From positions 180-64,179 of the forward strand of contig JBCCEK010000003.1 in NCBI GenBank assembly GCA_039030295.1: a stretch of 64,000 nucleotides of DNA. The letters are read 5' to 3'. Source of the DNA: Myxococcota bacterium (lineage in GTDB: Bacteria; Myxococcota_A; Polyangia; Polyangiales; Houyiibacteriaceae). Both the position numbers and the translations under genes were made by a program. How positions within the stretch are numbered: position 1 is the first letter of the stretch; every line of letters begins with the position of its first letter. Below the pieces are notes generated by a model. The model had not been told where the DNA came from, did not search any database, and saw only the letters and a list, made by a program, of their open reading frames with translations. Shown here one piece after another: positions 1 through 64,000 of this stretch.

Positions 1-194
1 ACAGGTCAATAGCCGCGCGCAGGCGCTGCCATGCGCAACCTGGAACATGCGGCGACCCGTGAGCTGGCTCGCCTTCTTTCGACCGGTTTGCAGACTGTGT
101 GCTACCGTTTGCAGGGCTTGGGCGAACTGGGGAGTAAGCGCCAAGCGGGGACGAGCCTCGTCTGCGAGGTTGGAAAACAGGAAGGGAAGAGGAT

Positions 195-671
195 ATGCGA
201 ATTCTCATGACGTTAATCTTGAGTGGTGCACTCATGGTCATCGGCTGCGGCGACGACGACAGCGGTGGGGGTGCGACGGGTGGTGCGGGTGCTTCCGGTG
301 GGACCGGCGGTGCGGGCGCGACTGGTGGTGCGGGCGCGACTGGCGGTGCAGGCGCGACCGGCGGGATGGGTGCCACAGGTGGTGGCGGCTCGAGCCTCAG
401 TGCGACGGTGACGTGGGCCCCCATCGGCGACTGCGCCCAGGATGAGGCCTCAGACTACGAGGTCGTAATTTCTGTTGAAAACGCGGTCGGCGACGTCACG
501 GTCGTTGGGAACGTCAACGGCTGTAGTCCGGCGCTCGATGGCCTTGTCAACACCGTCGGGTGTCCGAACTTCCGACCATACCTGAGCGACGTACAAGTCG
601 AGGACGACACTGGTCTCGTCGAGATCGAGTTCACGGTCGACGTTTGCGGCGAAGGCAGCGAGTCGTCCTAG
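195..671 (+). CDS. Hypothetical secreted lipoprotein with a Gly/Ala/Thr-rich linker
   Basis: 158-aa ORF. N-terminal signal peptide ends in a lipobox-like MVIGC. Purine-rich RBS-like GGAAGGGAAGAGGA lies just upstream. A low-complexity GGAGAT-type linker is followed by a small Cys-containing domain. No family recognised. Confidence 0.6.
   Translation: MRILMTLILSGALMVIGCGDDDSGGGATGGAGASGGTGGAGATGGAGATGGAGATGGMGATGGGGSSLSATVTWAPIGDCAQDEASDYEVVISVENAVGDVTVVGNVNGCSPALDGLVNTVGCPNFRPYLSDVQVEDDTGLVEIEFTVDVCGEGSESS
264..392 (+). repeat. Degenerate in-frame 18-bp tandem repeat encoding GGAGAT-like units
   Basis: The translation reads GGGATGGAGASGGTGGAGATGGAGATGGAGATGGMGATGGGG. Near-identical ggtggtgcgggcgcgact units are visible in the DNA. 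Confidence 0.6.
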
Positions 672-783
672 CAGCAGACTGAGAACGCGGTGGAAACGGC
701 GCCGAAAGGCGCCGTTTCTGTTGCAGCCCACCAACGAAGCGAACAAGGCTCACCAGGAAGGCGACACGAGGATCACACAGGCG

Positions 784-3117
784 ATGCGGCACGCGACTTG
801 GATACCATGGCTGACGGCGATGCTGATCGCGGGGTGTGCGGGCGCGGACCCGGTCGTGGATGATCCGCCGCCTCCCGACCCGACCCCTCCCGATCCGTCG
901 CCCACGCCGCCGGCCATCTTCGCCCCGCTCGGTGAGCCTCTTCCAACGCTCACGACGGAACAGCTCGCGGCCTTCGAGCGCGGCAGGGCGGTTGCGCTTC
1001 GGCAGTTCAACAAGGAGAGCGGCCTTGGCCCGGAGTTCAACGCGACGTTCTGCGCGGGGTGCCACGAGAAGCCCGTCATCGGCGGGGGCGCGAGCCACTA
1101 TCGCGACTTCATCTTGCTCGGCCTTCGGGCGCTCGACGATACGACCTTCCTCCGCGGCAAGAACGGTGTCCAACGTCAGTACTCTCTCGAAACAGGGCGC
1201 GATCCCTCCGATACCGAGGCCGACGTCACGGCGACCCGAAACCCGATTCCGTTCTTTGGGGCGGGGCTTCTCCTCGAGATTCCCGATAGCGAGATCCTTG
1301 CGTTGGAGGACCCGGAGGACGCCGACGGCGATGGCATCAGCGGCCGCGCGAATCTTGTCGACGGCGTCGTCGGACGTTTCGGACGCAAAGCGCAGACCAC
1401 GAGCCTCGAGTTGTTCATCCGAGGTCCGCTCTTCAATCACATGGGGGTCACCACCGAGCCGCTCCCCGCGTCTCGGCGAGCGGAGCTCCCGATGCAACTG
1501 TCGGACGAACTGGTGTTTGGATCGAAGCAGTCGGTTCTCCCCGATGAGCCTTTGCCGGACCTGGATGAGACCCCCGACCCCGAGCTCTCCGAAGACGAGC
1601 TCTTCGACCTGGTGTCGTTCTCGATGACCCTTGCGGCGCCCGAGCCCGACCCGGCGACGCCGCTCACCGAGCGCGGCAGCGCCCATTTTGTCGAGGCGGG
1701 GTGCACCGATTGCCACGTTCCGTCGCTCGAGGGGCCCCGCGGCCCCATCCCGCTGTACTCGGATCTCTTGCTGCACGACATGGGACCTGATCTCGCCGAT
1801 CAGTTCACCTTCGGGGACTCCGGGCCGAGCGAGTTTCGAACGCAACCGCTCTGGGGCGTGGTCGCGGCAGCCCCCTACCTCCACGACGGCCGCGCCGCGA
1901 CCTTGGACGAGGCGATTCGTTGGCACGGCGGCGAAGCGCAGGCGGCGGCGGATGCGTACATGGCGTCTGGTGAAGCGGCACAGGACGAGCTTCTGGCTTT
2001 CCTCGGATCGCTCGGCGGGGGTGCACAAGCGAGCGATGGCTTGCTGCCTCCCGACGCCCCGGTCGAGCCGGTGGGGAGCTACGGCGGTCCCGTGGCGCCG
2101 CTGTCGGACGACGCTCGCGCTTCTTTTGTCCGCGGACGCGCGATGTTCGATCGCGATTTCTCCTACACCGATGGCGTCGGGCCCGAGTTCAACGGGGACT
2201 CGTGCCGCGGTTGCCACTTCATGCCGACCATCGGTGGGGCGGGGCCTTCGGGCGTCGATGCCATGCGCCAAGGGATCGTCGACTCGCAGTCGGGCTTCGA
2301 GACCCCCGAATCGGGGACGGCGATTCTTCGACACGCGACCTTCATCGCGCCCGAACGACCCGAGCCGGACCCCCGGTCGAATGTGTTCGAGCCCCGCCAG
2401 ACACCCGTGGTCTTCGGCCTGGGGCTGATCGAGCGAATCCCGCGCCAGACCATCGAGGCGATGGCGGACCCCGACGACGACGACGGCGACGGTATCGCGG
2501 GACGCGCGCACGTTCTACCCGATGGCCGACTCGGTCGCTTTGGCTGGAAGGCCAACGTGCCAAGCGTCCGCGAGTTCGTTCGCGATGCGCTCAGCAACGA
2601 GCTCGGGATGACCGTCCCCGACGAACCTGGGCTGTCTTTTGGGCACTCGGCTGACCAAGATGACGTCTCGGATCCCGAGGCCTCGGTGGAGCTCGTCGAT
2701 GCCCTCGAGTCTTATCTGCAGCTCCTCGGGCCGCCTCCTCGGCGACTCTCCGATGAGACTGTGGAAGACCTGGGACAAGCATTGTTCGCGACCGTAGGAT
2801 GCGCTTCATGTCACGTGCCGACGTTATCGACTCAAGATGGTGAGCTCGTGCCGCTCTACAGTGACTTGCTGCTTCACGACGTGGCTGCCGAGGGTGCGGT
2901 CGGCATCGCGGAAGGCGACGCCGGCATCCGAGACTTTCGAACACCACCCCTCTGGGGCCTGTCGGAGACCACGCCCTACATGCATGATGGCCGCGCCTCG
3001 ACCGTCGAGGCCGCCATCGAGGCGCACGCGGGAGAAGCTACGGCGTCTCGCGATGCAGTACGGTCCCTCAGCGACACCGATCGCGCATCGCTCCTCGCCT
3101 TTCTTCAGTCGCTCTAG
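784..3117 (+). CDS. Tandemly duplicated DUF1111-type di-haem protein (four CxxCH sites), lipoprotein
   Basis: Haem-c motifs CAGCH, CTDCH, CRGCH and CASCH. Both halves share DGDGI(S/A)GRA, LYSDLLLHD, FRT.PLWG and PY(L/M)HDGRA blocks. The start was moved from TTG 721 to ATG 784, giving the signal MRHATWIPWLTAMLIAGC. Confidence 0.75.
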   Translation: MRHATWIPWLTAMLIAGCAGADPVVDDPPPPDPTPPDPSPTPPAIFAPLGEPLPTLTTEQLAAFERGRAVALRQFNKESGLGPEFNATFCAGCHEKPVIGGGASHYRDFILLGLRALDDTTFLRGKNGVQRQYSLETGRDPSDTEADVTATRNPIPFFGAGLLLEIPDSEILALEDPEDADGDGISGRANLVDGVVGRFGRKAQTTSLELFIRGPLFNHMGVTTEPLPASRRAELPMQLSDELVFGSKQSVLPDEPLPDLDETPDPELSEDELFDLVSFSMTLAAPEPDPATPLTERGSAHFVEAGCTDCHVPSLEGPRGPIPLYSDLLLHDMGPDLADQFTFGDSGPSEFRTQPLWGVVAAAPYLHDGRAATLDEAIRWHGGEAQAAADAYMASGEAAQDELLAFLGSLGGGAQASDGLLPPDAPVEPVGSYGGPVAPLSDDARASFVRGRAMFDRDFSYTDGVGPEFNGDSCRGCHFMPTIGGAGPSGVDAMRQGIVDSQSGFETPESGTAILRHATFIAPERPEPDPRSNVFEPRQTPVVFGLGLIERIPRQTIEAMADPDDDDGDGIAGRAHVLPDGRLGRFGWKANVPSVREFVRDALSNELGMTVPDEPGLSFGHSADQDDVSDPEASVELVDALESYLQLLGPPPRRLSDETVEDLGQALFATVGCASCHVPTLSTQDGELVPLYSDLLLHDVAAEGAVGIAEGDAGIRDFRTPPLWGLSETTPYMHDGRASTVEAAIEAHAGEATASRDAVRSLSDTDRASLLAFLQSL

Positions 3118-3235
3118 AGCAGGTCAAGCCCGGGCGACCCGCGGTGGGCCTGGAAGCCTCGATGTGCCGCGAGAAGCCCCGATGAACCGCACGAAGACCG
3201 GACCGGAGACGCGATCGACGGGAGCGTTGCGTCCG

Positions 3236-4342
3236 TTAGAGGTCGGGGTGCGGCCAGAGGGACAGGACGTGGCCCTGCTCTGGCGAAGCGTTACCCCGAA
3301 CGACCTGCTCGTAGGCTTCGCTAACCGCGTCGTGACCGTACCCGTGTCTCACTTCGAGCCACTGGTCCGTGGCGGTCGCAAAGGGTAACCATGCCTTGCC
3401 GATGCGTTCGAACAAACCCTGTGGGCCCCAATCGGCCGAGCGCTTCTGGATCTGGGCCGGGGCGAAGAAGAACTCCGGTTTGGCACCCGGAAGCGACTCG
3501 GCGCGGCCTCGTTCCGTCCAGTGCGTCCCCCCGACGAGGCAATCGTGTGCCATGTTCTGGCCGAAGTGCTCGTGTAGGCGTCGTGTCAGCTCGGCGTTGC
3601 CTGCCATGTCGATGGCGACCACCGACTTCGCCGCGTCGAGCGACTCGACCTCCTCGTAGGTGGCGACCCGATCGTAGAAACCAAGGCGCTCGACGAACGC
3701 GCGATTGCGCGCCGATGTGAGGCCCACGACTTCGCCGAGCGACCGTGACCGGAGCTGGAACGCGAGTGCGATCGAGGTCTTGCTCGACGCGCTGGTAATC
3801 ACCGCCTGCTTGGCGCCGAAGAAGCTGTTCTCTGCCAGGAAATCATCGATCAAGAACGACGTCATGAAGAGCGGCTTGAGGAGCATCTGCGCATCTTCGT
3901 ACTGTGGGTCGTAGAACGGGTCGTGTGCCACCGCGGTGTACTGGTTGTAGGCCGCGGGAAGAGCGCGGCGGTGCTCCGCATCATCGACCAGGCTTCCTGG
4001 TTTCACGCGACTGGCATCGACCACCAGATGAGTCGACATGGGGAAGTAGCCAAAGTACCGGTCCCCTTCCCGGACTTGGTCGTGGTTCGACCCCACCACA
4101 TCGGCGAACGCGAAACACGGAAGCCGACCCCAGCCGTCCTCCGCCGGAAAGAACCGCCAATACCCGATCATGTCTCCCGCGGTCGCGTAAGAGATGTTGT
4201 TGGCGGTCAGCGCGTATCGATCGACGCGAAAGATCACTTGGTCAGGGCTTGGCGCCTCTAGCGGGCGCTCGAAGAACCCGGTCTGCGTGTAATCGTCGCG
4301 GCGAACGGCGAAGTCGTGAATGCTGGTTGACGGCTCGATCAT
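3236..4342 (-). CDS. DUF2855-like protein (MDR-like fold, function unknown)
   Basis: 368-aa ORF with good GC3 coding bias. The N-terminal FAV.R.D...F and overall layout recall the DUF2855 family from memory. Its start lies only 15 bp from the divergent gene at 4358. Confidence 0.5.
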   Translation of the reverse strand: MIEPSTSIHDFAVRRDDYTQTGFFERPLEAPSPDQVIFRVDRYALTANNISYATAGDMIGYWRFFPAEDGWGRLPCFAFADVVGSNHDQVREGDRYFGYFPMSTHLVVDASRVKPGSLVDDAEHRRALPAAYNQYTAVAHDPFYDPQYEDAQMLLKPLFMTSFLIDDFLAENSFFGAKQAVITSASSKTSIALAFQLRSRSLGEVVGLTSARNRAFVERLGFYDRVATYEEVESLDAAKSVVAIDMAGNAELTRRLHEHFGQNMAHDCLVGGTHWTERGRAESLPGAKPEFFFAPAQIQKRSADWGPQGLFERIGKAWLPFATATDQWLEVRHGYGHDAVSEAYEQVVRGNASPEQGHVLSLWPHPDL

Positions 4343-4357
4343 CGCGTAGGGTATGCC

Positions 4358-5437
4358 ATGGCGTCCGGGAGAGTCGAAGGGACCGACTTGTCGAATGATT
4401 CACCCTTCGTGGTCACCGGGGCTTCCGGGTACGCGGCGTCGTGGATCGTCAACGAACTCCTGAAGCGCGGGGCGACCGTTCGCGCCACCGTGCGGGACCC
4501 TAGCAACGAGGAGAAGTGTCGGCACTTGGTCGTGATGGGCAACGAGCACCCTGGCACCCTCGAGCTCGCCAAAGCGGATCTCCTTGACCCCGGTGCGTTT
4601 GATCGGGTCGTCGACGGGGCGCGGGTCGTGATCCACACCGCGTCGCCATTCATCGTGGGCAAGGTGACCGACCCCCAGGCGCAGCTCGTCGAGCCCGCAC
4701 TCTCCGGGACGAAGAACGTACTGCAATCGGTCGAAAGGGCGACCTCCGTCGAGAAGGTCGTCGTCACTTCCTCGGTCGCGGCGATCTACGGGGATGCCGT
4801 CGAAGCGTCTCATGTTCCCGGTGGGCGGTTCACCGAGGAGCATTGGAATACGAGCAGCTCCGCCGATCACCAACCCTACAGCTACTCGAAGACGGTCGCC
4901 GAGCGGTCAGCCTGGGAGATGTGTAATGCCCAGGGGCGTTGGAAGCTCGCCACGATCAACCCGGGCTTCGTCCTCGGGCCGAGCAAGACCCCGCGTGCCG
5001 ACTCCGAGAGCATCAAGTTCATGCGCGATCTCATCCGTGGTCGCTACAAGTTCGGTGCACCGCCGCTTTCGTTCGGGATCGTCGACGTACGTGATGTGGC
5101 CACGGCGCATGTCGAAGCCGCGATTCGTCCTTTCGAGGGACGCGCGATCCTCGTGGCCGGTAGCCGAACCATCCTCGACATGGGGCTTGCCCTCCGGGCC
5201 CGCCTCGGAGCGAGTCGGCCGTTTCCAACGCGACCGATCCCGACGCCGCTGCTCTACCTGTTTGGCCCGCCCCAGGGTTTCTCTTGGAAGTTCCTCCGCG
5301 ACAACGCCGGTCATCCGATCGACTTCGACACGACTCGGAGCACCGACCAGCTTGGGATGCGCTATCGCCCGATCGACGACACACTGGCGGACCACGCCGA
5401 GCAGTTGATCGAGGCTCACGCCGCGCGTCAATCCTAG
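4358..5437 (+). CDS. NAD(P)-dependent extended SDR, dihydroflavonol/cinnamoyl-CoA-reductase-like aldehyde reductase
   Basis: VVTGASGYAASWIVNELLKRGATVRATVRDPSN Rossmann motif, HTASPF, and the catalytic YSYSK (YxxxK). Confidence 0.75.
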   Translation: MASGRVEGTDLSNDSPFVVTGASGYAASWIVNELLKRGATVRATVRDPSNEEKCRHLVVMGNEHPGTLELAKADLLDPGAFDRVVDGARVVIHTASPFIVGKVTDPQAQLVEPALSGTKNVLQSVERATSVEKVVVTSSVAAIYGDAVEASHVPGGRFTEEHWNTSSSADHQPYSYSKTVAERSAWEMCNAQGRWKLATINPGFVLGPSKTPRADSESIKFMRDLIRGRYKFGAPPLSFGIVDVRDVATAHVEAAIRPFEGRAILVAGSRTILDMGLALRARLGASRPFPTRPIPTPLLYLFGPPQGFSWKFLRDNAGHPIDFDTTRSTDQLGMRYRPIDDTLADHAEQLIEAHAARQS

Positions 5438-5463
5438 AGGTCTTCAAGCGTGAGCACGCTGGC

Positions 5464-6780
5464 CTACGGACAGGCCGCGGGCTTCTGTCCGTGCCCGAAC
5501 GCGATGAAGCGTATGGGGTGACTGCCGACGAACTTGTCAGCCGCCAACGTCTGCCAGTTCACACCATCGGTGCTTCGGTAGAACTCCTGGTCGCCGTACC
5601 AGACCTGCCATCCGCCGCGCACCGCAACGAGCGTTCCGTCGTTGCTGACGGCGACGGGGCCCAGCCTGAGGTTGCCCGGGGACGTGTTCGCGCTGCTCCA
5701 GGATGACCCGTTCGCGCTTCGGTAGAGCTTGCCGGACCCCCAAACCATGAACTCGGATCCGGTCCAGACGATCTGCGAGGTGAGCGTTCCGCCGATCCCG
5801 GTCGACGTCCACGTGTCGCCACCGTCGGTGGACCGGCATGCGATCGAGTCCGATCCTATGGCCACGATCGTCCCGTTGCCGTAGGCGAACCCTCCGTCGT
5901 TCTGCATGCCTCCGCCGCAGCTCGACGGGATCGAGGTCGGCAGCGACCAAGCGCGACCATCGGCGCTCACGGTGATCTCTGCGGAGGAGTCGCTTGCGGC
6001 CATGAGGAATCGACCCCCGTGGCTCGGGACGAAGCCGGAGCGACGGACATTCCACACGGTGAGTGCGGTATCGCCGGAGTCGTTCCACGTTGAGCCTTCG
6101 TCGTCGGAGTACCGCGCGGAGCGGCTGGCGGCGACGAGGCGCCCATTCCCGTAGTTCACACCGCCGAACGTCGTGCCCGACAAGGCGGTCTCCCAGTTGA
6201 CGCCGTTCCGGCTCCGCAGAACGCCTCCTGGCGTTCCCCAACCGAACGTCGCGAAGAACCACCCGTCACCCCACGTGATGCCGCGAGCGGCGCCGGCGTC
6301 GTGGTCGCAGTCGTACGGGCTGAAGCACCGAAGGCTGTCGTCGTTCGATTGGTTGCCCACCCACGAGCGCCCATCGTCGCAAGACACGACGGTCCTTCCC
6401 GCGTGCCCCTGCGCGACGAACATGGGGATCGACCCTTGCGGGGGCCGCGGCGATCCGCCTGATCCGCCGCTGCCCAGTCCAGGGTCGTCTGGATTGCCAC
6501 CAGCACCACCGGGCCCTGGGTCGATCGGGTCGCCGCCGCTTGCTCCCGGGTCGATCGGCTCGCCGGGATCCCCCGTACCGCCCGTCCCGGCGTTTCGTGC
6601 CCTTCCGTTAGGGTCGGTGTCGCCAGTCTCGGCGCCCCCACCAGCGCCCGATTCGCTCGGCGGAAGTTCGTCGCTGCCGCCCGAAAGTTCCCCGGAGCAT
6701 CCTCCTAACGCCATCGCTGCGATCACGATGCCGCTACAACCGAACCTGCGTACGAGGTTCCCCCAAACCACGTTGCTCAT
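5464..6780 (-). CDS. BNR/Asp-box repeat beta-propeller lipoprotein
   Basis: Repeated SxDxGxTW-type boxes (SCDDGRSW, YSDDEGSTW, RSTDGGDTW, RSANGSSW, RSTDGVNW). The start was moved to ATG 6780, giving a signal with lipobox ALGGC. A Gly/Pro/Asp-rich linker follows the signal. Confidence 0.7.
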   Translation of the reverse strand: MSNVVWGNLVRRFGCSGIVIAAMALGGCSGELSGGSDELPPSESGAGGGAETGDTDPNGRARNAGTGGTGDPGEPIDPGASGGDPIDPGPGGAGGNPDDPGLGSGGSGGSPRPPQGSIPMFVAQGHAGRTVVSCDDGRSWVGNQSNDDSLRCFSPYDCDHDAGAARGITWGDGWFFATFGWGTPGGVLRSRNGVNWETALSGTTFGGVNYGNGRLVAASRSARYSDDEGSTWNDSGDTALTVWNVRRSGFVPSHGGRFLMAASDSSAEITVSADGRAWSLPTSIPSSCGGGMQNDGGFAYGNGTIVAIGSDSIACRSTDGGDTWTSTGIGGTLTSQIVWTGSEFMVWGSGKLYRSANGSSWSSANTSPGNLRLGPVAVSNDGTLVAVRGGWQVWYGDQEFYRSTDGVNWQTLAADKFVGSHPIRFIAFGHGQKPAACP

Positions 6781-6845
6781 CGTGTCGACAGTTTCGCACG
6801 GTCGAACACATCCCCCCAAACCCGACCCCGGATGAAGACACCCGT

Positions 6846-9134
6846 TCAGGCGTTCGTCACACCAAACGACTGCCGAGGCAGGGCGTCGATCCGGTCGCGC
6901 GCGAGCCACACCAACAGCACCACCGAGAATGTGGCGAACAAGACCGCAGAGGCCAGCCAAAAATGAAGACCCCGATCATCGGTGAGCACGGTGAAGTACT
7001 GCACCCCACACATCGCAAGGAGCGCGATCCAAACCAGGGTGCCCGAGCGCGAAACGGCGGGATCTTCGCCTCCCTGCTCGACCGCGAGCATCGGTAGCAG
7101 CCACACGAAGTGACTGTAGTAGTTCGCCGGGTAGAAGATCACCGGGATCAGCATCAATCCGAGAAGGGCGCCTTGCACCGGCGTCGCGCGCCGGCCTCCA
7201 CCGATAACCAAGACCACCATGGCGACGATGGCGGCGACGAAGAGCGGAATGCGCTCCAGGAGGGTGCGGTAAGATGTTTCCCAGCCCGAGACCAAGAGTC
7301 GCAAGCTGACATGGTTGGCGTGTGTGCCCGACGAGAGTTGCCCGACCTTCCGGATCCACACCAACCAAGCATCGGCGGGGAGCACGATGATGGAGAAGCC
7401 GAAGAGGACGAGCACGCCGAGAGCCGCACCTCCGACAATCCGAATCCATGCGCGCTGCTCAGAAGCGATCGTCTGGATCGACGGGAGCCGCTTCTCGCGG
7501 CGCCAGTACTCGACGAGCCACCACCCCACTGGAACCGTAGCCCCGACGAGCGCGAGCGCCGGGAACGCACGGATCATCGCAGAGGCCGCCAGCAGCGCGC
7601 CTCCCAGCATGAACCGTTCTCGTTTCAGGGCGCAGAGCCCAAACGCGAGGTACGCCATCCAGTCGTGCCGTAGGGTCGCCCCGCCCCAGTTGCTCCCGTA
7701 CATGATGAAGTCGTTCGCCCCGAAAACGACCATACAGACGAACATCGTCCGCCATCCGAACGCGTACCCGATCAACACGAACGCGAGCAAGATCAACAAC
7801 GGGTCCAGCAACCCGGTCATGACGAAGGCCTCGTCGCTTGGTTCGAGCGCGTTGAACATCAGGTTTGCGGTAGACAGCCATACCGGCGTTGCGTTCCCGC
7901 CCATGTCGATGAGCGTGACCAGGTAGGTGTGGTCTCCCATGGTCTCCCGGAAGAACCCGGTGTCGCGTTTGTACTCGGCCCATCGCTCGGGAGAGAACCA
8001 ACTGGGCGCCTCCGCAATCGCGGCTTCTTGGTCGGCGACCGTCGTGAGACGGAGTGTATGGAGGTCTCGCATCGGCTTGCTGCCCTGCCGCGCGATCGAA
8101 GCTTCGTCCTTGCCCTCGAGATAGGCCGCCATATCTGCGGCGTAGATCCCGCTGTAACCGATCTCGTCGAAGTACTTGGCGGTCGTGTAGTACTGGCGAA
8201 GGTCGAGGTAGTGGGCGAACGTGTGGTCTTGCTTCTTCTGGTTGTAGAACTGCGGGTGTCCCAGGTTGTAGAACGCCATGAACGCCGTGAGCCCGCACAT
8301 GCCGAGAACGGCGAACAAGACAGCCCGGCTAGGCCTGACTCGCACGACGAGCCTGTCGAACCCCACTGCGAACGCCGCCACCAGTGCGACGGTCCCGCGG
8401 ACGAGCGAAACCTCGCGGCTCCCTGCAGGCCATTCGATCACGAGCTGGTTGAACAGATCGACGCCCGCGTAGATCGGCAGTGCGGCCGTCGCGAGCTTCC
8501 ACCACCAAGGGCTCCGGGCGAACGCGAGCAGGAGCCACGCCACCAGCGCAAGACCGAATAGGAGTGTCTTGCTCCGGAACGTGCGTCCCGGGACGTATCC
8601 AGACATCCGCGGGACGACGGGCGGTTCGGCTCGCGGCTCGCGGTACACGCGTAACTCGCTGATCGCGTACCGGTCGTCACCCGCCTTGGGCCGAACTCGA
8701 ATGTAGCGAGCTTCGGCGTCGAGCGACCCATTGAATCTCGAGCGGAAGCCGAGGCCCTTGGCCTCGGGAATCGTCCAGACCGTGTTGAACACCCTCCCAT
8801 CGTTCGAGACCTGAAGCTCGAAGCTATCGTTGTGATCAGCCACGATCCATGCCGCGCCGATGGGCGTGGGCTCGCCGAGATCGTACTGGACCGACCCACC
8901 TTTGCTAGTGAATCGGGCGCTCGGTGCATAGTCCCACGGACGACCCTCGGCGAGGACGTTGCTATCGGTCAGTACTTCGGCGTCGGTGACCCGGGCTGTT
9001 CGCGATGGCGTCATTCCTGCGAGAAGCCCTTGGTCGGGATCGTTGCCGGGGGCACACCCCAGGGCAGACCAGGCGATGATCGTCATCGCGAGCCACCACG
9101 ACCGCCCGACGTTTCGTTGTGTCGTCGCGAGCAT
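6846..9134 (-). CDS. Discoidin (F5/8 type C)-like domain fused to a large polytopic membrane domain
   Basis: Lipoprotein-type signal (SALGC) from ATG 9134. A roughly 150-aa domain ends in ARYIRVRPKAGDDRYAISELRVY, typical of F5/8-C. It is followed by at least 12 hydrophobic segments. The membrane domain family was not recognised. Confidence 0.6.
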   Translation of the reverse strand: MLATTQRNVGRSWWLAMTIIAWSALGCAPGNDPDQGLLAGMTPSRTARVTDAEVLTDSNVLAEGRPWDYAPSARFTSKGGSVQYDLGEPTPIGAAWIVADHNDSFELQVSNDGRVFNTVWTIPEAKGLGFRSRFNGSLDAEARYIRVRPKAGDDRYAISELRVYREPRAEPPVVPRMSGYVPGRTFRSKTLLFGLALVAWLLLAFARSPWWWKLATAALPIYAGVDLFNQLVIEWPAGSREVSLVRGTVALVAAFAVGFDRLVVRVRPSRAVLFAVLGMCGLTAFMAFYNLGHPQFYNQKKQDHTFAHYLDLRQYYTTAKYFDEIGYSGIYAADMAAYLEGKDEASIARQGSKPMRDLHTLRLTTVADQEAAIAEAPSWFSPERWAEYKRDTGFFRETMGDHTYLVTLIDMGGNATPVWLSTANLMFNALEPSDEAFVMTGLLDPLLILLAFVLIGYAFGWRTMFVCMVVFGANDFIMYGSNWGGATLRHDWMAYLAFGLCALKRERFMLGGALLAASAMIRAFPALALVGATVPVGWWLVEYWRREKRLPSIQTIASEQRAWIRIVGGAALGVLVLFGFSIIVLPADAWLVWIRKVGQLSSGTHANHVSLRLLVSGWETSYRTLLERIPLFVAAIVAMVVLVIGGGRRATPVQGALLGLMLIPVIFYPANYYSHFVWLLPMLAVEQGGEDPAVSRSGTLVWIALLAMCGVQYFTVLTDDRGLHFWLASAVLFATFSVVLLVWLARDRIDALPRQSFGVTNA

Positions 9135-9139
9135 GCGCA

Positions 9140-9685
9140 CTACTCTGCTCGCCAGTAGTCGATGCGCCCGTGGAACTGCCCATCCTCGTCAGCCCAGACC
9201 GTGTGACGCTCGTTCGGTCGCGTATGAGGGGTGTCCGTGCGCCAGACGCGCCATCGCGCATAGGTACACTCGTGCCGTTGTCGGAGGGCGTCGATCGTCG
9301 CAGTATCGTCTCCGTCGCGTGGCACATCCGGGCCCGTCGGTGCCCCTACGCAGCGAACTTCACTGCTGTTGAGGGAGACCGGAGGCATCTTTGCCGGGGC
9401 GTCTTCCCCGACCTTGCGGTAGGGCCAGGTGTCGACCCAGGCCGCGGCTTCGAGCGCGGTCGCGGGGCGCGCCCGCTGGTCGTCGGCCATCGGTTGCTCG
9501 AGGTTTGCCACCAACGATGCTTCGGTGCAGCAGGGGGTTGCCACCGCCAGGAACCCCTCCAGCTCGGGCTGCCACGTTTCTACCTCTGGCTCCTGCCGAA
9601 ACGACATGCCGACGCCGAACCCGAGGGCCACCGTCAGGACGGCCAACGCGATCCCGAGGACCACACGTCTGTTGGGTTCCGCCAT
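9140..9685 (-). CDS. Hypothetical membrane-anchored protein
   Basis: 181-aa ORF with one N-terminal TM (VVLGIALAVLTVALGFGVG). Its stop lies within a few nt of the downstream gene start at 9134/9140, suggesting co-transcription. Confidence 0.5.
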   Translation of the reverse strand: MAEPNRRVVLGIALAVLTVALGFGVGMSFRQEPEVETWQPELEGFLAVATPCCTEASLVANLEQPMADDQRARPATALEAAAWVDTWPYRKVGEDAPAKMPPVSLNSSEVRCVGAPTGPDVPRDGDDTATIDALRQRHECTYARWRVWRTDTPHTRPNERHTVWADEDGQFHGRIDYWRAE

Positions 9686-9776
9686 GATTTCGACTTACTA
9701 GCGCAATCGCAGGCTTCAAGACAACGCGGAAAAGAGCGCGTTTTTTGCACCGGTTCACGTGGGCGGATCATGTCGG

Positions 9777-9803
9777 TGTCACAAGGCTCCTTCCCATCTC
9801 GTC
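9777..9803 (+). promoter_or_regulatory. ECF41-type promoter TGTCACA-N16-CGTC
   Basis: TGTCACA at 9777-9783, exactly 16 nt, then CGTC at 9800-9803, 47 nt upstream of ATG 9850. This matches the published ECF41 target-promoter signature. Confidence 0.65.
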
Positions 9804-9849
9804 TTCCCCTCAGCGGCCCGAAACGGGCCCTGAAGAGGAGAACACCGAG

Positions 9850-10383
9850 ATGCTTTCATGGCTCATCCGACGCAAAATAGACGGCTTTGAAGAAGAGTAC
9901 GCCTACGACATGGACTACATGCGAACGCTGCTAGACACGAGTCTCGACGCCACCCTGCGCTTCCACAAGGCCACCGGGCTCGGCGAGTTCCGTGAGGGCT
10001 TGCCCGACGACGTTTGGCATGCCGCGCGGATCCTCGCATCGCGCCGCGAGGACTGCGGTCCCTGTACGCAACTCGTCAGCACCATGGCGGAGCGATCGGG
10101 CGTCCCCGCTGCCGTCATCCGGGGCGCGTTGCGTGGAGAGTACGATCACCTTTCGGCCGATGTTCAGCTGAGCTTGGCTTTCGTCGATGCCGTTCTCGAC
10201 CGCGACGTCTCCGCCGATGCCCTCAGGTCTCGCGTCGTCGAGCGCTTCGGTGATCGAGGCCTGGTAAGCTTGGCATTCGCAATGCTCTCGGTGCGTCTCT
10301 ACCCGACCTTGAAGTATACGCTCGGCTACGGGCACACTTGCTCCGTCGTGCGCGTGGCCGGTGAGCCCGTTCCGACGCCTTAG
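9850..10383 (+). CDS. Carboxymuconolactone-decarboxylase/AhpD-like (COE-type) protein
   Basis: Start moved to ATG 9850 (MLSWLIRRK...). CGPC (CxxC) motif. Its position immediately upstream of an ECF41 sigma factor is the conserved COE context. Confidence 0.5.
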   Translation: MLSWLIRRKIDGFEEEYAYDMDYMRTLLDTSLDATLRFHKATGLGEFREGLPDDVWHAARILASRREDCGPCTQLVSTMAERSGVPAAVIRGALRGEYDHLSADVQLSLAFVDAVLDRDVSADALRSRVVERFGDRGLVSLAFAMLSVRLYPTLKYTLGYGHTCSVVRVAGEPVPTP

Positions 10384-10392
10384 GAGTCCCCG

Positions 10393-11286
10393 TTGACGCA
10401 AGACGCAGACGTACCCGAACACGAGCTCTTCGAGTCGAACCGGAAGCACCTGACGGCGCTTGCGTATCGAATGACGGGTTCGCTCGCCGAAGCCGAGGAC
10501 ATCGTTCAGGAGGCGTATCTACGTTGGAAGCGATCGGGTGCGGATACCGTCCGCCACCCGCGCGCGTTCCTTTCAAAGACCGTCACCCGCCTGTGCCTCG
10601 ACTTCCTCAAGTCGGCGAGAAAGCGTCGCGAGAGCTATGTGGGCCCCTGGCTCCCTGAGCCCCTCGTGGGCTCGGTCGCGGCACCCGACAGTGACGCGGG
10701 TGAACTTGCCCGGGATGTCTCGACGGCGCTCATGCTTGCGCTTGAACGACTCACCCCACTCGAGCGCGCCGTGTTCCTTCTACGCGAGGTGTTCGACGTC
10801 GACTACCAAGACGTCGCCGGGACCGTCGGGCGAAGCGAGGACGCTTGCCGACAGCTCGTGTCGCGCGCCAAGAAGAACATCGCGGCGGCCCGCCCGCGTT
10901 ATCAGCCCAGTCGAGACGAGTGCGAGCGTGTCGTCGAAGCCTTTGGCGCTGCAGTCATCACTGGCGACCTGACGCAACTCGAGGCGACCCTTGCCGACGA
11001 TGCGATTCTGTACGCGGACGGGGGAGGGCGTGTTCGATCGGCACTTCGACCGATCCATGGTGCAAACCGGATCGCTCGGTTCTTCATCGGGGTCACCAAG
11101 AAGTCGCCGTTCTCGAGTGACATGCAAGTCTTGCCCCGGCTGGTCAACGGTTCGCCGGGCTTCGTGATCGTCGACGCCGGCGAGGTCGTTCAGACCATGG
11201 CGTTCGAAGTCACAGAAGGTCGTGTCCGAACCATCTACGCCGTGCGCAATCCGGACAAACTGGCGCGGCTGTCTGTCCTGTCGTAG
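10393..11286 (+). CDS. ECF41-group (SigJ-like) RNA polymerase sigma factor with fused C-terminal regulatory domain
   Basis: Sigma-2 region LTALAYRMTGSLAEAEDIVQEAYLRW, and sigma-4 region with LTPLERAVFLLREVF. The roughly 100-aa C-terminal extension carries the DGGG and NPDKL motifs described for ECF41. TTG start lies 9 nt after the upstream stop. Confidence 0.85.
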   Translation: MTQDADVPEHELFESNRKHLTALAYRMTGSLAEAEDIVQEAYLRWKRSGADTVRHPRAFLSKTVTRLCLDFLKSARKRRESYVGPWLPEPLVGSVAAPDSDAGELARDVSTALMLALERLTPLERAVFLLREVFDVDYQDVAGTVGRSEDACRQLVSRAKKNIAAARPRYQPSRDECERVVEAFGAAVITGDLTQLEATLADDAILYADGGGRVRSALRPIHGANRIARFFIGVTKKSPFSSDMQVLPRLVNGSPGFVIVDAGEVVQTMAFEVTEGRVRTIYAVRNPDKLARLSVLS

Positions 11287-11308
11287 CGCGGCTCCCTGTT
11301 TCGGCGCG

Positions 11309-13078
11309 CTAGGGAGCGGCGCCGGGGAGGAAGGCGCCGAACTCGATCGCTTTGCTGACGTCTCCGTTCACACGCAGTTTGCCTTGCACGAACGCGATCT
11401 GCGGATCGAGGTGACCGCGGGTGATTTGTGCCAGGTGTTCGTCGCGAATGGTCAGGGTGGCGTCTGGTCCGCTTGCCTTGCCTTGTGTGACCGATTTCTC
11501 GGAAACGTCGACGACCCAGTCTTGGGCATTGTCTCCCGTGATCTCGAACTGAAAGGTCCCTGTCGTGGGCGAGCCTTCGCTGGGATTCGCCAACGCCGAC
11601 TGGACGCTTTCGAAGAAGCTCGCCATCTCCTCGGCCGAGACCGTCGACTTCGGCTTTCCGTTGGTGGGCTGCGTTGCGCGAAACCGGAGCACGTCTGCCT
11701 CGAGCTCGTTGGCTGACTCGCGCAGGTAGCGCGCGAAGGTGTCGATATCCGGCATGACTTCGGGGCACGAAGTCGGGCTGATCGACAACACGCCGTTGTA
11801 GCTCAAGACGGTGATCAACAGGCTCATCCCGTCCATCACGGGCGCCATACCCATGCTCGAAAGAAGCCGGTGCCCTGCCACGTACATGTCGTGCTGAGGG
11901 CCTGGCACGTTCGTGATGACCAGATTAAACGGCGGCCGATGTCGTTCGGCGATTCGGAACCGCGAGTAGAGCCGAGACGCTTGGCCTGCCAGACCAAACG
12001 GCACGAACTCGAACACGTCAGCCATCGTCTGTGCGCCTACGGCGTTCTGGTACGACTTGCCCGATTTCGTGTGTCGCTTGATCTCCTGGATCCGTTCGAT
12101 CGGGTCGGCGATGTCGGTCGCAAGCTGGATCGACATGCCAGAGACCTGGTTTCCCATCTGCCCTCGTTGGCCCTCCGAACGGGTCGAGATCGGAACGAAG
12201 GCGACAAGGGGGTCCGACGGTAGTGCGCCCTTGTCGAGGAGGTAGCGCCGGAGCGCGCCCGCGCAGATCGCCAAGACCGCATCGTTGAGCGTGCAGCCCA
12301 TGGTTTCCTTGATGACCCGAACACGGTCAAACTCGAGGAGCGCGGTGTTCCAACAACGTTCCTGCGAGATCACTTTGTTGAGGGGAGTGTGGGGTGCAGA
12401 GAACGGCGCTGGGGGCACCTCCATACCCTTGATCCGCGCCTCTTTTCCGGCGCGCATCACGTTGGCGAGGTCACGTGCGAGGGCGGGAAGGCGAGCCGGC
12501 TTGCCGGCGATCTTCTTGGCGACTTGCCGAAGGACCGTGAGCTCGTTCGGGGCCGGGTTTGGCTTGCGCGTTTCGGGGGGTTCGACCTTGCGCGGCTCCT
12601 TAGTCATGTCGAACAGGATGCTCATCATGTCCGCGCCGGAGACACCGTCGATCGCGGCATGGTGAACGCGATTGATCATGGCCACGGATCCCGGTGGGAC
12701 CTGCGGGATCTTATCGAGACCCTCGATGAACAGCATGTCCCAAAGAGGCCGCTGTCGATCGAGTGGCATGCTGAAGGTTCGTGCGGCGACCTGTCGAAGT
12801 TGCCGCCAGCCGCCGGGCCGCGGCAGCCCGATGTGTTGGATGTGGCGGTCCAAATTGAAGTCTGGATCGTCGATCCAGTACGGCTTGCCGAGACCCAATG
12901 GCACCATGACGAGGCGCTGCTGCATCCGCGGGACGAGATGGATTCGGGACGCGAGCATCTCTCGGAAATCCTCGAAACGCATCGAGCCTTCGAAGACAAG
13001 CACGCTCCCGACGTGCATGGGCGTGCGCGGGTCTTCCATGTACAGGAACGAGGCATCCATGCCGGACAGGGGCTGCAT
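11309..13078 (-). CDS. Wax ester synthase/diacylglycerol acyltransferase (WS/DGAT) fused to a C-terminal SCP2 sterol-carrier domain
   Basis: Catalytic HHAAIDG (HHxxxDG). N-terminus MQPLSGMDASFLYMEDPRTPMHVG is typical of WS/DGAT. The C-terminal ~100 aa (FQFEITGDNAQDWVVDV...LDPQIAFVQGKLRVNGDVSKAIEF) matches SCP2. Start moved to ATG 13078. Confidence 0.85.
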   Translation of the reverse strand: MQPLSGMDASFLYMEDPRTPMHVGSVLVFEGSMRFEDFREMLASRIHLVPRMQQRLVMVPLGLGKPYWIDDPDFNLDRHIQHIGLPRPGGWRQLRQVAARTFSMPLDRQRPLWDMLFIEGLDKIPQVPPGSVAMINRVHHAAIDGVSGADMMSILFDMTKEPRKVEPPETRKPNPAPNELTVLRQVAKKIAGKPARLPALARDLANVMRAGKEARIKGMEVPPAPFSAPHTPLNKVISQERCWNTALLEFDRVRVIKETMGCTLNDAVLAICAGALRRYLLDKGALPSDPLVAFVPISTRSEGQRGQMGNQVSGMSIQLATDIADPIERIQEIKRHTKSGKSYQNAVGAQTMADVFEFVPFGLAGQASRLYSRFRIAERHRPPFNLVITNVPGPQHDMYVAGHRLLSSMGMAPVMDGMSLLITVLSYNGVLSISPTSCPEVMPDIDTFARYLRESANELEADVLRFRATQPTNGKPKSTVSAEEMASFFESVQSALANPSEGSPTTGTFQFEITGDNAQDWVVDVSEKSVTQGKASGPDATLTIRDEHLAQITRGHLDPQIAFVQGKLRVNGDVSKAIEFGAFLPGAAP

Positions 13079-13197
13079 ACGGACCTCCAAACAACGAATC
13101 AGGGGTTCGACGAGCGTACACCCCACGGCCGGGTCGGCCAAGGGCGGAGATCGAGCGACCTTGCTCCAAGAGCCGCCCGTTGGGGCCGAACCGAGCT

Positions 13198-13965
13198 TCA
13201 GTTGGTGACGTGAATTGCGCCGTCGACCGGTAGGATCACGCCATTGATGAAGGACCCGGCTTCACTTGCGAGCAGGACGGCCGGCCCGGCGAGCTCTTCG
13301 ACTTCCCCGAGTCGCCGGGCGGGCATGGTCTGTACGTAGGCTTGACCCTCGGGTGATTCGAAGAACTCGGCGTTCATCTCGGTCTTGAACCAACCCGGCG
13401 CGATGGCGTTCACGCGGATCCCGTAGCGCATCAGATCGATCGCAAGGGCACGGGTGAGCTGAATCACCGCGCCCTTGGATGCGCAGTAGGCGGACTGTCC
13501 CTTCTGAACGCCCAGCCCGAGGACCGAGGCGATGTTGATGATGCTGCCTGGCTGCTTGGCTTCGATCAGTCGCCGCGAACCTTCCTGAGCTACGTTCCAC
13601 ACCCCCTTGAAGTTGGTGTCCATCACGAAGTCCCTCGACGCCTCGTCGATCTTCGTGAAGCTCTTCGGGTCAGCCACACCCGCGTTGTTGACGATCACGT
13701 CCACGACGCCGACTTCTCCTTGGGCGCGCTCGAAAGCCTCGTCGACGCTGCTTCGGTCCGTCACGTCCATCTTCACGGCGAACGCCTTGCCGCTGGTCGC
13801 CGCGATCTCCGCGACCAGGCCCTCGAGACGCTCGATGCGGCGGGCGGCGACGACGACGGTCGCGCCTGCGGAAGCCATCGCAAGACCGAGACCTCGACCG
13901 ATGCCCGACGATGCGCCGGTGACGAGTGCGACCCTGCCGTTCAATGAGAACCGTGTTCCATCCAT
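13198..13965 (-). CDS. Classical SDR oxidoreductase (FabG/gluconate-5-dehydrogenase-like)
   Basis: VALVTGASSGIGRG, NNAG, and the active site SAYCASK. Start moved to ATG 13965. Confidence 0.85.
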   Translation of the reverse strand: MDGTRFSLNGRVALVTGASSGIGRGLGLAMASAGATVVVAARRIERLEGLVAEIAATSGKAFAVKMDVTDRSSVDEAFERAQGEVGVVDVIVNNAGVADPKSFTKIDEASRDFVMDTNFKGVWNVAQEGSRRLIEAKQPGSIINIASVLGLGVQKGQSAYCASKGAVIQLTRALAIDLMRYGIRVNAIAPGWFKTEMNAEFFESPEGQAYVQTMPARRLGEVEELAGPAVLLASEAGSFINGVILPVDGAIHVTN

Positions 13966-14061
13966 TCGTTGACCTCTTGATCGGATGCTTCGATGCGGTG
14001 GACCGCTGCGCAAGGCCGCGGTCGGTTCGCCGGTCAGGCGTCCGGGGAGACGTCGGACGAA

Positions 14062-14129
14062 CGGGTTTTCGCGGTGTGGGTTGTAAGTTGTTGGAAGCAG
14101 AGTTGTTTTCAGGGGTCGGAGTGACCCCC
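14062..14129 (+). repeat. Copy E of a dispersed intergenic repeat family (GGGTTTTCGCGGTGTGG...GGTCGGAGTGACCCC)
   Basis: It has the same conserved ends as the copies at 59787-59918 and, inverted, at 59538-59724. It overlaps the last 6 codons and the stop of the gene at 14109-14672. Confidence 0.75.
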
Positions 14130-14672
14130 GCATCTCTTGGAGAGGCGGAGCTGGGTGATGACGGCGTGGCCGGGGGTGGTCTTCTGGATGCGTACCGTCC
14201 CGGGAGGGGCGGCATCGGGGTCGGGTGCGTCGTCGTTTTCGGGCTCACCGCGGACGTCGACTTCGACGCGCCAGGACATGCGTTGGAATCCCGAGCGGTC
14301 GACGTCGGCGTCCCATTCCGGGGGTTCGACGCCATCCTCGTCGATCGCGATGGTGACCGAGACGCCAGGATCGACATCCGCGATCAGTTCGATGAGGACG
14401 CAACCGTTGACACGTGTCGCGAACCGCTGCTCCAGGGTGACGGGCGAGCCGATAAGCGCGACCGCCGCGTCTTCTTCGTGCCATGTCGGGACCCGCTCGA
14501 TCTCGCCCTCCACGGTGTCCCATTCGCACAGTTCGTCGCCGCACCAGAACTGAAACCCCGGGTCTTCGACGACGTCGTACTCACAACTGGGCCCCGCGAT
14601 GCCGAAGAAGAGCGGCAGGACGAGGAGCGGGCGGAGACCTCGGCGTACGCTTGCCTTCGCGAGCGTCCTCAT
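14109..14672 (-). CDS. Hypothetical secreted protein
   Basis: Start at ATG 14672 gives the signal MRTLAKASVRRGLRPLLVLPLFFGIAGPSC. It shares an ATGA overlap with the upstream gene's stop (14669-14672). Cys-rich and acidic. No family recognised. Confidence 0.5.
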   Translation of the reverse strand: MRTLAKASVRRGLRPLLVLPLFFGIAGPSCEYDVVEDPGFQFWCGDELCEWDTVEGEIERVPTWHEEDAAVALIGSPVTLEQRFATRVNGCVLIELIADVDPGVSVTIAIDEDGVEPPEWDADVDRSGFQRMSWRVEVDVRGEPENDDAPDPDAAPPGTVRIQKTTPGHAVITQLRLSKRCGGHSDP

Positions 14673-15340
14673 CGGGTCCTCCCGAAATGCGCGCTGATCC
14701 CGACCAGCACGAGTCCACCGCCACTTTGGTGCCGTTGTCCGAACAGGTTCTTGGGCACCGGCGCGAAGACGTACCCCCCGTTCAAGAAAAGGCCGACGTG
14801 CTTGCTCACCATCCCTTCGATTCCGAGCAGCGAGGTGATGTTGTAAGACCACTGAGCATCGCGAAACTCCGTTCGTGGCGCATCCTGACTGAGGCGCGTT
14901 CGAAGGCGGGTGATTGCGACGCTCGAACCAACGCCAAGTTGTGCGTAGGCTCGGAAGCGATCGTTGGGTGTCGGGAACCAGGCGCGACCGTGGATCCCGA
15001 AAGCGAGAGTCGAGAACTTGAAGGAGTCGTCCACGCCGATGCCGGCCGATCGTGCGAAGTTCTGATCGTCAAGCGTGTTGAACTGGAACAGTATCTCGAA
15101 GTATCGACAGACCCGACGACTTGCGGCGACCACGGCGCGGAACCCCGTGCGTGAGTCTCGTGTGTAGCCGAAGTCCTCGAGGGTGCGTATGTAGTCGGAG
15201 GATCGGGTTCGGCCCCAGCCGAACCCAAACTCGAGACCCCACGGCTGACCTTCAGCGAAGTCAGCGCGCGCCGTGTTTGGTCCCGAGTGCAGGCAGGTCG
15301 CAAACACGGCGACAACCAACGCTCGATAAGTCCAAGTCAT
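14669..15340 (-). CDS. Putative outer-membrane beta-barrel protein
   Basis: Signal peptide, alternating hydrophobic beta-strand pattern rich in G/Y/F/R, 223 aa. Translationally coupled to the downstream gene. Confidence 0.55.
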   Translation of the reverse strand: MTWTYRALVVAVFATCLHSGPNTARADFAEGQPWGLEFGFGWGRTRSSDYIRTLEDFGYTRDSRTGFRAVVAASRRVCRYFEILFQFNTLDDQNFARSAGIGVDDSFKFSTLAFGIHGRAWFPTPNDRFRAYAQLGVGSSVAITRLRTRLSQDAPRTEFRDAQWSYNITSLLGIEGMVSKHVGLFLNGGYVFAPVPKNLFGQRHQSGGGLVLVGISAHFGRTR

Positions 15341-15465
15341 GGAATGTAGTCAAGCAAACTACATGCCACCGGAGTTCTCGAATCATTACGGCGCTCGCGT
15401 CGCTACGACCGCGACACGCGATGCAGGGACCGTGACTGACGCGCACTACTCGACGCGAAGCCCGC

Positions 15466-16056
15466 TTACCGTGACGCGGTGTGTCGTTCGATGAGGACGT
15501 GCGCCATTCGCTTCGCCACCGCCGCGCTGTCCGCTTGTCCAGACACCTGCGCCGTGACGGTCGCGCCTTCGAAAAGCAACGCGAGTTCCTCTGCCACCGC
15601 GGCCGGGTTCGAGAGGCCTGCCTCTTCGGCCAAGTCACGGATATAGCCTTGGACCAAGCGCTTGTATTCGATGCATGCGCGCCGCACGGGTGAATCCGCG
15701 GACGAGTGTTCGCCCACGGCATTGACGAACATGCATCCGAAGAAGTCCTTGCTCAGGAACCAGTCGTTCGCGACGTCGAAGATCGCCAGGAGACGGTCCG
15801 TCGGGGCGGAGGCCTTGGCTTCGACCGCCTTGACGAAGTCGTTGCGGAACAAGCCGTCCTTGTGGCGCAGGGCAGCGAGGATGAGCTCGTCCTTCGTTCG
15901 GAAGTATTGATAGAGAGTGCGCTTGCTGATCGCGGCCTCGCGCGCGATTCGGTCGATCCCCGTGGCGTGGAAACCGTGTTCCGCGAACAGGCGGACCGAG
16001 GTGCGCACGAGCTGATCCCTCTTGTTTACCGATCTGTCTACCATAGCAACCCCCAT
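15466..16056 (-). CDS. TetR family transcriptional regulator
   Basis: N-terminal HTH LFAEHGFHATGIDRIAREAAISKRTLYQYF. Start moved to ATG 16056 (alternative 16044). Confidence 0.85.
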   Translation of the reverse strand: MGVAMVDRSVNKRDQLVRTSVRLFAEHGFHATGIDRIAREAAISKRTLYQYFRTKDELILAALRHKDGLFRNDFVKAVEAKASAPTDRLLAIFDVANDWFLSKDFFGCMFVNAVGEHSSADSPVRRACIEYKRLVQGYIRDLAEEAGLSNPAAVAEELALLFEGATVTAQVSGQADSAAVAKRMAHVLIERHTASR

Positions 16057-16208
16057 ACGGGCCTCGGGCTCGGATGCTACGTCACGGATAGAAGAATTTT
16101 GTTTGTAACCCGCGCCGGGGATGGGCATACGAAGCACAAAACAGATCGGTTTACTCAGAGTGAACCGGGGAACGCGGGGCAAGCCCGTACGATTCAAGGA
16201 GACTTCAC

Positions 16209-16661
16209 ATGCTCAGAAAATCACTACTCATCGTCGTCGCGCTCAGTGCGCTCACGGCTTCTTCGGCCTTCGCCTCGAACCACGAGGCGAGCACGGTGGC
16301 GGCCGGCGGGTACGACGTCATCACCTACTTCGACAACAAGCGCCCGGTCCGGGGAAGCGGCCACTTCGTGTCGGAGTACGACGGTGCGACCTATCTCTTC
16401 ACGACCGCAGCCAACAAGAAGAAGTTCGATCGGAACCCGGCGAAGTACGCGCCCGCGTACGGCGGCTTCTGCGCGTATGGTGTATCCGTCGGCAAGAAGT
16501 TCGTCGGCGACCCCGAAGTGTACCGGGTCGTGAACGGCACTCTCTATTTGAACCTCGATGCGGGCGTTCAAGACCTTTGGCTCGCCGACAGCGCGAAGTT
16601 CATCAAGAAGGCCGACAAGCAGTGGCCGCAGATCGTGGACAAGGCTCCCTCCGGGCTCTGA
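16209..16661 (+). CDS. Periplasmic YHS-domain protein
   Basis: Signal peptide, then GGYDVITYF...YLF...NKKKFDRNPAKYAPAYGGFCAYGV, characteristic of the secreted YHS-domain family. Divergent from the TetR gene. Confidence 0.7.
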   Translation: MLRKSLLIVVALSALTASSAFASNHEASTVAAGGYDVITYFDNKRPVRGSGHFVSEYDGATYLFTTAANKKKFDRNPAKYAPAYGGFCAYGVSVGKKFVGDPEVYRVVNGTLYLNLDAGVQDLWLADSAKFIKKADKQWPQIVDKAPSGL

Positions 16662-16682
16662 TCGACGATCGACGAACTCTGG

Positions 16683-16717
16683 CGACGAGGGGCCGGCAAC
16701 CGCCGTGCCCCTCGTCG
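16683..16717. terminator. Candidate bidirectional hairpin terminator between convergent genes
   Basis: Perfect 11-bp inverted repeat CGACGAGGGGC (16683-16693) / GCCCCTCGTCG (16707-16717) with a 13-nt loop, followed by TGCGTTTGG. Located between the YHS stop and the greB stop. Confidence 0.45.
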
Positions 16718-16736
16718 TGCGTTTGGCGCCCCGGTG

Positions 16737-17252
16737 TCACGTCTCTGGCTCGGTATTGCGAACATCGATCACTTCGCAGGTGACGTCTCCTTTGGGGCGG
16801 CGGACCTCGATCTCGTCGCCGACTTCACGGGACAGAAGCGACTTTCCGATCGGCGAGTCCATGCTGATCCAGCCCTTCTTGGCGTCGATCTCGTCGGGGC
16901 CGACGACGCGATACGTTTGCACATGGCCTTCGTCATCCTCAATGGTCACCCAGCTTCCGAAGTAGACGCGTCCGTCATCCGGGGGCTTTTCATCGACGAT
17001 GGTGAGCACGTCGAGGCGTTGCCCGAGGAAGCGAAGCCGGCGGTCGATCGCGGCGAGACGCTGCTTGCTGTACTGGTACTCGGCGTTTTCCGAGCGGTCG
17101 CCCTCGGCCGCTGCGACCTGAACTGCCTTGGCCATCTTGGGACGGTCGACGTTCCACAAACGGTCTGCTTCTTCTTCAAAGCGACGGTAGCCTTCCGGCG
17201 TGATGTAGCCGGGTTTGCCCGAGGTGTCGGGGCGTGTCCTTCGTCGGGTCAT
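16737..17252 (-). CDS. greB: Transcription elongation factor GreB (GreA/GreB family)
   Basis: GYITPEGYRRFEEE...GDRSENAEYQYSKQRLAAIDRRLRFL...ISMDSPIGKSLL closely follows GreB. Start moved to ATG 17252. Confidence 0.8.
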   Translation of the reverse strand: MTRRRTRPDTSGKPGYITPEGYRRFEEEADRLWNVDRPKMAKAVQVAAAEGDRSENAEYQYSKQRLAAIDRRLRFLGQRLDVLTIVDEKPPDDGRVYFGSWVTIEDDEGHVQTYRVVGPDEIDAKKGWISMDSPIGKSLLSREVGDEIEVRRPKGDVTCEVIDVRNTEPET

Positions 17253-17256
17253 CGCG

Positions 17257-18033
17257 CTAGGTGTTGAGCCAGCGCGTGAGCTTGCGCACCATGGCACGCG
17301 GGCTGAACCGGACACTGAACACGCCGATCTTGTTGATCAGCCCCTCGACCGCGACCACGCGGCCGGCCATCATCGCGCGGTACGCGTGTCGTGCCACCCG
17401 CTCGACCGGCGCCGCGCCGAGCTTGAAGAGCACCGACTTCGCGTTCCCGGCCGTGTCCGCGAAGTTCGTGGCCGTGGCGCCAGGGCAGTGCGCGGTCACG
17501 GTTACGCCAGCGCTTCGAACCTCATTCGCGACCCCCTCGGAGAACAAGATGACGAACGACTTGCTCGCATAGTACACCGACATCAGCGGGCCGGGTTGAA
17601 AGCCCGCACTCGACGCGATGTTGAGAATCCGGCCCCTTCCGCGCGCCACCATTCCCTGAAGCGCGAGGTGCGTGAGCGCGACGACGGCGTCGATGTTGAC
17701 CTGAAGCATGTCTCGCTGAGACTTCAGCGACGCGTCTTTGAAAGGCCCGCTGGTACCGAAGCCCGCGTTGTTGACGAGATAGTCGAGCTCGAGGTTCTTG
17801 CTCTCCAGCGTTTCGAAGATCCGCTCGGGGGCGTCGGCAGCGGTGAGGTCGGCCGCGACCACATGCGCCGTCACGCCGTGCTCCCCCTCCAGTTCCGAAG
17901 CGAGGGCTTGGAGTTTGTCTTCGCTCCGCGCCACCAACACGAGATCCTTGCCCTCGGATGCGAAGAGCGTCGCGAGCGATCGACCGATTCCCATCGAGGC
18001 GCCCGTCACCAGCGCCAGTTCTCGTTGACTCAT
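17257..18033 (-). CDS. Classical SDR oxidoreductase
   Basis: LALVTGASMGIGRS, NNAG, YYASK active site, 258 aa. Confidence 0.85.
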   Translation of the reverse strand: MSQRELALVTGASMGIGRSLATLFASEGKDLVLVARSEDKLQALASELEGEHGVTAHVVAADLTAADAPERIFETLESKNLELDYLVNNAGFGTSGPFKDASLKSQRDMLQVNIDAVVALTHLALQGMVARGRGRILNIASSAGFQPGPLMSVYYASKSFVILFSEGVANEVRSAGVTVTAHCPGATATNFADTAGNAKSVLFKLGAAPVERVARHAYRAMMAGRVVAVEGLINKIGVFSVRFSPRAMVRKLTRWLNT

Positions 18034-18037
18034 GTGC

Positions 18038-20248
18038 CTACTCCTTCAGTTCTCTCAGATCGACGACGGCGACTGTGGTGTCCCAGAGCGAAGTGGCAAG
18101 CCGCTCCCCGTCGTCGGTGAAAGCCAAGGCCTGAATGACTTGCCCTACCTCGGACTCGGTGCGCGGCTCGCCACTGTGCGCATCCCAGAGGGTCAGTCTT
18201 CCTTTCTCGTCCCCGGTGGCGAGGGTCTCCCCGTCCGGCGATACCGCGATCGCACGAACCCAGTAGGACTCGAAATCGTCATGGTGCCAACGTGGTTGCC
18301 CGGTCTGAACGTCGAGCGCGGCGATTCCGGACTTCCCGCCGGCTTGGGTGCCGACGAACAACGCCGACCCATCGGGGGCAAACACCATGGTCCACATGCC
18401 TCGGTGCACGTCGGGATCGCGCACCGACGCTGTTCGAACGAGCGCGTCGCCGTCAACGCGGAAGATCTCGATCTCGGTCTGGTGCCCAGCGTCTTTGTCG
18501 TAGGTGCCTTCAGCGGCAGCGACGAGCTCACCATCGGGCGACATCGCGAGCCCGTTCCGCACGGGCTGGGACGTTGGAACTTCGGCGACCTTTCGCCATG
18601 GATCGGCGGCCCAAAGCTCGATCGTCGACCGGTGCTCTGCCGAGATCACGAACCGGGTACACGTGGCATTCCAAGCGGCGTAATCGTGCCGATCACTGGA
18701 GACTGGGATCCGTTCACCACTATCGAACAACAGAAGCGAGACCTGACCTTCGTCGTCGTTGACCAAGGCCTGCCCCATCGCTTGGCAGGGTGCAAAGAGC
18801 GACCCCGTCGAACCGAGGACGGTCGCCTCGCCAGTGCGAAGGTCCCATCGGAGGACCGGACCCGCGTCGCGGCGGACCACCAACCGGTCGCCATCGAGCG
18901 CGGCAAGGTTCATCGAGAGCTCGGGCGGGCGTTGGTCCCGTGTTGCGGGGCGCTTCTCCCCAAGCCTATCCTTCAAGTTCAGTCGATGGCGGCGGGAAGG
19001 GTACGGCATCCGCAAGATCCCACGCTGCGCGACGTCGAAGTTCGCGATGTAGAGATGCTCCTTTCCGGGGACGACAACCGCCGCATCGGTGAGCTCGGGG
19101 CCCTGATACATCGCGTAGTAGAGCGGCTCCGATCCGTCCTCACTCAGCCCGAGCACCCCGGTCTCCTTGGGGACGGGCAGGAGATCGAGCGGCAGTCGGA
19201 GCAGCAGTGGTTTGACCCACGGGTTCTTGTGCGCCCACGTCAAGAAGGCCGACCGCTTTCGAAACAAGCCCACCCAAATGCGGCCGTCCTCCCCCCGGTC
19301 CATGCCGTCGGGCATCCCGGGTAGAGATGTCCAGACCTCTTCGGCGTGCCCGGCGTTGGGACCGGCGAAGAAGAAGCGCGTGATCGCGAACCCGGGAGTT
19401 TGCGTGACGAGCACCGAGCTCTCGCGTTCCCCGTCCGGCGATGGGTCGACCAGGATTCCGTCGATGAAATGGAAGCCATCGGCGACCAGTCGGGTCTCGC
19501 CGGTGTCGAGGTCGTGACGCCAGAGCCGTCCGTTGTCCCCGAGCGTGATCGCTTCCCCTACGGCGCCCCCGCCCATCGAGGCGCCTTCGTATGCGATCGG
19601 TTCGGTGAAGTAGATCCGACGGCCGTCGTCGGTGATGTCGAGGTCGTTGCAGAACGCGAGGGGGCGGGAGTCTCCCGGACCGGATTCCGGACGCAGCGTG
19701 GGCGCGCCGAGGTCTTCGTCGGCGTACACGCGGCGCTTGGCCTCGGGGATCGGCGGGGTCGCGGCGACCTCGGTCACGACCGCGTCGACTTCGCGCGTCG
19801 CCAGGTTCAATCGATAGAGGCCGACCCGCTCGTCGGCTGCGTGCTCGACACCGTGAAGCCGAGAGGTGCAAAAGTAGATGAAGTTGGGGTCGTCGGGCGC
19901 TGTCCGGAGGCCCGAGGGCATCAGCGGCACATCGGCGAATCGTTCGGCCGGCCCGCCATCGAGCGGCACTCGCCAGATGAAGCCGTCCATTCCGGACACG
20001 AACGCCACCCCGTCGGTCTCGCGGACCAAGAGGTCGTCGTGACCCGGTACCGCCGAATCGATGCGTCTGATGGCGCGGCCGATCGACCCGGGCACGGCTT
20101 CGACTTCTCGGATGGCCTCCGGGGTCTCACCGAAGTCGATCGGCGGGCCCACGACGAGGTAGCCCGGCGGCGCACTCAGGAACCACCACGCAAGCGCGGC
20201 CAGGGAGCCGACGATCGCGACTGAGGCGACCACGCGTCCAACAGGCAT
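18038..20248 (-). CDS. Membrane-anchored strictosidine-synthase-like propeller fused to a WD40-like propeller
   Basis: N-terminal TM. The middle region (FCNDLDITDDGRRIYFTEP...LPGMPDGMDRGEDGRIWVGLF) resembles the strictosidine synthase/APMAP family. The C-terminal half has WD-like repeats (SPDGETLATGDEKGRLTLWD, FTDDGERLATSLWDTTVAVVDL). Confidence 0.6.
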   Translation of the reverse strand: MPVGRVVASVAIVGSLAALAWWFLSAPPGYLVVGPPIDFGETPEAIREVEAVPGSIGRAIRRIDSAVPGHDDLLVRETDGVAFVSGMDGFIWRVPLDGGPAERFADVPLMPSGLRTAPDDPNFIYFCTSRLHGVEHAADERVGLYRLNLATREVDAVVTEVAATPPIPEAKRRVYADEDLGAPTLRPESGPGDSRPLAFCNDLDITDDGRRIYFTEPIAYEGASMGGGAVGEAITLGDNGRLWRHDLDTGETRLVADGFHFIDGILVDPSPDGERESSVLVTQTPGFAITRFFFAGPNAGHAEEVWTSLPGMPDGMDRGEDGRIWVGLFRKRSAFLTWAHKNPWVKPLLLRLPLDLLPVPKETGVLGLSEDGSEPLYYAMYQGPELTDAAVVVPGKEHLYIANFDVAQRGILRMPYPSRRHRLNLKDRLGEKRPATRDQRPPELSMNLAALDGDRLVVRRDAGPVLRWDLRTGEATVLGSTGSLFAPCQAMGQALVNDDEGQVSLLLFDSGERIPVSSDRHDYAAWNATCTRFVISAEHRSTIELWAADPWRKVAEVPTSQPVRNGLAMSPDGELVAAAEGTYDKDAGHQTEIEIFRVDGDALVRTASVRDPDVHRGMWTMVFAPDGSALFVGTQAGGKSGIAALDVQTGQPRWHHDDFESYWVRAIAVSPDGETLATGDEKGRLTLWDAHSGEPRTESEVGQVIQALAFTDDGERLATSLWDTTVAVVDLRELKE

Positions 20249-20321
20249 GCCCTATTGGATCCGACCTCGCGCCCAAAGGCAAGCGCGGAGACTCGCCCGT
20301 CGGGCCCCATGCATTGGGGCG

Positions 20322-21146
20322 TCACTTCAGGTAGATCGCCCGGGCGTTGGCCGACAGGACTCGCTCCGCGGCTTCCGTCCCGAGCGCATCGCGCACCGTA
20401 GCCAGGTCTGCCTCGGTAAACGCACGGGGCGCCCGCGTCGACGGAAGGTCCGTGCCGAAGACCAAGGCGTCCGGATTGGCGGCGAACAAGGACTCGAGCG
20501 CGTCGGCCGGGTTGAAGTCGAGTCGTCCAAACCCGGTCGCCTTCACGAAGCCGCCGCGTTCTACCCAACGGAGGAGGTTCTCGAGACCCGAAGCTCGGAG
20601 CCCCAGGTGATCGACACCCATGCAAGGCACCGCGCGCAACAGGGGGAAGAACGGTTCGAGTTCGGTCGCATCGACGTAGAGCTCGGTATGCCACCCTGCG
20701 GCCTCGTAAACACGCCGCGCCAATGCATCCGCCGCGGCCGCCGGTGCGGATCCTCCTCGACGCACGTTGAGTCGAACGGCCCTGACACCGAGGTCGTGCA
20801 ACCTCGAAATCTCCGCTTCGGAGACATCCGCGGGAAGCTGGGTCACCCCCACGAAGCCTGGGCCCAGCGCTTGGAGCGCAGCTCCGAGGTACGTCTGGTC
20901 GAACGCTTGAAAGGAACCCGAAACGACCGCTCCCTCTGTGATGCCCAACCCCGTCGTCGCCGCGCGATAGTCGTCGACGTTGAATCGCGGCGGGAGGTAC
21001 CCGTCGTTCGGGACCAGGGGGAAGCGATCATCGATGATGTGAAAGTGGGCGTCGAACACGTCTTCTTCCGTTTGCCCCATCTCGAAGCGCACAGTGCCAC
21101 GGCTGTCCCCGTTGCGGAACCGGTCTTGCGTCACAACACGATCCAA
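20322..21146 (-). CDS. Amidohydrolase-2 family metal hydrolase (LigI-like)
   Basis: FDAHFHIID metal-binding start and TIM-barrel hydrolase pattern. Alternative start ATG 21080. Confidence 0.7.
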   Translation of the reverse strand: MDRVVTQDRFRNGDSRGTVRFEMGQTEEDVFDAHFHIIDDRFPLVPNDGYLPPRFNVDDYRAATTGLGITEGAVVSGSFQAFDQTYLGAALQALGPGFVGVTQLPADVSEAEISRLHDLGVRAVRLNVRRGGSAPAAAADALARRVYEAAGWHTELYVDATELEPFFPLLRAVPCMGVDHLGLRASGLENLLRWVERGGFVKATGFGRLDFNPADALESLFAANPDALVFGTDLPSTRAPRAFTEADLATVRDALGTEAAERVLSANARAIYLK

Positions 21147-21229
21147 GCGCTCGAACCGAGGAGTACGTCGACCACGAAACCGTCTTCGTCCACGTGACGT
21201 CGGGGTTGTCCCCGCGCTATGACGACTTC

Positions 21230-22024
21230 ATGGATACGTACACGCATGGTCATCACCGGTCCGTCGTGGCGCACCATGGATCAAGGACCGCCGAGGACAG
21301 CGCGGCTTTCCTGTTGCCCCATCTCAAACCCGGGATGCACCTCCTCGACGTGGGCTGTGGCCCTGGGTCGATCACGGCGGGGCTCGCGCGAAGGGTAGGG
21401 CCGGGCCGCGTCGTCGGCATCGACGTCGCGGATTCGATCCTCGAGACCGCGCGCGCTGCGGTCGCGGATCTTCTGCATGTCGAGATTCGTCCCGGGTCGG
21501 TCTATGACCTAGGTTTTGAAAACGCCTCGTTCGATGTGGTGTTTGCGCATCAGGTGCTCCAGCACCTCACCGACCCGGTCAAGGCCCTTCGAGAGATGGC
21601 ACGTGTCGCCGCGCCGGGCGGCCTGGTGGCCGTTCGCGATGTCGACTACGCGACGTTTGCGTGGCATCCCCCGCACCCGAAGCTCACCCGCTGGCTCGAA
21701 CTCTACCACGAGGTCACGTCGCACAACGACGCGCAGGCCGACGCGGGCAGATACCTGCTCTCTTGGTCGCTGGAGGCAGGCCTCGAGGACGTCACCGTCA
21801 GCACCTCGTCGTGGTCTTATGGAGACGCGGCCGGCCGCGCCTTCTGGGGCGATGGGTGGGTCGAGCGATCGACCAAGTCTGCGTTCGCCAGGCAGGCTCT
21901 CGAGTACGGGCTCAGCGAATCCGTCGAGCTTCAGGAGATCTCGGACGCTTGGGCGTGGTGGCGTGACCAGCCAGACGGTTATCTCGCGATGATGCACACC
22001 GAGGTCCTGGCCCGCGTGGCGTAA
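21230..22024 (+). CDS. Class I SAM-dependent methyltransferase
   Basis: LLDVGCGPGSIT SAM motif I, and VFAHQVLQHL. Start moved to ATG 21230. Confidence 0.8.
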   Translation: MDTYTHGHHRSVVAHHGSRTAEDSAAFLLPHLKPGMHLLDVGCGPGSITAGLARRVGPGRVVGIDVADSILETARAAVADLLHVEIRPGSVYDLGFENASFDVVFAHQVLQHLTDPVKALREMARVAAPGGLVAVRDVDYATFAWHPPHPKLTRWLELYHEVTSHNDAQADAGRYLLSWSLEAGLEDVTVSTSSWSYGDAAGRAFWGDGWVERSTKSAFARQALEYGLSESVELQEISDAWAWWRDQPDGYLAMMHTEVLARVA

Positions 22025-22077
22025 GCCCATGTCGTTCATTTGACTCCCGGCGGCCGTCCGTAGATCGTCCCGCTGAC

Positions 22078-22449
22078 GTGTTCGACGATCTTGTTCCCCA
22101 GCTGCCGCTCATCGCCGCCGGCGTGACCGTCGCGCTCGGCGCCCTCGGGCTTCTCAATCCAAGCGGGGCCCAGAAGCTCACCGGTGTTCGCGCGAGCGCC
22201 CGGGAGGGGATCTCCGAAATCCGTGCGACCTATGGGGGGTTCTTTCTCGCCCTCGGCGTCACCGCACTGATGCTCCGCGAGCCCCTGGTGTTCGCGACGC
22301 TTGGGTATGCCTGGTGCGGTGCGGCGGCGGGTCGGTTCTTGTCGCTCTTCATCGACAGCGTTTGGACTCCAAAGAACGTCGGCGGCGTGCTTTTCGAGGC
22401 CGCGATCGGCGCCGCCTTCCTCGGACCCCGCCTCGCCAGGTGGCTCTGA
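22078..22449 (+). CDS. Small membrane protein (DUF4345-like)
   Basis: 123 aa with four hydrophobic segments and a GTG start. Family assignment is from memory only. Confidence 0.45.
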   Translation: MFDDLVPQLPLIAAGVTVALGALGLLNPSGAQKLTGVRASAREGISEIRATYGGFFLALGVTALMLREPLVFATLGYAWCGAAAGRFLSLFIDSVWTPKNVGGVLFEAAIGAAFLGPRLARWL

Positions 22450-22458
22450 TCGCCGCGC

Positions 22459-23352
22459 TCAGCGCACCCCTTCCGGCGGCGAGTCCACCAGGTCCGCAAA
22501 ACTACCCCGCAGGTGGTCAACGAAGGCGCGGACGGCTCTTGGGAGTAGCCGCGGCGCGTACAGTGCAGTCAACGAAACCGCCGGCAGCTGCCAGTCCGGA
22601 CACGCCTCTGCCAAACGACCAGCCTCGAGGAGCGGTTGTGCAATCAGTGCGGGAAGCTCACCGACGGCGTTGCCCGCCGCGAGCATTCGAGCGATCAGAT
22701 CGTAATCGTTCGTGAGGAGCGTTTCGCGCGGCTGGAGTCGACGTGTGTCACCGAGCCTCTGCAGCTGCCAGGTTATCTTTCCAGACCGACTCCCCCAGAC
22801 GAGGGCTGGCGTGCTTTCGAGCGCTTCGAGCGTCTGGATTCGGGAGGCCAATGCGGGATGCGCGCAAACGATGTGGCGGTACGAGATAAGAGGACGAGCA
22901 ACAAGGTCCTCCTCGTCGAGCTCACCGACCCGAACGAGAACGTCCAGCTCTTCGAAGGAGTACGAGAGTCTCGATTCTGTCGCGATCAGTTGGATGCGTA
23001 CGTCAGGATGGGTCGATTGAAACGTCGACATGATAGGAGCAAACACCGAGGCAAGGTGTGGGGGCACCGTCGCGCGCACAACACCGACCACGGTGCCCTC
23101 CTGATCTCGAATGCGCCGCATGGCGCGGTCGATCTCCTCGACGCCGCGCTCGAGACCAAGGGCGAGCTCCCGCCCTGCGGCCGTGGTCCGCAGCGATCTA
23201 GTGGTTCGCTCGAATAGCGTGACGCCCAACTCGCGCTCGAGTCCTGCGAGACGGCGGCTCACGGTTCCGACGGACAGGTCGAGCCTCTCTGCGGCTCCCG
23301 TCAGAGAGCCCGCTCTCGCGATTGAAACCACAAGCCGAGCATCATCGACCAT
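22459..23352 (-). CDS. LysR family transcriptional regulator
   Basis: HTH ARAGSLTGAAERLDLSVGTVSRRLAGLE plus a LysR substrate-binding domain. Start moved to ATG 23352. Confidence 0.85.
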   Translation of the reverse strand: MVDDARLVVSIARAGSLTGAAERLDLSVGTVSRRLAGLERELGVTLFERTTRSLRTTAAGRELALGLERGVEEIDRAMRRIRDQEGTVVGVVRATVPPHLASVFAPIMSTFQSTHPDVRIQLIATESRLSYSFEELDVLVRVGELDEEDLVARPLISYRHIVCAHPALASRIQTLEALESTPALVWGSRSGKITWQLQRLGDTRRLQPRETLLTNDYDLIARMLAAGNAVGELPALIAQPLLEAGRLAEACPDWQLPAVSLTALYAPRLLPRAVRAFVDHLRGSFADLVDSPPEGVR

Positions 23353-23391
23353 TGTTGCATCAGAGCAAAAGTGTTTACGATTTACAACAAT
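23351..23391. promoter_or_regulatory. AT-rich divergent promoter with inverted repeats (candidate LysR site)
   Basis: ATTGTTG (23351-23357) / CAACAAT (23385-23391), with a nested TTGC-N6-GCAA (23355-23368). Located between the LysR gene and the divergent lipoprotein gene. Confidence 0.3.
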
Positions 23392-23442
23392 TTTCATCAC
23401 GAAAGAAACAATCTAAGGTCAGCTCTTGCAAGGAGGACTGAT

Positions 23443-23988
23443 ATGAACCCAATGCTTCATCCGAGGGGTCTTTCATCGCTCGCGGCCTGCTGGTCCCTAA
23501 CGCTCCTCGCGGGTTGCGGAGCGAGTCCGAGCGCCGGCGACACGCTGAGCACCGCCGCCGCCAGTCTTGCTGTCTCCGAGGTCCGCGAGGCGCTGCGTGA
23601 CTACGAGCGAGCGCTCAACCAAAGCGACGTCGACGCCATCATGCGCCTCTACGCCGACGACGCAGTGTTCATGGCGCAGCACAGGGAGCCGGCTGTCGGG
23701 GCTGAAGCGATCCGCGGTGCGTACGAAGCCGTGTTCGCGGAGATCGATCTGAACGTGGCGTTCGAAATCGACGAGGTGTCTATGTTGTCGCCGACGATCG
23801 CTCTGGCACGGACGCGCAGTACGGGTACGACCCGGGTTCTCCTTGCTGACGCTGAGGTCGAAGAAGGGAATCAAGAGTTGTTCGTGTGGGTACGCGACAG
23901 TGTGGATGGGCCTTGGAGGATCGGTCGATACATATTCTCGACCACGATGCCTCGTACACTAGGCTCGCCGGAGTCGACCTCGCGGTAG
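23443..23988 (+). CDS. SnoaL/DUF4440-like (NTF2 fold) lipoprotein
   Basis: Lipobox LLAGC. DVDAIMRLYADDAVFMAQH...WRIGRYIFS is typical of DUF4440/ketosteroid-isomerase-like folds. Confidence 0.6.
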   Translation: MNPMLHPRGLSSLAACWSLTLLAGCGASPSAGDTLSTAAASLAVSEVREALRDYERALNQSDVDAIMRLYADDAVFMAQHREPAVGAEAIRGAYEAVFAEIDLNVAFEIDEVSMLSPTIALARTRSTGTTRVLLADAEVEEGNQELFVWVRDSVDGPWRIGRYIFSTTMPRTLGSPESTSR

Positions 23989-24063
23989 GCTGGGAACGCC
24001 GCCGCGGATCCTGGTCTGCGAAGCGCGTCGACCCACGTATGATGAGAAACTCGAGGAGTGCCG

Positions 24064-25035
24064 ATGAAAGCATGGATTCTGCCCACCACCGGGGGACCCG
24101 AGGCGTTCGAGCTGATCGACATGCCTCGGCCCAAACCCGAGCCGGGACGCGTCTTGATTCGCGTCCACGCGTTTGGCCTGAATCGCTCGGAGTGGTTCAC
24201 CCGCATCGGTGACTCACCGACCGTCGAGCTCCCTCGCGTGCTTGGCATCGAATGCGCAGGCACCGTCGAAGCATCGCCGGGCGGCGAATTCGAGCCTGGT
24301 CAGAAGGTCTTCGCCATGATGGGTGGCATGGGCCGTGAGTATGATGGGTCGTATGCGGAGTACACGTCGGTGCCCGTTTCGAGCGTATTTGCGATCGACT
24401 CGTCGCTCGAGTGGGACGTTCTCGGAGCGCTTCCGGAGATGCTGCAGACGACGCACGGGTCCCTCAGAACCGGGCTTGGGGTGAAGTCAGGTGGCGGGAC
24501 GATCCTCGTCCGCGGCGGGACGTCGTCGATCGGCTTGATGACCGCTGTCCTCGCGAAGAACATGGGCCTCCGGGTCGCGACAACCACACGCAACCCAGCG
24601 AAACGCGACGCGCTCCTCGCTTCTTCGGCCGACGAAGTCTTCGTGGACGAAGGCACGATTGCGGAGGCTGTCCGCCAGGCTCACCCCGAAGGTGTCGACT
24701 ACGTTCTCGAGCTCATCGGGACCACCACGCTTCTCGATTCGCTCCAATGTGCAGCCGTCGGTGGCGTCGTCTGCATGACCGGCATCCTTGGTGGTCGTTG
24801 GGAGATCGATCGGTTTCGTCCAATGGAGCACATTCCCATGGGCGTCCGTCTCAGCGCATACGGAGGAGGGGCAGAAGACATCACGCGCGAAGACCTCCAA
24901 AGATACGTGGGCTTGGTGGAATCAGGCGACCTCGAGGTCCAGCGAGGCCCGGTCTGGGAATTCACGCAGCTGGTCGAAGCTCACCAGGCGATGGACGAGA
25001 ACCGCGCCAACGGCAAGATGGTCGTCGTGGTGTAG
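24064..25035 (+). CDS. Zinc-type alcohol dehydrogenase/quinone oxidoreductase (MDR)
   Basis: MKAWIL...GRVLIRVHAFGLNRSE, the nucleotide motif GGTSSIGL, and the C-terminal GKMVVVV. Confidence 0.8.
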   Translation: MKAWILPTTGGPEAFELIDMPRPKPEPGRVLIRVHAFGLNRSEWFTRIGDSPTVELPRVLGIECAGTVEASPGGEFEPGQKVFAMMGGMGREYDGSYAEYTSVPVSSVFAIDSSLEWDVLGALPEMLQTTHGSLRTGLGVKSGGGTILVRGGTSSIGLMTAVLAKNMGLRVATTTRNPAKRDALLASSADEVFVDEGTIAEAVRQAHPEGVDYVLELIGTTTLLDSLQCAAVGGVVCMTGILGGRWEIDRFRPMEHIPMGVRLSAYGGGAEDITREDLQRYVGLVESGDLEVQRGPVWEFTQLVEAHQAMDENRANGKMVVVV

Positions 25036-25115
25036 CGTTGGGTTCTTTTCGGCTCGCGGATGCGTCGTTGCAGGATGTGTTGACCCTGCATCTGTGACAG
25101 TATCGCGCGACCATC

Positions 25116-26342
25116 ATGGATTTTACGTACAGCGACAAAACGCAGGCCCTGATCGATCGCGTTCAGGAGTTCATGGACACCCACATCTACCCGAACGAGG
25201 CCGCGTTCTACGCCGAACACGATGCCCTTCCGGACCGTTGGGACACGCCACCCATGATCGAGGAGCTCAAGGCGAAAGCCAAAGAGGCGGGGCTGTGGAA
25301 TCTCTTTCTGCCTGAGAGCGAACTCGGGGCTGGGCTGACGAACCTCGAGTACGCTCCCCTGTGCGAGATCATGGGCCGCGTTCTTTTTGCGCCCGAGGTC
25401 TTCAACTGTGCGGCGCCCGATACGGGGAACATGGAGGTCCTCGAACGCTACGGCACTGACGCCCAGAAGCAGCAGTGGCTCGAGCCGCTCCTCGCGGGAA
25501 CGATCCGTTCGGCCTTCGCGATGACTGAACCCGGCGTCGCTTCATCGGACGCGACGAACATCTGCACCGAGATTCGTCGAGATGGCGACGAGTACATCAT
25601 CAACGGACGTAAGTGGTGGACATCGGGGATCATGGATAAGCGCTGCACCATCATGATCGTGATGGGCAAGACGGACACGAGCGCGTCCACGCACCTTCAG
25701 CAGAGCATGATCCTCGTGCCACGTGACGCGAGAGGGGTCACGGTCGAGCGCTACCTCCCCGTGTACGGGTTCGACGACGCGCCCCATGGGCATGGCGAAG
25801 TCCTGTTCGACGACGTTCGCGTGCCGGTCGGCAACATGCTGCTCGGGGAGGGGCGAGGCTTCGAGATCGCGCAGGGAAGGCTTGGACCGGGTCGCATTCA
25901 CCACTGCATGCGCCTCATCGGAGTCGCCGAACGCGCCCTCGAACGGATGTGCGCCCGGTTGATGAGTCGAGAGGCCTTCGGAAAGAAGATCTACGAGCAC
26001 TCGGTCTGGGAAGAGCGCGTCGCCGATGCACGCATCGACATCGAATGCGCCCGGCTGCTGACGTTGAAGGCCGCGGACATGATGGACAAAGTCGGCAACA
26101 AGGCCGCGAAAGCCGAGATTGCGATGATCAAGGTGAAAGCCCCGATCATGGCGCTCAAGGTGCTCGACGAAGCCGTCCAGGCCCACGGAGGTGGTGGCGT
26201 GACGACCGACTTTGGGTTGGCAAGGGACTGGGCGAACAGTCGAACCTTGCGACTCGCAGACGGGCCCGACGAGGTGCACCGACGCACCGTGGCCCGGATC
26301 GAGTTCAAGAAGCAGGCGATGCGGGCCGAAGGGCGGAGTTGA
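25116..26342 (+). CDS. Acyl-CoA dehydrogenase
   Basis: 408 aa. [24 protein letters not shown], and a catalytic-base region near the C-terminus. Classical ACAD architecture. Confidence 0.9.
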
Positions 26343-27130
26343 TGCCTGGAAAGCTTCAAGGGAAGCGGGCGATCGTCACCGGCGCGGCGAGTGGGATCGG
26401 ACGTGCGTCGGTTCGAAGATTCGCCGTGGAAGGAGCCGTCGTCGCCGCGGTCGACATCAACGGGGAGGGGCTGGCTGAAACGGCCACTCTCGTCGAGGCC
26501 GACGGAGGTCGTTGTGCGACTCACGAAGCCAGCGCATCCGACGAAGCGGCGATGGGTCAGATCTTCGATCGGTTTGCAAGCGAGCATGGTGGGCTCGATG
26601 TGATGTTCGCGAACGCCGGCATCATCGGGCAGCTGGTTCGGTTTCCCGAGGTGACGGTCGAGGACTTTCGCCGCGTGCTCGACGTCAACCTCATCGGACC
26701 GTTCATCGCGATCCAGGGCGCGGCGCGCCTGATGAAAGAAGGTGGGTCGATCCTGTGCACCGCTTCTGTGGCGGGCCTTCGCTCGGGTGCAGGACCGACG
26801 CCGTACAGTGCGAGCAAAGCGGGGGTCATCAATCTTGTGCAGACGGCCGCCAACCAACTGAGCGGCGCGGGCATCCGGGTGAACGCGATCTGCCCCGGAC
26901 TGATCGAAACCGGGATGACGAAGATCTTGTTCGACGGTGCGCGAGCGGCCGGCAAGGCCGACAAGATCGGTCAGCTCAATCCTCAACGCCGTGCAGGCGA
27001 GTCCGAGGAGATCGCGTCGGCGGCTCTCTTTCTCGCGAGCGACGACAGCAGCTACGTCAACGGCCAGGCGCTCATGGTCGATGGAGGCCTGTCGAGCACC
27101 CACCCGTTCGTGCCCGGTCAGCTCTTCTAG
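26342..27130 (+). CDS. Classical SDR oxidoreductase
   Basis: [21 protein letters not shown]. The ATG overlaps the upstream TGA (ATGA at 26340-26344). Confidence 0.85.
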
Positions 27131-27187
27131 GCCAAGCCGCTCGAAAAACCACACGATCTCGAGGTCGTCTCGGGTTAGGCTCGCCCC

Positions 27188-28639
27188 GTGGAGCGTGACA
27201 CCCCCAGCTGGATCGACCATCTCGACAACCCATACCTGCGCGGCCTTTACGCGCCGACGGTTCACGAATCGGAGGCATTCGAGCTTCCCGTCGAGGGCGA
27301 GCTCCCTCGGGACCTCTACGGTGCCTATGTCCGAAACGGCCCCAACGCAGTCCTCGAACCGCCCAACGACTATCACTGGTTCGATGGCGACGGCATGGTG
27401 CACGCCGTGTACTTTCAAAATGGCGTCGCCTCGTATCGGAGCCGCCAGGTCCCAACCGCAGCGCTTGCGGAGGACCTCGCCACAAAGAAGGCGACCTGGC
27501 CGGGGGTGATGGGGCCACTCTCTTCGGCCCACGGCTTCGTGCCGAAGGACACGGCCAACACGGACGTGATCTGGCATCACGGAAAGTTGCTCGCGCTCTG
27601 GTACTTGTGCGGAGAGCCCTACGCGCTCGATCCGACGACCCTCTCTCCGACGGGAGTCGACACGTTTGCCGATACGCGGACCACCACCGTGTCCGCGCAC
27701 CCCAAGGTCGATCCAAGGACGGGGGAACTGATCTGGTTCACCCTGTCCGACTTCGAACCGCCCTACATGACCTACGGGGTGTGCGCCCCTGACGGAAGGG
27801 TCACCCATCAAGTGCCGATCGACCTTCCCGGGGCCCGTGCCCCCCACGACATCACCATCACCGAGCGATACTCGATTCTCCACGATTTCCCGTTCTTTCA
27901 CGACCCCGATGTGGTGCGTCGCCATGGGTACCGGGTCGTGCGCTTTCATCGCGACCTTCCCACGAGGTTCGGGGTCCTTCCTCGCCATGGGGAGACGCAT
28001 GATGTGCGATGGTTCGAGTTCGAGCCTGGCTACGTGCTGCACATGGTCAATGCGTGGGAAGAGGGGGACTGGATCATCATGGACGGCTGTTTCGAGCCCG
28101 ACCCGACGATCGTCCGTCGACCGGGTGATGGGGATTTGGCATCGATGCTGGGGAACCTTCGCGTGCGAGCGCACATGCACCGTTGGCGCATGAACATGGT
28201 TTCCGGCGCCTGCCATGAGGAGCCGCTTGACGACTTGAACGTCGAGTTCCCGCTTCCCGACACCGAACGATACGGTCAGAAGACCCGTTACTCCTATGTG
28301 CAGTACCTCCCCGAAGACATGTACACGGCGGAGTTCCGTGCACTCGTGAAGTACGATCACGACGACGGCTCGTGCACGCGCTACGACTATCCTGACGGTT
28401 GGTACGGAAGCGAGGCGCCGTTTGCCGGGCGACGAGGTGCGGCATCCGAGGACGACGGGTACGTCGTGACGATCATGACCCACCTCGACGGGCATTCCCA
28501 AGCATGGGTGTTCCAGGCGACCGAAATCGAGCGCGGTCCGATCGCCCGGGTAGGGCTTCCAACGCGTGTCCCCGCTGGGTTCCACGCCAAGTGGATTCCA
28601 GGCGAGCGGCTCTGGGACCAGGAAGAAATCAGTCGATGA
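27188..28639 (+). CDS. Carotenoid cleavage oxygenase family (CCD/RPE65/lignostilbene dioxygenase-like)
   Basis: NPYLRGLYAPTVHE...NGPN...HWFDGDGMVHAV...TANTDVIWHHGKLLALW...HPKVDP.TGE are family hallmarks. GTG start. Confidence 0.85.
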   Translation: MERDTPSWIDHLDNPYLRGLYAPTVHESEAFELPVEGELPRDLYGAYVRNGPNAVLEPPNDYHWFDGDGMVHAVYFQNGVASYRSRQVPTAALAEDLATKKATWPGVMGPLSSAHGFVPKDTANTDVIWHHGKLLALWYLCGEPYALDPTTLSPTGVDTFADTRTTTVSAHPKVDPRTGELIWFTLSDFEPPYMTYGVCAPDGRVTHQVPIDLPGARAPHDITITERYSILHDFPFFHDPDVVRRHGYRVVRFHRDLPTRFGVLPRHGETHDVRWFEFEPGYVLHMVNAWEEGDWIIMDGCFEPDPTIVRRPGDGDLASMLGNLRVRAHMHRWRMNMVSGACHEEPLDDLNVEFPLPDTERYGQKTRYSYVQYLPEDMYTAEFRALVKYDHDDGSCTRYDYPDGWYGSEAPFAGRRGAASEDDGYVVTIMTHLDGHSQAWVFQATEIERGPIARVGLPTRVPAGFHAKWIPGERLWDQEEISR

Positions 28640-29637
28640 TCAACAAACAAGTCAACCTTGCAGCCCGGCCGGAAGGCCTTCCCAAAGACTCAGACTGGTC
28701 GTTCGAGGAGACGCCGATACCCGAACCCGGAGACGGAGAGGTCCTCGTACGGATCACCCACGTGTCGCTTGATCCAGCCATGCGTGGATGGATGAACCCG
28801 GGCATGACGTACATCGAAGGCGTCGAGCTCGGCTCCGTGATGCGCGCGGGCACGGCGGGCATCGTCGCCAAGTCCAATGCGCCGGAGCTCGCCGTCGGCG
28901 ACGCCGTCGTGGGTGTGCAGGGAGTGCAGCAGTACGCCGTTGCCAAGCCCAAAGAGCTCCAGAAGGTCGATCCGTCGATCGCGCCGCTCGAGCGGTACCT
29001 CGGCGCCCTCGGCATGCCCGGGATGACGGCGTATTTCGGGCTCCTCGACGTAGGCAAGCCGAAGGAAGGGGAGACCGTCGTCGTGTCGGGCGCGGCCGGT
29101 GCCGTAGGAAGCGTGACGGGGCAGATCGCCAAGATCAAAGGCTGCCGCGCGATCGGGATTGCCGGCGGCCCCGAGAAGTGCGCTTACCTCGTCGACGAGC
29201 TCGGGTTCGATGGCGCGATCGACTACAAGAACGAGAACCTTCGCGCGCGGTTGAAGGAGCTTTGCCCTGATCGTGTGGATGTGTACTTCGACAATGTGGG
29301 TGGCGAGGTCCTAGACAGGGTCTTGGCGAGGCTCGCGATGCATGCCCGAGTCGTGATCTGCGGAGCGATTAGCCAATACAACAACAGGCGTTTCGCAGGA
29401 CCGAACAATTACATCGCGCTTCTGAATTCGCGCGCGCGGATGGAGGGGTTTGTCGTATTCGATTACGCGCGCGAATACGCAAAAGCTGCAGTCGAGATCG
29501 CCCAATGGATCACCGACGGAAAACTCAAGGTTCACGAGCAGGTGATCGAAGGGATCGACCAGTTCCCCGCGGCGATGCTCAAGCTGTTTTCGGGTGACAA
29601 GCGAGGGAAGCTCGTTCTAGCTGTCGCCGAAGGCTGA
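28636..29637 (+). CDS. NADP-dependent alkenal/enone reductase (PTGR1/YncB/CurA-type MDR)
   Basis: MINKQVNLAARPEGLPKDSDW..., VVSGAAGAVGS. ATGA overlap with the CCD stop. Confidence 0.85.
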   Translation: MINKQVNLAARPEGLPKDSDWSFEETPIPEPGDGEVLVRITHVSLDPAMRGWMNPGMTYIEGVELGSVMRAGTAGIVAKSNAPELAVGDAVVGVQGVQQYAVAKPKELQKVDPSIAPLERYLGALGMPGMTAYFGLLDVGKPKEGETVVVSGAAGAVGSVTGQIAKIKGCRAIGIAGGPEKCAYLVDELGFDGAIDYKNENLRARLKELCPDRVDVYFDNVGGEVLDRVLARLAMHARVVICGAISQYNNRRFAGPNNYIALLNSRARMEGFVVFDYAREYAKAAVEIAQWITDGKLKVHEQVIEGIDQFPAAMLKLFSGDKRGKLVLAVAEG

Positions 29638-29700
29638 TTTTTCTCACCACTCGTCGAAAACTTCCGGGAAAGCTCCCGCCCAGTCCGGTATACGGAGCGT

Positions 29701-29913
29701 ATGCGAACGCTATTCTTGTGTTGCTTCCTGCTGGGGTTGTCGGGGTGCGTACGAGTCTCCGGGTACGAGCGTGGATATCTGAGCGAGCCCACGATGCAGC
29801 CCATCGTCGACCCACTCGAGCAGCGGGCGGACACGCAGCTTCACAAGGCACGCGAAGTCTCAAGCGGTGGGATCTGGTCGCCTGCCGGGGGCGGATGTGG
29901 CTGCACGAACTAG
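29701..29913 (+). CDS. DUF4266 small lipoprotein
   Basis: 70 aa, lipobox LSGC, ends in GGGCGCTN, the family's characteristic Gly-Cys tail. Confidence 0.7.
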   Translation: MRTLFLCCFLLGLSGCVRVSGYERGYLSEPTMQPIVDPLEQRADTQLHKAREVSSGGIWSPAGGGCGCTN

Positions 29914-31132
29914 AGGGGAGGGTCCGATTGGCAAGGCGTGGGCACTTCTTCCGTTGTGTCTCGCGCTTTTCTGCTCGGACACGACCACGGTGGCGGACGA
30001 TACCGAGGTCCTGGACGCCTCCGCGCGCGAAGGATGGCGGGTCGAGGAGTCCCGGGTGCGTTTCGTCTACTACGACCAGAGGGGGTTTGGGTACCAGTCG
30101 CAAGCGGGGCCGGGCCCCAGAGGCTCTGAGCGACTCTACGTCTACGAGCCGATGCTCTACTTGCGGGTGCGCCAGAACCGACGAGTCCAACATACGGTCA
30201 CGCTCCCGGTCGACGTCATTACTTCGGCCTCGACGGATGCCATCGACGTGATGACTTCCGCGTCTCGAACCAACGAGGCCGGGACCCTTCAATTCGATTC
30301 CGAGATACAAACCTCGGCGGACAATCGCATCAAGGTGACCTACGGCGGCCACGGCGAGGAGTGGTTTGGCTCTGTGTTCGCCGGGATGGGTTACACCCGT
30401 GAGCTCGCCCAAGACAACGCGACGATCATGGTGCGGGTCGACGGCAACTTCGATTGGTTCAAGGCGTATGGGCCTTGGCCGGGCGCGGAGTTTCCGGAGG
30501 CAGACAACTACGATTACCGAGGGTCATTCGGCGGAAGCGCCGAGGTCTCGCAGATCCTCAACCCAACGACTTATGTGAAGGCGGGATACGGGGCCACTTG
30601 GCAGCGCGGCGACCTTGCCACGCCCTGGAACTCGGTGCCGGTCTTCTGTGACGACGAGCTCACGGTGTGTTTGGCTCGGGTCCGCGAGGTGTTCCCTCGG
30701 AACCGGCTCCGGCAGACTTTCTCGGGGTTGCTCGCCCACTACCTACCGAAGTCGGCGACGACGTTCAGACTCAGCTATCGATTCTACTTCGACAACTTCG
30801 AAGCACGTGCACACACGTTGCTTGGGGAGGTCTACCAGAACCTCGGTGACCGAGTCCTGTTCAAAGGCCACTATCGCATGCATCAACAGAGCGCGGTCTA
30901 CTTCTGGACCACCAACCTCGGTGTGTTTGATATCGATCCGAACGCCCCGAAGACGTCGGACTCGGATCTTGCTCGGTTCTGGGCGAACGAGTTCGGGCTG
31001 AAGTTCCTGTTCCGTTTCTCTCCGCCCGGCCGGCCCAAGCAGCACGACCTCGACGTCTATTACAACCGCTACTCGCGAACCAACGACCTCACCGTCAACG
31101 TCGTCAGCATCGGCTACGGGTACACGTACTGA
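29867..31132 (+). CDS. DUF3570-like outer-membrane beta-barrel protein
   Basis: Conserved partner of DUF4266. Alternating beta-strand pattern, ending in ...SIGYGYTY. Start is uncertain (ATG 29867 overlaps the upstream gene; GTG 29897 is an alternative). Confidence 0.6.
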   Translation: MGSGRLPGADVAARTRGEGPIGKAWALLPLCLALFCSDTTTVADDTEVLDASAREGWRVEESRVRFVYYDQRGFGYQSQAGPGPRGSERLYVYEPMLYLRVRQNRRVQHTVTLPVDVITSASTDAIDVMTSASRTNEAGTLQFDSEIQTSADNRIKVTYGGHGEEWFGSVFAGMGYTRELAQDNATIMVRVDGNFDWFKAYGPWPGAEFPEADNYDYRGSFGGSAEVSQILNPTTYVKAGYGATWQRGDLATPWNSVPVFCDDELTVCLARVREVFPRNRLRQTFSGLLAHYLPKSATTFRLSYRFYFDNFEARAHTLLGEVYQNLGDRVLFKGHYRMHQQSAVYFWTTNLGVFDIDPNAPKTSDSDLARFWANEFGLKFLFRFSPPGRPKQHDLDVYYNRYSRTNDLTVNVVSIGYGYTY

Positions 31133-31133
31133 G

Positions 31134-32063
31134 CTACGCGACGGCCAGGGCTTCCGCGAGCGCTGCGTCGAGGGGCTCTGGCTCGAACTCGGGGAGCACT
31201 TTCGAGAGGGCGCTTCCGTCGATGCCATGTGGCACGCACCAGAGGTAGCGCATCTCGACGACTTCTCGCATCTGCTTGTTGAATAGCCCCATCACTTGGA
31301 CGGCCGGCCACGGGAACCGCTGCACCTTCATCGATCGACCGGTCGCCCGTTCGATGGCCTCGACGAGTTCTCGCCCGGTGATCGAGAAGCCGGCAAAGCC
31401 CAGGCTCGTGAAGGCGTCGAGCGACGCGCGCCGCTCTGCAAGCTCGACGATGACCTGGGCGAGGTCAGGAAGATAGGCCCACGAATGGACGCGGTCGAGC
31501 GGTCCAGGGTAGGTGATCTTTCCCGCGCCGACCTTGTTGGTCACGTAGGTGTCGAACCAGTTGCCCGTTTCCTGACGTTCGATGAAGTCCCCGGCGCGAA
31601 CGATGATCGTTTGGACGCCATCGACTGCGGCCTCTCGGTACGCGCACTCCATCTCTTCCCGGAGCGTTCCTTTTCGTGTCGTCGGCGCGTGTGGCGTGTC
31701 TTCGCGAAGGGACTCCGGCATGCCCTCGCCGTAGTTGTACACGTTCCCAGGAAGGATCACCGTCGCCCCAGAGGCTCGCGCCGCCCCCAGGATGCTCTCG
31801 GTGATCTTCGGGACGTCGGTGACCCATCGATCGTACGGGGGGTTCACGGCGTTCACGATGACGTGCACGCCATCGGCCGCTCGGGCGACCTCGACTTCGT
31901 CGAATGCGTCGCCTTCGAACACCGTGACGCCTGCTTGGACGCGATCCGCGGACCCCGTGCGCACGAAAGCGCGGACACGCCAACCACGGTCCGAGAAGCG
32001 GGAGACCGCCCAGCGTCCGATTCTCCCGTTCGCACCCACTACCAGAACCTCTTGTCTGTCCAT
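31134..32063 (-). CDS. NAD(P)H-binding atypical SDR (NmrA/epimerase-like)
   Basis: VLVVGANGRIGRWAV Rossmann motif, 309 aa. Divergent from a LysR regulator. Confidence 0.7.
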   Translation of the reverse strand: MDRQEVLVVGANGRIGRWAVSRFSDRGWRVRAFVRTGSADRVQAGVTVFEGDAFDEVEVARAADGVHVIVNAVNPPYDRWVTDVPKITESILGAARASGATVILPGNVYNYGEGMPESLREDTPHAPTTRKGTLREEMECAYREAAVDGVQTIIVRAGDFIERQETGNWFDTYVTNKVGAGKITYPGPLDRVHSWAYLPDLAQVIVELAERRASLDAFTSLGFAGFSITGRELVEAIERATGRSMKVQRFPWPAVQVMGLFNKQMREVVEMRYLWCVPHGIDGSALSKVLPEFEPEPLDAALAEALAVA

Positions 32064-32120
32064 GACTCCTCCTCGCCCCGGCGTTCTTCGGGACTCGACC
32101 TAGGCCCTAGTCTAGGCATG

Positions 32121-32180
32121 CGAAAAAGTTGGTAAATATGGAAAAAACGACATCTAGATATGCAATAATGAATAGCTAGA
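32121..32180. promoter_or_regulatory. AT-rich divergent promoter with TCTAG-N18-CTAGA inverted repeat
   Basis: A strongly AT-rich stretch in GC-rich DNA. Arms lie at 32153-32157 and 32176-32180, abutting the LysR ATG (32180). This is the usual place for LysR autoregulatory sites. Confidence 0.35.
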
Positions 32181-33058
32181 TGCCTGAGGACTTCGACTGG
32201 GATCCGCTTCGGGTGTTCGTCGCGGCTGCGGATACCGGCTCCCTGTCGGGCGCCGCGCGTGAGGTCGGGGTGAGCCAACCGACAGCTGGGCGGCAAGTCC
32301 AAGCGCTTGAGTCACAGCTCGGCGTGCAACTCTTCGCCCGAACTTCGCGCGGACTTCAACTCACCGACACCGGCATGGCGCTCCTCGAGCACGCGCGCAC
32401 GATGGCCGCGGCTGCCAACCGACTCGCCCTCGCCGCGCAAGGCCAGGCCGAGAGCGTCGCTGGCGTCGTTCGAATCACTGCGAGCGAGGTCGTCGCCACC
32501 TATACGTTGCCCCCGGTCCTCGTTGAGCTCCGAGCGGCCGAGCCCGAGATCGAAATCGAGCTCGTGGCGTCGAACGCGACGGAGAACCTACTCGAACGCG
32601 AGGCTGACATTGCCGTGCGGATGTACAGGCCGACGCAAGCCGACGTCATCACGCGAAGCATCGGAGAGATCGGCGTCGGCGCCTACGCAGCCGAGTCGTA
32701 CATCGCCCGTCATGGTTGCCCCATCGAGCCCGAAGATCTCCTAGAGCATGACGTGGTGGGCTACGACCGGGACGACACGACAATTCGCGGTTTTCGCATG
32801 GCTGGAGTGGAAGTGACACGACGGTTCTTTCCCGTGCGCACCGACGACCAAGTCTTGGCGTGGCATCTGGTCGTGGCGGGCTATGGGATCGGTTTCATGC
32901 AGGTTCAGATCGGTGACGCCGAGCCCAAGGTGCGCCGCGTATTGCCCGACCTGTCGCTGCCCACGCTTCCGATGTGGTTGACGGCGCACTCGGAGCTCAA
33001 GACGAACCGACGTATTCGGCGAGTCTACGATTTCCTTGCCGAGGCCCTCGCGCGCTAG
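32180..33058 (+). CDS. LysR family transcriptional regulator
   Basis: HTH AADTGSLSGAAREVGVSQPTAGRQVQALE. Its TAG stop and the convergent PMK stop share the palindrome CTAG at 33055-33058. Confidence 0.85.
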   Translation: MPEDFDWDPLRVFVAAADTGSLSGAAREVGVSQPTAGRQVQALESQLGVQLFARTSRGLQLTDTGMALLEHARTMAAAANRLALAAQGQAESVAGVVRITASEVVATYTLPPVLVELRAAEPEIEIELVASNATENLLEREADIAVRMYRPTQADVITRSIGEIGVGAYAAESYIARHGCPIEPEDLLEHDVVGYDRDDTTIRGFRMAGVEVTRRFFPVRTDDQVLAWHLVVAGYGIGFMQVQIGDAEPKVRRVLPDLSLPTLPMWLTAHSELKTNRRIRRVYDFLAEALAR

Positions 33059-34050
33059 CGCGAAGACGCTGCTCGACCAGCTGACACGTCGTCACCGTAG
33101 TCGCGGCGCCTGGGTTCATCCGCACGGACGCCTGGCACGCCCCACGGGAGGTCGATTGGAACGAGCCCGTGTCCGGAGCATCGTTCGAGGAACGAAGCAC
33201 GCGCGCCCGGATCCGAGAAGAACGCCACTGCCGCATCACCGCCTCCTGCGCCGCAGGGTTTCGCGGCTCCTCCTTCGAGGGCCGCCCATTCCGCGACGGC
33301 GTCGAGCTCACGAGTCACGATCGGGGCCCCGGTGTGGTTCCCAAGGCCCCGCATCGCCTCGTGGTACTGCGCCGCGCAACGGATCACGGATCTCACATCG
33401 CCTTCTCGGAACGCGCGCGCGAACGCGCTCCCAAGCTCGACAAGCGAGGCCATGAGCCGCGCGTATCGGGACGCGTCCCGGACTTGGAGGGCCTTGACGC
33501 GGGAGACCAGATCGGATGTACGCACCGGACTCGCGGTCCAGACCAGCGCCGGCGCCAACGACGCGGGACCCCTCACGGGGGAGGCATCGACGACCGCGTC
33601 TTCGCCGATGCGAAACTCGAGGAAGCCACCGTAGGTCGAGGCGGCCACGTCGACCCCGCTCCCCTCGGGCGCGACGGCGCGGTGTCCCTCGAGCGCAGCC
33701 GCGAACACGCGGTCGCGAATGCCGGGCTCGTCGAGGTCGAACCCTCGCGCCACCGCCACCGCTGCCGCGGCCCCGACTGCTGCTGCCGCCGACGACCCAA
33801 GGCCGAGCTTTTTCCCGTCTCGAAAAAGGGCGCTTGCATCGAACCGCAACGGAGGTGTGATCTTCCCGAACTCGCGCTCCGATGCGGCCGTGGCTGCGAC
33901 CGCCTCTGGGCCTGGTCGATGGTACGCCGTCGATGGTGGTTCTCTTTCGACACGCAGCCGTCGCCCGACGGCGGCGACGACCGCGGTTCCACCCTCGAGT
34001 ACGCCGTACTCGCCGCAGAGAAGGGCCTTCCCGGGGGCGGAGATCAACAA
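33055..34050 (-). CDS. mvaK2: Phosphomevalonate kinase (GHMP kinase)
   Basis: SAPGKALLCGEYGVLEG, and the GHMP motif KLGLGSSAAA. Start assigned to TTG 34050 or 34047, overlapping the upstream TGA. The long ORF-track N-terminus overlaps the decarboxylase and was rejected. Confidence 0.8.
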   Translation of the reverse strand: MLISAPGKALLCGEYGVLEGGTAVVAAVGRRLRVEREPPSTAYHRPGPEAVAATAASEREFGKITPPLRFDASALFRDGKKLGLGSSAAAAVGAAAAVAVARGFDLDEPGIRDRVFAAALEGHRAVAPEGSGVDVAASTYGGFLEFRIGEDAVVDASPVRGPASLAPALVWTASPVRTSDLVSRVKALQVRDASRYARLMASLVELGSAFARAFREGDVRSVIRCAAQYHEAMRGLGNHTGAPIVTRELDAVAEWAALEGGAAKPCGAGGGDAAVAFFSDPGARASFLERCSGHGLVPIDLPWGVPGVRADEPRRRDYGDDVSAGRAASSR

Positions 34051-35036
34051 ACGGAGACCTCGATGCCTGGCCCAGGAGACGCGACGATCACATCGTGCAC
34101 GCCTGGCGTCTGCCGGAGCGCTGCCCGGACTTCCGAGGCGTCCTTCGCTTCGCAAAGTGTCTTGACGTGAGGCCCGGCGTCCATCGTCGCCCATGCCGAC
34201 ACCCCGTCCGACCGAAGCGAACGGACCGTACGAAGCGCCGCTACGGTGCCGGGCCCCCAGTAGAGGACGCTCGGCCGCGACGTCATCGCGCAGGCATGAA
34301 ACGCCATCGTGCTTTGTTCCATCGCCTCGCCTAGCGTCGTCAGATCTTTCTCCCGAACCGCGGTTCTGATCGTTTCGAAGAGCTCGGGGGCAGACTCGAT
34401 CCACGCGTGGTAGAGCGGCGACGTGTTGCGGGAGGCCGTCATCGCTTCCGTGGATCCAATCGCCTTGGGCCCGCGCTCGGTCAGTGCGACCAATAGGCGA
34501 ACGTCCCAGTGGTCCGCGGGCGCAAGCTGCACGGCGTGAAGCAGGTCGTCTCCGGGAATCCCGGCGCCGAGCTCGACGAAACCTCCGAAGATCGACCGGG
34601 CTGCGGATGCGCTCGACCTCCGGGCCAACGCGCTCAGAGCACCGTGCGGCAGTGTCTTGGCAGCCGCGGCTGTTGAGGCAGCAGCCAGGGCCGCGAAGCC
34701 CGAGGCGCTCGAAGCCAGGCCCGCGGCGGTCGGGAACCTATTGATACTCTCGACCCGTGCGTGGCAACTCAAGCCAGAGATCGCCCGCGTCCGGTCGAGG
34801 AGTCCCGTCACCCGCCGAGTCTCGCTTGCCGACCCCGGTCGGCCATCGAGGATCAACTCGTCTTGGGATAACGTTGGGTCGAAATAGACCTCGGTCTCGG
34901 TGACCAACTCGCCGAGGGTCAACGACAGGCTCGGGACCGCGGGTAGGTTGTAGACGCGGTCACTTTTGCCCCAGTACTTCGCGAGCGCGATGTTCGAGCA
35001 TGCGACCGCGCGCCCCACACTCGCCTCACGCAGCAT
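34044..35036 (-). CDS. mvaD: Diphosphomevalonate decarboxylase
   Basis: ACSNIALAKYWGK, FPTAAGLASSASGFAA. Start ATG 35036 overlaps the mevalonate kinase stop by 11 nt. Confidence 0.9.
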   Translation of the reverse strand: MLREASVGRAVACSNIALAKYWGKSDRVYNLPAVPSLSLTLGELVTETEVYFDPTLSQDELILDGRPGSASETRRVTGLLDRTRAISGLSCHARVESINRFPTAAGLASSASGFAALAAASTAAAAKTLPHGALSALARRSSASAARSIFGGFVELGAGIPGDDLLHAVQLAPADHWDVRLLVALTERGPKAIGSTEAMTASRNTSPLYHAWIESAPELFETIRTAVREKDLTTLGEAMEQSTMAFHACAMTSRPSVLYWGPGTVAALRTVRSLRSDGVSAWATMDAGPHVKTLCEAKDASEVRAALRQTPGVHDVIVASPGPGIEVSVC

Positions 35037-35943
35037 GACCGAGCTCCTCGACGAACGCATCGACGGGTAGGGTGTCTCGAACTCGGATCGCGTGATCGGC
35101 ATCTTGCGCCAACGCGATCACACAGCCTCCGCCTCCGGCGCCAGTGACTTTGGCACCCAAGGCTCCCGCGCGTCGGGCCGCCTCGCACAAGTTCTCCACC
35201 TTCGGCGTGCTCAACCCGAAGGTGCGAAGGACTCGATGGTTGCCGTCGAGCGTTCGCCCGAGTGTGTTCAAGTCACCGTCTCGGATGGCCGCTTCGGCTT
35301 GATCGACCAGGTGCCCGATCTGCTCTAGCGCGCGTCCGCTCTCGACCGGTTCCGTGCGGCAACGCTCCGCGACCGCTTCGACCATCACCTTCGTCTCCGA
35401 GCTCTCGCCGCTGTGGGCCACCACCACGTAGAACGGAGCTCGCGAGCGCACGACTTGAACCGACGACCCACGTTGAAACCGCAGGAGTCCGCCGACCGCC
35501 GCGGCCGTGTTGTCGATGCCGGAGGGCGCCCCGTGGAAAACACGCTCCCAAGACAGGGCCAACTCCGCGAGGTCGGCGCGCTCTCGACGGACTCCGAGAT
35601 ACCGGTCGACCGCGTCGATGACCGCCACGCCAAGCGCGGCAGAGCAACCGAGGCCGGCGCCCGGGGGAAGCTCTACTTCCGCGTGAACCTCGAGGGGAGG
35701 GCGTTGTCCTTGGAACGCGAGGGCGCGATCGAACGCGCGTGCCAACGGCTCACTTGCTGCGGCATTCGGCTCGACTCGAACGCCCCACGGTTCAATCGAG
35801 AGTCGATCGCGAGGCCCCAACGTGGCGCGTGCACGAACGCCGCGTCGAACACCGGCGGCGATCGCGGGTTGACCGTGTACGACCGCGTGCTCACCGACGA
35901 GGATGACCTTGCCACCCCCGAAGCCTAGAGTCCGATCGCTCAT
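35026..35943 (-). CDS. mvk: Mevalonate kinase
   Basis: GGGKVILVGEHAVVHG, PPGAGLGCSAALGVA, KVTGAGGGGC. ATG 35943 lies 1 nt after the upstream stop. Confidence 0.9.
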   Translation of the reverse strand: MSDRTLGFGGGKVILVGEHAVVHGQPAIAAGVRRGVRARATLGPRDRLSIEPWGVRVEPNAAASEPLARAFDRALAFQGQRPPLEVHAEVELPPGAGLGCSAALGVAVIDAVDRYLGVRRERADLAELALSWERVFHGAPSGIDNTAAAVGGLLRFQRGSSVQVVRSRAPFYVVVAHSGESSETKVMVEAVAERCRTEPVESGRALEQIGHLVDQAEAAIRDGDLNTLGRTLDGNHRVLRTFGLSTPKVENLCEAARRAGALGAKVTGAGGGGCVIALAQDADHAIRVRDTLPVDAFVEELGHAA

Positions 35944-35944
35944 G

Positions 35945-37063
35945 CTACGTGCGGCGGACGGTGAGCTTGTCGGCCAGTTCCTCGAGCATTCCGAGCCCTT
36001 GCGGATTGAAGAGATCAGCACCTACTGCACAGCGAGCTTCGTCGCATAGCCCGGCAATCCTCAGCTCGAGTCGCTCAACGACCTCCGTTTCCCGGAGGCA
36101 TTGCTGTGCCAAGGCCAGCTCCTCGCTCGTGGCGTTGCGGTTCCCGAAGACCGACTCGACTGGCTGCCGAGTCGCCAGTTCGGTCGTGCTACGAAGCTCC
36201 GCCATGACACTGCTCAGCTTCCCGTGAGGGATGTCCATCCCGGGCTTGCCTGTGTCCTCCGCATCGCCGAGGGCTCCAAGCAGGTCGTCGCGGATCTGAA
36301 ACGCTTCGCCGATCGGGTTCGCCCAAGCGGTCAGTGCGGCGATCTGCTCCGCGGTCGGATTTCCGAGGAGTGCACCGAGGATGAGTGGACCTCTCACCGA
36401 GTAGCTGGTGGTCTTGAGGGCGTGCATTCGAGACACGTCTGGGTCGCCCGTGAGATCGAGTTGCTGACCGCAGTAGACCTGTTTTTGAAGCTCGATGAAG
36501 GCGCGCTGTGCGTCCGTCCACGATTGCATGGGAAAGGGCGCCTCGACGAAAAGCTCCCACGCATAGGTCGAAGCGAGGTCTCCCGCGAGAACGCCGAGTG
36601 CAGCGCCGAGATGCACGTCGTCGTGACGGTGTTGAAGACTCGCATGCACCGCCGCCCCTCCTCGACGTACTTCGTCTCCGTCCATCCAGTCGTCGTGGAT
36701 GAGCAGATAGCTCTGCAGCAGTTCGAGCGATGCGCTGAGGTCGACCAGTCGGTCCATCCCGTGCCCGGGACGGACGCATCGGTATCCGGCTGCGGCGACG
36801 GCAGGTCGGAGCCGCTTCCCGCCTCGCATGGTCAGCGCCTCGATCTCCTCCACCAACTCGAGCGTGGGCGGCGAGACGTTCTTCGTCTCACGGCGCTTGT
36901 CATCAAAGAACTCCGCAAGGTGCACGTCTACCTCGAGTCGCACGATCTGCAGCCAGTGCGTCGGTCGCGACCCGAGACGCGGGGAGTCCCCGGTCGATGC
37001 CGCGCGATCGAGTTCACGCTGGCGGTACTTGGGTACGACCTCGGTCAGTTGGGATGCTCTCAT
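35945..37063 (-). CDS. Polyprenyl diphosphate synthase, probable farnesyl diphosphate synthase
   Basis: First Asp-rich motif LLIHDDWMDGD, second FQIRDDLLG. Tyr lies five residues before the first motif. ATGA overlap with the cyclase stop. Confidence 0.8.
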   Translation of the reverse strand: MRASQLTEVVPKYRQRELDRAASTGDSPRLGSRPTHWLQIVRLEVDVHLAEFFDDKRRETKNVSPPTLELVEEIEALTMRGGKRLRPAVAAAGYRCVRPGHGMDRLVDLSASLELLQSYLLIHDDWMDGDEVRRGGAAVHASLQHRHDDVHLGAALGVLAGDLASTYAWELFVEAPFPMQSWTDAQRAFIELQKQVYCGQQLDLTGDPDVSRMHALKTTSYSVRGPLILGALLGNPTAEQIAALTAWANPIGEAFQIRDDLLGALGDAEDTGKPGMDIPHGKLSSVMAELRSTTELATRQPVESVFGNRNATSEELALAQQCLRETEVVERLELRIAGLCDEARCAVGADLFNPQGLGMLEELADKLTVRRT

Positions 37064-39036
37064 GACAGTCTCCGTGGGCTATCAGGACCTGCGTCCGCCC
37101 GGTGTTTGAGCGCGAGCGCCATGACCGGGAAGTACTGCCGGTACAGGCGGTAGTTGAGGAGGGCGGTCTCGAAGAAGACCCCCACGAATTCGTCGTCTCT
37201 CCAGAGGCCTGATGACTGCTGGCGTCGTTCAAGCCACGCGGCGGCCCTCTCGATGGCGTTCCGATCCGGTTCGTTGGCTTCGATGAGGGTGATCATCGCC
37301 CACGCGGTTTGAACCACCGAACCTTGCGACGCTTGCACGTAGCCCCGGCTCGGGCCGCTCGTGTAGTCCTCGCCCCAAGCGCCGTCGCTTCTTTGGTGTG
37401 AGAGGAGCCAACGGCAAGCATCGCGAACGTGAGCGTCGGTAGCGGGAACACCGGCTGCCAGCAACCCTCGAACGCCAAACATCGTCCCGTAGATGAAGTG
37501 CACGCCCCACGCGGCGTCCCAAGTGCCGTCGTTGTTCTGGACGCGTCGAAGAAGGTCACCTGCACGCGTGATCGCAGCGTCGAGGCGCACGCGCATGAGG
37601 TCCGGGTAGTGTCTTCGCAGGTCGCTTAGCGCCATCAGGCAAGAGGCCGTGCATTCGACGTACGAGCGCTCGGTCATGCAGCGTCCGAACATCTCAGCGG
37701 GGTTCATCCATTCGAGTGGGAATCGCGTCTTTGCGGGTTCGTAGCTTCCAAAACCCCCGTCGTGGTTCTGGCAGCGAAGGATGAAGCGTGCTGCCCTGGC
37801 GGCGTTCTCCTTGCCGATCGCCTCGGGCCGTGTCCGCAAGAGCCCGATCAACGCCTCGGCCGTGCAGTCGCTCACTGGCCAGCCGTGGCCGACTTCGGAG
37901 AAGCACCAACCGCCATTCGGTTGGATCCGATGGGCCGCCTCGTAGTCGTACGCTGCGGCGCCCACCTGTTGTGAGGCGAGGAACGCGGCGCTCCGCGAGA
38001 CGGACTCGCTGCAATCGACGTGCGCGACTTCCGAGAGCGCTTGGAGCGCGAACGCCGTGTCCCAACACACGCTTCCGGCTCCTGCGACGCGCGAGCCCTC
38101 GTTCGCGTCCTCCCAGAACCAATCTTCGAATCGGTCCGTCGCGCGCTCGAGGTGCGGGTCAGCCGGGTTCTCCGCCCACAGTGCCAGCATGATCAGAAGC
38201 CCGTTCACAGGCGAAAGACCGAGGTAATCGCTTGCGCGAAGATGGGCGCGCATGTCGGCGAGGAGACGTGTCGTGAGCGTACGGCGAAGCCGGCGCGAGT
38301 GAACTCGGTCGTAGCCGCGTGCGACGGCGAACACAGCGCGAAGCGCCGGCCCTGCCGCAAAGGGGGCGTCCTCAGGTCGAATGTCGTTGCGGTAGCGGGC
38401 GAATGAAACCCGAGCGAAGCGCCCCCCGTAGAGCTCGTTCTCGAGCTCGTCGACCACCGGCCCTCGCTCGGCGACGAAGCGCCTGCCGAACAGGACCGCG
38501 AGCCCAAGGTAGATCTGACGGGTGTGGCAGTAGTAGTTCGAAGGGTGCAGGGGCACCCACTCCGGGAGCGCCCACGCCTCGGGAACGATCGGGTTCACCC
38601 CGTCCCAGTCGTAGAGCCCAAGGGTCGCCAACCAGACTTTTCCCCAAGTCGGGATCCGCTCCACACGCTCTGAGGCGAAGAGGCGTCGCGCGTCTTCGAG
38701 CCAAGGCGTTTCGGCCGGGGCGCCCAGAATCCGTGCCGCGACGTACACCAACGTGGTCACGTAGAGGTTCCCGTCATCGTACGGGTGGAGCCCCCATAAA
38801 CCCGAGTCGTGCCGAGTGACCCTGAACTGGGTCAGGAGTCCCGCTCGTCGCTCATCACCAAGCTCCTGCTTCATGATGTGCGACGCGATCGCGTACTGGG
38901 CCGCGAGCATGGGGTTCCATACGCACTCGCCTTCCCAGCTCCCGTCGTCCCTTTGGAGGCGGATCAGCGCGTCGAGGCCTCGATCCAGAGGCGTCTGTGC
39001 GTGAATCGAAAGATGGGTTGTTGCCGCGGCAGGCAT
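37060..39036 (-). CDS. Oxidosqualene cyclase (lanosterol/cycloartenol synthase type)
   Basis: Catalytic GWPVSDCTAEAL (the OSC-type VxDCTAE, not the hopene-cyclase DxDDTA). WDTAFALQAL, and repeated QW-type motifs (e.g. RLQRDDGSWEG, RCQNHDGGFG, RVQNNDGTW, SHQRSDGAWGE). Start ATG 39036 lies 5 nt after the HMGR stop. The Arg-rich 217-aa ORF extension was rejected. Confidence 0.9.
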   Translation of the reverse strand: MPAAATTHLSIHAQTPLDRGLDALIRLQRDDGSWEGECVWNPMLAAQYAIASHIMKQELGDERRAGLLTQFRVTRHDSGLWGLHPYDDGNLYVTTLVYVAARILGAPAETPWLEDARRLFASERVERIPTWGKVWLATLGLYDWDGVNPIVPEAWALPEWVPLHPSNYYCHTRQIYLGLAVLFGRRFVAERGPVVDELENELYGGRFARVSFARYRNDIRPEDAPFAAGPALRAVFAVARGYDRVHSRRLRRTLTTRLLADMRAHLRASDYLGLSPVNGLLIMLALWAENPADPHLERATDRFEDWFWEDANEGSRVAGAGSVCWDTAFALQALSEVAHVDCSESVSRSAAFLASQQVGAAAYDYEAAHRIQPNGGWCFSEVGHGWPVSDCTAEALIGLLRTRPEAIGKENAARAARFILRCQNHDGGFGSYEPAKTRFPLEWMNPAEMFGRCMTERSYVECTASCLMALSDLRRHYPDLMRVRLDAAITRAGDLLRRVQNNDGTWDAAWGVHFIYGTMFGVRGLLAAGVPATDAHVRDACRWLLSHQRSDGAWGEDYTSGPSRGYVQASQGSVVQTAWAMITLIEANEPDRNAIERAAAWLERRQQSSGLWRDDEFVGVFFETALLNYRLYRQYFPVMALALKHRADAGPDSPRRLS

Positions 39037-39041
39037 CGGTC

Positions 39042-40250
39042 CTACTCCGCGGCGGCGATCTCGAATCGCCGTGCGTGCAGATTCATGTGCCCGCTCTGGA
39101 TCCCCTCGGACGCCAGTGCGGAGAGCGCGCCGAGGTTCTGCGCCAACCCCACGGCCGCCATCACCATCGCGAGCTCGCCTGCAGTGTCGACGTTGAGGAG
39201 CTTTCGGAGCACGCGAAGGGCGGGCTGGACCGAAGTAGACCCCCCGACTGTCCCCACGGCCATCGGTACTTCGATCTCGCCGTGGAGCATCCCGTCGACT
39301 TGCCACCAGCGTGTCAACGGTTCGTAGCGGCCGTGGCGGGCGGCGTAGGCGTGCGCGCCTGCTTCGAGCCCGCGCCAGTCGTTCCCGGTGGCGACGCCGA
39401 CCGCGTCGATCCCGTTCATGACGCCCTTGTTGTGCGTTGCCGCGCGGTAGGGGTCGACCGCCGCGAACTGATAGGCTTCGACGACCCCATGGGCAACTTC
39501 GGCGCCCGAGTGTCCGCGGCGTTCGAGAAGTTCTTCTTGAATCGCGCAGCTCGCCCGCGCCATTCGCCGATCGGACAGGTTGCTCAGGATCCGAAGACGC
39601 ACCCGGCCTCCCGTCAGCTCTTCGATGATCGGCGCGACGCCCTCGGCCATGTCGTTGACCAGGTTCGCGCCCATGGCGTCGCGGCAATCGACGAGCAGGT
39701 GAACGACCAGCATCGGCGGGTCTGAGTCGAGAATCCGCACTTCGAGCGACTTCGCGCCCCCGCGGCGCGCCACCATGTTGGGGTGACGGTCATTCGCGAC
39801 TTGCAGGATCCGGTCTGCCTGTCGTTCGATGGCATTGCGTGCTCCGAACGGGTCTGGCACTTCGAGAACCTGCACTTGCGCGATCATCAAGGACTCGCTC
39901 GCGGTCGCGGAGAAGCCACCCGACTCGCGGATCACACGGGCCATGTTGCTGGCCGCGGCGACTACCGAGGGTTCTTCGACGACCATCGGTACCACGTAGT
40001 CGCGCCCGTTGACCTGGAAGTTCAGCCCGAGACCCACGGGCATCTTGAGAACGCCGACGCAGTTTTCGACCATCTTGTCGGCGATCTCGGCGTCGGTCGG
40101 GTCTTCGCACCCGAGCGCAGCGAGGTCTTCTGGGTCTAGAGAGAAACGTTCCGCGAGTTGGTGATGGCGACCCGGAAGGTCAAGCCGATAGAACCCGGGA
40201 ATGCGAGAGGAGGGACGAAGCGGTGCGCGATGGCTTGCTCGATCGGTCAT
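39042..40250 (-). CDS. mvaA: HMG-CoA reductase, class II
   Basis: Near-colinear with the Pseudomonas mevalonii enzyme as recalled: VPMVVEEPSVVAAAS, DAMGAN, AAVDPYRAATHNKGVMNGIDAV, GLAQNLGALSALASEGIQSGHM. ATGA overlap with the squalene synthase stop. Confidence 0.95.
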   Translation of the reverse strand: MTDRASHRAPLRPSSRIPGFYRLDLPGRHHQLAERFSLDPEDLAALGCEDPTDAEIADKMVENCVGVLKMPVGLGLNFQVNGRDYVVPMVVEEPSVVAAASNMARVIRESGGFSATASESLMIAQVQVLEVPDPFGARNAIERQADRILQVANDRHPNMVARRGGAKSLEVRILDSDPPMLVVHLLVDCRDAMGANLVNDMAEGVAPIIEELTGGRVRLRILSNLSDRRMARASCAIQEELLERRGHSGAEVAHGVVEAYQFAAVDPYRAATHNKGVMNGIDAVGVATGNDWRGLEAGAHAYAARHGRYEPLTRWWQVDGMLHGEIEVPMAVGTVGGSTSVQPALRVLRKLLNVDTAGELAMVMAAVGLAQNLGALSALASEGIQSGHMNLHARRFEIAAAE

Positions 40251-41323
40251 GCGGCATCCATGGTGCGGGGCCCGCCGTTGGTGACCGAGTTGGCCGCCAT
40301 CAGTCGAGCGACAGGAGTCCAGAGCGACTCGTAGTCCGAGCGGAGGAGGGCATCGTCTTGGTAGCTCGCGGCGCACCGAGCGATGACCTCTTCCACTTCC
40401 GCGCGACTCACTTTGACTTCTTGGCCATCGGTGAACATCGCGTCGTTCCCGTAGGCGAGGACGACAGTCCTCACGGCGAGCCACAGAGGCAACAAGCAGA
40501 ACAGTCGGATCTCTCGATGCTCCGCCGGGATCGTCAGTGCGTACTCGAGCGCGCTGTCCAGTTTGGTGCGCGCGAGGTGGAACATCGGAAAGACCGCTCG
40601 ATGTGCAGCCGCGAGCTGATCGGGATCGAGAAGATCACGACTCCGCAGTCCTTGCTTTCGGCAAAGGGACCGAGGCACGAACGACCATCCGCGCTGCATG
40701 TCGTCGGTGATGTCTTTCAGGATGTTGACGAGCTGAAGGCCCGTACCGAACGCCTCGGCGTGCTCGTACAGCGCGGCAGACAGCTCCGATTCGGGTGACG
40801 TACCCATCTCGGCGAGGAAGAGCTCGGTCAGCATGTGACCCACCGTGCCTGCGACGAAGTAACAGTACCGTTGCAGATCGTCGCTCGTTGTTGGAGCGAC
40901 CACACCGTCGGCGTCGGCGCGTCGATGGCTGTAGATCTCCATCCCATGAGCCATCTCATCGACCCAACGAACCACGGCGTCGCGCATCGGGGCCGGCACG
41001 GTATCGAGAACGGCGATCACGCGATCGATTCGGCGGCACAGTTCGATCTCTTCGACTGGGGACCCGGCGACATCGTTCCATTGATGCCCAAACTCCGACG
41101 GATCGACCGTTCCGGCGAGCACGCCGTGGAACGCGCGGTAGCGCACACTTCGCTCGTCGAGAGAGAACGAGGCGTTGTCTTCGACCGCATCGACGATTCG
41201 GCAGAGCAGGTATCCGCACGTCACGGCCCTCCTCAGGTCTCCAGGTAGCACCTCGATCGGTCGGGAGAATGTCCGGGACACTTCCCGGAGACTGCCTGCG
41301 CAGAAGTCCCATTCAGCTGACAT
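40247..41323 (-). CDS. Squalene synthase (farnesyl-diphosphate farnesyltransferase)
   Basis: SRTFSRPI, YLLCRIVDAVED (DxxED), and NILKDITDDMQRGWSFVP (second Asp-rich box). Single-enzyme SQS type. Confidence 0.9.
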   Translation of the reverse strand: MSAEWDFCAGSLREVSRTFSRPIEVLPGDLRRAVTCGYLLCRIVDAVEDNASFSLDERSVRYRAFHGVLAGTVDPSEFGHQWNDVAGSPVEEIELCRRIDRVIAVLDTVPAPMRDAVVRWVDEMAHGMEIYSHRRADADGVVAPTTSDDLQRYCYFVAGTVGHMLTELFLAEMGTSPESELSAALYEHAEAFGTGLQLVNILKDITDDMQRGWSFVPRSLCRKQGLRSRDLLDPDQLAAAHRAVFPMFHLARTKLDSALEYALTIPAEHREIRLFCLLPLWLAVRTVVLAYGNDAMFTDGQEVKVSRAEVEEVIARCAASYQDDALLRSDYESLWTPVARLMAANSVTNGGPRTMDAA

Positions 41324-42692
41324 GCTTTTCCTCCTCGACGAAGACCTCAGTTGGGTCGTCAGGGCGTGCCCAGGATTCGGGTGCTGCCCACGACACCGAC
41401 CGTTGCCGCATCAAACTCTGGCTCGGGTGAACGCTCGCCCACGGCCACCGAAGCCAGCCCGCGAGCTCGCGCGCCGTGGCGGCGTCAGAAAGAAGCACCC
41501 CGGCGCCGGCTCGCAGTGCAACGCGTGAGAAGGCCCGAACGAAATCGACTCGGCTCGTCGTAGCCGCGCCAAGCAGATCCATGGTTCGGTTGCGTTGCAT
41601 CGAGCTCGCGCGCCAGGTGCTGAAAATCGAGTCGCGAATCGCGATCGCCCCCACGTCCTCGCGAGCAAACGCCTGGTAAATCGCGTTCGAGAGGAGTTCC
41701 GGCACGTAGCTTTCGGCAGCCCGCTGTGCGGCATACGAGCTCAGCGAGCGGGCTCCGGCGAGGGCCTCTGCATCGAGGAGCGACATCGTGATGCCCATGG
41801 CGGTGAGCGGGTGGAACACCCCGGCCGCATCGCCGACGAGCGCCACCCCGCGGTCGGTTTGGTAGCGTCGCGGGCGGAACGTATTCGCGGCCCATCCGAT
41901 CGACGCATCTCCGGCGCCGCGACGGACGCCTTCGCGGAGCGCAGGTGGGAGCACCTCCGCGTACGACTTCCAGATCCAATCGTGGCTCTTCGTGCTTGCG
42001 CGCGCATCGTGCGGAACGTCGATGCACATCCGTACGGCGTTGTCCCCGATGCGATAGGCCAGCGCCGGCCCTGGTCCGCCCGTGATCACATGCCCGTACT
42101 CTTCGAAAGGAAGTTCGGTATCGCGCACGACCAGTCCGGCCATGACCGAGATCGAAACCTTCTCGCTGACTGCACCATCACCGAGGATCTTGCGCGCCGA
42201 GCGCCCCGTTGCGATGACGACGAGAGGTGCGTTGACCACGCGCGACTTAGACCTCTGAGTCAGCGTCACGAAGCGGCCCCGGACCTCGCTCGCGCGCACC
42301 CCTTCGAGATAGTCGACGCCTCTCGTCTGACTCACGCGCGCGCGCAGATGGGTCACCAAGGTTGCGTGTTCGCAGGAGAGACCGCGCTCGCCGCCGCCAT
42401 ACTCGAGGGTGATCGGACCGAGGCCATCGTTTGGAAACACGACGAAGCCGCGCCCGGTAGCGCCGTGCTCCAGTCCATCTAAAAGTTCGAGATTACGAAG
42501 GATTCTAGCCCCTTCGGGATGCACCCACTCCCCAGCGAAGCGCCGCGCTGCGTTCGGGTTCGACTCGACCAGGAGAACGCTCGCACCTCGCCGAGCGAAC
42601 GCCGCGGCGGTTGCGCAGCCCGCCGGTCCTGCACCGATAACCACGGTGTCGTACGCCGATCGAATGTCGCCCAAGTCGAACGTTGGCTGCAC
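41313..42692 (-). CDS. Squalene monooxygenase (epoxidase), FAD-dependent
   Basis: DTVVIGAGPAGCATA dinucleotide fold, GEWVHPEG, LVGDAAGVFHPLTAMGITMSLLDA. GTG start. Overlaps the SQS start by 11 nt. Confidence 0.85.
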   Translation of the reverse strand: MQPTFDLGDIRSAYDTVVIGAGPAGCATAAAFARRGASVLLVESNPNAARRFAGEWVHPEGARILRNLELLDGLEHGATGRGFVVFPNDGLGPITLEYGGGERGLSCEHATLVTHLRARVSQTRGVDYLEGVRASEVRGRFVTLTQRSKSRVVNAPLVVIATGRSARKILGDGAVSEKVSISVMAGLVVRDTELPFEEYGHVITGGPGPALAYRIGDNAVRMCIDVPHDARASTKSHDWIWKSYAEVLPPALREGVRRGAGDASIGWAANTFRPRRYQTDRGVALVGDAAGVFHPLTAMGITMSLLDAEALAGARSLSSYAAQRAAESYVPELLSNAIYQAFAREDVGAIAIRDSIFSTWRASSMQRNRTMDLLGAATTSRVDFVRAFSRVALRAGAGVLLSDAATARELAGWLRWPWASVHPSQSLMRQRSVSWAAPESWARPDDPTEVFVEEEKHVS

Positions 42693-43014
42693 GGTTTCCC
42701 CTGGCGCTTAGTATTCGCGCGCCGCGTCCGGCAGCTACAAGATTCGCTTCGGTGGATCGAACGTTGGTGTCGATCGTCCCAAAGCGCGCACGAACGGTTT
42801 GACAACTTCCCAATCTTTACAGCGTGTTGCGTTGCTGTACGTAGACGGATCAGCTTTACAATGCGTTGGCTATCGTGCTGTTGATCACGGTTCAATGATC
42901 GCTGCGGACCGCTGGCGAGATCTCACGAACGAGTCACACGTTTCTCGCGCTGCCAGTTACCGCGCGCGCTACAAACAATCGCGTCACATCGTCTCAAAGA
43001 GGAGAACACGTGAA
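42693..43014. promoter_or_regulatory. Divergent control region between the squalene-epoxidase operon and the HMG-CoA-synthase operon
   Basis: The only sizeable non-coding gap in the module. Exact 11-mer TCGAACGTTGG at 42676-42686 and 42757-42767. GATCGA-N9-TCGATC at 42755-42775. TTGACA at 42799-42804. Two CTTTACA..GCGTTG..TGCTGT units at 42815-42838 and 42854-42881. SD AAGAGGAG lies 10 nt before ATG 43015. Confidence 0.4.
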
Positions 43015-44112
43015 ATGAGCGCGAACCCTGCAGGCATTGCATCCATTGGTCTTCAACTTCCCAGGCTCTTCATGCCGGTGACAGAGCTCGCTGATCTTCG
43101 TGGGGTCGATCCGAACAAGTTTACAAAGGGTTTAGGCTGCGGTGAGATCGCACTTTGCGATCCCGACGAAGACGCCGTCACCTTGGCCGTTGGCGCTGCG
43201 AAACGTGCCCTCTCGCGTTGGGACGGGCTTGCCGAAGACATCGGGCTCATCGTTGTGGGCACGGAGAGTGCGAAGGACATGAGCCGTCCGCTCAGTGCTT
43301 GGGTCGCCGAGGAGCTCGGCCTCTCTGGGGGGATCCGGTCCTACGAAGTGAAGCACGCGTGCTATGGCGGAACGCTCGCGTTACGCCAGGCGCTCGAGTG
43401 GAAATGGTCGGGCGCTTCTGCAGGCAAGGCGGCGCTCGTGATCGCTTCCGACGTCGCTTTGTACTCGCTTCAAGATCCGGGCGAGCCCACGCAGGGCGCC
43501 GGGGCGGTCGCGATGATCGTAGACGAACCCCTCGTCGCACGCATCGAGAACCGCTCCTATCCGTTCAGCAGCCCGGCGTTCGACTTCTGGCGCCCGGTCG
43601 GCGATCCGTTCCCGTCCGTTGAAGGGCAGCTTAGCCTCGACTGCTACAAGCGCGCGGTCGAGGAGTGTTACGGCGCGATGGTGGGCGACCGAGATGCGCG
43701 CGCTGTCCTCGGGGCCTTCGAGGCGATGGCGTTCCACGTCCCGTTCCCGAAGATGGTCAAGAAGGCGGTCCTCCACCTGGCCGAGCAGCTCGGGTGGACC
43801 GAAGCCGAGGGTGAGGCGCTTTACGCGGAGAAGGTCGACTCGACCATGGCGTGGAACCGTTCGGTTGGAAACGCCTACACGGCGAGCCTTTGGATCTCGG
43901 TTGCCGGCACGCTCTCGGGTATGGCGGAGGGCACCCGCATGACGGCGCTCTCCTACGGATCCGGCTACGGCGCCGAGCTCCTCGAGCTGGTCGCAGGCCC
44001 TGCTGCCTCGGCTGGTGCGTGGGCAACCGACATCGAGCAGGATCTCCGTCAGCGCCGCCTGGTCGACAAAGCGACTTATGAATCTCTTCGGGGTCATGCA
44101 CGCGCGAGCTGA
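43015..44112 (+). CDS. mvaS: HMG-CoA synthase
   Basis: VGTESAKDMSRP, and the catalytic-Cys context EVKHACYGGT. Start moved to ATG 43015, which has a strong SD. Confidence 0.9.
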   Translation: MSANPAGIASIGLQLPRLFMPVTELADLRGVDPNKFTKGLGCGEIALCDPDEDAVTLAVGAAKRALSRWDGLAEDIGLIVVGTESAKDMSRPLSAWVAEELGLSGGIRSYEVKHACYGGTLALRQALEWKWSGASAGKAALVIASDVALYSLQDPGEPTQGAGAVAMIVDEPLVARIENRSYPFSSPAFDFWRPVGDPFPSVEGQLSLDCYKRAVEECYGAMVGDRDARAVLGAFEAMAFHVPFPKMVKKAVLHLAEQLGWTEAEGEALYAEKVDSTMAWNRSVGNAYTASLWISVAGTLSGMAEGTRMTALSYGSGYGAELLELVAGPAASAGAWATDIEQDLRQRRLVDKATYESLRGHARAS

Positions 44113-45187
44113 GGGCCCTCGGGCGCCGTCGGATGCGGCCCTCGGTGCTCGCAAGGCCGACCACCTCGATCTCTGCGAAGGAGACGCGGTCGCATTCCGA
44201 TCGAAGACGACTCTCCTCGAGGGCGTCCGGTTTCTCCACCAGTCTCTCCCCGAGTTGGCGTCAAACGAAGTCTCCACGGAGACGCAACTCCTAGGGCGCA
44301 CGCTACGCGCTCCTATCGTGATCGCCGCGATGACCGGCGGACACGAGCGCGCGGCGTCGATCAATCGCGGGTTGGCGGCGATCGCGGAGCAGCGGGGAAT
44401 CGGCCTCGGGCTTGGAAGCCAGCGTGCCATGCAGCGGGACCCGTCGATGGAATGGACCTACAGTGTTCGCGAGTGGGCGCCGAACATCCTGCTCCTCGGG
44501 AACATTGGCGTCGTGCAGGCCCGCGAGACGCCGACACGCGACATCGAAGGGTTGGTACGCGACGTCGGGGCCGATGCGTTGTGTGTGCATCTGAATCCGG
44601 CGATGGAGCTCATTCAGTCCGATGGTGACCGCGACTTCCGCGGCTGTGTGGACGCATTGAAGCGACTCTCGAACGAGCTCTCGGTTCCGGTCGTGGCGAA
44701 GGAAACCGGGAACGGGCTCAGTCCCCAAACCATCGCAAAGCTCGTTGAGGCGGGTATTCGGTACGTCGATACGTCGGGTGCGGGTGGAACCTCGTGGGTC
44801 GGGGTCGAGACGCTGCGGGCCGACGGCGTTCGGCGCACGATCGGAGACAGCCTCTGGGACTGGGGCATCCCGACCGCTCCCTCGATCCACTATGCGCGTC
44901 AGGCCAACATGACCACGATCGCCACGGGCGGCGTCCGTTCGGGTCACGACGTCGCCCGCGCGTTGGCACTCGGGGCGTCGGCCGCAGGCATTGCGCGACC
45001 GGTGTTGCAGTCGCTCCAGCAAGGCGGCGAGGAGGGTGCACTCACGTTCATCGACGGTATCGTGGAGGAGCTCCGCGCAGTCATGCTGCTGACAGGCTCG
45101 GCGACCCCGGCGGCGCTTCGCGAGGCACCGAGAATCATCTCCGGTGAGCTCGATCGCTGGATGGGCGCGGCGGGCCCAACGCCATGA
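44096..45187 (+). CDS. fni: Isopentenyl-diphosphate delta-isomerase, type 2 (FMN-dependent)
   Basis: RKADHLDL, APIVIAAMTGG, VVAKETGNG, SGAGGTSW, GGVRSGHDVA. Start ATG 44096 overlaps the HMGS 3' end (alternative 44078). Confidence 0.9.
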   Translation: MHARAEGPRAPSDAALGARKADHLDLCEGDAVAFRSKTTLLEGVRFLHQSLPELASNEVSTETQLLGRTLRAPIVIAAMTGGHERAASINRGLAAIAEQRGIGLGLGSQRAMQRDPSMEWTYSVREWAPNILLLGNIGVVQARETPTRDIEGLVRDVGADALCVHLNPAMELIQSDGDRDFRGCVDALKRLSNELSVPVVAKETGNGLSPQTIAKLVEAGIRYVDTSGAGGTSWVGVETLRADGVRRTIGDSLWDWGIPTAPSIHYARQANMTTIATGGVRSGHDVARALALGASAAGIARPVLQSLQQGGEEGALTFIDGIVEELRAVMLLTGSATPAALREAPRIISGELDRWMGAAGPTP

Positions 45188-45909
45188 CGCTGCGGGCCAT
45201 CGTCGTCGACGGTGAGCCACCCGCCCGGCAGGAGCTATCGTTCCTCCTTGGGCAGTGCGACGGCGTCGAGGTCGTCGGTCGTGCGGCGGTGCCCGTCGAA
45301 GCGGAACGTCTTTGCGACGAGGTCGACCCACACGTGGCGTTCATCGATCTTCGCATGCCCGGAACCGACGGCCTCTCGTTGGCCAACGCGCTTCGTCGCC
45401 GCCATCTCGAGCTCGATGTCGTGATCGTCTCGGCCCACGATGAAGGGGCGATCCGTGGATTCGACCTTCAGATCGCGGACTACCTCCTCAAGCCGGTGAG
45501 CCTCGAGCGGCTGCGCCGCACACTCAGACACCTCGAAGACAGCCGATCCGACGCGCGCAGCCCGTTTCCGATCGAACGCTTCGCGGTACGTCGCAAGAAC
45601 GCCTATGTGGTCCTCGACCTGAAGGACGTGATCTACTTCGAGGCGCGCGACGACCTGGTTTGGGCGGTGACCGCTGACGATCGATTCGCCATCGATCGCA
45701 CGCTGGCGAGTCTGGCCGAGCACCTCGACGGCGAAGACTTTTTTCAGTCGCACCGAGGCTGCATCGTTCGGCTCGACAAGATCCGGGTGATCGAGCCTTG
45801 CGGCGCCCGCACCTTCAGGATCGTCGTCGATCACCCGGAGAGCCCCTCCGTGCCGCTCGCACGCGATCGGGTAGGCAAGCTGAGAGAACGAATTCCGTTC
45901 CTTCGCTAA
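45184..45909 (+). CDS. LytR/AlgR-family response regulator (REC + LytTR DNA-binding domain)
   Basis: REC domain with the acceptor context VAFIDLRMPGTDG. The C-terminal LytTR pattern is VVLDLKDVIYFEARDDLVWAVT...FFQSHRGCIVRLDKI. ATGA overlap with the fni stop. Confidence 0.9.
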   Translation: MTLRAIVVDGEPPARQELSFLLGQCDGVEVVGRAAVPVEAERLCDEVDPHVAFIDLRMPGTDGLSLANALRRRHLELDVVIVSAHDEGAIRGFDLQIADYLLKPVSLERLRRTLRHLEDSRSDARSPFPIERFAVRRKNAYVVLDLKDVIYFEARDDLVWAVTADDRFAIDRTLASLAEHLDGEDFFQSHRGCIVRLDKIRVIEPCGARTFRIVVDHPESPSVPLARDRVGKLRERIPFLR

Positions 45910-45918
45910 CGCACCGGC

Positions 45919-46950
45919 TCAGGCGGGTCGCTGGGCGACGAAGAAGTAGTTCGGCGTGAAGATTCCGAGCTCTCCGCCGGCGATCAACGACTCGGCGGCG
46001 TTCCCAAGCATCCGGCTGACTTCGGTCGAGCCCGGAGGCGCGATCCGAAGCCGCTCGAGGGTACGAATCGTCCGGCGTGCGATCGCACGACCGACACGCC
46101 CGCGCCGGATGGCGATCGGATTGCTGAGCTCGCCCTTGAGCGGCAAGTACCAAGGCGTCCGCGCATCGGACCTCGTTGCCGCGTCGTGGCTTTCGACGAT
46201 CTCGAAGCCGGCCTCGCGGAGTGCTTCGAGAACCTCTGGGACGGTCGCAATGTCGGGCAGGCTGTCGCCCTCTTCGATGCCCTTCTTGATCTTCTGGTGA
46301 TGCGCATTCGTGGGGTCGAAGGCGTCCGTCATGCACCACTCATACGCGGCGAACTTGCCACCCGGCTTGAGAGTCCTGAGGATCTGCTTGAACACGGCGA
46401 CCTTGTCCGGGGCATGGCACGTCGCCTCGAATGCGTACGCGGCGTCGTACGTCTCGTCAGCGACACCGAGGTTCATGAAATCGTCTTTGAACCCAGAGCA
46501 CTGGCCGGCGAGCCCGGCTTTCTGGTTGTACTGCTCGAGCTTGGTCAGCTGGTAGTCGTTGTTGTTCACGCCTTCGATCGTGGCACCCGAGAAGCGCGCG
46601 ATGGCCCGCATGGGCCCACCGACCCCGCAGCCCACGTCGAGGACCTTCATGCCCTCGTTGAGCCCCAGTCGGAGCGCAAAGAAATGCTCGGAGCGAGCCA
46701 AGGACGCATCGAACGATTCACCGTCGAAGCGGGGTGCGAAGTGAAAGGACTGGCCCCAGCCGTGCTCGTAGAAATCGGTGACCAGATCGTAGTAGTGATT
46801 GATCATGGTCGTGTAGTCGGCCTTGCGCGTCTCGACGTTCGCGCCTGACGACTCGTCGAAGAAACCGAGGTAGTCGCGAATGGCGCCGCGGACGGTGCTG
46901 CGCGTCCGCGCGTCGGAGTAGAATTGCGTTACGGCTTGCTCTTGAGTCAT
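45919..46950 (-). CDS. Sterol C-24 methyltransferase (ERG6/SMT family)
   Basis: YYDLVTDFYEHGWGQSFHFA (SMT region I), VLDVGCGVGGP (SAM site), YAFEATCHAP (region III), 343 aa. Confidence 0.9.
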   Translation of the reverse strand: MTQEQAVTQFYSDARTRSTVRGAIRDYLGFFDESSGANVETRKADYTTMINHYYDLVTDFYEHGWGQSFHFAPRFDGESFDASLARSEHFFALRLGLNEGMKVLDVGCGVGGPMRAIARFSGATIEGVNNNDYQLTKLEQYNQKAGLAGQCSGFKDDFMNLGVADETYDAAYAFEATCHAPDKVAVFKQILRTLKPGGKFAAYEWCMTDAFDPTNAHHQKIKKGIEEGDSLPDIATVPEVLEALREAGFEIVESHDAATRSDARTPWYLPLKGELSNPIAIRRGRVGRAIARRTIRTLERLRIAPPGSTEVSRMLGNAAESLIAGGELGIFTPNYFFVAQRPA

Positions 46951-47181
46951 CGATATCCCCTACAAACGAATGAAACTTTGCAGTCCGTTACCACACGCGA
47001 GGAGAGGGACAACGAGCGTTTGACCGATCTCGCGGGTCCCGGAGGTCCGAGATCCGGACCCCTTAACCGTTCGGCCCACTCCGAGGACCTCTCATTGCGG
47101 CGACTCGACCCTTGACCGCCGTTCAGCCGGCACCGCGGGCAGCCTCACTTTTTTCTTTTCTGTGTCAGTATCCGCCGTTCG

Positions 47182-48534
47182 ATGGCCGACGGCGAAACCA
47201 AACTCGGGACTTTCTCGACCCTTTCCATCGGGATCGGGGGCATGGTGGGTGGGGGGATCTTCGCGGTGACGGGCCTCACTGTCCAGGTCACCAAAGGGGC
47301 CGCCCCGATCGCGTTTCTGATCGCAGGCATCGTGGCACTCCTCACGAGCTACTCGTATCTCAAACTCACACTCCGATATCCCGGCGAGGGAGGCACCGTC
47401 TCGTTCCTCAACCAGGCTTTCGGAGGCGGAGTGCTGACCGGCTCGGCCAACATCTTGCTCCTCCTGAGCTACGTCGTGCTTCTGGCCGTGTACGCGTACG
47501 CGTTCGGGAGCTACGGCGCGAGCTTCTTTCCGAAAGAGGAGCGTACCCTGTGGCTTCATGTGCTGATCAGCGCGGTGATCATCGGGCTGGTGGTCATCAA
47601 CGTGTTCGGCACGCAGCTGGTGATTCGATCGGAGAACTTTTTCAACGTCGTCAAGATGCTGCTTCTTGCAGTGTTCGTGGTGTGGGGGCTTGCGACGCCG
47701 ATGACCTGGAACCGGCTGGCACCTGCCGAGTTCGTTTCGCCGGTCTCACTCGTTGCGGGCGCCATGCTGATCTTCTTGAACTACGAGGGCTTCGAGCTCA
47801 TCGCGAATGCGTCCAAGGACGTGGCCGATCCCAAACGTTCTCTTCCGATTGCATACATCGGGGGAGTCTTGTTGGTCATGGTGCTCTACGTGTTGATCGT
47901 TACCGTTGTCGTCGGGCATATGACGTTTGCCGACGTCGAGAAGACACGCGACTACGCGCTGTCGGTTGCGGCGGAGACGTTCATGGGACGCCCCGGCTAC
48001 GTGGGTATCGCCGTGGCCGCGCTCATGGCCACCAGCTCCGCGATCAACGCGACATTCTACAGCACGGGCCGACTGACTTACATCATCGCGAAGAGCGGTC
48101 AGCTACCGCGCGAGCTCGAGCGGGAGCTCCGAGGCGAGCACCTCGAGGGCACCATCATCACTGCGGGGTTGGCGTTGCTGATCGCGAACGCGATCCCCCT
48201 TGATGCGATCGCGACCATGGGCAGCGCAGGCTTTCTCTTGATCTTCGTCGCGGTGAACGTCGCCAACGTACGCCTCGCGAAGGAGACCAACAGTCGCGCC
48301 TGGCTGTCTGGAATCGCGGCCCTGACCACAACCGCGGCGCTCATCGTGTTGTGTATCGAGATAGGCTCCAAACCCGAGACTAGGAACCAGTTGTGGATCC
48401 TCGCGGCGATGGTTGCCGTCTCGTTCGGCGTCGAAATGGCCTACCGAAAGAGCACGGGTCGCCACATCTCTCTAGTATCTCGTGGTACTTCCGAGACCCA
48501 GGCGCCTGTCCTTGGTGCCGGCCCTGAAGACTGA
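47182..48534 (+). CDS. APC-superfamily amino acid permease
   Basis: 450 aa with about 12 TM segments. The N-terminal LSIGIGGMVGGGIF is typical of APC transporters. Confidence 0.85.
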   Translation: MADGETKLGTFSTLSIGIGGMVGGGIFAVTGLTVQVTKGAAPIAFLIAGIVALLTSYSYLKLTLRYPGEGGTVSFLNQAFGGGVLTGSANILLLLSYVVLLAVYAYAFGSYGASFFPKEERTLWLHVLISAVIIGLVVINVFGTQLVIRSENFFNVVKMLLLAVFVVWGLATPMTWNRLAPAEFVSPVSLVAGAMLIFLNYEGFELIANASKDVADPKRSLPIAYIGGVLLVMVLYVLIVTVVVGHMTFADVEKTRDYALSVAAETFMGRPGYVGIAVAALMATSSAINATFYSTGRLTYIIAKSGQLPRELERELRGEHLEGTIITAGLALLIANAIPLDAIATMGSAGFLLIFVAVNVANVRLAKETNSRAWLSGIAALTTTAALIVLCIEIGSKPETRNQLWILAAMVAVSFGVEMAYRKSTGRHISLVSRGTSETQAPVLGAGPED

Positions 48535-48545
48535 GGAGAAGAAGC

Positions 48546-50048
48546 GTGTTCAAGGACTACCCCGACTACGACGGCATCGGTCTCGCCGACCTCATGAAAC
48601 GGAAGGAAGTATCCCCCGCCGAAGTGATGGAGGCGGCGATCGCGCGCACGGAGGCGCTCAATCCCAAGTTGAACGCGATCGTCACACCCCTCTACGATCG
48701 CGCCAAGAGGGACGACCTGCCCGACGGCGCAGGCCCCCTCGCCAACGTCCCTTTCCTCTTGAAGGACGTGCACCACGCGCTCGAGGGAACCCCGATGAGC
48801 AACGGGAGTGCGCTTCAGCAGGGAGAAGTCTCGACGCGCAACGCGACGATCGTCGACCGTTGGCTTCGGGCCGGCCTGCGGGTTTTCGGAAAGACCAACA
48901 CGCCCGAGTACAAGCTGACGCCAACCACCAACCCCAAGATTTTTGGCGCCACCCGCAACCCTTGGGACCTCGAACGAACGCCTGGCGGCTCGAGTGGTGG
49001 ATCGGCGGCTGCGGTTGCGGCACGACTCGCACCGCTCGCTTCCGGCACGGACGAGGCTGGCTCGATCCGAACGCCATCGGCCAACTGCGGGGTGTTTGGG
49101 CTCAAACCTTCCCGCGGTCGAAACCCGATTGGCCCCGATTTTCGCTGGGAGCTCGGCGGCTGCTCGACTTCGCACGTCATCAGTCGAAGCGTCCGCGACA
49201 GTGCGGCCGCGCTCGACGCGACTCACGGGCCCGAACTTGGCGGACCGTATCATTGCCCCATCGGCGGGGGGTTCCTCGAAGCGCTGCAGGAGCCCCCGAG
49301 CACGCTCCGCGTGGCCGTCGATACCGGGACGAGTTACTTCGGACGTCCCATGGAGCCAAGCTGCGTGGCTGCGGTCGAACAGGCCGCCAAGATACTTGAA
49401 CGCCTGGGCCATCACGTCGAGCTCGTGCCACTTCCGTTTGATGAATCGGAGGCACTCTGGCTATCGGTCATCTTGATCGCGACGAGCTTCGCCGGGTTCG
49501 TCGACGAGCTCGTAGATGAGTACGACCTCGCGCGCGTGAAACGCGGTATCGAGCCGCTCAACTATTTCATCTGGAAAGCTGGGCACGCGGTTCCTTCGCA
49601 GATCACCGAGCGTGCCCGTCTTCAACGCCACGAGCTCGCTCGGTCGCTCGCCGAGTTCCACACCCGCTACGACGTTCTTGTCACATCGACGATGTGTTGC
49701 GCACCGAGGCTGATCGAGGAAACCGAGCCTTCGTCCGCCGACATCAAGCTCGCGACGGTCCTCGCGTCGGGGTTGCTACGGCCCCTGGGTGCCGTGCCCG
49801 GTGTTATCGAGCGCATCATCGATGCGCAGATCGACAGCTTGATCTCGCGCGTCCCGTATCGCACAGCGCTCGCGAGCGTCACGGGGCAGCCGGCGATGTC
49901 GGTTCCGCTTCATTGGACCGACGAGGGGCTTCCTGTTGGGGTTCAGTTTCTTGGGGGTTTCGGAAGCGAGCGCATGTTGCTTCAGTTGGCGTCCCAGCTC
50001 GAGTCGGCCCACCCGTGGGCGTCCAAGCGACCTTCGCATGCGTCCTGA
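48546..50048 (+). CDS. Amidase (amidase-signature family)
   Basis: [45 protein letters not shown] signature. GTG start. Confidence 0.9.
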
Positions 50049-50107
50049 GCCTCGCGTTCGTCCCCATCGGGGACCGTGCTAGGGTGCGCGCCCTCGGAGG
50101 ACCACGC

Positions 50108-51112
50108 ATGGGAACAAAACCGACTGGCCTACTCGCGTTCTGGCGAAACTACGATCGTAAGACCTACGTCAAGGCGGCGGTACTTGCCGATCGCCTCGGA
50201 TACGACTCGTTCTGGCTTCCCGAGGTCTGGGGCTACGAGTCGTTCACGCTTCTCACCGAGATCGCTTTGAAGACGAAGCGCATCAAGTTGGGCACCGGCA
50301 TCATCAACGTGTTCAGTCGGTCGCCCGCCCTGATCGCCATGCAGGCGGCCACCCTGGACGAGGTCAGCGGCGGAAGGTTCATTCTCGGGGTCGGCACGAG
50401 CGGCAAGCGCGTGATCGAAGGGCTTCACGGACGTGACTTCGAGAAACCACTCACGCAGACGCGAGACGTCATACGAGTCGTCAAGACGCTCCTTGACGGA
50501 CGGCCCATTTCGGAGTCCGACGCGAAGCTCCGGCACTACCGACCGTTCAAGCTCGACTTCGAGCCAAGGCGAAGAAAGATCCCGATCTATGTAGCGGCGC
50601 TTAAGCAGAAATCGGTCACGAGTATCGGGGAACTTGCCGACGGGTGGATGCCGATCTTCTGGCCGTACGATCGTCTCGAAGACGGACGGGCTTGGATCGC
50701 CGATGGGGCTGCCAAGTCTGGGCGAGATCCGGCGGAGATCGTGACCGCGCCCTTCACGACGGTCATCCCTGTGCCGGGCCGCGGCGCCTCGAAGAAGGCA
50801 CGCGAAATTATCGCGTTCTACATCGGCGGCATGGGTGAGTACTATAAGGAGCTGCTCACCGGCTTCGGCTACGGTGAGGAGTGTAACGAAGTCGAGCGGC
50901 TGTACCGTGACAAGTCGACTCGAGCGCAGGCTCTTGACGCGGTGACCGACGAGATGGTCGAACGACTGACGATCTCAGGCGATCCCCTCCACTGCCGCAA
51001 AGAGCTCGGGAGACGGCGCGGGCTTGGTCTGCAAGAGCCGATCATCAACTTACCGCCAGGCATCCCGTGGCCGGCGATGGCCGCCTTCATTACATCGCTT
51101 GCGCGGGCCTGA
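50108..51112 (+). CDS. Luciferase-like (LLM class) flavin/F420-dependent oxidoreductase
   Basis: [20 protein letters not shown]...[18 protein letters not shown]...[11 protein letters not shown]. Start moved to ATG 50108. Confidence 0.8.
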
Positions 51113-51149
51113 CGACTCCACAGCCGACAAGTTGGTGTATGCTGCACCC

Positions 51150-52088
51150 ATGTCTCCCGTCGAGGCGCCCTTCGCGAAGGGGTGGTACATGGTTTGCTGG
51201 AGCAACGACCTCGAGCGAGGCGCGACCTTGCCGCTCCGTTACTTCGCCAAGGACTTCGTGTTGTTCCGAGGGGAGAGTGGCCGCGCCACACTCCTCGACG
51301 CGCATTGCCCGCACCTCGGTGCGCACCTCGGTCACGGAGGCTGTGTCAAGGGTGACGATATCGTTTGCCCGTTTCATGCGTGGCGGTTCTCGCCCGAAGG
51401 TCGCTGTATCGAGGTCCCCTACGCGAGCCGCATTCCACCGAAAGCAGCCCTCCGGCAGTATCCGGTTTCGGAACACAGCGGGATGATCTTTGCCTACTTC
51501 GATGAAGAGGGGGTCGTCCCCGACTACGAAGTACCGCCGATTCACGAGCTGGACGATCCCAACTGGACTCCGCTCGAGATGAGTGAGATCCAGATCGCCA
51601 CCCAGCCGCGTGAGGTCATCGAGAACGTCGCGGACGTTGCGCACTTTGGCCCGGTTCACCACCAGACGATCGATGAGTTCGAGATGATCATCGATGGGCC
51701 AAGGGCCACTCAGAGAACGATTGGCAGAGGGGGGACGCTCGACGGGAGACCGATACCGGTCGAGTCGGTCGCGACCTATCACGGACCGGCCGTGCAATTC
51801 ACGAGGCTGATGTGGGCCTACGACATGGTCCTGGTGAACGCCCATGTGCCCATCGACCACGAGGCGCTCGTCCTTCGGTTCGGCGTGACGCTCCGCAAAC
51901 GAGCGGGCGAGAACGCGGGGCGTGACGTGATTCTGCAGCACGTCGCGGCAGCGCGCGACGGTTACTTCCAAGATGTCGCCATCTGGGAGCACAAGCGATG
52001 GCGCGATCGACCCACCCTCGTTGAGGGAGACGGGCCGATCGGCGAGATCCGGAAGTGGTACCGGTCATTTTTCGCTGAAGCATCTTGA
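51150..52088 (+). CDS. Rieske [2Fe-2S] non-haem-iron oxygenase (KshA/Neverland/SdmA-like single-component alpha subunit)
   Basis: Rieske CPHLGAHLGHG...CPFHAWRF. Mononuclear iron motif ENVADVAHFGPVHH (E-x3-D-x2-H-x4-H). Start moved to ATG 51150. Confidence 0.85.
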   Translation: MSPVEAPFAKGWYMVCWSNDLERGATLPLRYFAKDFVLFRGESGRATLLDAHCPHLGAHLGHGGCVKGDDIVCPFHAWRFSPEGRCIEVPYASRIPPKAALRQYPVSEHSGMIFAYFDEEGVVPDYEVPPIHELDDPNWTPLEMSEIQIATQPREVIENVADVAHFGPVHHQTIDEFEMIIDGPRATQRTIGRGGTLDGRPIPVESVATYHGPAVQFTRLMWAYDMVLVNAHVPIDHEALVLRFGVTLRKRAGENAGRDVILQHVAAARDGYFQDVAIWEHKRWRDRPTLVEGDGPIGEIRKWYRSFFAEAS

Positions 52089-52113
52089 GCGCCACACGAC
52101 GGCGGACGCGCGG

Positions 52114-53478
52114 TCAGCGTGGGATGAGCCGCATCGGAAGTCCATCGACAGGCTTGCTGAACGGGAAGTACTGGAGCTTGGCGGGGTAGTACCCACGCTT
52201 GGCGAACTCGAGCCGGTACCCTCGAAGCATCTCGGCGAACGTCTGCATGAAGAGAAGACGCGCGAAGTGCATCCCGATGCATTTGTGTGCGCCGCCGCCG
52301 AACGGAATCCACATGAAGTTGTGTTTTCGGTGCTCGTTGCGGTCCTCGCCGAACCGTGTGTGGTCGAATTCGTCGGGGCGCTCCCAAAAGCCTTCTAGGC
52401 GCTGGATGTAGATCCCGGGTACGCACACCATCGTATCGGCTGGGATTCGGACGCCTCCGAACTCGCATTCACGAATGGTGCGACGAAGAAATAGCGAAAC
52501 GGGCGGGTGCAGCCGGAGTGTTTCGTAGAACACGCCCACAACCTCTTTCATCTCGTGAAAGAACGCCTCGTAGCTCGGTGGCTGCTCAGTACCGGCGAAG
52601 TCGCGGTAAAGCGTCTCTTGAAGGCGGAAGTCGTGGCACAGGTAGTACGCTGCCATCGTTGCGGCGCTGGTCGTCGTGTCGTGCGCCGCAAGCATCAAGA
52701 AAACCATATGATCCGCGATGTCCTCGTCTTCGTAGTACTGGCCCTCCTCGGTCTTCGAACGGCAGAAGTGGGCGAACACGTCTTCATCGTCGGAGGTGCG
52801 TTTGCGCGCGATCAGATCCATGAAGAACCGCTTGAGCGTGCGACGGCCGCGAAGGCCTCGATGGTAAGGAAGGCCGGGGATGGGCAACCGGACCACCCCG
52901 AGCGCACCCTCCATCATGTCCGTGAAAGCGGTGTTCACGAGTCGGATGGTCTTGTCTGAGTCTTCAACCCAGCAGAACACTTCGAACGCGATGTCCAGCA
53001 ACAGGAGCTTGACCTCGTCGTAGAATAGAAACTCGTCACGTTCCGCCCATTGCGAGACTCGCCGCTCTACGATGCGCTGAATGCGGGACAGGTACCCACG
53101 CATCGCATCGGGCTTGAATGACGTCTGCATGATGCCGCGGTGCAGGCGATGCTCCTCGAAGTCGCGCATCACGAGGCCGCCTTCGAAGAACTCCGCCATC
53201 ACCGACTCCCAGCCCTTCTTGATCGAGAAGTTCTTCTCTCGATCGAGAAGCACCCGCTGGGCGTGATCGGGGTGGATCAGAAGCGTGCACTTGTTGCCGG
53301 TGATCGAGATTCGGCTCACCGGCCCGTACTTCCGGAAGTGTCGGTCGAACATGGCGTTCGGGTCGCGGACCATCTCGAGCGTCTTGCCGACGAGGGGGAG
53401 CCCGTACTCCCCAGGCAAGTGCCTGAGGTCGCGATTCGCTGGCCGCTGGTCGTACGGGATCGGTTCGGCGTGTTCCAT
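52114..53478 (-). CDS. Cytochrome P450 (not CYP51-like)
   Basis: Haem loop FGGGAHKCIGMHFA, ETLRLHPP (ExxR), and I-helix LMLAAHDTTTS. ATG 53478 preferred over GTG 53487. Confidence 0.9.
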   Translation of the reverse strand: MEHAEPIPYDQRPANRDLRHLPGEYGLPLVGKTLEMVRDPNAMFDRHFRKYGPVSRISITGNKCTLLIHPDHAQRVLLDREKNFSIKKGWESVMAEFFEGGLVMRDFEEHRLHRGIMQTSFKPDAMRGYLSRIQRIVERRVSQWAERDEFLFYDEVKLLLLDIAFEVFCWVEDSDKTIRLVNTAFTDMMEGALGVVRLPIPGLPYHRGLRGRRTLKRFFMDLIARKRTSDDEDVFAHFCRSKTEEGQYYEDEDIADHMVFLMLAAHDTTTSAATMAAYYLCHDFRLQETLYRDFAGTEQPPSYEAFFHEMKEVVGVFYETLRLHPPVSLFLRRTIRECEFGGVRIPADTMVCVPGIYIQRLEGFWERPDEFDHTRFGEDRNEHRKHNFMWIPFGGGAHKCIGMHFARLLFMQTFAEMLRGYRLEFAKRGYYPAKLQYFPFSKPVDGLPMRLIPR

Positions 53479-53529
53479 CGAGCACACGGTCGGGTTGCAG
53501 GACTCTCGATCTCGCTTCTATTCGTTATA

Positions 53530-53542
53530 TTACAATTTGTAA
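53530..53542. promoter_or_regulatory. Palindrome TTACAA-T-TTGTAA in an AT-rich patch upstream of the P450
   Basis: Located 52-64 nt upstream of the P450 ATG, inside ttctattcgttatattacaatttgtaaagttaaag, the most AT-rich stretch of this region. Confidence 0.35.
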
Positions 53543-53593
53543 AGTTAAAGCGTCGCCGAGCTTTCCCGCGTGTTTTTGGACGGAGTAAGTGGT

Positions 53594-54472
53594 TCAGGCG
53601 GCGTCGCCCGAGTCCGGGCCAGGGTCCTGCGGAGTGCTCTTGGCCGCATCTTGGATGGTCGCGGCGAGCGCCCGCACCTCCCTGTCACTCAGGGTCTCTG
53701 ATTGAAGTCGTTCGGCGGTGCGCCGGATCGCTGCGAACCGCTGGTCGATGGTTTCGTAGATCGCGCCGTTCTTGGGTGGGAGCGTCAGCCGACCCGTGAC
53801 CTCACGGAGCCTGGACTCGGCTTGTCGTCGGTTGCGCTCGGCTTCCTCGTGCAGCTGAACTGCGCCCTTGAAGTTCTCGAGAAGCTCGGCTTGCTCCCGC
53901 AGGCTCGAATCCAAATGCCGCGTAAGTACGTCCACGCTTACGATCGCCACACCGCCGAACACGGCGAAGAGCGCCGTCACTCGCAACCAATCGACCAAGT
54001 CTGTCGGGTCGTAAAAGTGCGCTGTCTCTATCGACACGATCCCGCTCGAGAGGCAGACCCCTGCGGTCAGCAGCGCGAGCAGGTTGAACCCGAAGGCCGT
54101 CCAGGTCGCGCGTCGTCCAAAGAGAACCGAGGCGAGAAGGTTCTGCGCGACCAAGATCAGGATCGGGGCGGGGAGGTAGCCCGCGGCGAAGAGACCAAAG
54201 ACCCCCCCAACGTAGAGCAGCCCGAGAAAGCCGGCGGCGCGCACCGCGTACGACAGGGGCCGGGCGAGGAGTAGGATCGTTAGTCCTGCGTAGACGACGA
54301 GAGCGGCACCCGCGACCGTCCATGCCTCCATGTCGATCGCGTCCACCAAGGTCCGCACAAACGCGAGCCCGCCCACCGCAACAGACATCAGAAGAGTCAC
54401 GTTGAGGATGCGAAGCCGAATGGCGTTGGCTTCGTTTGCGATATTGCGTTGCTTTGGCGCGTCAGCTTCCAA
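53594..54472 (-). CDS. Hypothetical polytopic membrane protein with a C-terminal coiled-coil
   Basis: 292 aa. About six hydrophobic segments are followed by a charged helical tail (LREQAELLENFKGAVQLHEEAERNRRQAESRLRE). No kinase motifs seen. Confidence 0.5.
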   Translation of the reverse strand: MEADAPKQRNIANEANAIRLRILNVTLLMSVAVGGLAFVRTLVDAIDMEAWTVAGAALVVYAGLTILLLARPLSYAVRAAGFLGLLYVGGVFGLFAAGYLPAPILILVAQNLLASVLFGRRATWTAFGFNLLALLTAGVCLSSGIVSIETAHFYDPTDLVDWLRVTALFAVFGGVAIVSVDVLTRHLDSSLREQAELLENFKGAVQLHEEAERNRRQAESRLREVTGRLTLPPKNGAIYETIDQRFAAIRRTAERLQSETLSDREVRALAATIQDAAKSTPQDPGPDSGDAA

Positions 54473-54647
54473 CTCACATCACCCAGACGCGGATAGTAGA
54501 CCGCTTCGCTTCGATGGGCAGTCCAAAGCTAGGGGGCTCTTGAGCGCTGTCGCAGTCTTTTGGGGGGCGCCGTTTTTGCCTCGAATTTCCGAGTAGTTGA
54601 AGGACCGTCGTCCACCTGGTGGCCACAGGCTGTCCGGGTTTGGCCGC

Positions 54648-55607
54648 TCAGCCGTAGGTCGCTTCGAGGGCGGCGACGAAGGCATCGAGTTGGTCCGCCG
54701 GAAGCGCGTTGATCCCGGCTGCAGCGGCCCGTCCCCCGCCGGTCGGGAACTGCCGACACAGCGTGTCCGCCCCGCGCTTGTCGTCGAGCGGAGCCCGCAC
54801 GCTCACAAGGTACGTTCCATCGGCGCGTTCCGTGAGCACCGCATGCGCGCGGGACGGCGTGCGGTTCGCCAGCTCGTTGCCATACACGCCAGAGACGCGG
54901 CGTGCCCAGGGCTCGTCCGGCAAGATGACGACCGAAGTCGCATCGTCTTGCCTTGCCGGCTCGACTGAGGCCGCCGCGGCCATGTCCTGTCGGTAGCCTG
55001 TCTCCAGCGCCTCGAACGTCTTCGGCGCCTCACTCACGAAGGCGAACGGCGTCGGGAACGGACTCACCAGACGAAAGAGCTCATCCGGCGCGAAGTGAAG
55101 GTCCTCGAGTGAGGAACCGTATCCGTTGTAGTTGATGCAAGTCCCAAGCGTGTCGAGCAACGCGAGCTGGGCCTCGGTGAGATCGAGGGGCGCGGCAAGG
55201 GCGCGTGCCGTCTCCTTAAGGTTGTCGCCGAAAGCGCCGGTGATCGCCCACTCGACGTAGGCCCCCCCGAGGCGGCCGTTCACCAGCAACGATGTGCATA
55301 CATTGGGATCAGTGTCGATGATCGTTTCAAGTTGGGGGTGCTCTGGAACCTCCCCCGCGAAGTGGTGGTCGACGTAGAAGACACTTGCCCCGACCGCGAG
55401 GGCTTGCTCGACGCCGCCGCGGTTCTTGTCGAAGCTGACATCGAGCACGGTCACTTGGTCGCCTTCTTTTGTACCTGCCTTGGCAACCAGTGCGATGTCG
55501 CGCTTCACCCCGGTGACGAGTCGACTGTCACGCGGTTCGGCGTTGTGCAGTTGCGCGAGGGCACAAATCCCATCCGCATCACCGTTGAAAATGTCGATCC
55601 GTGCCAT
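54648..55607 (-). CDS. DHH-family phosphoesterase-like protein
   Basis: N-terminal FNGDADGICA (DxD motif) and YVDHHF (DHH motif). Confidence 0.65.
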   Translation of the reverse strand: MARIDIFNGDADGICALAQLHNAEPRDSRLVTGVKRDIALVAKAGTKEGDQVTVLDVSFDKNRGGVEQALAVGASVFYVDHHFAGEVPEHPQLETIIDTDPNVCTSLLVNGRLGGAYVEWAITGAFGDNLKETARALAAPLDLTEAQLALLDTLGTCINYNGYGSSLEDLHFAPDELFRLVSPFPTPFAFVSEAPKTFEALETGYRQDMAAAASVEPARQDDATSVVILPDEPWARRVSGVYGNELANRTPSRAHAVLTERADGTYLVSVRAPLDDKRGADTLCRQFPTGGGRAAAAGINALPADQLDAFVAALEATYG

Positions 55608-55616
55608 GGGCGGCTC

Positions 55617-56567
55617 CTACTGAGCTTCGACGCGGTTGTCCAACGCGCCGAGGTCGATCGACCCGTCGTCCGTGGAGATCGTCGCCCGCACTCGATCCCC
55701 AGGCTGCAAGTAACGGCCGCCCGCCTCTTGCAGTTCGGTGAACCGCTGCCATTTCTTCGCGCGTGGGAGCTTCGCGAGCATGGCGTTCTGTTCGGCAGAG
55801 CGCTGCATGGCGACCCCGGACGGCGTGCCGCTCGCGATCAAATCGCCAACGCGTAGGTCTTGCACCTCGGAGAGTTCGGTGAGGGTCTCTCCGGGCTTGT
55901 AAACCATATTTTCACAGACCGCGTCCTGCCTCAGCTCCTCGTTGACGTACATCCGCAGGCGTAGCGTGTGCCAGCGTTCCCGGATCTGGTCATCGACGAG
56001 GGTGAGCCAAGGCCCTGTCGGTCCGAACGTGCGGAAGCTCTTTCCCTTGTAGTACTGGAGTTCCGACAGCTGCACGTCGCGGGCGCTCACATCGTTGTGG
56101 ACGACAAGCGCACCGATCGCGTCCGGCAGCGTCGAGTTCTCGAACGTCTCCGGGGCAACGATGTCCCTGGCAAGAACGAGACCAAGCTCGACTTCGTAAT
56201 CGAGCAAGCGAACCCGTGCAGGCCTCACGATCGGATGGTTCGCACCACACAAACAGGAGGAGGCCTTCCTGAACCACATGTTGAACGTCTTCGAATCTGG
56301 GTCGACGCCCGTCTCTCGGGTGTGCGCGCGGTAGTTCTTCGCCAGACAAACGACCTGTTGGTTTCGGGTCACCGGTGACAGGAACTCGACGCCGTCGAGG
56401 GCGGTTGTCGCCCCTGTGCGGGCCGCGGCCTCCGCGATCGCGTCGGTGCCACTGCGCAGCAAGGCGCCGGTGGTCTCGAAATCGCCCTCGACCCAGGACA
56501 GGCCGTCCTTTCGGACCACCGCCCACCGAGGACCGCTGTCTTGCTGAACTCGAGCAACGCGAATCAT
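55617..56567 (-). CDS. Fumarylacetoacetate hydrolase (FAH) family protein
   Basis: VVCLAKNYRAH, DYEVELGLVLARD, GDLIASGTPSGV are FAH-fold hallmarks. Confidence 0.85.
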   Translation of the reverse strand: MIRVARVQQDSGPRWAVVRKDGLSWVEGDFETTGALLRSGTDAIAEAAARTGATTALDGVEFLSPVTRNQQVVCLAKNYRAHTRETGVDPDSKTFNMWFRKASSCLCGANHPIVRPARVRLLDYEVELGLVLARDIVAPETFENSTLPDAIGALVVHNDVSARDVQLSELQYYKGKSFRTFGPTGPWLTLVDDQIRERWHTLRLRMYVNEELRQDAVCENMVYKPGETLTELSEVQDLRVGDLIASGTPSGVAMQRSAEQNAMLAKLPRAKKWQRFTELQEAGGRYLQPGDRVRATISTDDGSIDLGALDNRVEAQ

Positions 56568-56641
56568 GAACGAGTCTTAGCGCGTTGGCGTCGCCTGCGC
56601 CTGCGCCCTGTTGGCCGCATGTGTGCTAGGTTCGGTCCGTC

Positions 56642-57304
56642 ATGACCCAATACGTGTTCGAACCGACAGACCTACAGCGCATCGTGAAGATGCACCTCCA
56701 TGTGCCTCTGGACCGGCGCTTCGATCGGATCGCCCACACGCTGCATGCCGTGTACGGAGAGCACATCCATCCGGGCCGCGAGTGGATCTGGAGCAACGCC
56801 GGCGGGATCATGTGCTCGATGAGCGTGCTCCACACCTCGCCGAAGGAGTACCTCTTGTTCTGCGGAACGGCCGTGGGGTCCGAAGGACACAGCGGGCGGC
56901 ATCGTGCCGAACTCTACGACATCGTGATCAATGGCGAGCTTCAGACCTTCAAGCCCGACCAGTTCGCACCACGGACCCTCCAGCCCGGCGAAGTCTCGCA
57001 CCTGCCTCGATTGACGACCAACGGCAGCCACTTGAGCCGCGAGTGCTGGCTGCTCGAGTATGCGCGCGGGAACATCATGTCGATGTTTCCCTTTGCGCTT
57101 GGGGACACGGTGTTCAGCACCCAGGACCTGACTGATTTGGGCAAGACGATGGTCCACTCCACCAAGCTCATGCTGTCGGAGGCCAAGCTTGCGGTCAGGA
57201 GCCGTTTCGGACGCGGCAGCCTGCCCGCGCCTCGGCTCGACCTCATCACCGATCCAGCGCCCGCGGCCCCGAAGCCGTCGAGCGACGACACGTCCCTTAA
57301 TTGA
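56642..57304 (+). CDS. ERG2/sigma-1-receptor family protein (putative sterol C-8 isomerase)
   Basis: Colinear with human sigma-1 receptor from about residue 35, as recalled: YVFEP..., NAGGIMCSMSVLHTSPKEYLLFCGTAVGSEGHSGRH.AELYD, WLLEYARG, FALGDTVFSTQD. The equivalents of Asp126 and Glu172 are conserved. No N-terminal TM helix. Confidence 0.85.
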   Translation: MTQYVFEPTDLQRIVKMHLHVPLDRRFDRIAHTLHAVYGEHIHPGREWIWSNAGGIMCSMSVLHTSPKEYLLFCGTAVGSEGHSGRHRAELYDIVINGELQTFKPDQFAPRTLQPGEVSHLPRLTTNGSHLSRECWLLEYARGNIMSMFPFALGDTVFSTQDLTDLGKTMVHSTKLMLSEAKLAVRSRFGRGSLPAPRLDLITDPAPAAPKPSSDDTSLN

Positions 57305-57447
57305 CGGCGCGGCAGCCGACACCAGGAATACCCTCAGGGGAAGCGGTTTTCGGCCGAATTCGGTCGGTCAAGCCCCGCCCGGTTGCGCAGACGCGATTTC
57401 GCGGCTAGCCGGGCGTTGGCGAATCGCGCCATTGGCACGGGAAAACC

Positions 57448-59538
57448 ATGAAAGACCTCACCACCTACCGGAACATCGGCATCTTCGCGCACGTGGACGC
57501 CGGCAAGACCACCACGACCGAGCGCATCCTCAAACTCACCGGCAAGATTCACAAAATCGGTGAGGTCCATGATGGGGCGGCGACGACTGACTTCATGGAG
57601 CAGGAGCAGGAGCGAGGCATCACGATTCAGTCGGCGGCGACCACCTGTTTTTGGGACGGCCACCAGCTGAACATCATCGACACGCCCGGCCACGTCGACT
57701 TCACGATCGAGGTCTATCGGTCCCTCAAGGTGCTCGATGGCGGGGTCGGTGTGTTTTGCGGCTCCGGCGGCGTCGAGCCGCAGTCCGAAACCAACTGGCG
57801 TTATGCCAACGAATCCGAAGTTGCGCGCCTGATCTTCGTGAACAAGCTCGATCGCGCGGGCGCCGATTTCTACCGCGTTGTCGACCAGATCAAAGACGTG
57901 CTCGACGCGAAGCCGCTCGTCATGGTGCTGCCTATCGGTACCGAGGCGGAGTTCGTCGGGGTCGTCGATCTGCTCACCCAGAAAGCGTACGTGTGGGACG
58001 ATTCGGGCCGACCCGAGAACTTCGAGGTGAAGGACGTACCCGAAGACATGGCGGAGCTCGTCGAGAAGTATCGCACCGAGCTCATCGAAGCTGCGGTCGA
58101 ACAAGACGATGACGCACTCGAACAGTACCTCGAGGGCAATGAGCCCGACGTCGACACGATCAAAGCATGCATTCGGAAGGGAACACGCGACCTCGTCTTC
58201 TTCCCAACGTTTTGCGGTTCAGCGTTCAAGAACAAGGGCGTCCAACAGGTTCTCGATGGCGTCGTGGCTTACCTCCCGAACCCGACCGAGGTGCCGCCGC
58301 AGCCCGAGATCGACCTCGAGGGCAACGAGACCGGCAAGTTCGCCGACGTCGACCCGACCGGCCCGGTCCGCGCGCTCGCTTTCAAGATCATGGAGGACCG
58401 ATTCGGCGCGCTGACCTTCACGCGAATCTACTCCGGCACGATCAACAAGGGCGACACCCTGGTCAATACGTTCACTGGGAAGAACGAACGCGTCGGGCGT
58501 ATGGTCGAGATGCACGCCAACGACCGTACGATCGTCGAGACCGCGCAAGCTGGAGACATCGTTGCGATGGTCGGGCTGAAAGACGTTCGGACAGGACATA
58601 CCCTCGCCGACGCGAAGGACCCCGCGACCTTGGAGCCGATGGTCTTTCCGGACCCCGTCATCTCCGTGGCGGTCTCGACGAAGGACAAGGCGAACAGCGA
58701 GAAGCTCAGCACTGCGCTTGGCAAGATGGTCGCCGAAGACCCGTCGTTCCACGTCGAGGTCGACCAGGAGTCCGGCGAGACCATCCTCAAGGGGATGGGT
58801 GAGCTCCATCTCGACATCAAGGTCGACATCTTGCGTCGGAGTCACGGCGTCGACGTGCAGGTCGGTGCGCCTCAGGTGGCCTACCGCGAAACCGTCACTT
58901 CGATGATCGAAGACAGCTACACGCACAAGAAGCAGACCGGTGGGTCAGGCCAGTTCGCGAAGATCGACTACCGAATCGAGCCTGCCGAGGCCGGCGAGGG
59001 CTTCGTCTTCGAATCGAAGATCACCGGCGGCAACGTGCCCAAGGAGTTCATTCCCGCGGTCGACAAGGGTTTCAAACAGATGATGGAGACCGGTCCCCTT
59101 TGCGGTTTCCCGTTGCTCGACTTCAAAGTGACGCTGCTCGATGGCGGCTACCATCCGGTCGACTCCTCGCAGATGGCGTTCGAAACGGCGGCCAAGGCGG
59201 CGTTTCGTCAGAGCATGCCGAAGGCCGGCCCCCAGCTTCTAGAACCGATCATGAAGGTGGACGTGTTCGTTCCCGACGCCAACGTCGGCGACGTCATCGG
59301 CGACCTCAACCGCCGACGCGGTATGATTGGCGCGCAGGAAAAGGGCCACACCAACGTCCGCATCAAAGCGGATGTCCCGCTGAGCGAGATGTTCGGCTAC
59401 ATCGGCGACCTTCGCTCCGCGACCTCAGGTCGTGGCCAGTTCTCGATGGAGTTCAGCCACTACTCCGCCGTTCCGCGCCACATCCTCGAGAAGGTCCAAG
59501 CCGAAGTCGCCGAACGCGAAGCCGCCAAGAAAAAGTAG
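57448..59538 (+). CDS. fusA: Translation elongation factor G
   Basis: [34 protein letters not shown]. Full five-domain length (696 aa). Confidence 0.97.
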
Positions 59539-59724
59539 GGTCACTCCGCCCCTCCAAAACCGCAGCAAAACCAACTATTTACACGCTGCACCGCGAAAAC
59601 CGACCGTCCGGCGCCCCCAACGCCCCTGCGGGACGGGGTCACTCCGCGTCTCCAAAAGCGCAGCAAGATCAGCGGTTTGCACGCTGCACCGCGAAAACCG
59701 ACCGTCCGGCGCCCGAAACGCCCG
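59538..59724 (+). repeat. Two tandem copies (A, B) of an intergenic repeat, orientation 1
   Basis: GGGTCACTCCGC...CACGCTGCACCGCGAAAACCGACCGTCCGGCGCCC occurs twice with a 98-bp period (starting about 59538 and about 59636), immediately after the fusA stop. Confidence 0.8.
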
Positions 59725-59786
59725 CGTCGTGCACGCTACGGTGCCGATCGCTAGCGCTAGGCGACGGCACCGCCTCGATGGAGGAT

Positions 59787-59918
59787 CGGGTTTTCGCGGT
59801 GTGGTTGGTAAGGGGTTGAAATGGTTGAGCTATATGGCGGTCGGAGTGACCCCGGGTTTTCGCGGTGTGGTGGGCAAGTGGCGGAGATGGTTGGGGTTTT
59901 GGGGGGCCGGAGTGACCC
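59787..59918 (+). repeat. Two tandem copies (C, D) of the same repeat family, inverted orientation
   Basis: GGGTTTTCGCGGTGTGG...CGGAGTGACCC occurs twice with a 66-bp period. The reverse complement of D matches A at both ends. A central hairpin GGTGCCG...CGGCACC lies at 59740-59771. Confidence 0.8.
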
Positions 59919-59954
59919 TGGCGGGGGGGGCGTGGGGGATCTAGAGTTGCGGCG

Positions 59955-60242
59955 ATGAAGAAGCTGACGGCGGACGAGGTGGCGGCGCACATGAAGGCGT
60001 TGCCGGGGTGGGAGCTTGGGGAGGATCGGATCCGGCGAACCTTCCGCTTCAAGGACTTCGTCGAAGCGTTCGGGTGGATGGCGAGTGTGGCCTTGGTGGC
60101 GGAGCAGATGAACCACCACCCCGAGTGGCGGAACGTGTGGGCCACGGTCGAGGTCGAGCTCTCGACTCATGATGCCGGCGGCCTGACCGAACACGACATG
60201 AACATGGCCGCGAAGATGGACGCGCTGAGCGGACTCGACTGA
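59955..60242 (+). CDS. phhB: Pterin-4a-carbinolamine dehydratase
   Basis: 95 aa. F.F.DF..AF.WM..VAL.AE.MNHHPEW.NVW..V.V.L.THD pattern. Confidence 0.9.
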
Positions 60243-60247
60243 CCGCG

Positions 60248-62386
60248 GTGTCGAGCGAGCAAGCGATGGCGGGATCGTGGGTCTGCCCGATGCACCCCGA
60301 GGTGGTCCGAGCAGGCCCGGGCGACTGCCCCAAGTGCGGCATGGCGCTCGAGCCGCGTACCGCGACCGTCGACGAAGACTCAGTGAGCCCCGAGTGGCAA
60401 GACATGAAGCGGCGATTCTGGATCGCGCTCGCGTTTACAGTGCCCCTCCTGGTGATCTCGATGGGCGACATGCTCCCGAGCCATCCCATGTCGCAAGCGT
60501 TCGGGGATCGCGGCCGCGTTTGGCTGGAGCTCGCGCTCGCGACCCCGGTGTGCCTTTGGGCCGCGTGGCCCTTCTACAGTCGCTTCGTGGCTTCGCTCCG
60601 GCACCGCAGCCTCAACATGTGGACCTTGATCGGCCTTGGCGTCGCCGTGTCGTACCTCTACAGCGTGGTGGCTGCCGTCGCACCGGGGATCTTTCCGAGC
60701 GCGTTCCGCGATGCGAACGGTAATGTGGCCGTCTACTTCGAGGCCGCTGCAACCGTCGTGACGTTGATCCTCCTCGGCCAGGTACTGGAGCTCCGAGCCA
60801 GAGGCGAAACCGGCACTGCCATCAAGGCGCTGCTCGGCTTGGCACCCAAACTCGCGCGCCGCATCTCCGGAGACGGAACCGAGAGTGATGTCCCGATCGA
60901 CGAAGTCCAAGTCGGAGACCGGCTTCGTGTTCGCCCTGGGGAGAAGGTCCCGGTCGATTCGATCGTCGTGGACGGAAGCAGCCTCGTCGACGAATCGATG
61001 GTTACCGGCGAGCCAGTCCCCGTCCCGAAAGCAGCCCATGACACGGTGATCGGTGCGACGATCAACGGTTCTGGGGCGCTGACGATCGAAGCGACAGCGG
61101 TCGGCGACAACACGCTTCTTTCGCGGATCGTCAGCATGGTCTCGGAGGCCCAGCGGACGCGGGCCCCTGTGCAACGCATGGCGGACTCCGTCGCGGGCGT
61201 GTTTGTCCCGGCCGTGCTGGTCGCTGCGGTGGTCACGTTCGTGGTGTGGAGCATCATCGGCCCTGACCCCAAAATGGCCCACGCATTGGTGAGCTCGGTG
61301 GCTGTTCTGATTATCGCGTGTCCCTGCGCCCTGGGTCTCGCGACGCCGATGGCCATCATGGTCGCCACCGGGAAGGCAGCGTCTGTCGGCGTACTGTTCA
61401 AAGACGCCGAGGCGATCGAGACCATGCGCTCCGTCGACATGCTGGTCGTCGACAAGACGGGGACCCTGACAGAGGGCAGGCCCGCCCTCGTCACGGTCGA
61501 ATCGATCGAGGGAGATGGCGACACGCTTCTTTCGCTCGCGGCTAGCCTCGAGCGACCCAGCGAGCATCCGCTTGCCGAGGCCGTCGTTCGCGGGGCGCAG
61601 GACCGTGGCATCGTCCTTCGCCCCGTCGACGAGTTCGCCTCGGTGACCGGGCGTGGTGTCGTCGGTCGCGTGGATGGCCGGGAAGTCGTTCTCGGTAACC
61701 CGGCCATGCTCGAGGAGCACGGCGTTGATGCTACCCCCCTCGCGAGTCTTGCCGACGACGCGCGAAAAGAGGGACAAACCGCTCTCTTCGTCGCTGTCGA
61801 CGGCAAGCCCATCGGGATTCTGGGTGTCACCGATCCAATCAAACCGAGCGCGCCCGCGGCGATCGCCGATCTGCACGCGGCCGGGATCTCGGTGGTCATG
61901 CTCACCGGCGACCATGAGAAGACGGCGGCGATCGTAGCGCGCAAGCTCGGGATCGACGACGTCATCGCCGGTGTTCTCCCCGACCAAAAGGCGGCTTCGG
62001 TGCAAGGGTTTCAGCGCGAAGGGCACGTCGTCGCGATGGCGGGCGATGGCGTGAACGATGCACCTGCTCTGGCCCAAGCCGACGTCGGCATCGCGATGGG
62101 CACGGGAACCGATATCGCGATGGAGACTGCCGGTGTCACCTTGGTCAAGGGCGACCTCGGTGGCATCGTGCGTGCACGCCGACTGAGTCGGGCGACGATG
62201 AAGAACATCCGCCAGAACTTGTTCTTCGCCTTCGTTTACAACGCGCTCGGCATCCCGGTCGCCGCCGGCGTGTTCTATCCGATCCTCGGTTTGCTCCTGA
62301 ACCCGATGATCGCCGCTGCCGCGATGAGCCTGAGTTCTGTCTCTGTGATCACGAATTCGTTGCGTTTGCGCCGCACACAGATCTAG
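60248..62386 (+). CDS. copA: Copper-translocating P1B-type ATPase
   Basis: CPC in [28 protein letters not shown]. The N-terminus has CPMHPE...CPKCGM metal-binding ribbon instead of a GMxCxxC HMA domain. GTG start (alternative ATG 60266). Confidence 0.9.
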
Positions 62387-62408
62387 CCTCCCGCGCGAGC
62401 GCCCTTCG

Positions 62409-63188
62409 ATGAACGTGATCGATCCAACTCTCGACCCGGCCTTGGTGGCGTTTGGCATCATCGTGCTCGGCGCCTACCTCGTCCAGACCGCCATCGGTTT
62501 CGGCAGCATGCTGATCTGCGTCACCTTCGGCGCCCAGTTCTTACCCCTCGAAGAGGTGATCCGACTCGCAATCCCGCTCTCCTTCCTCCAAACCGGGTAC
62601 ATCGTGATTCGACACTGGGAGGGGGTTCGTTGGCCGCTCCTGCTGAGACGCGTCCTACCATTCATGGCGCTCGGAATGGCCGCCGCGTTTGCCGTGCTGG
62701 CCGCGGTCCGCGGTCCCGGTCTCGGGCTCGCGTTCGGGCTGATGGTCTTGGTTTTGTCGGCGCGCGATATCCGGAAGCTTCGCCATGCCGACGACGCCGC
62801 GGCGGAGCCGCCGATCTCCCTCGGCGCATCCATCGCGGCCCTGTTTTCCGCGGGTTTCGTTCACGGAATCTACGCCTCTGGGGGCCCAATGCTCGTCTAC
62901 GCGATCGGGCGTGAGGGTCTTGGGAAACGGGATTTCCGGAGCACGCTCTGCATGATCTGGATCCTCCTCAACGTGATCCTGGTCGCGCGGTTTGTGTCGG
63001 TTGGGGCCTATCAGCCTGGCGATCTTTACCGCGTCCTCTTCCTTCTCCCCGCGGTCCCGATCGGGATCGTCCTCGGGGAGTGGGTGCACCATCGCGTGGA
63101 CGAGCGTCGCTTTCGCATGGCCGTCCTCGTCTTGCTGCTCGCTGCTGCGATCTCGCTGATTCTACGGTATGGTGCGCAACTCCTTTGA
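62409..63188 (+). CDS. TauE/SafE family anion exporter-like membrane protein
   Basis: 259 aa, about 8 TM, with a duplicated 4-TM pattern and Gly-rich helices (GFGSML..., GIYASGGPML). Confidence 0.75.
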   Translation: MNVIDPTLDPALVAFGIIVLGAYLVQTAIGFGSMLICVTFGAQFLPLEEVIRLAIPLSFLQTGYIVIRHWEGVRWPLLLRRVLPFMALGMAAAFAVLAAVRGPGLGLAFGLMVLVLSARDIRKLRHADDAAAEPPISLGASIAALFSAGFVHGIYASGGPMLVYAIGREGLGKRDFRSTLCMIWILLNVILVARFVSVGAYQPGDLYRVLFLLPAVPIGIVLGEWVHHRVDERRFRMAVLVLLLAAAISLILRYGAQLL

Positions 63189-63206
63189 AGGCAGAAAGGC
63201 GGCGTC

Positions 63207-64000
63207 ATGTACGACATCAAGATCGTCGGCGGCACAATCGTAGATGGGACCGGGACCGAGCGCTTCCAAGGTGACCTCGGCATCAAGGACGGCAAGATCG
63301 TAGCCGTCGGGGCCTGTGAAGAAGAAGGGGACCGCACGCTCGACGCCCAAGGCGCCGTTGTGACCCCGGGCTTCGTGGACATCCACACTCACTACGACGG
63401 CCAGATCAGTTGGGACGAGGAGCTAGCGCCGTCCTCGATTCACGGCGTGACCACTTGTGCGATGGGCAGTTGCGGCGTCGGGTTCGCGCCCGTACGCCCC
63501 GCCGATCACGACAAGTTGGTCGAGCTGATGGAGGGCGTTGAAGACATCCCAGGTACCGCGCTTTCCGAGGGCATCACTTGGAACTGGGAGAGCTACCCCG
63601 AGTACATGGACGCGCTCGACCGCATGCCTCACACGATCGACTTTCTCGGGCACGTCCCGCACGACGCACTTCGCGTTTACGTGATGGGAGAGCGCGGGGT
63701 GCACGACGAAGCGGCGACGCCCGACGACATCGCGGAGATGCGTCGGTTGCTTCGCATGGCACTCGAGGCCGGCGCGGTCGGGTTCAGCACCGGCCGAAGC
63801 GACAATCATCGGAGCGCAGTCGGGGACTGGACGCCTTCCTCGGAAGCGTCTGGAGACGAGCTCGCAGGGATCGCAGAGGCGTTCGTGGGACTCGACCATG
63901 GCGTCCTACAGGCGGTAAGCGACTTCAACATCCTCCATGGCGATGATCACTTCGACACAGAGTGGGGCGTTCTAGAGCAGATGCTTCGTGCGGCCGGCGG
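63207..64000 (+). CDS. N-acyl-D-amino-acid deacylase (D-aminoacylase) family amidohydrolase, 5' part only
   Basis: Not in the ORF track because it runs off the window. My own translation from ATG 63207 reads [16 protein letters not shown]...GKIVAVG...[16 protein letters not shown]...GVTT, with no stop through 64000. Confidence 0.8.

Follow-up and report, generated by a model that had tools for sequence, protein, structure and literature searches.

What a transcriptional regulator encoded at the end of a mevalonate operon might control, and what might in turn control its activity, is the question raised by this locus. The window, that is, the whole stretch of 64,000 nucleotides of Myxococcota DNA that was analysed, carries the gene of a response regulator (RR) with receiver (REC) and LytTR domains (45184..45909, + strand; an ORF of 241 aa). 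Pfam matches were obtained for Response_reg (PF00072) at residues 6-114 (E 3.6e-18) and for LytTR (PF04397) at residues 141-237 (E 1.1e-17). The AF2 model of the RR (pLDDT 83) had the (beta/alpha)5 layout in its REC part, which matched REC structures with TM values of 0.8-0.9. The LytTR domain had the fold of 3D6W (TM 0.85, rmsd 1.8 Å), which was also the sole match when the PDB was searched with the sequence of this domain alone (E 8e-4). The best full-length structure found with Foldseek was that of ComE of Streptococcus pneumoniae (4CBV; E 9e-12), a protein that likewise combines REC and LytTR domains but shares only 14-15% sequence identity with the RR. BtsR was the best full-length NCBIfam match, but the score for NF008677 (113.5 bits) was far under the curated equivalog cut-off of 246, and the RR is not a BtsR equivalog. 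An exact-sequence look-up gave no record of the RR. From its domains the RR is predicted to be a transcription factor of the AlgR/LytT type, with a receiver and a LytTR DNA-binding domain. An antisense ORF at 45235-45834 was rejected as a high-GC artefact and left out of the domain scans. As a protein the RR is an ordinary member of its family; it is the regulatory context that is uncharacterised and of interest.

This context is a unit of three genes on the + strand. It opens with HMG-CoA synthase (HMGS; 43015..44112, 365 aa, identified by domain and profile matches), which is preceded by an AGGAG ribosome-binding site at 43000-43004. The second gene encodes a type-2 isopentenyl-diphosphate isomerase (IDI2; 44096..45187, 363 aa), which scored 372 bits against TIGR02151 (cut-off 281). 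Its likely start at 44096 was placed by homologous gene calls in two related loci (L001 and L002), so that the end of HMGS and the start of IDI2 share 17 nt. The RR follows with an ATGA overlap (45184..45187, + strand), the sequence at the junction being ccATGAcg, with the RR ATG at 45184-45186 and the IDI2 TGA at 45185-45187. Overlaps of 4 nt are the most frequent type of operon junction, and this one is unremarkable alone. The Shine-Dalgarno sequence of the RR is weak, and together with the stop/start overlap this suggests that translation of the RR depends on that of IDI2. A strict scan of positions 42500-47300 detected no sigma-70-like promoters. In the same interval, 7 terminator-like hairpins were found (3.2 expected): within IDI2, one on the + strand (44563-44576) and two on the - strand, and within the SMT gene, one on the + strand (46503-46519) and three on the - strand. 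As every one was intragenic, there is no terminator between the genes of the HMGS-IDI2-RR unit. With a shared strand, stop/start overlap and no intervening promoter or terminator, the RR, HMGS and IDI2 form one operon-like unit, in agreement with an earlier note on this DNA, which had placed the RR on the same mRNA as HMGS and IDI on the basis of the ATGA overlap.

The same note had asked whether the linkage of idi to the LytTR gene is conserved, and this was found to be the case. HMGS-IDI2-RR was present in 8 distinct Myxococcota sequences with RR identities of 63-95%, and the start codon of the RR overlapped the IDI2 stop as ATGA or GTGA in 8/8 of these sterol-linked loci. On the other side of HMGS lies a divergent array (33055..42692, - strand) in which domain matches identified squalene epoxidase (SQE), squalene synthase (SQS), HMG-CoA reductase (HMGR), oxidosqualene cyclase (OSC) and FPP synthase (FPPS), as well as mevalonate kinase, diphosphomevalonate decarboxylase and a GHMP kinase. 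The order FPPS-OSC-HMGR-SQS-SQE<>HMGS-IDI2-RR was invariant in the window and in L001, L002, L007, L009, L010 and L011, and HMGS-IDI2-RR was visible on the short contig L008. Four-fold degenerate sites of the genes flanking the divergent intergenic region had an identity of 0.32-0.45 to the window and are saturated; the gene order of this supercluster has therefore been maintained by selection. The genes 3' of the RR, in contrast to those before it, varied, and included SMT, an amino-acid permease, a beta-lactamase-fold protein, an acyl-CoA dehydrogenase and unknowns. In relatives with another mevalonate layout (FPPS-MVK-MDD-PMK<>IDI2; IDI2 approximately 64% identical), no RR was found after IDI2. 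Judged by gene order, the conserved part of the HMGS-IDI2 operon ends with the RR in sterol clusters of uncultured, largely marine Myxococcota. Other regulators are also encoded in the window, namely two LysR regulators, a TetR and an ECF sigma factor.

This conservation bears on whether the RR acts on the supercluster at all. The RR might be a co-expressed passenger with targets elsewhere (e.g. envelope, lipid or transport genes), through which the level of pathway expression would feed into a different regulon. The L002 locus would fit such a role, as its RR is succeeded in the same orientation by genes for the amino-acid permease, an amidase, a luciferase-like monooxygenase and a Rieske oxygenase, and the parental paralogue of the RR, described below, is associated with an NlpE-like envelope lipoprotein and not with isoprenoid genes. 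Against this, the overlapping-start position after IDI2 was kept in 8 lineages despite the changing downstream genes, and regulators inside biosynthetic clusters usually control those clusters. The passenger role is also countered by the exceptional conservation of the adjacent promoter region, although the cluster yielded no motif that could be attributed to the RR, and we regard it as rather unlikely.

The promoter region in question is the 322-bp divergent intergenic region between SQE and HMGS (42693..43014), which contains dense conserved blocks in the multi-locus alignment and is the proposed cis-regulatory target. Its identity to the window was 0.54-0.71, compared with the 0.32-0.45 at the flanking four-fold degenerate sites, and 173 of its 322 positions were conserved in at least 75% of the sequences. 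The region is under strong constraint. Its conserved elements include a direct repeat, CTTTACAnnGnGTTG, present on the + strand at 42815-42829 and 42854-42868 with a 39-bp period and conserved across loci; these two copies were the only matches in the window (0.09 expected). A conserved box 1, CGCACGAACG (42787..42796, + strand), whose reverse complement contains the AlgR-like CCGTTCGTG, recurs as a direct copy 135 bp away in box 2, CTCACGAACG (42922..42931, + strand). A further conserved block, TGTTGATCnCnGTTCAAnGA (42879..42898, + strand), was found, among the 104 loci examined, in sterol-linked loci only. The repeated boxes of the region were likewise restricted to sterol-linked loci among these 104 and were unique within the window. 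A conserved TACAAA at 42970-42975, approximately 40-50 bp downstream of box 2, may be a -10 element; as the strict sigma-70 scan was negative, -10 and -35 assignments are tentative.

The region is thus a plausible target of the RR and a plausible autoregulatory promoter region, but the conserved boxes are not assignable to the RR over RNA polymerase or another regulator. The classic LytTR layout, which is also that of ComE, consists of 9-bp direct repeats approximately 21 bp apart, and it was not seen in the candidate boxes, with their spacings of approximately 39 and 135 bp. A likeness can be drawn to AlgR of Pseudomonas aeruginosa, which uses single 9-bp sites (CCGTTCGTC) in either orientation, tens to hundreds of bp apart (PMC4064291); in the window, a conserved box of the CGTTCGTG type occurs twice at a distance of 135 bp, and the box CACGAACGG, which is CCGTTCGTG on the opposite strand, matches the AlgR consensus at 8 of 9 positions. 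As statistical evidence the AlgR-type site was rejected, because only 28 9-mers with at most one mismatch were present in the window where 49 were expected; CACGAACGR was found 6 times (3.2 expected). With AlgR-like 9-mers at chance level, only the conservation across species counts. Two other regions proposed as targets in the earlier note, 46951-47181 and 53488-53593, did not hold up, since none of the conserved 11-mers of 42693-43014 was found in them with at most one mismatch. The spacer between the SMT and permease genes was alignable only to L001, which is 95% related. The boxes of the sterol region were also not found in the conserved promoter upstream of the parental LytS kinase or in the RR-NlpE spacer.

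The statement that the window contains no histidine kinase was borne out. HisKA, His_kinase and HATPase_c were not detected by Pfam in the approximately 60 window ORFs scanned, tblastn with a LytS-type kinase gave no match in the window, and two home-made kinase HMMs matched only their positive controls. Neither the window nor the 10 kb around the RR in the 8 sterol-linked loci contained an adjacent LytS-type kinase. What the window does contain is a degenerate kinase derivative, a MASE11 membrane protein of 292 aa (53594..54472, - strand) encoded directly upstream of, and adjoining, a P450 gene (52114-53487). This protein derives from a MASE11-HisKA-HATPase_c kinase, of which the sensor and a DHp-like remnant are kept, while the phospho-accepting His is replaced by Glu and the catalytic domain is lost. 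Its sequence is 100% identical to the recorded protein AAF436_00905.

The MASE11 sensor might be the partner of the RR, phosphorylating it or, in the degenerate form, binding and sequestering it according to the membrane or sterol state. The two genes lie 7.7 kb apart in the window and MASE11 also occurs within the cluster in L001 and L002. P450-adjacent orthologues are complete MASE11-HisKA-HATPase_c kinases that have no adjacent RR, and the window protein is homologous to them through the DHp region, which is the RR-docking surface. Full-length kinase orthologues occupied the MASE11 position in L086, L087 and L092-L094; in L091, no P450 match followed the kinase. The cognate-partner role was downgraded on two grounds. 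In PVMK01184993.1, the sole genome in which both loci were examinable, a full kinase is present and no RR follows IDI2, showing that the kinase exists without the RR, and truncated MASE11 proteins also occur in unrelated, non-sterol contexts. Moreover, in L002 the sensor is truncated but the DD pocket of the RR is intact, and the two genes thus did not degenerate together. LytTR response regulators normally pair with LytS- or AgrC-type kinases and not with the HisKA type. We consider a MASE11 partnership very improbable, and keep it as a low-probability alternative.

A better candidate emerged from the phylogeny of the RR. The sterol-linked RRs were monophyletic in 198 of 200 bootstraps (99%) and in 175 of 200 were sister to a clade of RRs linked to LytS and NlpE; in the tree, both clades were nested among LytS-linked RRs. 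The sister-clade operon has the order LytS-type kinase - RR - NlpE-like lipoprotein, the kinase lying directly upstream of the RR, as it also does in more distant relatives. The kinase of the sister clade has 409 aa, and its recorded domains are 5TM-5TMR_LYT, His_kinase and HATPase_c. One long-read MAG, CAVWBW01, contained both the sterol-linked RR (L011) and the LytS-RR-NlpE operon (L021); it was the only genome among the matches listed to have the LytS kinase together with a sterol-linked RR, most of the MAGs being fragmentary. Between the two RRs of this genome the kinase-docking helix alpha-1 had a single difference, L21M. The LytTR domain, on the other hand, carried clade-specific substitutions (FFQSHR vs FFRSHR, GARTFR vs GAGTYQ and EAR vs EVK), which suggest a changed DNA specificity, so that nothing about targets is transferable from the paralogue.

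From the phylogeny and gene neighbourhoods, the sterol-linked RR is a relocated paralogue that stems from a canonical LytS/LytT pair. The description of the RR as an orphan, made in the earlier note, is accurate locally, where a kinase is lacking, but not for its wider relationships, as it is a paralogue of LytS-paired RRs and one genome has both copies. Because of this paralogy and co-occurrence a candidate kinase can be named: the most likely phosphodonor of the sterol-linked RR is predicted to be the LytS-type kinase of the parental operon. The arrangement resembles branched two-component pathways with orphan RR paralogues, in that the RR is a duplicate located away from the kinase and has kept the phospho-acceptor pocket and a near-identical alpha-1 docking helix; it differs in that sharing of one kinase by two RRs is here predicted from paralogy, and in that the changes in the DNA-binding domain suggest a new regulon. 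The parental pair also recalls AlgZ(FimS)/AlgR, in which the RR has the same REC+LytTR architecture and its partner, like that of the parental paralogue, is a short polytopic LytS/His_kinase (PF06580) kinase. The likeness to AlgR has limits. Relatives in Aquitalea, Dyella and Rhodanobacter, possibly orthologues of AlgR, were, among the matches listed, only 34-37% identical; the AlgR-like 9-mer is not enriched in the window; no kinase gene lies beside the RR; and the sterol/mevalonate context is unrelated to alginate or pili. Aquitalea, Dyella and Rhodanobacter are beta- and gamma-proteobacterial genera. With BtsS/BtsR (YehU/YehT), YpdA/YpdB and Staphylococcus aureus LytSR, the sister-clade kinase shares the 5TM-5TMR_LYT, His_kinase and HATPase_c architecture, but the RR copy studied here is unlinked from the kinase, and those systems act on pyruvate transporters or lrgAB rather than on biosynthetic operons. 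The partner of ComE is the AgrC-like kinase ComD.

The question of whether a kinase is needed at all leads to the receiver domain. The key residues of the RR are D9, G10, D55, S83, Y100 and K103. The phospho-acceptor D55 (in AFIDLRMPG, at the end of beta-3) was invariant across the aligned relatives, and S83 (VIVSAH, beta-4), the switch aromatic Y100 and K103 (DYLLKP, beta-5) were present. The acidic pair after beta-1, which in CheY is D12/D13, binds Mg2+, and position 10 of the RR is the equivalent of CheY D13. The RR of the window lacks this second Asp and has D9-G10 (VVDGEP) where relatives have Asp at position 10; the remaining relatives had DD, except for one with DE. The DGEP form was limited to the lineage of the window and L001. 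Among 69 sterol-type protein clusters, DDEP was kept in 59, 9 were unreadable and 1 had DGEP, which implies selection for phosphorylation in the family and makes D10G a recent exception. The substitution may weaken or remove Mg2+-dependent phosphorylation in the lineage of the window, and may make RR activity there more dependent on RR abundance. The regulator had been called phospho-dependent; this stands for the family, in which the pocket (DDE, D55, S83 and K103) is intact, and not so readily for the window's own copy, with its Gly in place of the second acidic Asp.

D10G, and the fact that neither the window nor the 10 kb flanking the RR in the 8 sterol-linked loci has a kinase, would favour an RR with no dedicated kinase, acting independently of phosphorylation or through acetyl phosphate. 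The supercluster promoter region would remain the target, and the output would track RR abundance, the acetyl-CoA/acetyl-P pool, or both. This pool feeds the mevalonate pathway, and the predicted translational coupling would tie the dosage of the RR to the operon. Precedents exist, as AlgR autophosphorylates when given acetyl or carbamoyl phosphate, acts at algD independently of phosphorylation, and in general has both phosphorylation-dependent and -independent outputs (PMC4064291), and S. aureus LytR is reported to make use of acetyl phosphate in bypassing LytS (PMC4830213). The full DD/D/S/K pocket retained by the rest of the clade would be unexpected if the RR were independent of phosphorylation, and D10G is confined to 1 of the 69 clusters. 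In addition, helix alpha-1 is near-identical to that of the LytS-paired paralogue, which argues that interaction with a kinase has been maintained. Activity with no dedicated kinase is accordingly judged rather unlikely.

The best explanation overall, held tentatively and with a little less than even confidence, is that the RR is a captured paralogue of a LytS-paired regulator, that it controls the supercluster via the SQE<>HMGS region, and that it is phosphorylated by LytS. The RR was duplicated from a LytS-type kinase - RR - NlpE-like lipoprotein operon, and the duplicate recruited into the HMGS-IDI2 operon of a merged mevalonate and sterol supercluster. Made from the HMGS-IDI2 mRNA, it would bind the conserved boxes in the 322-bp region and thereby control both halves of the supercluster as well as its own synthesis. 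D55 would be phosphorylated by the unlinked LytS-type membrane kinase, one kinase thus serving two RRs, and the state of the membrane or envelope would in this way be coupled to sterol and isoprenoid gene expression. Of this, the analysis establishes the domains of the RR, the overlap with IDI2, the conservation of the linkage, the origin as a paralogue and the constraint on the intergenic region. It is from the genomic evidence that we infer the DNA target, the direction of regulation, the identity of the kinase and the signal. Should the RR act on other targets, what remains is an orphan LytTR regulator of the ordinary kind.

A more far-reaching reading, which we consider distinctly improbable, is that of a dedicated circuit for sterol and membrane homeostasis built from two-component parts, in which a polytopic membrane sensor of the membrane or sterol state (the LytS-type kinase and/or the P450-adjacent MASE11 kinase or pseudo-kinase) would be combined with LytTR feedback on the divergent promoter driving HMGS/IDI and SQE-SQS-HMGR-OSC. 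The eukaryotic SREBP-SCAP system offers a functional analogy only. In both, one transcription factor would act jointly on HMGS, HMGR, squalene synthase, squalene epoxidase and the cyclase, and a possible response to a membrane sensor would be a further likeness; the analogy is purely conceptual, as SREBP-SCAP has no homology to the RR system. If true, bacteria would have in this circuit a functional counterpart to SREBP-type feedback on sterol synthesis.

Full-text searches found nothing published on the regulation of bacterial sterol synthesis or its signals, and no paper in which sterol or mevalonate genes of bacteria are connected with a LytTR regulator, consistent with the view in the earlier note that such control is uncharacterised. 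Through its conserved place at the end of the HMGS-IDI2 unit, the RR becomes the first concrete candidate regulator of bacterial sterol synthesis. What is on offer is a conserved supercluster regulator, a named kinase family and a 322-bp hyper-conserved promoter region with discrete boxes, candidates that are testable in vitro or heterologously although the organisms are uncultured. The locus also illustrates cleanly how a biosynthetic operon can capture the paralogue of a response regulator.

The regulator gene (45184-45909, + strand) starts with ATG and encodes a 241-aa protein with a receiver domain at residues 6-114 (Pfam, E 3.6e-18) and a LytTR DNA-binding domain at residues 141-237 (E 1.1e-17). 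An AlphaFold2 model, computed from an alignment of 17 orthologues, had a mean pLDDT of 83; its closest structure was full-length ComE (4CBV), and its C-terminal half matched the LytTR domain 3D6W with a TM of 0.85. The HMG-CoA synthase gene (HMGS; 43015-44112, +) overlaps by 17 nt the type-2 isopentenyl-diphosphate isomerase gene (IDI2; +, probable start 44096; 372 bits with TIGR02151, whose cut-off is 281). The TGA of IDI2 (45185-45187) and the regulator ATG at 45184 form the ATGA overlap described in the earlier note.

The surrounding region is a merged mevalonate and sterol supercluster. On the - strand, within 33055-42692, are the genes for a GHMP kinase, diphosphomevalonate decarboxylase, mevalonate kinase and FPP synthase, with oxidosqualene cyclase, HMG-CoA reductase, squalene synthase and squalene epoxidase (SQE) forming the rest of the array. 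On the 3' side of the regulator gene, a convergent sterol methyltransferase gene is followed by amino-acid permease, amidase and luciferase-like monooxygenase genes (47182-52088, +), a set also kept in L001, the 95% relative, and in the related locus L002. Beyond these are genes for an SdmA-like Rieske oxygenase, a P450, a MASE11 membrane protein and an ERG2/Sigma-1-receptor-like protein (56642-57304, +; PF04622, E 5e-52), a candidate sterol C-8 isomerase. The ERG2-like gene adjoins DHHA1, fumarylacetoacetase-family and EF-G genes, and ERG2, DHHA1 and EF-G neighbours were found again in the related locus L086. The wider region includes a wax-ester synthase/DGAT with a fused C-terminal SCP2 sterol-carrier domain (11309-13141, -), which could be a steryl-ester synthase, and a 3-beta-HSD/epimerase-family gene (4358-5437, +) and an RPE65-type carotenoid oxygenase gene (27188-28639, +), which may provide additional lipid-modifying functions. 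Two LysR-type regulators, one TetR and one ECF sigma factor are also encoded (jointly at 32180-33058 (+), 22459-23400 (-), 15466-16197 (-) and 10393-11286 (+)) and could also act on the supercluster; one of the LysR genes and the final gene in the mevalonate array converge, with a 4-nt overlap of their 3' ends.

Full-length relatives of the regulator at 60-95% identity numbered in the hundreds, all in Myxococcota metagenomes or MAGs. Neighbourhoods were compared and species-representative genomes scanned, and sorting of the matches by tblastn gave two contexts. The sterol-linked context, HMGS-IDI2-regulator, was represented by at least eight distinct sequences among the matches listed (the window, L001/L006, L002/L003, L007, L008, L009, L010 and L011), with regulators 63-95% identical to that of the window. 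The overlap of IDI2 stop and regulator start (ATGA or GTGA) was present in 8/8, and the divergent FPPS-OSC-HMGR-SQS-SQE array in every such locus with a long enough contig. Gene content 3' of the regulator varied by lineage (sterol methyltransferase, permease, beta-lactamase-fold protein, acyl-CoA dehydrogenases, unknowns). In HMGS and the regulator, four-fold degenerate sites were saturated (identity 0.32-0.45), and the common gene order is therefore held by selection. The linkage to IDI2, which the earlier note had proposed checking in related genomes, is real and conserved. No regulator followed IDI2 in genomes with an IDI2 about 64% identical and the layout FPPS-MVK-MDD-PMK<>IDI2. The myxobacterial HMGS-IDI2-regulator locus L008 (CAXMND010000201.1) comes from a MAG labelled 'uncultured Coxiellaceae bacterium', probably a binning error.

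The next-closest relatives (60-63% identity; L004, L012-L025, L038, L039) were kinase-linked, lying directly 3' of a 409-aa kinase with 5TM-5TMR_LYT, His_kinase and HATPase_c domains and followed by an NlpE_C/META lipoprotein gene. Remoter myxobacterial relatives (37-57%) were likewise 3' of a LytS-type kinase. Promoter elements particular to the LytS-regulator-NlpE operon (e.g. L004 8775-11560) are conserved, and the operon may serve as a module for envelope stress. Neighbour-joining placed the eight sterol-linked regulators in one clade (198/200 bootstraps) and the LytS+NlpE-linked ones in another (200/200); the two clades were sisters (175/200), and both sat within LytS-linked regulators. 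Both copies were found together in the long-read MAG CAVWBW01 (sterol-linked, L011; LytS-regulator-NlpE operon, L021), and the sterol-cluster regulator thus derives from a canonical LytS/LytT pair, as a paralogue that the HMGS-IDI2 operon captured. The description of the regulator as an orphan therefore holds for its position, with no adjacent kinase, and fails for its ancestry. Receiver helix alpha-1 is the main surface for kinase docking, and here the two CAVWBW01 regulators differed only by L21M. Fixed differences between the clades were seen in the LytTR domain (FFQSHR vs FFRSHR, GARTFR vs GAGTYQ, EAR vs EVK, IPFLR vs IPFSG). The simplest reading of these sequences would be that the kinase input was kept and the output, the DNA sites, altered.

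The claim that the window lacks a histidine kinase was borne out: Pfam scans of about 60 ORFs gave no HisKA, His_kinase or HATPase_c, a LytS-type tblastn query had no match, and two purpose-built kinase HMMs matched only their positive controls. One caveat is the 292-aa MASE11 membrane protein (53594-54472, -; NCBI AAF436_00905, 100% identity), encoded directly upstream of the P450 gene. Complete MASE11-HisKA-HATPase_c kinases were 51-53% identical to it in a sequence alignment (53-56% by local BLASTP) over 93-95% of its length, and it aligned to them through the DHp region, with Glu replacing the phospho-His of 'GGLAHDFNN' and no catalytic domain. From its sequence it is a degenerate, kinase-dead sensor derived from a histidine kinase, which may sense membrane or sterol state. 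The complete kinases occupy a matching position (EF-G/DHHA1/EF-G-paralogue/kinase, then P450 and FA_hydroxylase), beside P450 in L086, L087 and L092-L094; L091 had no P450 match after the kinase. All six loci carry two EF-G copies, either side of DHHA1, one about 90% (65% in L086) and the other about 32% identical to the window's EF-G (57448-59538, +), which is close to the MASE11 and P450 genes. That this sensor is the partner of the regulator is improbable, because one genome has the full MASE11 kinase without a sterol-linked regulator, L002 has a truncated sensor alongside a regulator with an intact pocket, and truncated copies are found elsewhere too.

The window regulator keeps D55, S83, Y100 and K103. 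Its second acidic-pocket residue is Gly ('VVDGEP'; codon 10, GGT, 45211-45213, +), as in L001 only; every other relative has DD except for one with DE. The sterol-type signature was present in 69 of the best 120 protein clusters, with DDEP in 59 of the 69 and DGEP in one. Position 10 corresponds to CheY D13, which, as is established for receiver domains, coordinates the Mg2+ required for phosphoryl transfer. Given this role and the conserved pocket, the family looks phosphorylation-dependent, as the earlier note proposed; for the window's own regulator that part is in doubt, since DGEP may leave phosphorylation impaired or altered. A rival explanation is that activity is phosphorylation-independent or driven by acetyl phosphate.

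The candidate target is the 322-bp SQE<>HMGS spacer (42693-43014), alignable in all eight sterol-linked sequences. Its identity to the window was 0.54-0.71 (0.90 in L001), against 0.32-0.45 at four-fold sites (0.60-0.65 in L001), a conservation far above synonymous sites in eight lineages, with several discrete boxes and repeats. Conserved elements included CTTTACAnnGnGTTG, directly repeated at 42815 and 42854 (the whole window has these two matches and no others; 0.09 expected), two CxCACGAACG boxes 135 bp apart (42787 and 42922), a TGTTGATCnCnGTTCAAnGA block and a CGATCG palindrome. Across 104 fetched loci, the CTTTACA repeat and the TGTTGATC and TCGATCGTCCCAA blocks were essentially confined to sterol-linked loci. 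Putative promoters were tentatively placed for the SQE operon (-10 at 42711-16, -35 at 42735-40) and HMGS (-10 TACAAA, 42970-75); a strict sigma-70 scan of 42500-47300 gave no match. The opposite strand of the CACGAACGG box, CCGTTCGTG, is near the AlgR site CCGTTCGTC (PMC4064291). This resemblance was discounted because near-matches were at or below chance in the GC-rich window. None of the spacer boxes recurred in the other proposed target regions, 46951-47181 and 53488-53593. A rival explanation places the regulon elsewhere.

The best-supported reading, proposed here at slightly below an even chance, is that the regulator would autoregulate its own expression and control the divergent supercluster promoter, with an unlinked LytS-type kinase supplying its input. 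Full-text literature searches found no LytTR or other response regulator tied to bacterial sterol or mevalonate clusters, in agreement with the earlier statement that such a regulator is uncharacterised, and regulators are not a topic of the main papers on myxobacterial sterol clusters. Within the AlgR/LytT family the protein is an ordinary member; the novelty lies in its context and in its having arisen as a paralogue that was captured.

Follow-up and report, generated by a model that had tools for sequence, protein, structure and literature searches.

A predicted sterol C-24 methyltransferase linked to a mevalonate-sterol gene cluster in an uncultured Myxococcota bacterium

C28-C30 steranes are usually taken as eukaryote-specific fossils of algal, fungal or sponge origin. 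The presence of a gene resembling eukaryotic sterol C-24 methyltransferases (SMT) beside sterol genes in a metagenome-assembled genome (MAG) of Myxococcota raises the question of whether this bacterium could alkylate sterol side chains, and how far. The gene was analysed within a 64-kb stretch of the genome, referred to below as the window. The reading that we favour, with a probability of about 0.8, is that it encodes a functional SAM-dependent sterol C-24 methyltransferase that belongs to an uncultured Polyangiales-like Myxococcota and receives its substrate from the adjacent divergent operons. The original prediction called such a gene noteworthy rather than unprecedented. This is borne out by the work of Brown, Olagunju, Giner and Welander (2023; Nat Commun 14:1859; PMC10070321), who tested 24 metagenomic bacterial SMTs. 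Twenty of them alkylated C-24 in vitro and three made 24-isopropyl sterols. Sterol gene clusters surround many of the tested SMTs, among them two functional ones of a marine Sandaracinus MAG.

The gene product and its family

The gene lies on the minus strand at 45919..46950. Its intact open reading frame, from an ATG start to a TGA stop (TCA on the plus strand, 45919-45921), encodes 343 residues. A putative Shine-Dalgarno-like GGGGA, read from the sequence, is found 6 nt upstream of the ATG (46957..46961, minus strand). A scan of the 231-bp divergent intergenic region upstream of the gene found no sigma-70-like promoter; in a Myxococcota organism of 64% G+C, the absence of a recognisable promoter or terminator at this gene is uninformative. 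The protein is identical to NCBI entry MEM7433672.1, whose record is titled 'MAG: methyltransferase domain-containing protein [Myxococcota bacterium]'. The generic name reflects the fact that no NCBIfam model scores above its cut-off with this protein.

Two Pfam domains were detected. Methyltransf_11, the class I SAM-dependent methyltransferase domain, matched with an E-value of 1.4e-15. Sterol_MT_C (PF08498) matched with an E-value of 1.4e-20 and 73.6 bits, against a cut-off of 21.7 bits, with residues 281-342 aligned to positions 4-65 of the 66-position profile. The four motifs quoted in the original prediction were all recovered from the reading frame: YYDLVTDFYE starts at residue 53, YEHGWGQSFHF (Region I) spans residues 61-71, LDVGCGVGGP (Region II) spans residues 104-113 and FEATCHAP (Region III) starts at residue 174. 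The protein was aligned with yeast Erg6, for which the reference was exactly NP_013706.1, also checked against 28 published residue numbers. In Erg6 numbering, the sterol-binding Region I retains the conserved Y81, G84, W85, G86, F89, H90 and F91. Region II follows the pattern DxGxGxxGP with D125, G127, G129, G132 and P133 conserved, and E195 (Region III) and G217 (Region IV) of Erg6 correspond to E175 and G197 of the bacterial protein.

Overall identity with Erg6 is 45% over 337 aa (BLASTP, E 7e-101); like the match to Sterol_MT_C, this lies well outside chance expectation. HMMER was run exhaustively against 1.84 billion representatives of 50%-identity clusters, and 465 clusters matched at E<=1e-30. 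In second place stood the representative of a rice 'cycloartenol-C-24-methyltransferase 1-like' cluster (XP_015629017.1; 52% identity, E 1.5e-104), so that the label 'eukaryote-type', used in the first description of the gene, is a fair one. Judged from its sequence, the protein is a bona fide member of the SMT family. Unlike Erg6, it lacks an N-terminal extension of about 20 residues, a 7-residue insertion near residue 300 and a C-terminal tail. The rice protein, which is SMT1-like and has the highest similarity of any named relative beyond the bacterial clade, is of similar length (348 aa) and has no fungal-type insertions; the window gene differs from it in being bacterial and intronless and in its operon-rich context. 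No second SMT was found in the 64-kb window. A class I methyltransferase encoded at 21194-22024 was considered and rejected as unrelated (26% identical, without Sterol_MT_C).

An AlphaFold2 model built with 73 homologs reached a pLDDT of 93.2 and a pTM of 0.91. Both sequence and fold comparison found no SMT structure in the PDB. The closest PDB sequences were those of MitM and similar small-molecule methyltransferases. The best fold matches were likewise generic small-molecule class I methyltransferases (TMq 0.55-0.67), the nearest being AtmM, MitM, RebM, SpnF, TleD and geranyl-diphosphate C-methyltransferase. TleD and the geranyl-diphosphate enzyme are both olefin C-methyltransferases, and their resemblance to the model fits the reaction that an SMT would catalyse.

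The sterol and mevalonate locus

The SMT gene converges on a gene for a LytTR-type response regulator (45184..45909, plus strand; Pfam Response_reg and LytTR; TAA at 45907-45909). Their stop codons are separated by the 9 nt cgcaccggc (45910..45918), exactly the spacing first described. This spacer holds no terminator-like hairpin, terminator-like hits occurring only inside coding sequence, and none of the inverted repeats near the convergent stops spans both of them. The ATG of the regulator overlaps the stop of the preceding isomerase gene by 4 nt (45184-45187). The regulator is thus the last gene of a unit formed with that isomerase (IDI2) and HMG-CoA synthase (HMGS), and the claim that a response regulator closes the operon holds for this unit. 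IDI2 is a type 2, FMN-dependent isopentenyl-diphosphate isomerase (44096..45187, plus strand; Pfam FMN_dh), whose ATG start was refined from the length of its counterpart in a sibling MAG, L084. HMGS (43015..44112, plus strand, start refined) matches Pfam HMG_CoA_synt_N/C.

A second, divergent unit lies on the minus strand. At the level of Pfam domains it encodes, in order, squalene epoxidase (SQMO; 41313..42692; Pfam SE, E 2e-22), squalene synthase (SQS; 40247..41323; SQS_PSY), HMG-CoA reductase (HMGR; 39042..40250; HMG-CoA_red, E 1e-108, start refined), oxidosqualene cyclase (OSC; 37060..39036, start refined), polyprenyl (farnesyl) diphosphate synthase (FPPS; 35945..37063; polyprenyl_synt) and, within 33055..35943, mevalonate kinase, diphosphomevalonate decarboxylase and a second GHMP kinase (GHMP_kinases_N/C, MVD-like_N, MDD_C; starts unrefined). 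This second GHMP kinase is presumed to be phosphomevalonate kinase. The cyclase matches TIGR03463 (E 4.5e-201), and its comparison with human lanosterol synthase (1w6k, E 3.5e-120) against squalene-hopene cyclase (2.4e-46) identifies it, at the sequence level, as an oxidosqualene cyclase and not a hopene cyclase. A rule for the product specificity of such cyclases, lanosterol versus cycloartenol, was reportedly given by Summons et al. in 2006. At the product-specificity positions, human T381/C449/V453 are replaced by A/H/V; this signature is mixed, and an assignment to lanosterol or cycloartenol was dropped. Either product would offer an SMT the delta-24 bond it requires.

The original prediction spoke of a complete protosterol pathway. 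This stands at the level of Pfam domains, but no CYP51, SdmA or SdmB was recognisable in the 64-kb window by comparison with the PDB and NCBIfam. Several candidates for processing of the sterol nucleus were tried. A P450 at 52114-53478 was rejected as a CYP51: it has CYP120 as its best PDB match (2e-36), with bacterial CYP51 at only 8e-25, and it lacks both the GQHTS I-helix signature and a CYP51 match in NCBIfam. The candidates for SdmA and SdmB found no support. As SdmA, a KshA-like Rieske protein at 51150-52088 scored 70 bits, and the Rieske protein found beside the SMT in some relatives 53 bits, against a cut-off of 600 bits (NF052579). As SdmB, a 3beta-HSD-like protein at 4358-5437 scored 63 bits against 600. 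A homolog of the ERG2/Sigma-1-receptor-type sterol C-8 isomerase (56642..57304, plus strand; Pfam ERG2_Sigma1R, E 5e-52) lies 9.7 kb from the SMT gene, and L084 has it at the same relative position. As read from its sequence, the window documents a protosterol pathway with predicted side-chain methylation and possibly C-8 isomerisation, but not nuclear demethylation.

Relatives, synteny and selection

In a scan with each bacterial species represented by one genome, at least 547 stretches were seen to encode relatives of the SMT. The best 80 of these loci are all from MAGs, mostly of Myxococcota; relatives of about 50% identity among them belong to Chloroflexota, Alpha- and Gammaproteobacteria, Planctomycetota, Rokubacteria, Latescibacterota, Gemmatimonadota and Binatia. 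When the same 80 loci were searched with the neighbours of the window gene (tblastn), 27 proved to have an OSC no more than 10 kb from the SMT. The whole arrangement, with the SMT, the regulator-IDI2-HMGS unit and SQMO-SQS-HMGR-OSC-FPPS, recurs in the MAG contigs L013, L018/L083, L081 and L084; the supercluster is therefore conserved in five MAG contigs, including the window. The position of the LytTR regulator is conserved in each of these relatives. The SMT may be co-regulated with the cluster. The sibling L084 (GCA_039028875.1, JBCCHE010000005.1) is collinear over 21 kb at 86% nucleotide identity, and its SMT is identical to that of the window at 334 of 343 residues (97%). In L081 the SMT is 85% identical. 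The spacer between SMT and regulator measures 35 nt in L084 and 13 nt in L081.

In a neighbour-joining tree (141 sequences, 100 bootstraps) the protein falls within a clade of Myxococcota MAGs with 97-100% support. This clade consists of two subclades, and at least one MAG holds one copy of each (L011 + L018). Non-syntenic copies (L082) of the subclade that includes the window SMT form a cassette of SMT, Rieske and FAD_binding_4 genes; no homologs of the Rieske or FAD_binding_4 partner were found in the 64-kb window. Deeper nodes of the tree, which bear on a bacterial versus eukaryotic origin, had a backbone support of 0-11%, and those of the published maximum-likelihood tree are also poorly supported (PMC10070321).

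Selection was estimated by the Nei-Gojobori method. Relative to the closest syntenic ortholog, the dN/dS of the SMT gene was 0.06 (pN 0.10, pS 0.69), an approximate ratio, with dS near saturation; relative to three more distant relatives it was 0.15-0.20. Together with the 97% protein identity against 86% DNA identity in the sibling, these ratios indicate strong functional constraint, and the gene is under purifying selection. Its GC3 of 0.82 equals that of the EF-G gene of the same window; its codon composition is native.

Predicted products and their significance

The adjacent operons (mevalonate pathway, FPP synthase, SQS, SQMO and OSC) would deliver a delta-24 protosterol of lanosterol or cycloartenol type. 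The SMT would then transfer a methyl group from SAM to C-24 of the delta-24(25) double bond, either in this protosterol or in a later intermediate. By the general SMT mechanism, which we infer for the window enzyme, the resulting carbocation would be resolved through a hydride shift and proton loss, leading to 24-methylene or 24-methyl (C28-type) side chains. The physiological substrate is ambiguous, given that neither CYP51 nor SdmA/SdmB is recognisable in the window; in yeast, that of Erg6 is zymosterol.

The number of methylations was considered from diagnostic residues. Since the tested bacterial SMTs are published as JGI gene IDs only, the comparison rests on published residue rules. According to Brown and Welander (bioRxiv 10.64898/2025.12.19.695621), every functional SMT tested shares a set of 25 conserved residues, G249 (Erg6 numbering) is necessary for propylation and C30 products, and a phenylalanine at 81 or 83 raises C30 output. 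Like Erg6, the window SMT has Regions I-III and keeps all 25 residues, together with Y81 and D249; it differs from the yeast enzyme in having H in place of Y at position 83. Its own residues at these three positions are Y61, D229 and H63, respectively. Among 113 full-length relatives of at least 56% identity, only 75 keep all 25 residues. Position 249 is D in 99 of them, N in 14 and G in none, and Y81 is present in 111. His83 is the commonest state at its position (75/113). A histidine at this variable position is atypical: yeast has Y, plant SMT1 has F and plant SMT2 has W.

This residue pattern predicts at least a first methylation. The propylating SMTs, from a Chlamydiae drinking-water MAG and an Aplysina aerophoba symbiont, share the family and the conserved core with the window enzyme. 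The latter, however, has D for G249, and Y and H for Phe at 81 and 83, which argues against propylation and 24-isopropyl sterols.

A second methylation is possible. The enzyme would then be bifunctional, adding two methyl groups in sequence and forming 24-ethyl (C29, stigmastane-type) side chains in addition to 24-methyl ones. Such a refinement of the main reading is conceivable but doubtful. Several bacterial SMTs ethylate, including SMT '1 of 2' of the Sandaracinus MAG, and all ethylating SMTs also methylated desmosterol (PMC10070321). An aspartate at 249 is compatible with ethylation in one case, as the G249D mutant of the Aplysina symbiont SMT still made C29 sterols, but in the Chlamydiae SMT the same substitution abolished both C29 and C30 products (bioRxiv 10.64898/2025.12.19.695621). 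The end of Region I, GWGQSFHF, would also favour ethylation, its Q being shared with plant SMT2. On the other hand, the window enzyme keeps Y81, and Y81F is the change that enables extra methylation in yeast (bioRxiv 10.64898/2025.12.19.695621). Moreover, the two paralogous SMTs of some related MAGs (L011 + L018) suggest that the steps are split between enzymes.

It is improbable that the protein is an SMT homolog inactive on the usual test sterols, whether through an unusual substrate or through lost activity. Two studies together report 11 bacterial homologs that alkylated neither desmosterol nor 24-methylenecholesterol. The conserved residues were complete in four of them (bioRxiv 10.64898/2025.12.19.695621), so that 25 of 25 is not sufficient for activity, and the unusual H83 could point the same way. 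Against this stand the low dN/dS (0.06-0.20) and the near-identity of the sibling protein despite DNA divergence, as well as the complete set of conserved residues and the conserved linkage to OSC.

Methylation at another position or on another scaffold, namely at C-4, as in the STRM-like enzymes of nematodes and dinoflagellates, at C-26, or on a non-sterol triterpenoid, is much less probable still. STRM-type enzymes, which methylate 3-keto steroids at C-4, belong to the SMT family and share its conserved regions, and no sequence signature parting C-4 from C-24 enzymes was found in PMC9136925, where the motifs are given as figures; SMTs acting at C-26 have been postulated, although none has been discovered. 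However, among named or characterised proteins, those closest to the window SMT (rice SMT1-like and Erg6) are C-24 enzymes, and every active bacterial SMT tested alkylates C-24 (PMC10070321). Finally, eukaryotic contamination, mis-assembly or mis-binning, which the MAG source and the similarity to plant SMT1 might suggest, is effectively refuted, and neither it nor a recent import from a eukaryote is credible, given the intronless frame 9 bp from its neighbour, the bacterial genes around it (LytTR, LysR, EF-G, type 2 IDI), a GC3 equal to theirs, the bootstrap support for the Myxococcota-MAG clade and the recovery of the same 21-kb arrangement from independent assemblies of at least four other MAGs.

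The Sandaracinus MAG enzymes are the nearest published parallel to the C-24 methyltransferase proposed here. They too belong to an uncultured Myxococcota host, combine Methyltransf_11 with Sterol_MT_C, adjoin OSC and other sterol genes, and bear in the same way on C28/C29 sterane biomarkers. The window SMT differs from the Sandaracinus-labelled loci retrieved in lineage, with only about 50-55% identity. It is the single SMT of its 64 kb, whereas the Sandaracinus MAG has two adjacent ones. A further difference is its linkage to a LytTR regulator and a full mevalonate pathway. In S. amylolyticus, sterol and isoprenoid-precursor genes share one cluster (PMC12004948); that 2025 survey of sterol synthesis in Myxococcota does not mention SMTs. 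Myxobacteria have been named the best candidates for de novo production of alkylated sterols, confirmation from any isolate being lacking (PMC10070321), and we found no later paper that documents either an SMT or 24-alkyl sterols for a myxobacterium in isolation.

A broader proposal, which we advance tentatively and at somewhat under even odds, is that this Polyangiales-like clade makes 24-alkylated sterols de novo from acetyl-CoA, by means of one contiguous, conserved supercluster of about 24 kb ending in the LytTR regulator. As no CYP51 or SdmAB is linked to it, the SMT may in this proposal act directly on the protosterol, and its products may be eburicol-like or 24-methylenecycloartanol-like. 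The paralogous SMT-Rieske-FAD_binding_4 cassettes of related MAGs would complete saturated 24-alkyl side chains. If true, this would supply the evidence for side-chain alkylation within bacterial cells called for by Brown et al. (2023).

The picture drawn in 2023, when bacterial enzymes were shown to make methylated sterols a less straightforward marker of fossil eukaryotes, is unchanged; genes of this class, also from myxobacterial MAGs and clustered with OSC, have already been published. What is new here is the product prediction, the purifying selection, the five-contig supercluster, the two subclades and the absence from the window of a recognisable CYP51 or SdmAB. In practical terms, the locus offers a candidate for expression, MAG lineages to cultivate and a correction of the generic NCBI annotation. 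Each further bacterial lineage with an intact, selected SMT in a complete sterol pathway widens the range of possible non-eukaryotic sources of steranes. With this locus, a Myxococcota clade is added in which the mevalonate-sterol-SMT supercluster is conserved, and the locus yields a testable residue-based prediction for its sterols: methyl, possibly ethyl, not isopropyl.

Genes accompanying the sterol methyltransferase

In many close relatives, the gene for the sterol C-24 methyltransferase (SMT) is directly followed, on the same strand, by one encoding a Rieske/KshA_C oxygenase (bacterial MAG loci L082, L001-L010, L015-L019, L021 and L023). Family matches in L082 (10001-13830) revealed SMT and Rieske genes on one strand, followed by a third gene encoding a 552-aa FAD_binding_4 protein. 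The DHCR24/DWF1 family belongs to FAD_binding_4. Together, these three genes may form a side-chain modification cassette. The SMT-adjacent Rieske protein was also considered as an equivalog of the sterol demethylation protein SdmA and rejected, scoring 53 bits against a cut-off of 600 bits. The Rieske and FAD_binding_4 partners of this cassette were absent from the 64-kb window.

The window SMT gene itself contains a 220-aa antisense ORF (46186-46848, + strand). Numerous ORFs of 200-800 aa likewise overlap real genes of the window, either antisense to them or in a different reading frame. No family match was obtained for any of those scanned, and these long ORFs are the usual high-G+C artefacts.

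Candidate sterol-modifying and lipid genes in the window

An ERG2/Sigma-1-receptor-type protein (56642-57304, + strand; Pfam E-value 5e-52) represents, in a bacterial genome, the fungal-type sterol C-8 isomerase family. Its position is kept in the collinear contig of the sibling MAG (L084). Between it and SMT, a block (47182-53478) encodes an amino-acid permease, an amidase, a luciferase-like monooxygenase, a KshA-like Rieske oxygenase (E-value 1.6e-54 against KshA) and a CYP120/CYP51-clan P450. This block is also found in L084 and in the syntenic contig L081, where the Rieske and P450 proteins are 79% and 80% identical to those of the window. It might modify sterols or might be unrelated to them.

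A 610-aa protein (11309-13141, - strand) joins a wax-ester-synthase/DGAT acyltransferase (WS_DGAT_cat and WS_DGAT_C) to a C-terminal SCP-2 sterol-transfer domain. It is a candidate for the synthesis of steryl esters or wax esters by a sterol producer. An RPE65-family carotenoid-cleavage oxygenase gene (27188-28639, + strand; E-value 8.6e-120) lies roughly 5 kb from the isoprenoid cluster, on its upstream side. Finally, a 3beta-HSD/epimerase-family protein (4358-5437, + strand) is weakly similar to SdmB and HpnA, scoring far under both cut-offs; its gene adjoins that of a DUF2855 protein (3236-4342, - strand). An unsupported possibility is that this pair is linked to the metabolism of sterols or hopanoids.

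Cyclase residues and the LytTR regulator

The OSC (37060-39036, - strand) carries A/H/V at the equivalents of human T381/C449/V453. This combination fits neither the T/C/V pattern of lanosterol synthases nor the Y/H/I pattern of cycloartenol synthases.

The orphan LytTR response regulator gene (45184-45909, + strand) is translationally coupled to the IDI2 gene through a 4-nt overlap. It occupies the same position in all five syntenic contigs, and no histidine kinase gene adjoins it. A MASE11 membrane-sensor-domain protein is encoded at 53594-54472.

Sterol clusters across phyla

A near-identical SMT/OSC-SQMO-P450-...-Rieske cassette was found in L057, L058, L061, L062, L065, L067-L071, L074, L075 and L077, with SMT at about 10001 and OSC, SQMO, P450 and Rieske genes downstream on the opposite strand. 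Isolate names of several of these MAGs look sponge-derived. The MAGs are labelled as Dehalococcoidia, Chloroflexota, Alpha- and Gammaproteobacteria and Arenicellales. The sharing of a near-identical cassette by MAGs of different phyla thus suggests that the sterol-plus-SMT cluster moved horizontally between phyla.

Follow-up and report, generated by a model that had tools for sequence, protein, structure and literature searches.

The locus belongs to an uncultured marine myxobacterium, in which a Rieske oxygenase gene and a cytochrome P450 gene are placed tail to tail amid genes for sterol synthesis. The window (the whole 64-kb stretch of DNA that was analyzed) holds the MVA genes, SQS, SQE, OSC, SMT and ERG2. 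Both oxygenase genes are intact and convergent, as the first-pass annotation had placed them: the open reading frames, the Pfam domains and the 25 bp that separate the two stop codons all agree. The Rieske gene (51150..52088, + strand, encoding 312 aa) is the last of four genes on its strand, following those for a permease, an amidase and a luciferase-like (LLM) oxidoreductase, with gaps of 11 bp between permease and amidase, 59 bp between amidase and LLM, and 37 bp between LLM and Rieske. The P450 gene (52114..53478, − strand, encoding 454 aa) closes a − strand unit and has directly 5' of it, on the same strand, a gene for a MASE11 membrane sensor protein (53594..54472, − strand; Pfam MASE11, 2.8e-16), a short form without kinase domains. 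The Rieske and P450 genes are two separate units, not one. The genes are real: in-frame GC3 is 0.75–0.80 for all those of the Rieske/P450 locus, and ortholog identities of 79–95% support real coding genes.

The pair had been described as lying 4 kb from the sterol genes. Sterol genes are indeed near, but they flank the pair on both sides. The closest one on the amidase side is a sterol C-24 methyltransferase gene of the ERG6 type (SMT; 45919..46950, − strand; Pfam Sterol_MT_C, 1.4e-20, plus methyltransferase domains), which is found in the related locus L168 and is missing at this position in L001. On the other side, 3 kb past the P450 gene, is an ERG2/Sigma-1-receptor-like gene that the earlier description omitted (56642..57304, + strand; Pfam ERG2_Sigma1R, 5.2e-52, profile positions 20–205 of 210). 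It encodes a putative sterol C-8 isomerase, homologs of which carry the JGI name "C-8 sterol isomerase". Because of this gene, the oxygenases have sterol genes on both flanks and not on one flank only, at 4 kb. Pfam domains identify a DHH/DHHA1-like gene (54648–55607, − strand) and an FAA-hydrolase-family gene (55617–56567, − strand), which together (54648..56567) are divergent from ERG2. In locus L171, ERG2 is preceded, at 5 bp, by a KshA_C Rieske gene other than the window's (39% identity).

The + strand operon begins with an APC-family amino-acid/organocation permease (47182..48534, + strand; Pfam AA_permease_2, 5.6e-38), whose gene is divergent from that for SMT at a distance of 231 bp and has the same gene order in L001 and L168. 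The second product is an amidase-signature amidase (48546..50048, + strand; Pfam Amidase, 8e-80) that is NylA-like, its top solved relative being 6-aminohexanoate-cyclic-dimer hydrolase (251 bits); it reached the equivalog cutoff of none of the NCBIfam models. The LLM gene (50108..51112, + strand; Pfam Bac_luciferase, 7.8e-67) stands just 5' of the Rieske gene, as had been noted earlier, and carries a GGAGG 8 bp 5' of its ATG. It is the best-conserved gene of the block, with identities of 92% in L001, 88% in L168 and 83% in L170. By similarity the protein is of the F420 type: its best NCBIfam models, both F420-type, are TIGR04024 (222.2 bits, cutoff 345.4) and TIGR03559, the Rv3520c family (221.9 bits, cutoff 335), and its top PDB match is F420-dependent Mer (115 bits). 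Neither score reaches the curated cutoff for membership in its family.

The Rieske protein joins a Rieske domain (Pfam, 1.3e-19) to a KshA_C domain (1.9e-47), an architecture that it shares with KshA, the oxygenase component of 3-ketosteroid 9-alpha-hydroxylase (M. tuberculosis Rv3526; R. rhodochrous KshA1/KshA5; PDB 2ZYL, 4QDC, 4QDF). Its translation reads C53-P-H55-L-G ... C73-P-F-H76-A-W at the cluster and E158-x3-D162-x2-H165-x4-H170 at the iron site, the motifs that the first-pass annotation had listed; D275 supplies the third ligand. Identity to M. tuberculosis KshA is 36%, and all cofactor and metal ligands are conserved: C53, H55, C73, H76, D162, H165, H170 and D275 align to C67, H69, C86, H89, D178, H181, H186 and D304, so that the [2Fe-2S] ligands, the bridging Asp and the 2-His-1-Asp triad are identical. 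KshA is also the top PDB match over the full length (8e-54; 186 bits vs 73 or fewer for any other protein), and Foldseek aligns the predicted model (pLDDT 83.8) to KshA 2ZYL with an E-value of 1.7e-25 and a TMq of 0.88. Assignment to the single-subunit KshA/Neverland class, proposed at the outset, is borne out by the KshA_C domain and the best match; a grouping with aromatic-ring dioxygenases, which had been considered as well, was not found, as sequence and fold both place the protein with steroid-acting KshA instead. SdmA, the 4-beta-methylsterol monooxygenase of C-4 demethylation, is likewise a Rieske oxygenase; it serves sterol biosynthesis in bacteria, and its gene frequently lies in a cluster with OSC and further sterol genes (PMC10202945, PMC10070321). 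However, the SdmA model NF052579 matches the window protein over its N-terminal Rieske domain only (profile positions 18–174 of 351; 70.5 bits vs a cutoff of 600), the catalytic domain is of the KshA_C type and no SdmB is adjacent. SdmA is thereby excluded. Neverland/DAF-36, the cholesterol 7-desaturase, is a Rieske oxygenase of one subunit that attacks the nucleus of sterols, and it is reported to group with KshA in Rieske-oxygenase phylogeny (PMC4064121); its kinship with the window protein is putative, and, unlike the latter, it is eukaryotic and membrane-associated.

How far does the likeness to KshA extend? Among the eight proposed steroid-contact residues of KshA (V176, Q204, Y232, M238, N240, N257, F301 and W308, as listed in PMC4064121), five are identical in the window protein (V176, Q204, Y232, N257 and W308), F301 is conservatively replaced by Tyr, and M238 and N240 have become Gln and Thr; across the family at large these positions are variable. 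In the pocket of the window protein, Q188 and Y210 are conserved in just 42 of 98 homologs, and their retention is therefore not a constraint of the fold. On the other hand, KshA has 386–394 aa, and the alignment stops at KshA residue 339 of 386, as it does for the whole short subfamily. The C-terminal ~47 residues that the window protein lacks are an extension that a review ties to alpha3 trimer formation.

A true catabolic role, in which the Rieske protein would be a KshA-type hydroxylase of exogenous steroids, would draw on KshA as top match, on the largely retained pocket and on the amidase and permease of the same operon, which might, respectively, deconjugate amide-conjugated steroids and handle the freed amino acid. 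The Rv3520c family, whose founder is in the M. tuberculosis KstR cholesterol regulon (PMC1995591, PMC6429209), is among the top-scoring named models for the LLM protein, but the score is under the family cutoff. KshA occurs in steroid-catabolic clusters with KstD and KshB, whereas the window's Rieske gene is in a permease–amidase–LLM operon inside a sterol-biosynthesis region; KshB, KstD, Hsa-type meta-cleavage genes and other steroid-catabolic genes are absent from the ~70 window ORFs and from the related loci examined. With the C-terminal extension missing as well, catabolism of exogenous steroids appears quite improbable.

The order permease–amidase–LLM–Rieske stands beside sterol genes only in the window, in L001 (81%) and in L168 (79%), and the Rieske gene adjoins sterol genes only in these nearest relatives, of at least 79% identity. 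None of the four Rieske relatives at 66–68% has a sterol gene nearby, and two of them (L003 and L007) share an operon of the form LysR / Rieske–Amidohydro_2–ADC–SDR. Farther out, all of 84 more distant Rieske loci lack sterol genes within 10 kb. Loci L002–L003 and L007–L086 show neither a sterol gene nor an ortholog-level LLM or P450 match over that distance; one 33% amidase match and four 23–25% P450 matches were recorded. L170 retains the LLM ortholog near ERG2 without the Rieske gene, and other genes occupy the slot of the + strand operon in L004, L167 and L169. Judged by gene order, it is more likely that the Rieske gene belongs to an accessory, hydrolase-linked operon. The retained pocket and the position between SMT and ERG2 would nevertheless still allow a sterol substrate.

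The P450 (Pfam p450, 3.8e-52) is a soluble protein of unassigned family. It has the marks of the superfamily, namely the FxxGxxxCxG heme-thiolate loop (FGGGAHKC400IG), ExxR (E319-T-L-R322) and the I-helix acid–alcohol pair (A264-A-H-D267-T268-T-T-S), and the loop, the E319-T-L-R322 motif and D267-T268 are invariant across 17 homologs. A 100% identical protein is recorded in a Myxococcota MAG. In phmmer searches CYP120A1 scored 129 bits, human CYP51 121 bits and bacterial CYP51s 87–92 bits; the top Foldseek matches are CYP725A4, CYP120A1 and CYP51, at 21–24% identity. CYP51 shares the P450 fold and a comparable length, with a TM score of 0.78–0.80, but the window protein has an ordinary acid–alcohol pair in place of the CYP51 I-helix signature. 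A CYP51 identity was rejected on this I-helix (AAHDTTTS), on an identity of 21–23%, below the 40% that defines membership in a CYP family, and on CYP120A1 outscoring every CYP51. As its sequence is read here, the P450 is not the canonical 14-alpha-demethylase, an identity that the first-pass annotation had already judged unlikely and that fits poorly with the 21–24% identity to CYP51 and others. Terpenoids or sterols are the substrates of all its nearest structural relatives; the best sequence match, CYP120A1 (the Synechocystis retinoic-acid hydroxylase), and the best structural match, CYP725A4 (taxadiene 5-alpha-hydroxylase), both oxidize isoprenoid-derived lipids. At 21–24% identity, however, transfer of function from either is impossible.

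P450 homologs of at least 74% identity adjoin late sterol-type genes (ERG2, EBP or FA_hydroxylase) in five arrangements, usually together with a MASE11 gene. The first is that of the window and L168, and the second, in L001, has EF-G inserted. In the third (L004) the order is ERG2–FAAH–DHH–P450 and the MASE11 gene is absent; in the fourth (L167) a MASE11 kinase gene precedes the P450, with EBP and an FA_hydroxylase gene at most 6 kb downstream; and in the fifth (L169 and L087) the FA_hydroxylase gene is convergent with that of the P450. The window's MASE11 protein matches the MASE11–HisKA–HATPase kinases beside the P450 in L167, L169 and L087 over their N-terminal ~280 residues, with 52–55% identity. 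The DHH-like gene adjoins ERG2 in L001, L004, L169 and L170, joined by the FAA-hydrolase gene in L001 and L004, and L170 keeps ERG2–DHH–EF-G–MASE11 without this P450. In the ~75 loci whose P450 homologs have 70% identity or less, no sterol gene lies within 10 kb; the neighbors conserved in the 65–70% group are instead a transporter of the MFS type and a small ORF. The recurring link to sterol genes is thus a property of the P450 only, and only inside one clade. Since all sterol-linked loci, for either gene, are confined to this one fairly shallow clade (at least 74% identity), the linkage may reflect synteny by descent and not selection for clustering. Even so, the P450 is a plausible candidate for sterol tailoring.

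Might both genes be unrelated to sterols? In that case the + strand operon would import and degrade an amide or a lactam; the Rieske protein would be a hydroxylase or dealkylase, the P450 an unrelated lipid or xenobiotic mono-oxygenase, and proximity to the sterol genes would be synteny inherited in one lineage. The NylA-like amidase and APC-type permease fit such an operon, as do the hydrolase/decarboxylase/SDR operon under LysR in L003 and L007, the replacement of the operon by other genes in L004, L167 and L169, and the lack of sterol linkage outside the clade of at least 74% identity. Against this, the P450 keeps a neighbor of the ERG2, EBP or FA_hydroxylase type in at least five layouts, the closest characterized relatives and the pocket of the Rieske protein are of the steroid type, and the pair has SMT on one side and ERG2 on the other. 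That both genes are unrelated to sterols is therefore considered somewhat unlikely.

The genes that are missing raise a further possibility. As the first-pass annotation had stated, redox partners and core demethylation enzymes are not nearby: Pfam scans of the ~70 window ORFs found no ferredoxin, ferredoxin reductase, second P450 or ERG24-type domain, and no CYP51, ERG24 or SdmAB/ERG25-27 was found among these ORFs. The sole match to SdmB is weak, a 3beta-HSD/epimerase at 4358–5437 (63 bits vs a cutoff of 600) that is 46 kb away. Unlinked reductases are common for KshA-type oxygenases and for class I bacterial P450s, and the absence of redox partners is therefore uninformative; KshA itself uses a separate reductase, so that a ferredoxin nearby is required neither for it nor for the window protein. 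For the core steps, the two oxygenases could in principle stand in, the P450 as a non-CYP51 C-14 or C-4 methyl oxidase and the Rieske protein, possibly paired with the LLM protein as its reductase, as a C-4 demethylase other than SdmA or as a ring desaturase resembling Neverland. The window runs from the MVA genes to ERG2 without these enzymes, an FA_hydroxylase of the ERG3/ERG25 superfamily takes the convergent slot of the Rieske operon in L169 and L087, the Leishmania P450 CYP5122A1 offers a precedent, and P450 C-4 methyl oxidases are known (PMC11528044). However, the window is just 64 kb of a genome, myxobacterial sterol genes are often scattered (PMC10202945), and a related marine Sandaracinus MAG is reported to have C-4 and C-14 demethylation homologs elsewhere in its genome (PMC10070321). 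Moreover, L170 has ERG2 without this P450 nearby, the Rieske operon is absent near the P450 in L004, L167 and L169, and the I-helix of the P450 shows the usual D-T pair rather than the signature of CYP51. Replacement of core steps is thus very improbable.

The explanation that we favor, with moderate confidence, is that of two independent units, an accessory operon ending in the Rieske gene and a P450 that is probably a sterol tailoring enzyme. The first-pass annotation had treated the two oxygenases as a single unit, either sterol-tailoring or amidase-linked; that framing does not hold, and the two options divide, the Rieske gene going with the amidase-linked operon and the P450 leaning toward sterol tailoring. 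The sequence data establish that the genes are intact, to which families they belong, how the operon is spaced and how synteny is patterned; for substrates, reactions and electron donors, we infer the following. The + strand operon (permease, NylA-like amidase, LLM and Rieske) would be accessory and specific to a narrow lineage, most likely handling an imported or amide-linked compound, and would probably contribute no core step to the making of sterols de novo. Its Rieske protein, a KshA-family mono-oxygenase, would receive electrons from an unlinked NAD(P)H-dependent reductase at the [2Fe-2S] cluster (C53, H55, C73 and H76) and pass them across the subunit interface via D162 to the mononuclear iron (H165, H170 and D275), where O2 would be activated for the hydroxylation or desaturation of a substrate, bulky and probably polycyclic, in the KshA-like pocket. 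The P450 would be a soluble class I enzyme (thiolate C400, acid–alcohol pair D267-T268, ExxR) that forms a conserved pair with the MASE11 sensor gene and, served by an unlinked ferredoxin and ferredoxin reductase, probably oxidizes a sterol or related isoprenoid lipid in a tailoring step. There is precedent for finding enzymes from gene neighborhoods in the sterol clusters of Myxococcota: Bsr, the GGR-family sterol C-24 reductase of Sandaracinus, is a non-canonical enzyme from such a cluster that proved to be a genuine sterol enzyme (PMC12004948). Bsr is of another protein family, its function was proven experimentally and its distribution followed sterol producers. Myxobacteria also make oxygenated sterols whose P450s are unknown (PMC10152446).

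A bolder proposal, judged unlikely, is that in a clade of marine Myxococcota both oxygenases, the KshA/Neverland-type Rieske protein and the new-family P450, are dedicated tailoring enzymes for ring- or side-chain-oxygenated or desaturated C-24-methyl sterols, with the adjacent MASE11 sensor and the LytTR regulator of the sterol operon controlling the P450. If it were true, bacteria would for the first time be seen to use a KshA-type enzyme in biosynthesis and not in catabolism. The two oxygenases are at present an entry on a candidate list, not a discovery. The reading of sterane biomarkers depends in part on bacterial sterol pathways, which also matter for the question of where eukaryotic sterol synthesis came from; in Myxococcota, several late and tailoring steps have no assigned enzymes, such as the hydroxylations of the nannosterols. 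The P450–MASE11 pair is a concrete candidate for such a step, and the Rieske protein defines a large, uncharacterized subfamily of short KshA-like oxygenases in marine bacteria.

The sterol block of the window, mapped with Pfam and NCBIfam scans of about 70 ORFs, encodes on the − strand mevalonate-PP decarboxylase (34044-35102), FPP synthase (35945-37063), oxidosqualene cyclase (37060-39687), squalene synthase (40247-41323) and squalene epoxidase (41313-42692), and on the + strand HMG-CoA synthase (42799-44112), type 2 IDI (44015-45187) and a LytTR response regulator (45184-45909), followed by the sterol methyltransferase (SMT; 45919-46950, −). Next come, on the + strand, an APC permease (47182-48534), an amidase (48546-50048), an LLM oxidoreductase (50108-51112) and the Rieske protein (Rieske/KshA_C; 51150-52088), and, on the − strand, the P450 (52114-53478), a MASE11 protein (53594-54472), a DHH-like protein (54648-55607) and an FAA-hydrolase family protein (55617-56567). 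Divergent from the FAA-hydrolase/DHH-like pair is an ERG2/Sigma1R-like gene (56642-57304, +; Pfam 5e-52) whose product is a putative C-8 sterol isomerase; EF-G (57448-59538, +) follows. With SMT on one side and the ERG2-like gene on the other, the Rieske and P450 genes are thus flanked by sterol genes on both sides. The first-pass annotation, which placed them 4 kb from the sterol genes, was right about the nearby block but left the ERG2-like gene unmentioned. GC content is 61-67% across the window, with no compositional break at the Rieske/P450 site.

The ORFs, coordinates and motifs described from the sequence were all present in the window translations. The Rieske protein carries CPHLG...CPFHAW and the iron motif E158-x3-D162-x2-H165-x4-H170, to which D275 adds a third iron ligand, all invariant in 19 homologs; the P450 motifs AAHDTTTS, ExxR and FGGGAHKCIG are invariant in 17. 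In-frame GC3 is 0.75-0.80 and ortholog identity 79-95%, indicating that these genes are real and constrained. Between the divergent SMT gene and the start of the + strand set lie 231 bp, and within the set, from permease through amidase and LLM to Rieske, the gaps are 11, 59 and 37 bp. The Rieske and P450 stop codons lie 25 bp apart on opposite strands, and the MASE11 gene is 115 bp upstream of the P450. A promoter/terminator scan, uninformative for a high-GC organism, returned no promoter-like sites and 12 terminator-like sites, not above the 8.0±2.9 of shuffled sequences.

What kind of enzyme is the Rieske protein? Among solved proteins it matches three KshA structures best, along its full length (179-186 bits); SxtT/GxtA come next with 73 bits, confined to the Rieske domain. 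The AlphaFold model (pLDDT 83.8) also finds KshA best (TMq 0.85-0.88, E about 1e-25), while SxtT/GxtA superpose at 0.72-0.77. The original KshA-type assignment holds by both sequence score and fold. SdmA was considered and rejected, since the NCBIfam SdmA model (cutoff 600 bits) matches the N-terminal domain alone, with 70.5 bits. HMMER aligns the Rieske protein to M. tuberculosis KshA at 36% identity; read against the residues listed in the KSH review (PMC4064121), the cluster ligands, iron ligands and bridging Asp are all conserved. Five of the eight proposed steroid-contact residues of KshA are identical (V176, Q204, Y232, N257 and W308), and three are changed (F301 to Y, M238 to Q and N240 to T). 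Of 98 homologs from the collected loci, 42 retain the pocket residues Q188 and Y210 and 31 retain N230; these positions are not invariants of the fold, which would make the KshA pattern in the window's subfamily meaningful. On the alignment, the retained pattern would point to a bulky steroid-like substrate, and the enzyme probably acts on a steroid-like or polycyclic compound of that kind. The last ~47 residues of KshA, which have been tied to trimer formation (PMC4064121), are missing from the Rieske protein and from its whole subfamily (311-335 aa). At E ≤ 1e-20 this large subfamily counts 1,156 proteins, most of them encoded in Myxococcota or Polyangiales MAGs.

The genomic context of the Rieske gene is poorly conserved. 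The arrangement of permease, amidase, LLM and Rieske/P450 beside a sterol block is shared only by the nearest loci, a TARA scaffold (L001, Rieske 81% identical) and a Polyangiales MAG (L168, 79%). At 66-68% identity the context is wholly different: two such relatives (L003 and L007) have LysR and an unknown gene, then an operon of Rieske, Amidohydro_2, acetoacetate-decarboxylase-like and SDR genes, with or without an aldehyde dehydrogenase. Operons of this type span L003 10001-15330 and L007 8053-13827, and a nearby FAA-hydrolase/FAD aromatic-hydroxylase/TetR group is common to L007 and a further locus, L002. A tblastn survey at a 10-kb radius covered L002, L003 and at least 80 GTDB-species loci (Rieske identity 35-68%), mostly from Myxococcota, Halieaceae and Acidimicrobiia, the window's own clade not being among the matches listed. 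Within that radius, the surveyed loci listed contained neither sterol genes nor LLM or P450 matches at ortholog level; weak matches were a 33% amidase in one and 23-25% P450s in four. A 47% relative (L014) has unrelated neighbors. In another related locus, L170, an LLM ortholog (83%) lies near MASE11, EF-G, DHH and ERG2 genes, with no Rieske gene after it.

One locus has a Rieske gene directly beside a sterol gene. In L171 (68% GC), at 5589-7225, an ERG2 homolog follows a distinct 326-aa KshA_C Rieske gene after a gap of 5 bp, an adjacency that gives a weak hint of a sterol link for this Rieske type. It was rejected as independent support, the protein being only 39% identical to the window Rieske protein, with a different pocket, and not SdmA. 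In the syntenic locus L172 there was no Rieske gene directly upstream of ERG2. Other neighbors in L171 are MarR, TetR and an FA_hydroxylase that shares 51% identity with its counterpart by the P450 and EBP genes of L167.

The companions of the Rieske gene suggest a different role for the + strand operon. The amidase is nearest to NylA, a 6-aminohexanoate-cyclic-dimer hydrolase (251 bits), and the LLM protein is nearest to F420-dependent Mer, with matches below cutoff to TIGR04024 and TIGR03559 (Rv3520c). Rv3520c belongs to the M. tuberculosis KstR cholesterol regulon (PMC1995591, PMC6429209), and this family resemblance is a steroid lead only. Taken as a whole, the operon looks as if it imports and converts an amide compound rather than performing a core step of sterol biosynthesis, and most economically the Rieske gene is part of a lineage-specific accessory operon.

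The P450 is a different matter. In phmmer searches CYP120A1 scored highest (129 bits), ahead of vertebrate CYP51 (114-121 bits), CYP725A4 (110 bits) and bacterial CYP51 (87-92 bits), and Foldseek with a moderate model (pLDDT 69) returned CYP725A4, CYP120A1 and CYP51 at TM 0.77-0.80 and 21-24% identity. These figures bear out the earlier view that the protein is not CYP51, and place it outside all structurally characterised families. Its nearest neighbors, CYP725A4, CYP120A1 and CYP51, all oxidise isoprenoid-derived lipids. An RPE65-type carotenoid cleavage oxygenase gene (27188-28639, +; 8.6e-120), followed by a zinc-type alcohol dehydrogenase, may be relevant, given that the best sequence match of the P450 is the retinoic-acid hydroxylase CYP120A1.

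Could the two oxygenases stand in for absent CYP51 or SdmA steps? The scans of about 70 ORFs turned up no ferredoxin, ferredoxin reductase, second P450 or ERG24-type protein. Redox-partner genes are usually not nearby for KshA-type oxygenases and class I P450s, so their absence carries no weight. The sole SdmB signal in the window was a weak match 46 kb away. Such a replacement is improbable, since the window covers only a small part of the genome and, in a related marine Sandaracinus MAG, homologs for C-4 and C-14 demethylation are reported to lie elsewhere in the genome (PMC10070321). Myxobacterial sterol genes are often dispersed (PMC10202945, PMC10152446). The weak SdmB match, at 4358-5437 (+), is a 3-beta-HSD/NAD-epimerase-family protein (63 bits to SdmB, cutoff 600) that also weakly resembles HpnA, near DUF2855 and di-haem peroxidase genes. 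A wax-ester-synthase/DGAT acyltransferase with a fused C-terminal SCP2 sterol-transfer domain (11309-13141, −) could be a steryl-ester synthase.

At ≥74% identity, P450 homologs keep sterol-type genes close by, arranged in five different ways, with MASE11 alongside in all but L004. The window shares its layout with L168; L001 has EF-G inserted and lacks SMT; L004 has ERG2 and a FAAH-DHH-P450 set; L167 has a full MASE11-HisKA-HATPase kinase, then the P450 and, ≤6 kb downstream, MarR, FA_hydroxylase and EBP genes, EBP being the alternative sterol Δ8-isomerase type; and in L169 and L087 an FA_hydroxylase is convergent with the P450, followed by the MASE11 kinase, EF-G, DHH and ERG2. L004, L167, L169 and L087 have no Rieske operon near the P450, and in the last two the FA_hydroxylase gene sits where that operon stands in the window. 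At ≤70% identity no sterol gene was found within 10 kb (about 75 metagenome and genome loci). In the 65-70% group the only constant neighbors are an MFS transporter and a small ORF, and neighbor clustering, which added sugar methyltransferases, gave no functional clue. The linkage of P450 to sterol genes thus outlasts rearrangement but is confined to one clade. ERG2-DHH-EF-G-MASE11 is also kept without a window-type P450, in L170, and the ERG2-DHH pairing recurs in L001, L004, L169 and L170, with the FAA-hydrolase gene in L001 and L004. Other P450s occur near ERG2: one in L004 (1356-2777) was rejected as CYP51, its best matches being CYP184A1 and CYP170A1, and one in L170 adjoins a classical Ring_hydroxyl_A Rieske oxygenase, within 17492-20040.

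Most economically, then, two separate units, the P450 unit and the + strand Rieske operon, abut tail to tail. The first-pass annotation had treated both oxygenases as one set, which the strands, spacing and relatives' contexts contradict. Its choice between sterol tailoring and an amidase-linked operon divides accordingly: the P450, with its five layouts, leans toward sterols, whereas the Rieske gene follows the accessory operon, as the contexts of its relatives indicate. SMT-containing sterol clusters are known from marine myxobacterial MAGs (PMC10070321), and SdmAB, CYP51 and a GGR-type C-24 reductase have already been described through neighborhood analysis (PMC10202945, PMC12004948); the sterol papers found mention neither a KshA-type Rieske gene in such clusters nor the window P450 subfamily.

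The MASE11 protein of the window (292 aa) is a short form of the MASE11-HisKA-HATPase histidine kinase (463-466 aa), full versions of which adjoin the P450 in L167, L169 and L087. The sterol/MVA operon ends with the LytTR regulator, whose gene has a 4-bp overlap with the IDI2 stop. With the MASE11 protein, this regulator could make up a two-component system that senses membrane lipids and serves the sterol genes. The P450-MASE11 pair is a better candidate for follow-up than the Rieske gene, and a role for this P450 and its MASE11 partner in tailoring sterols or oxygenating sterol-related lipids is credible.
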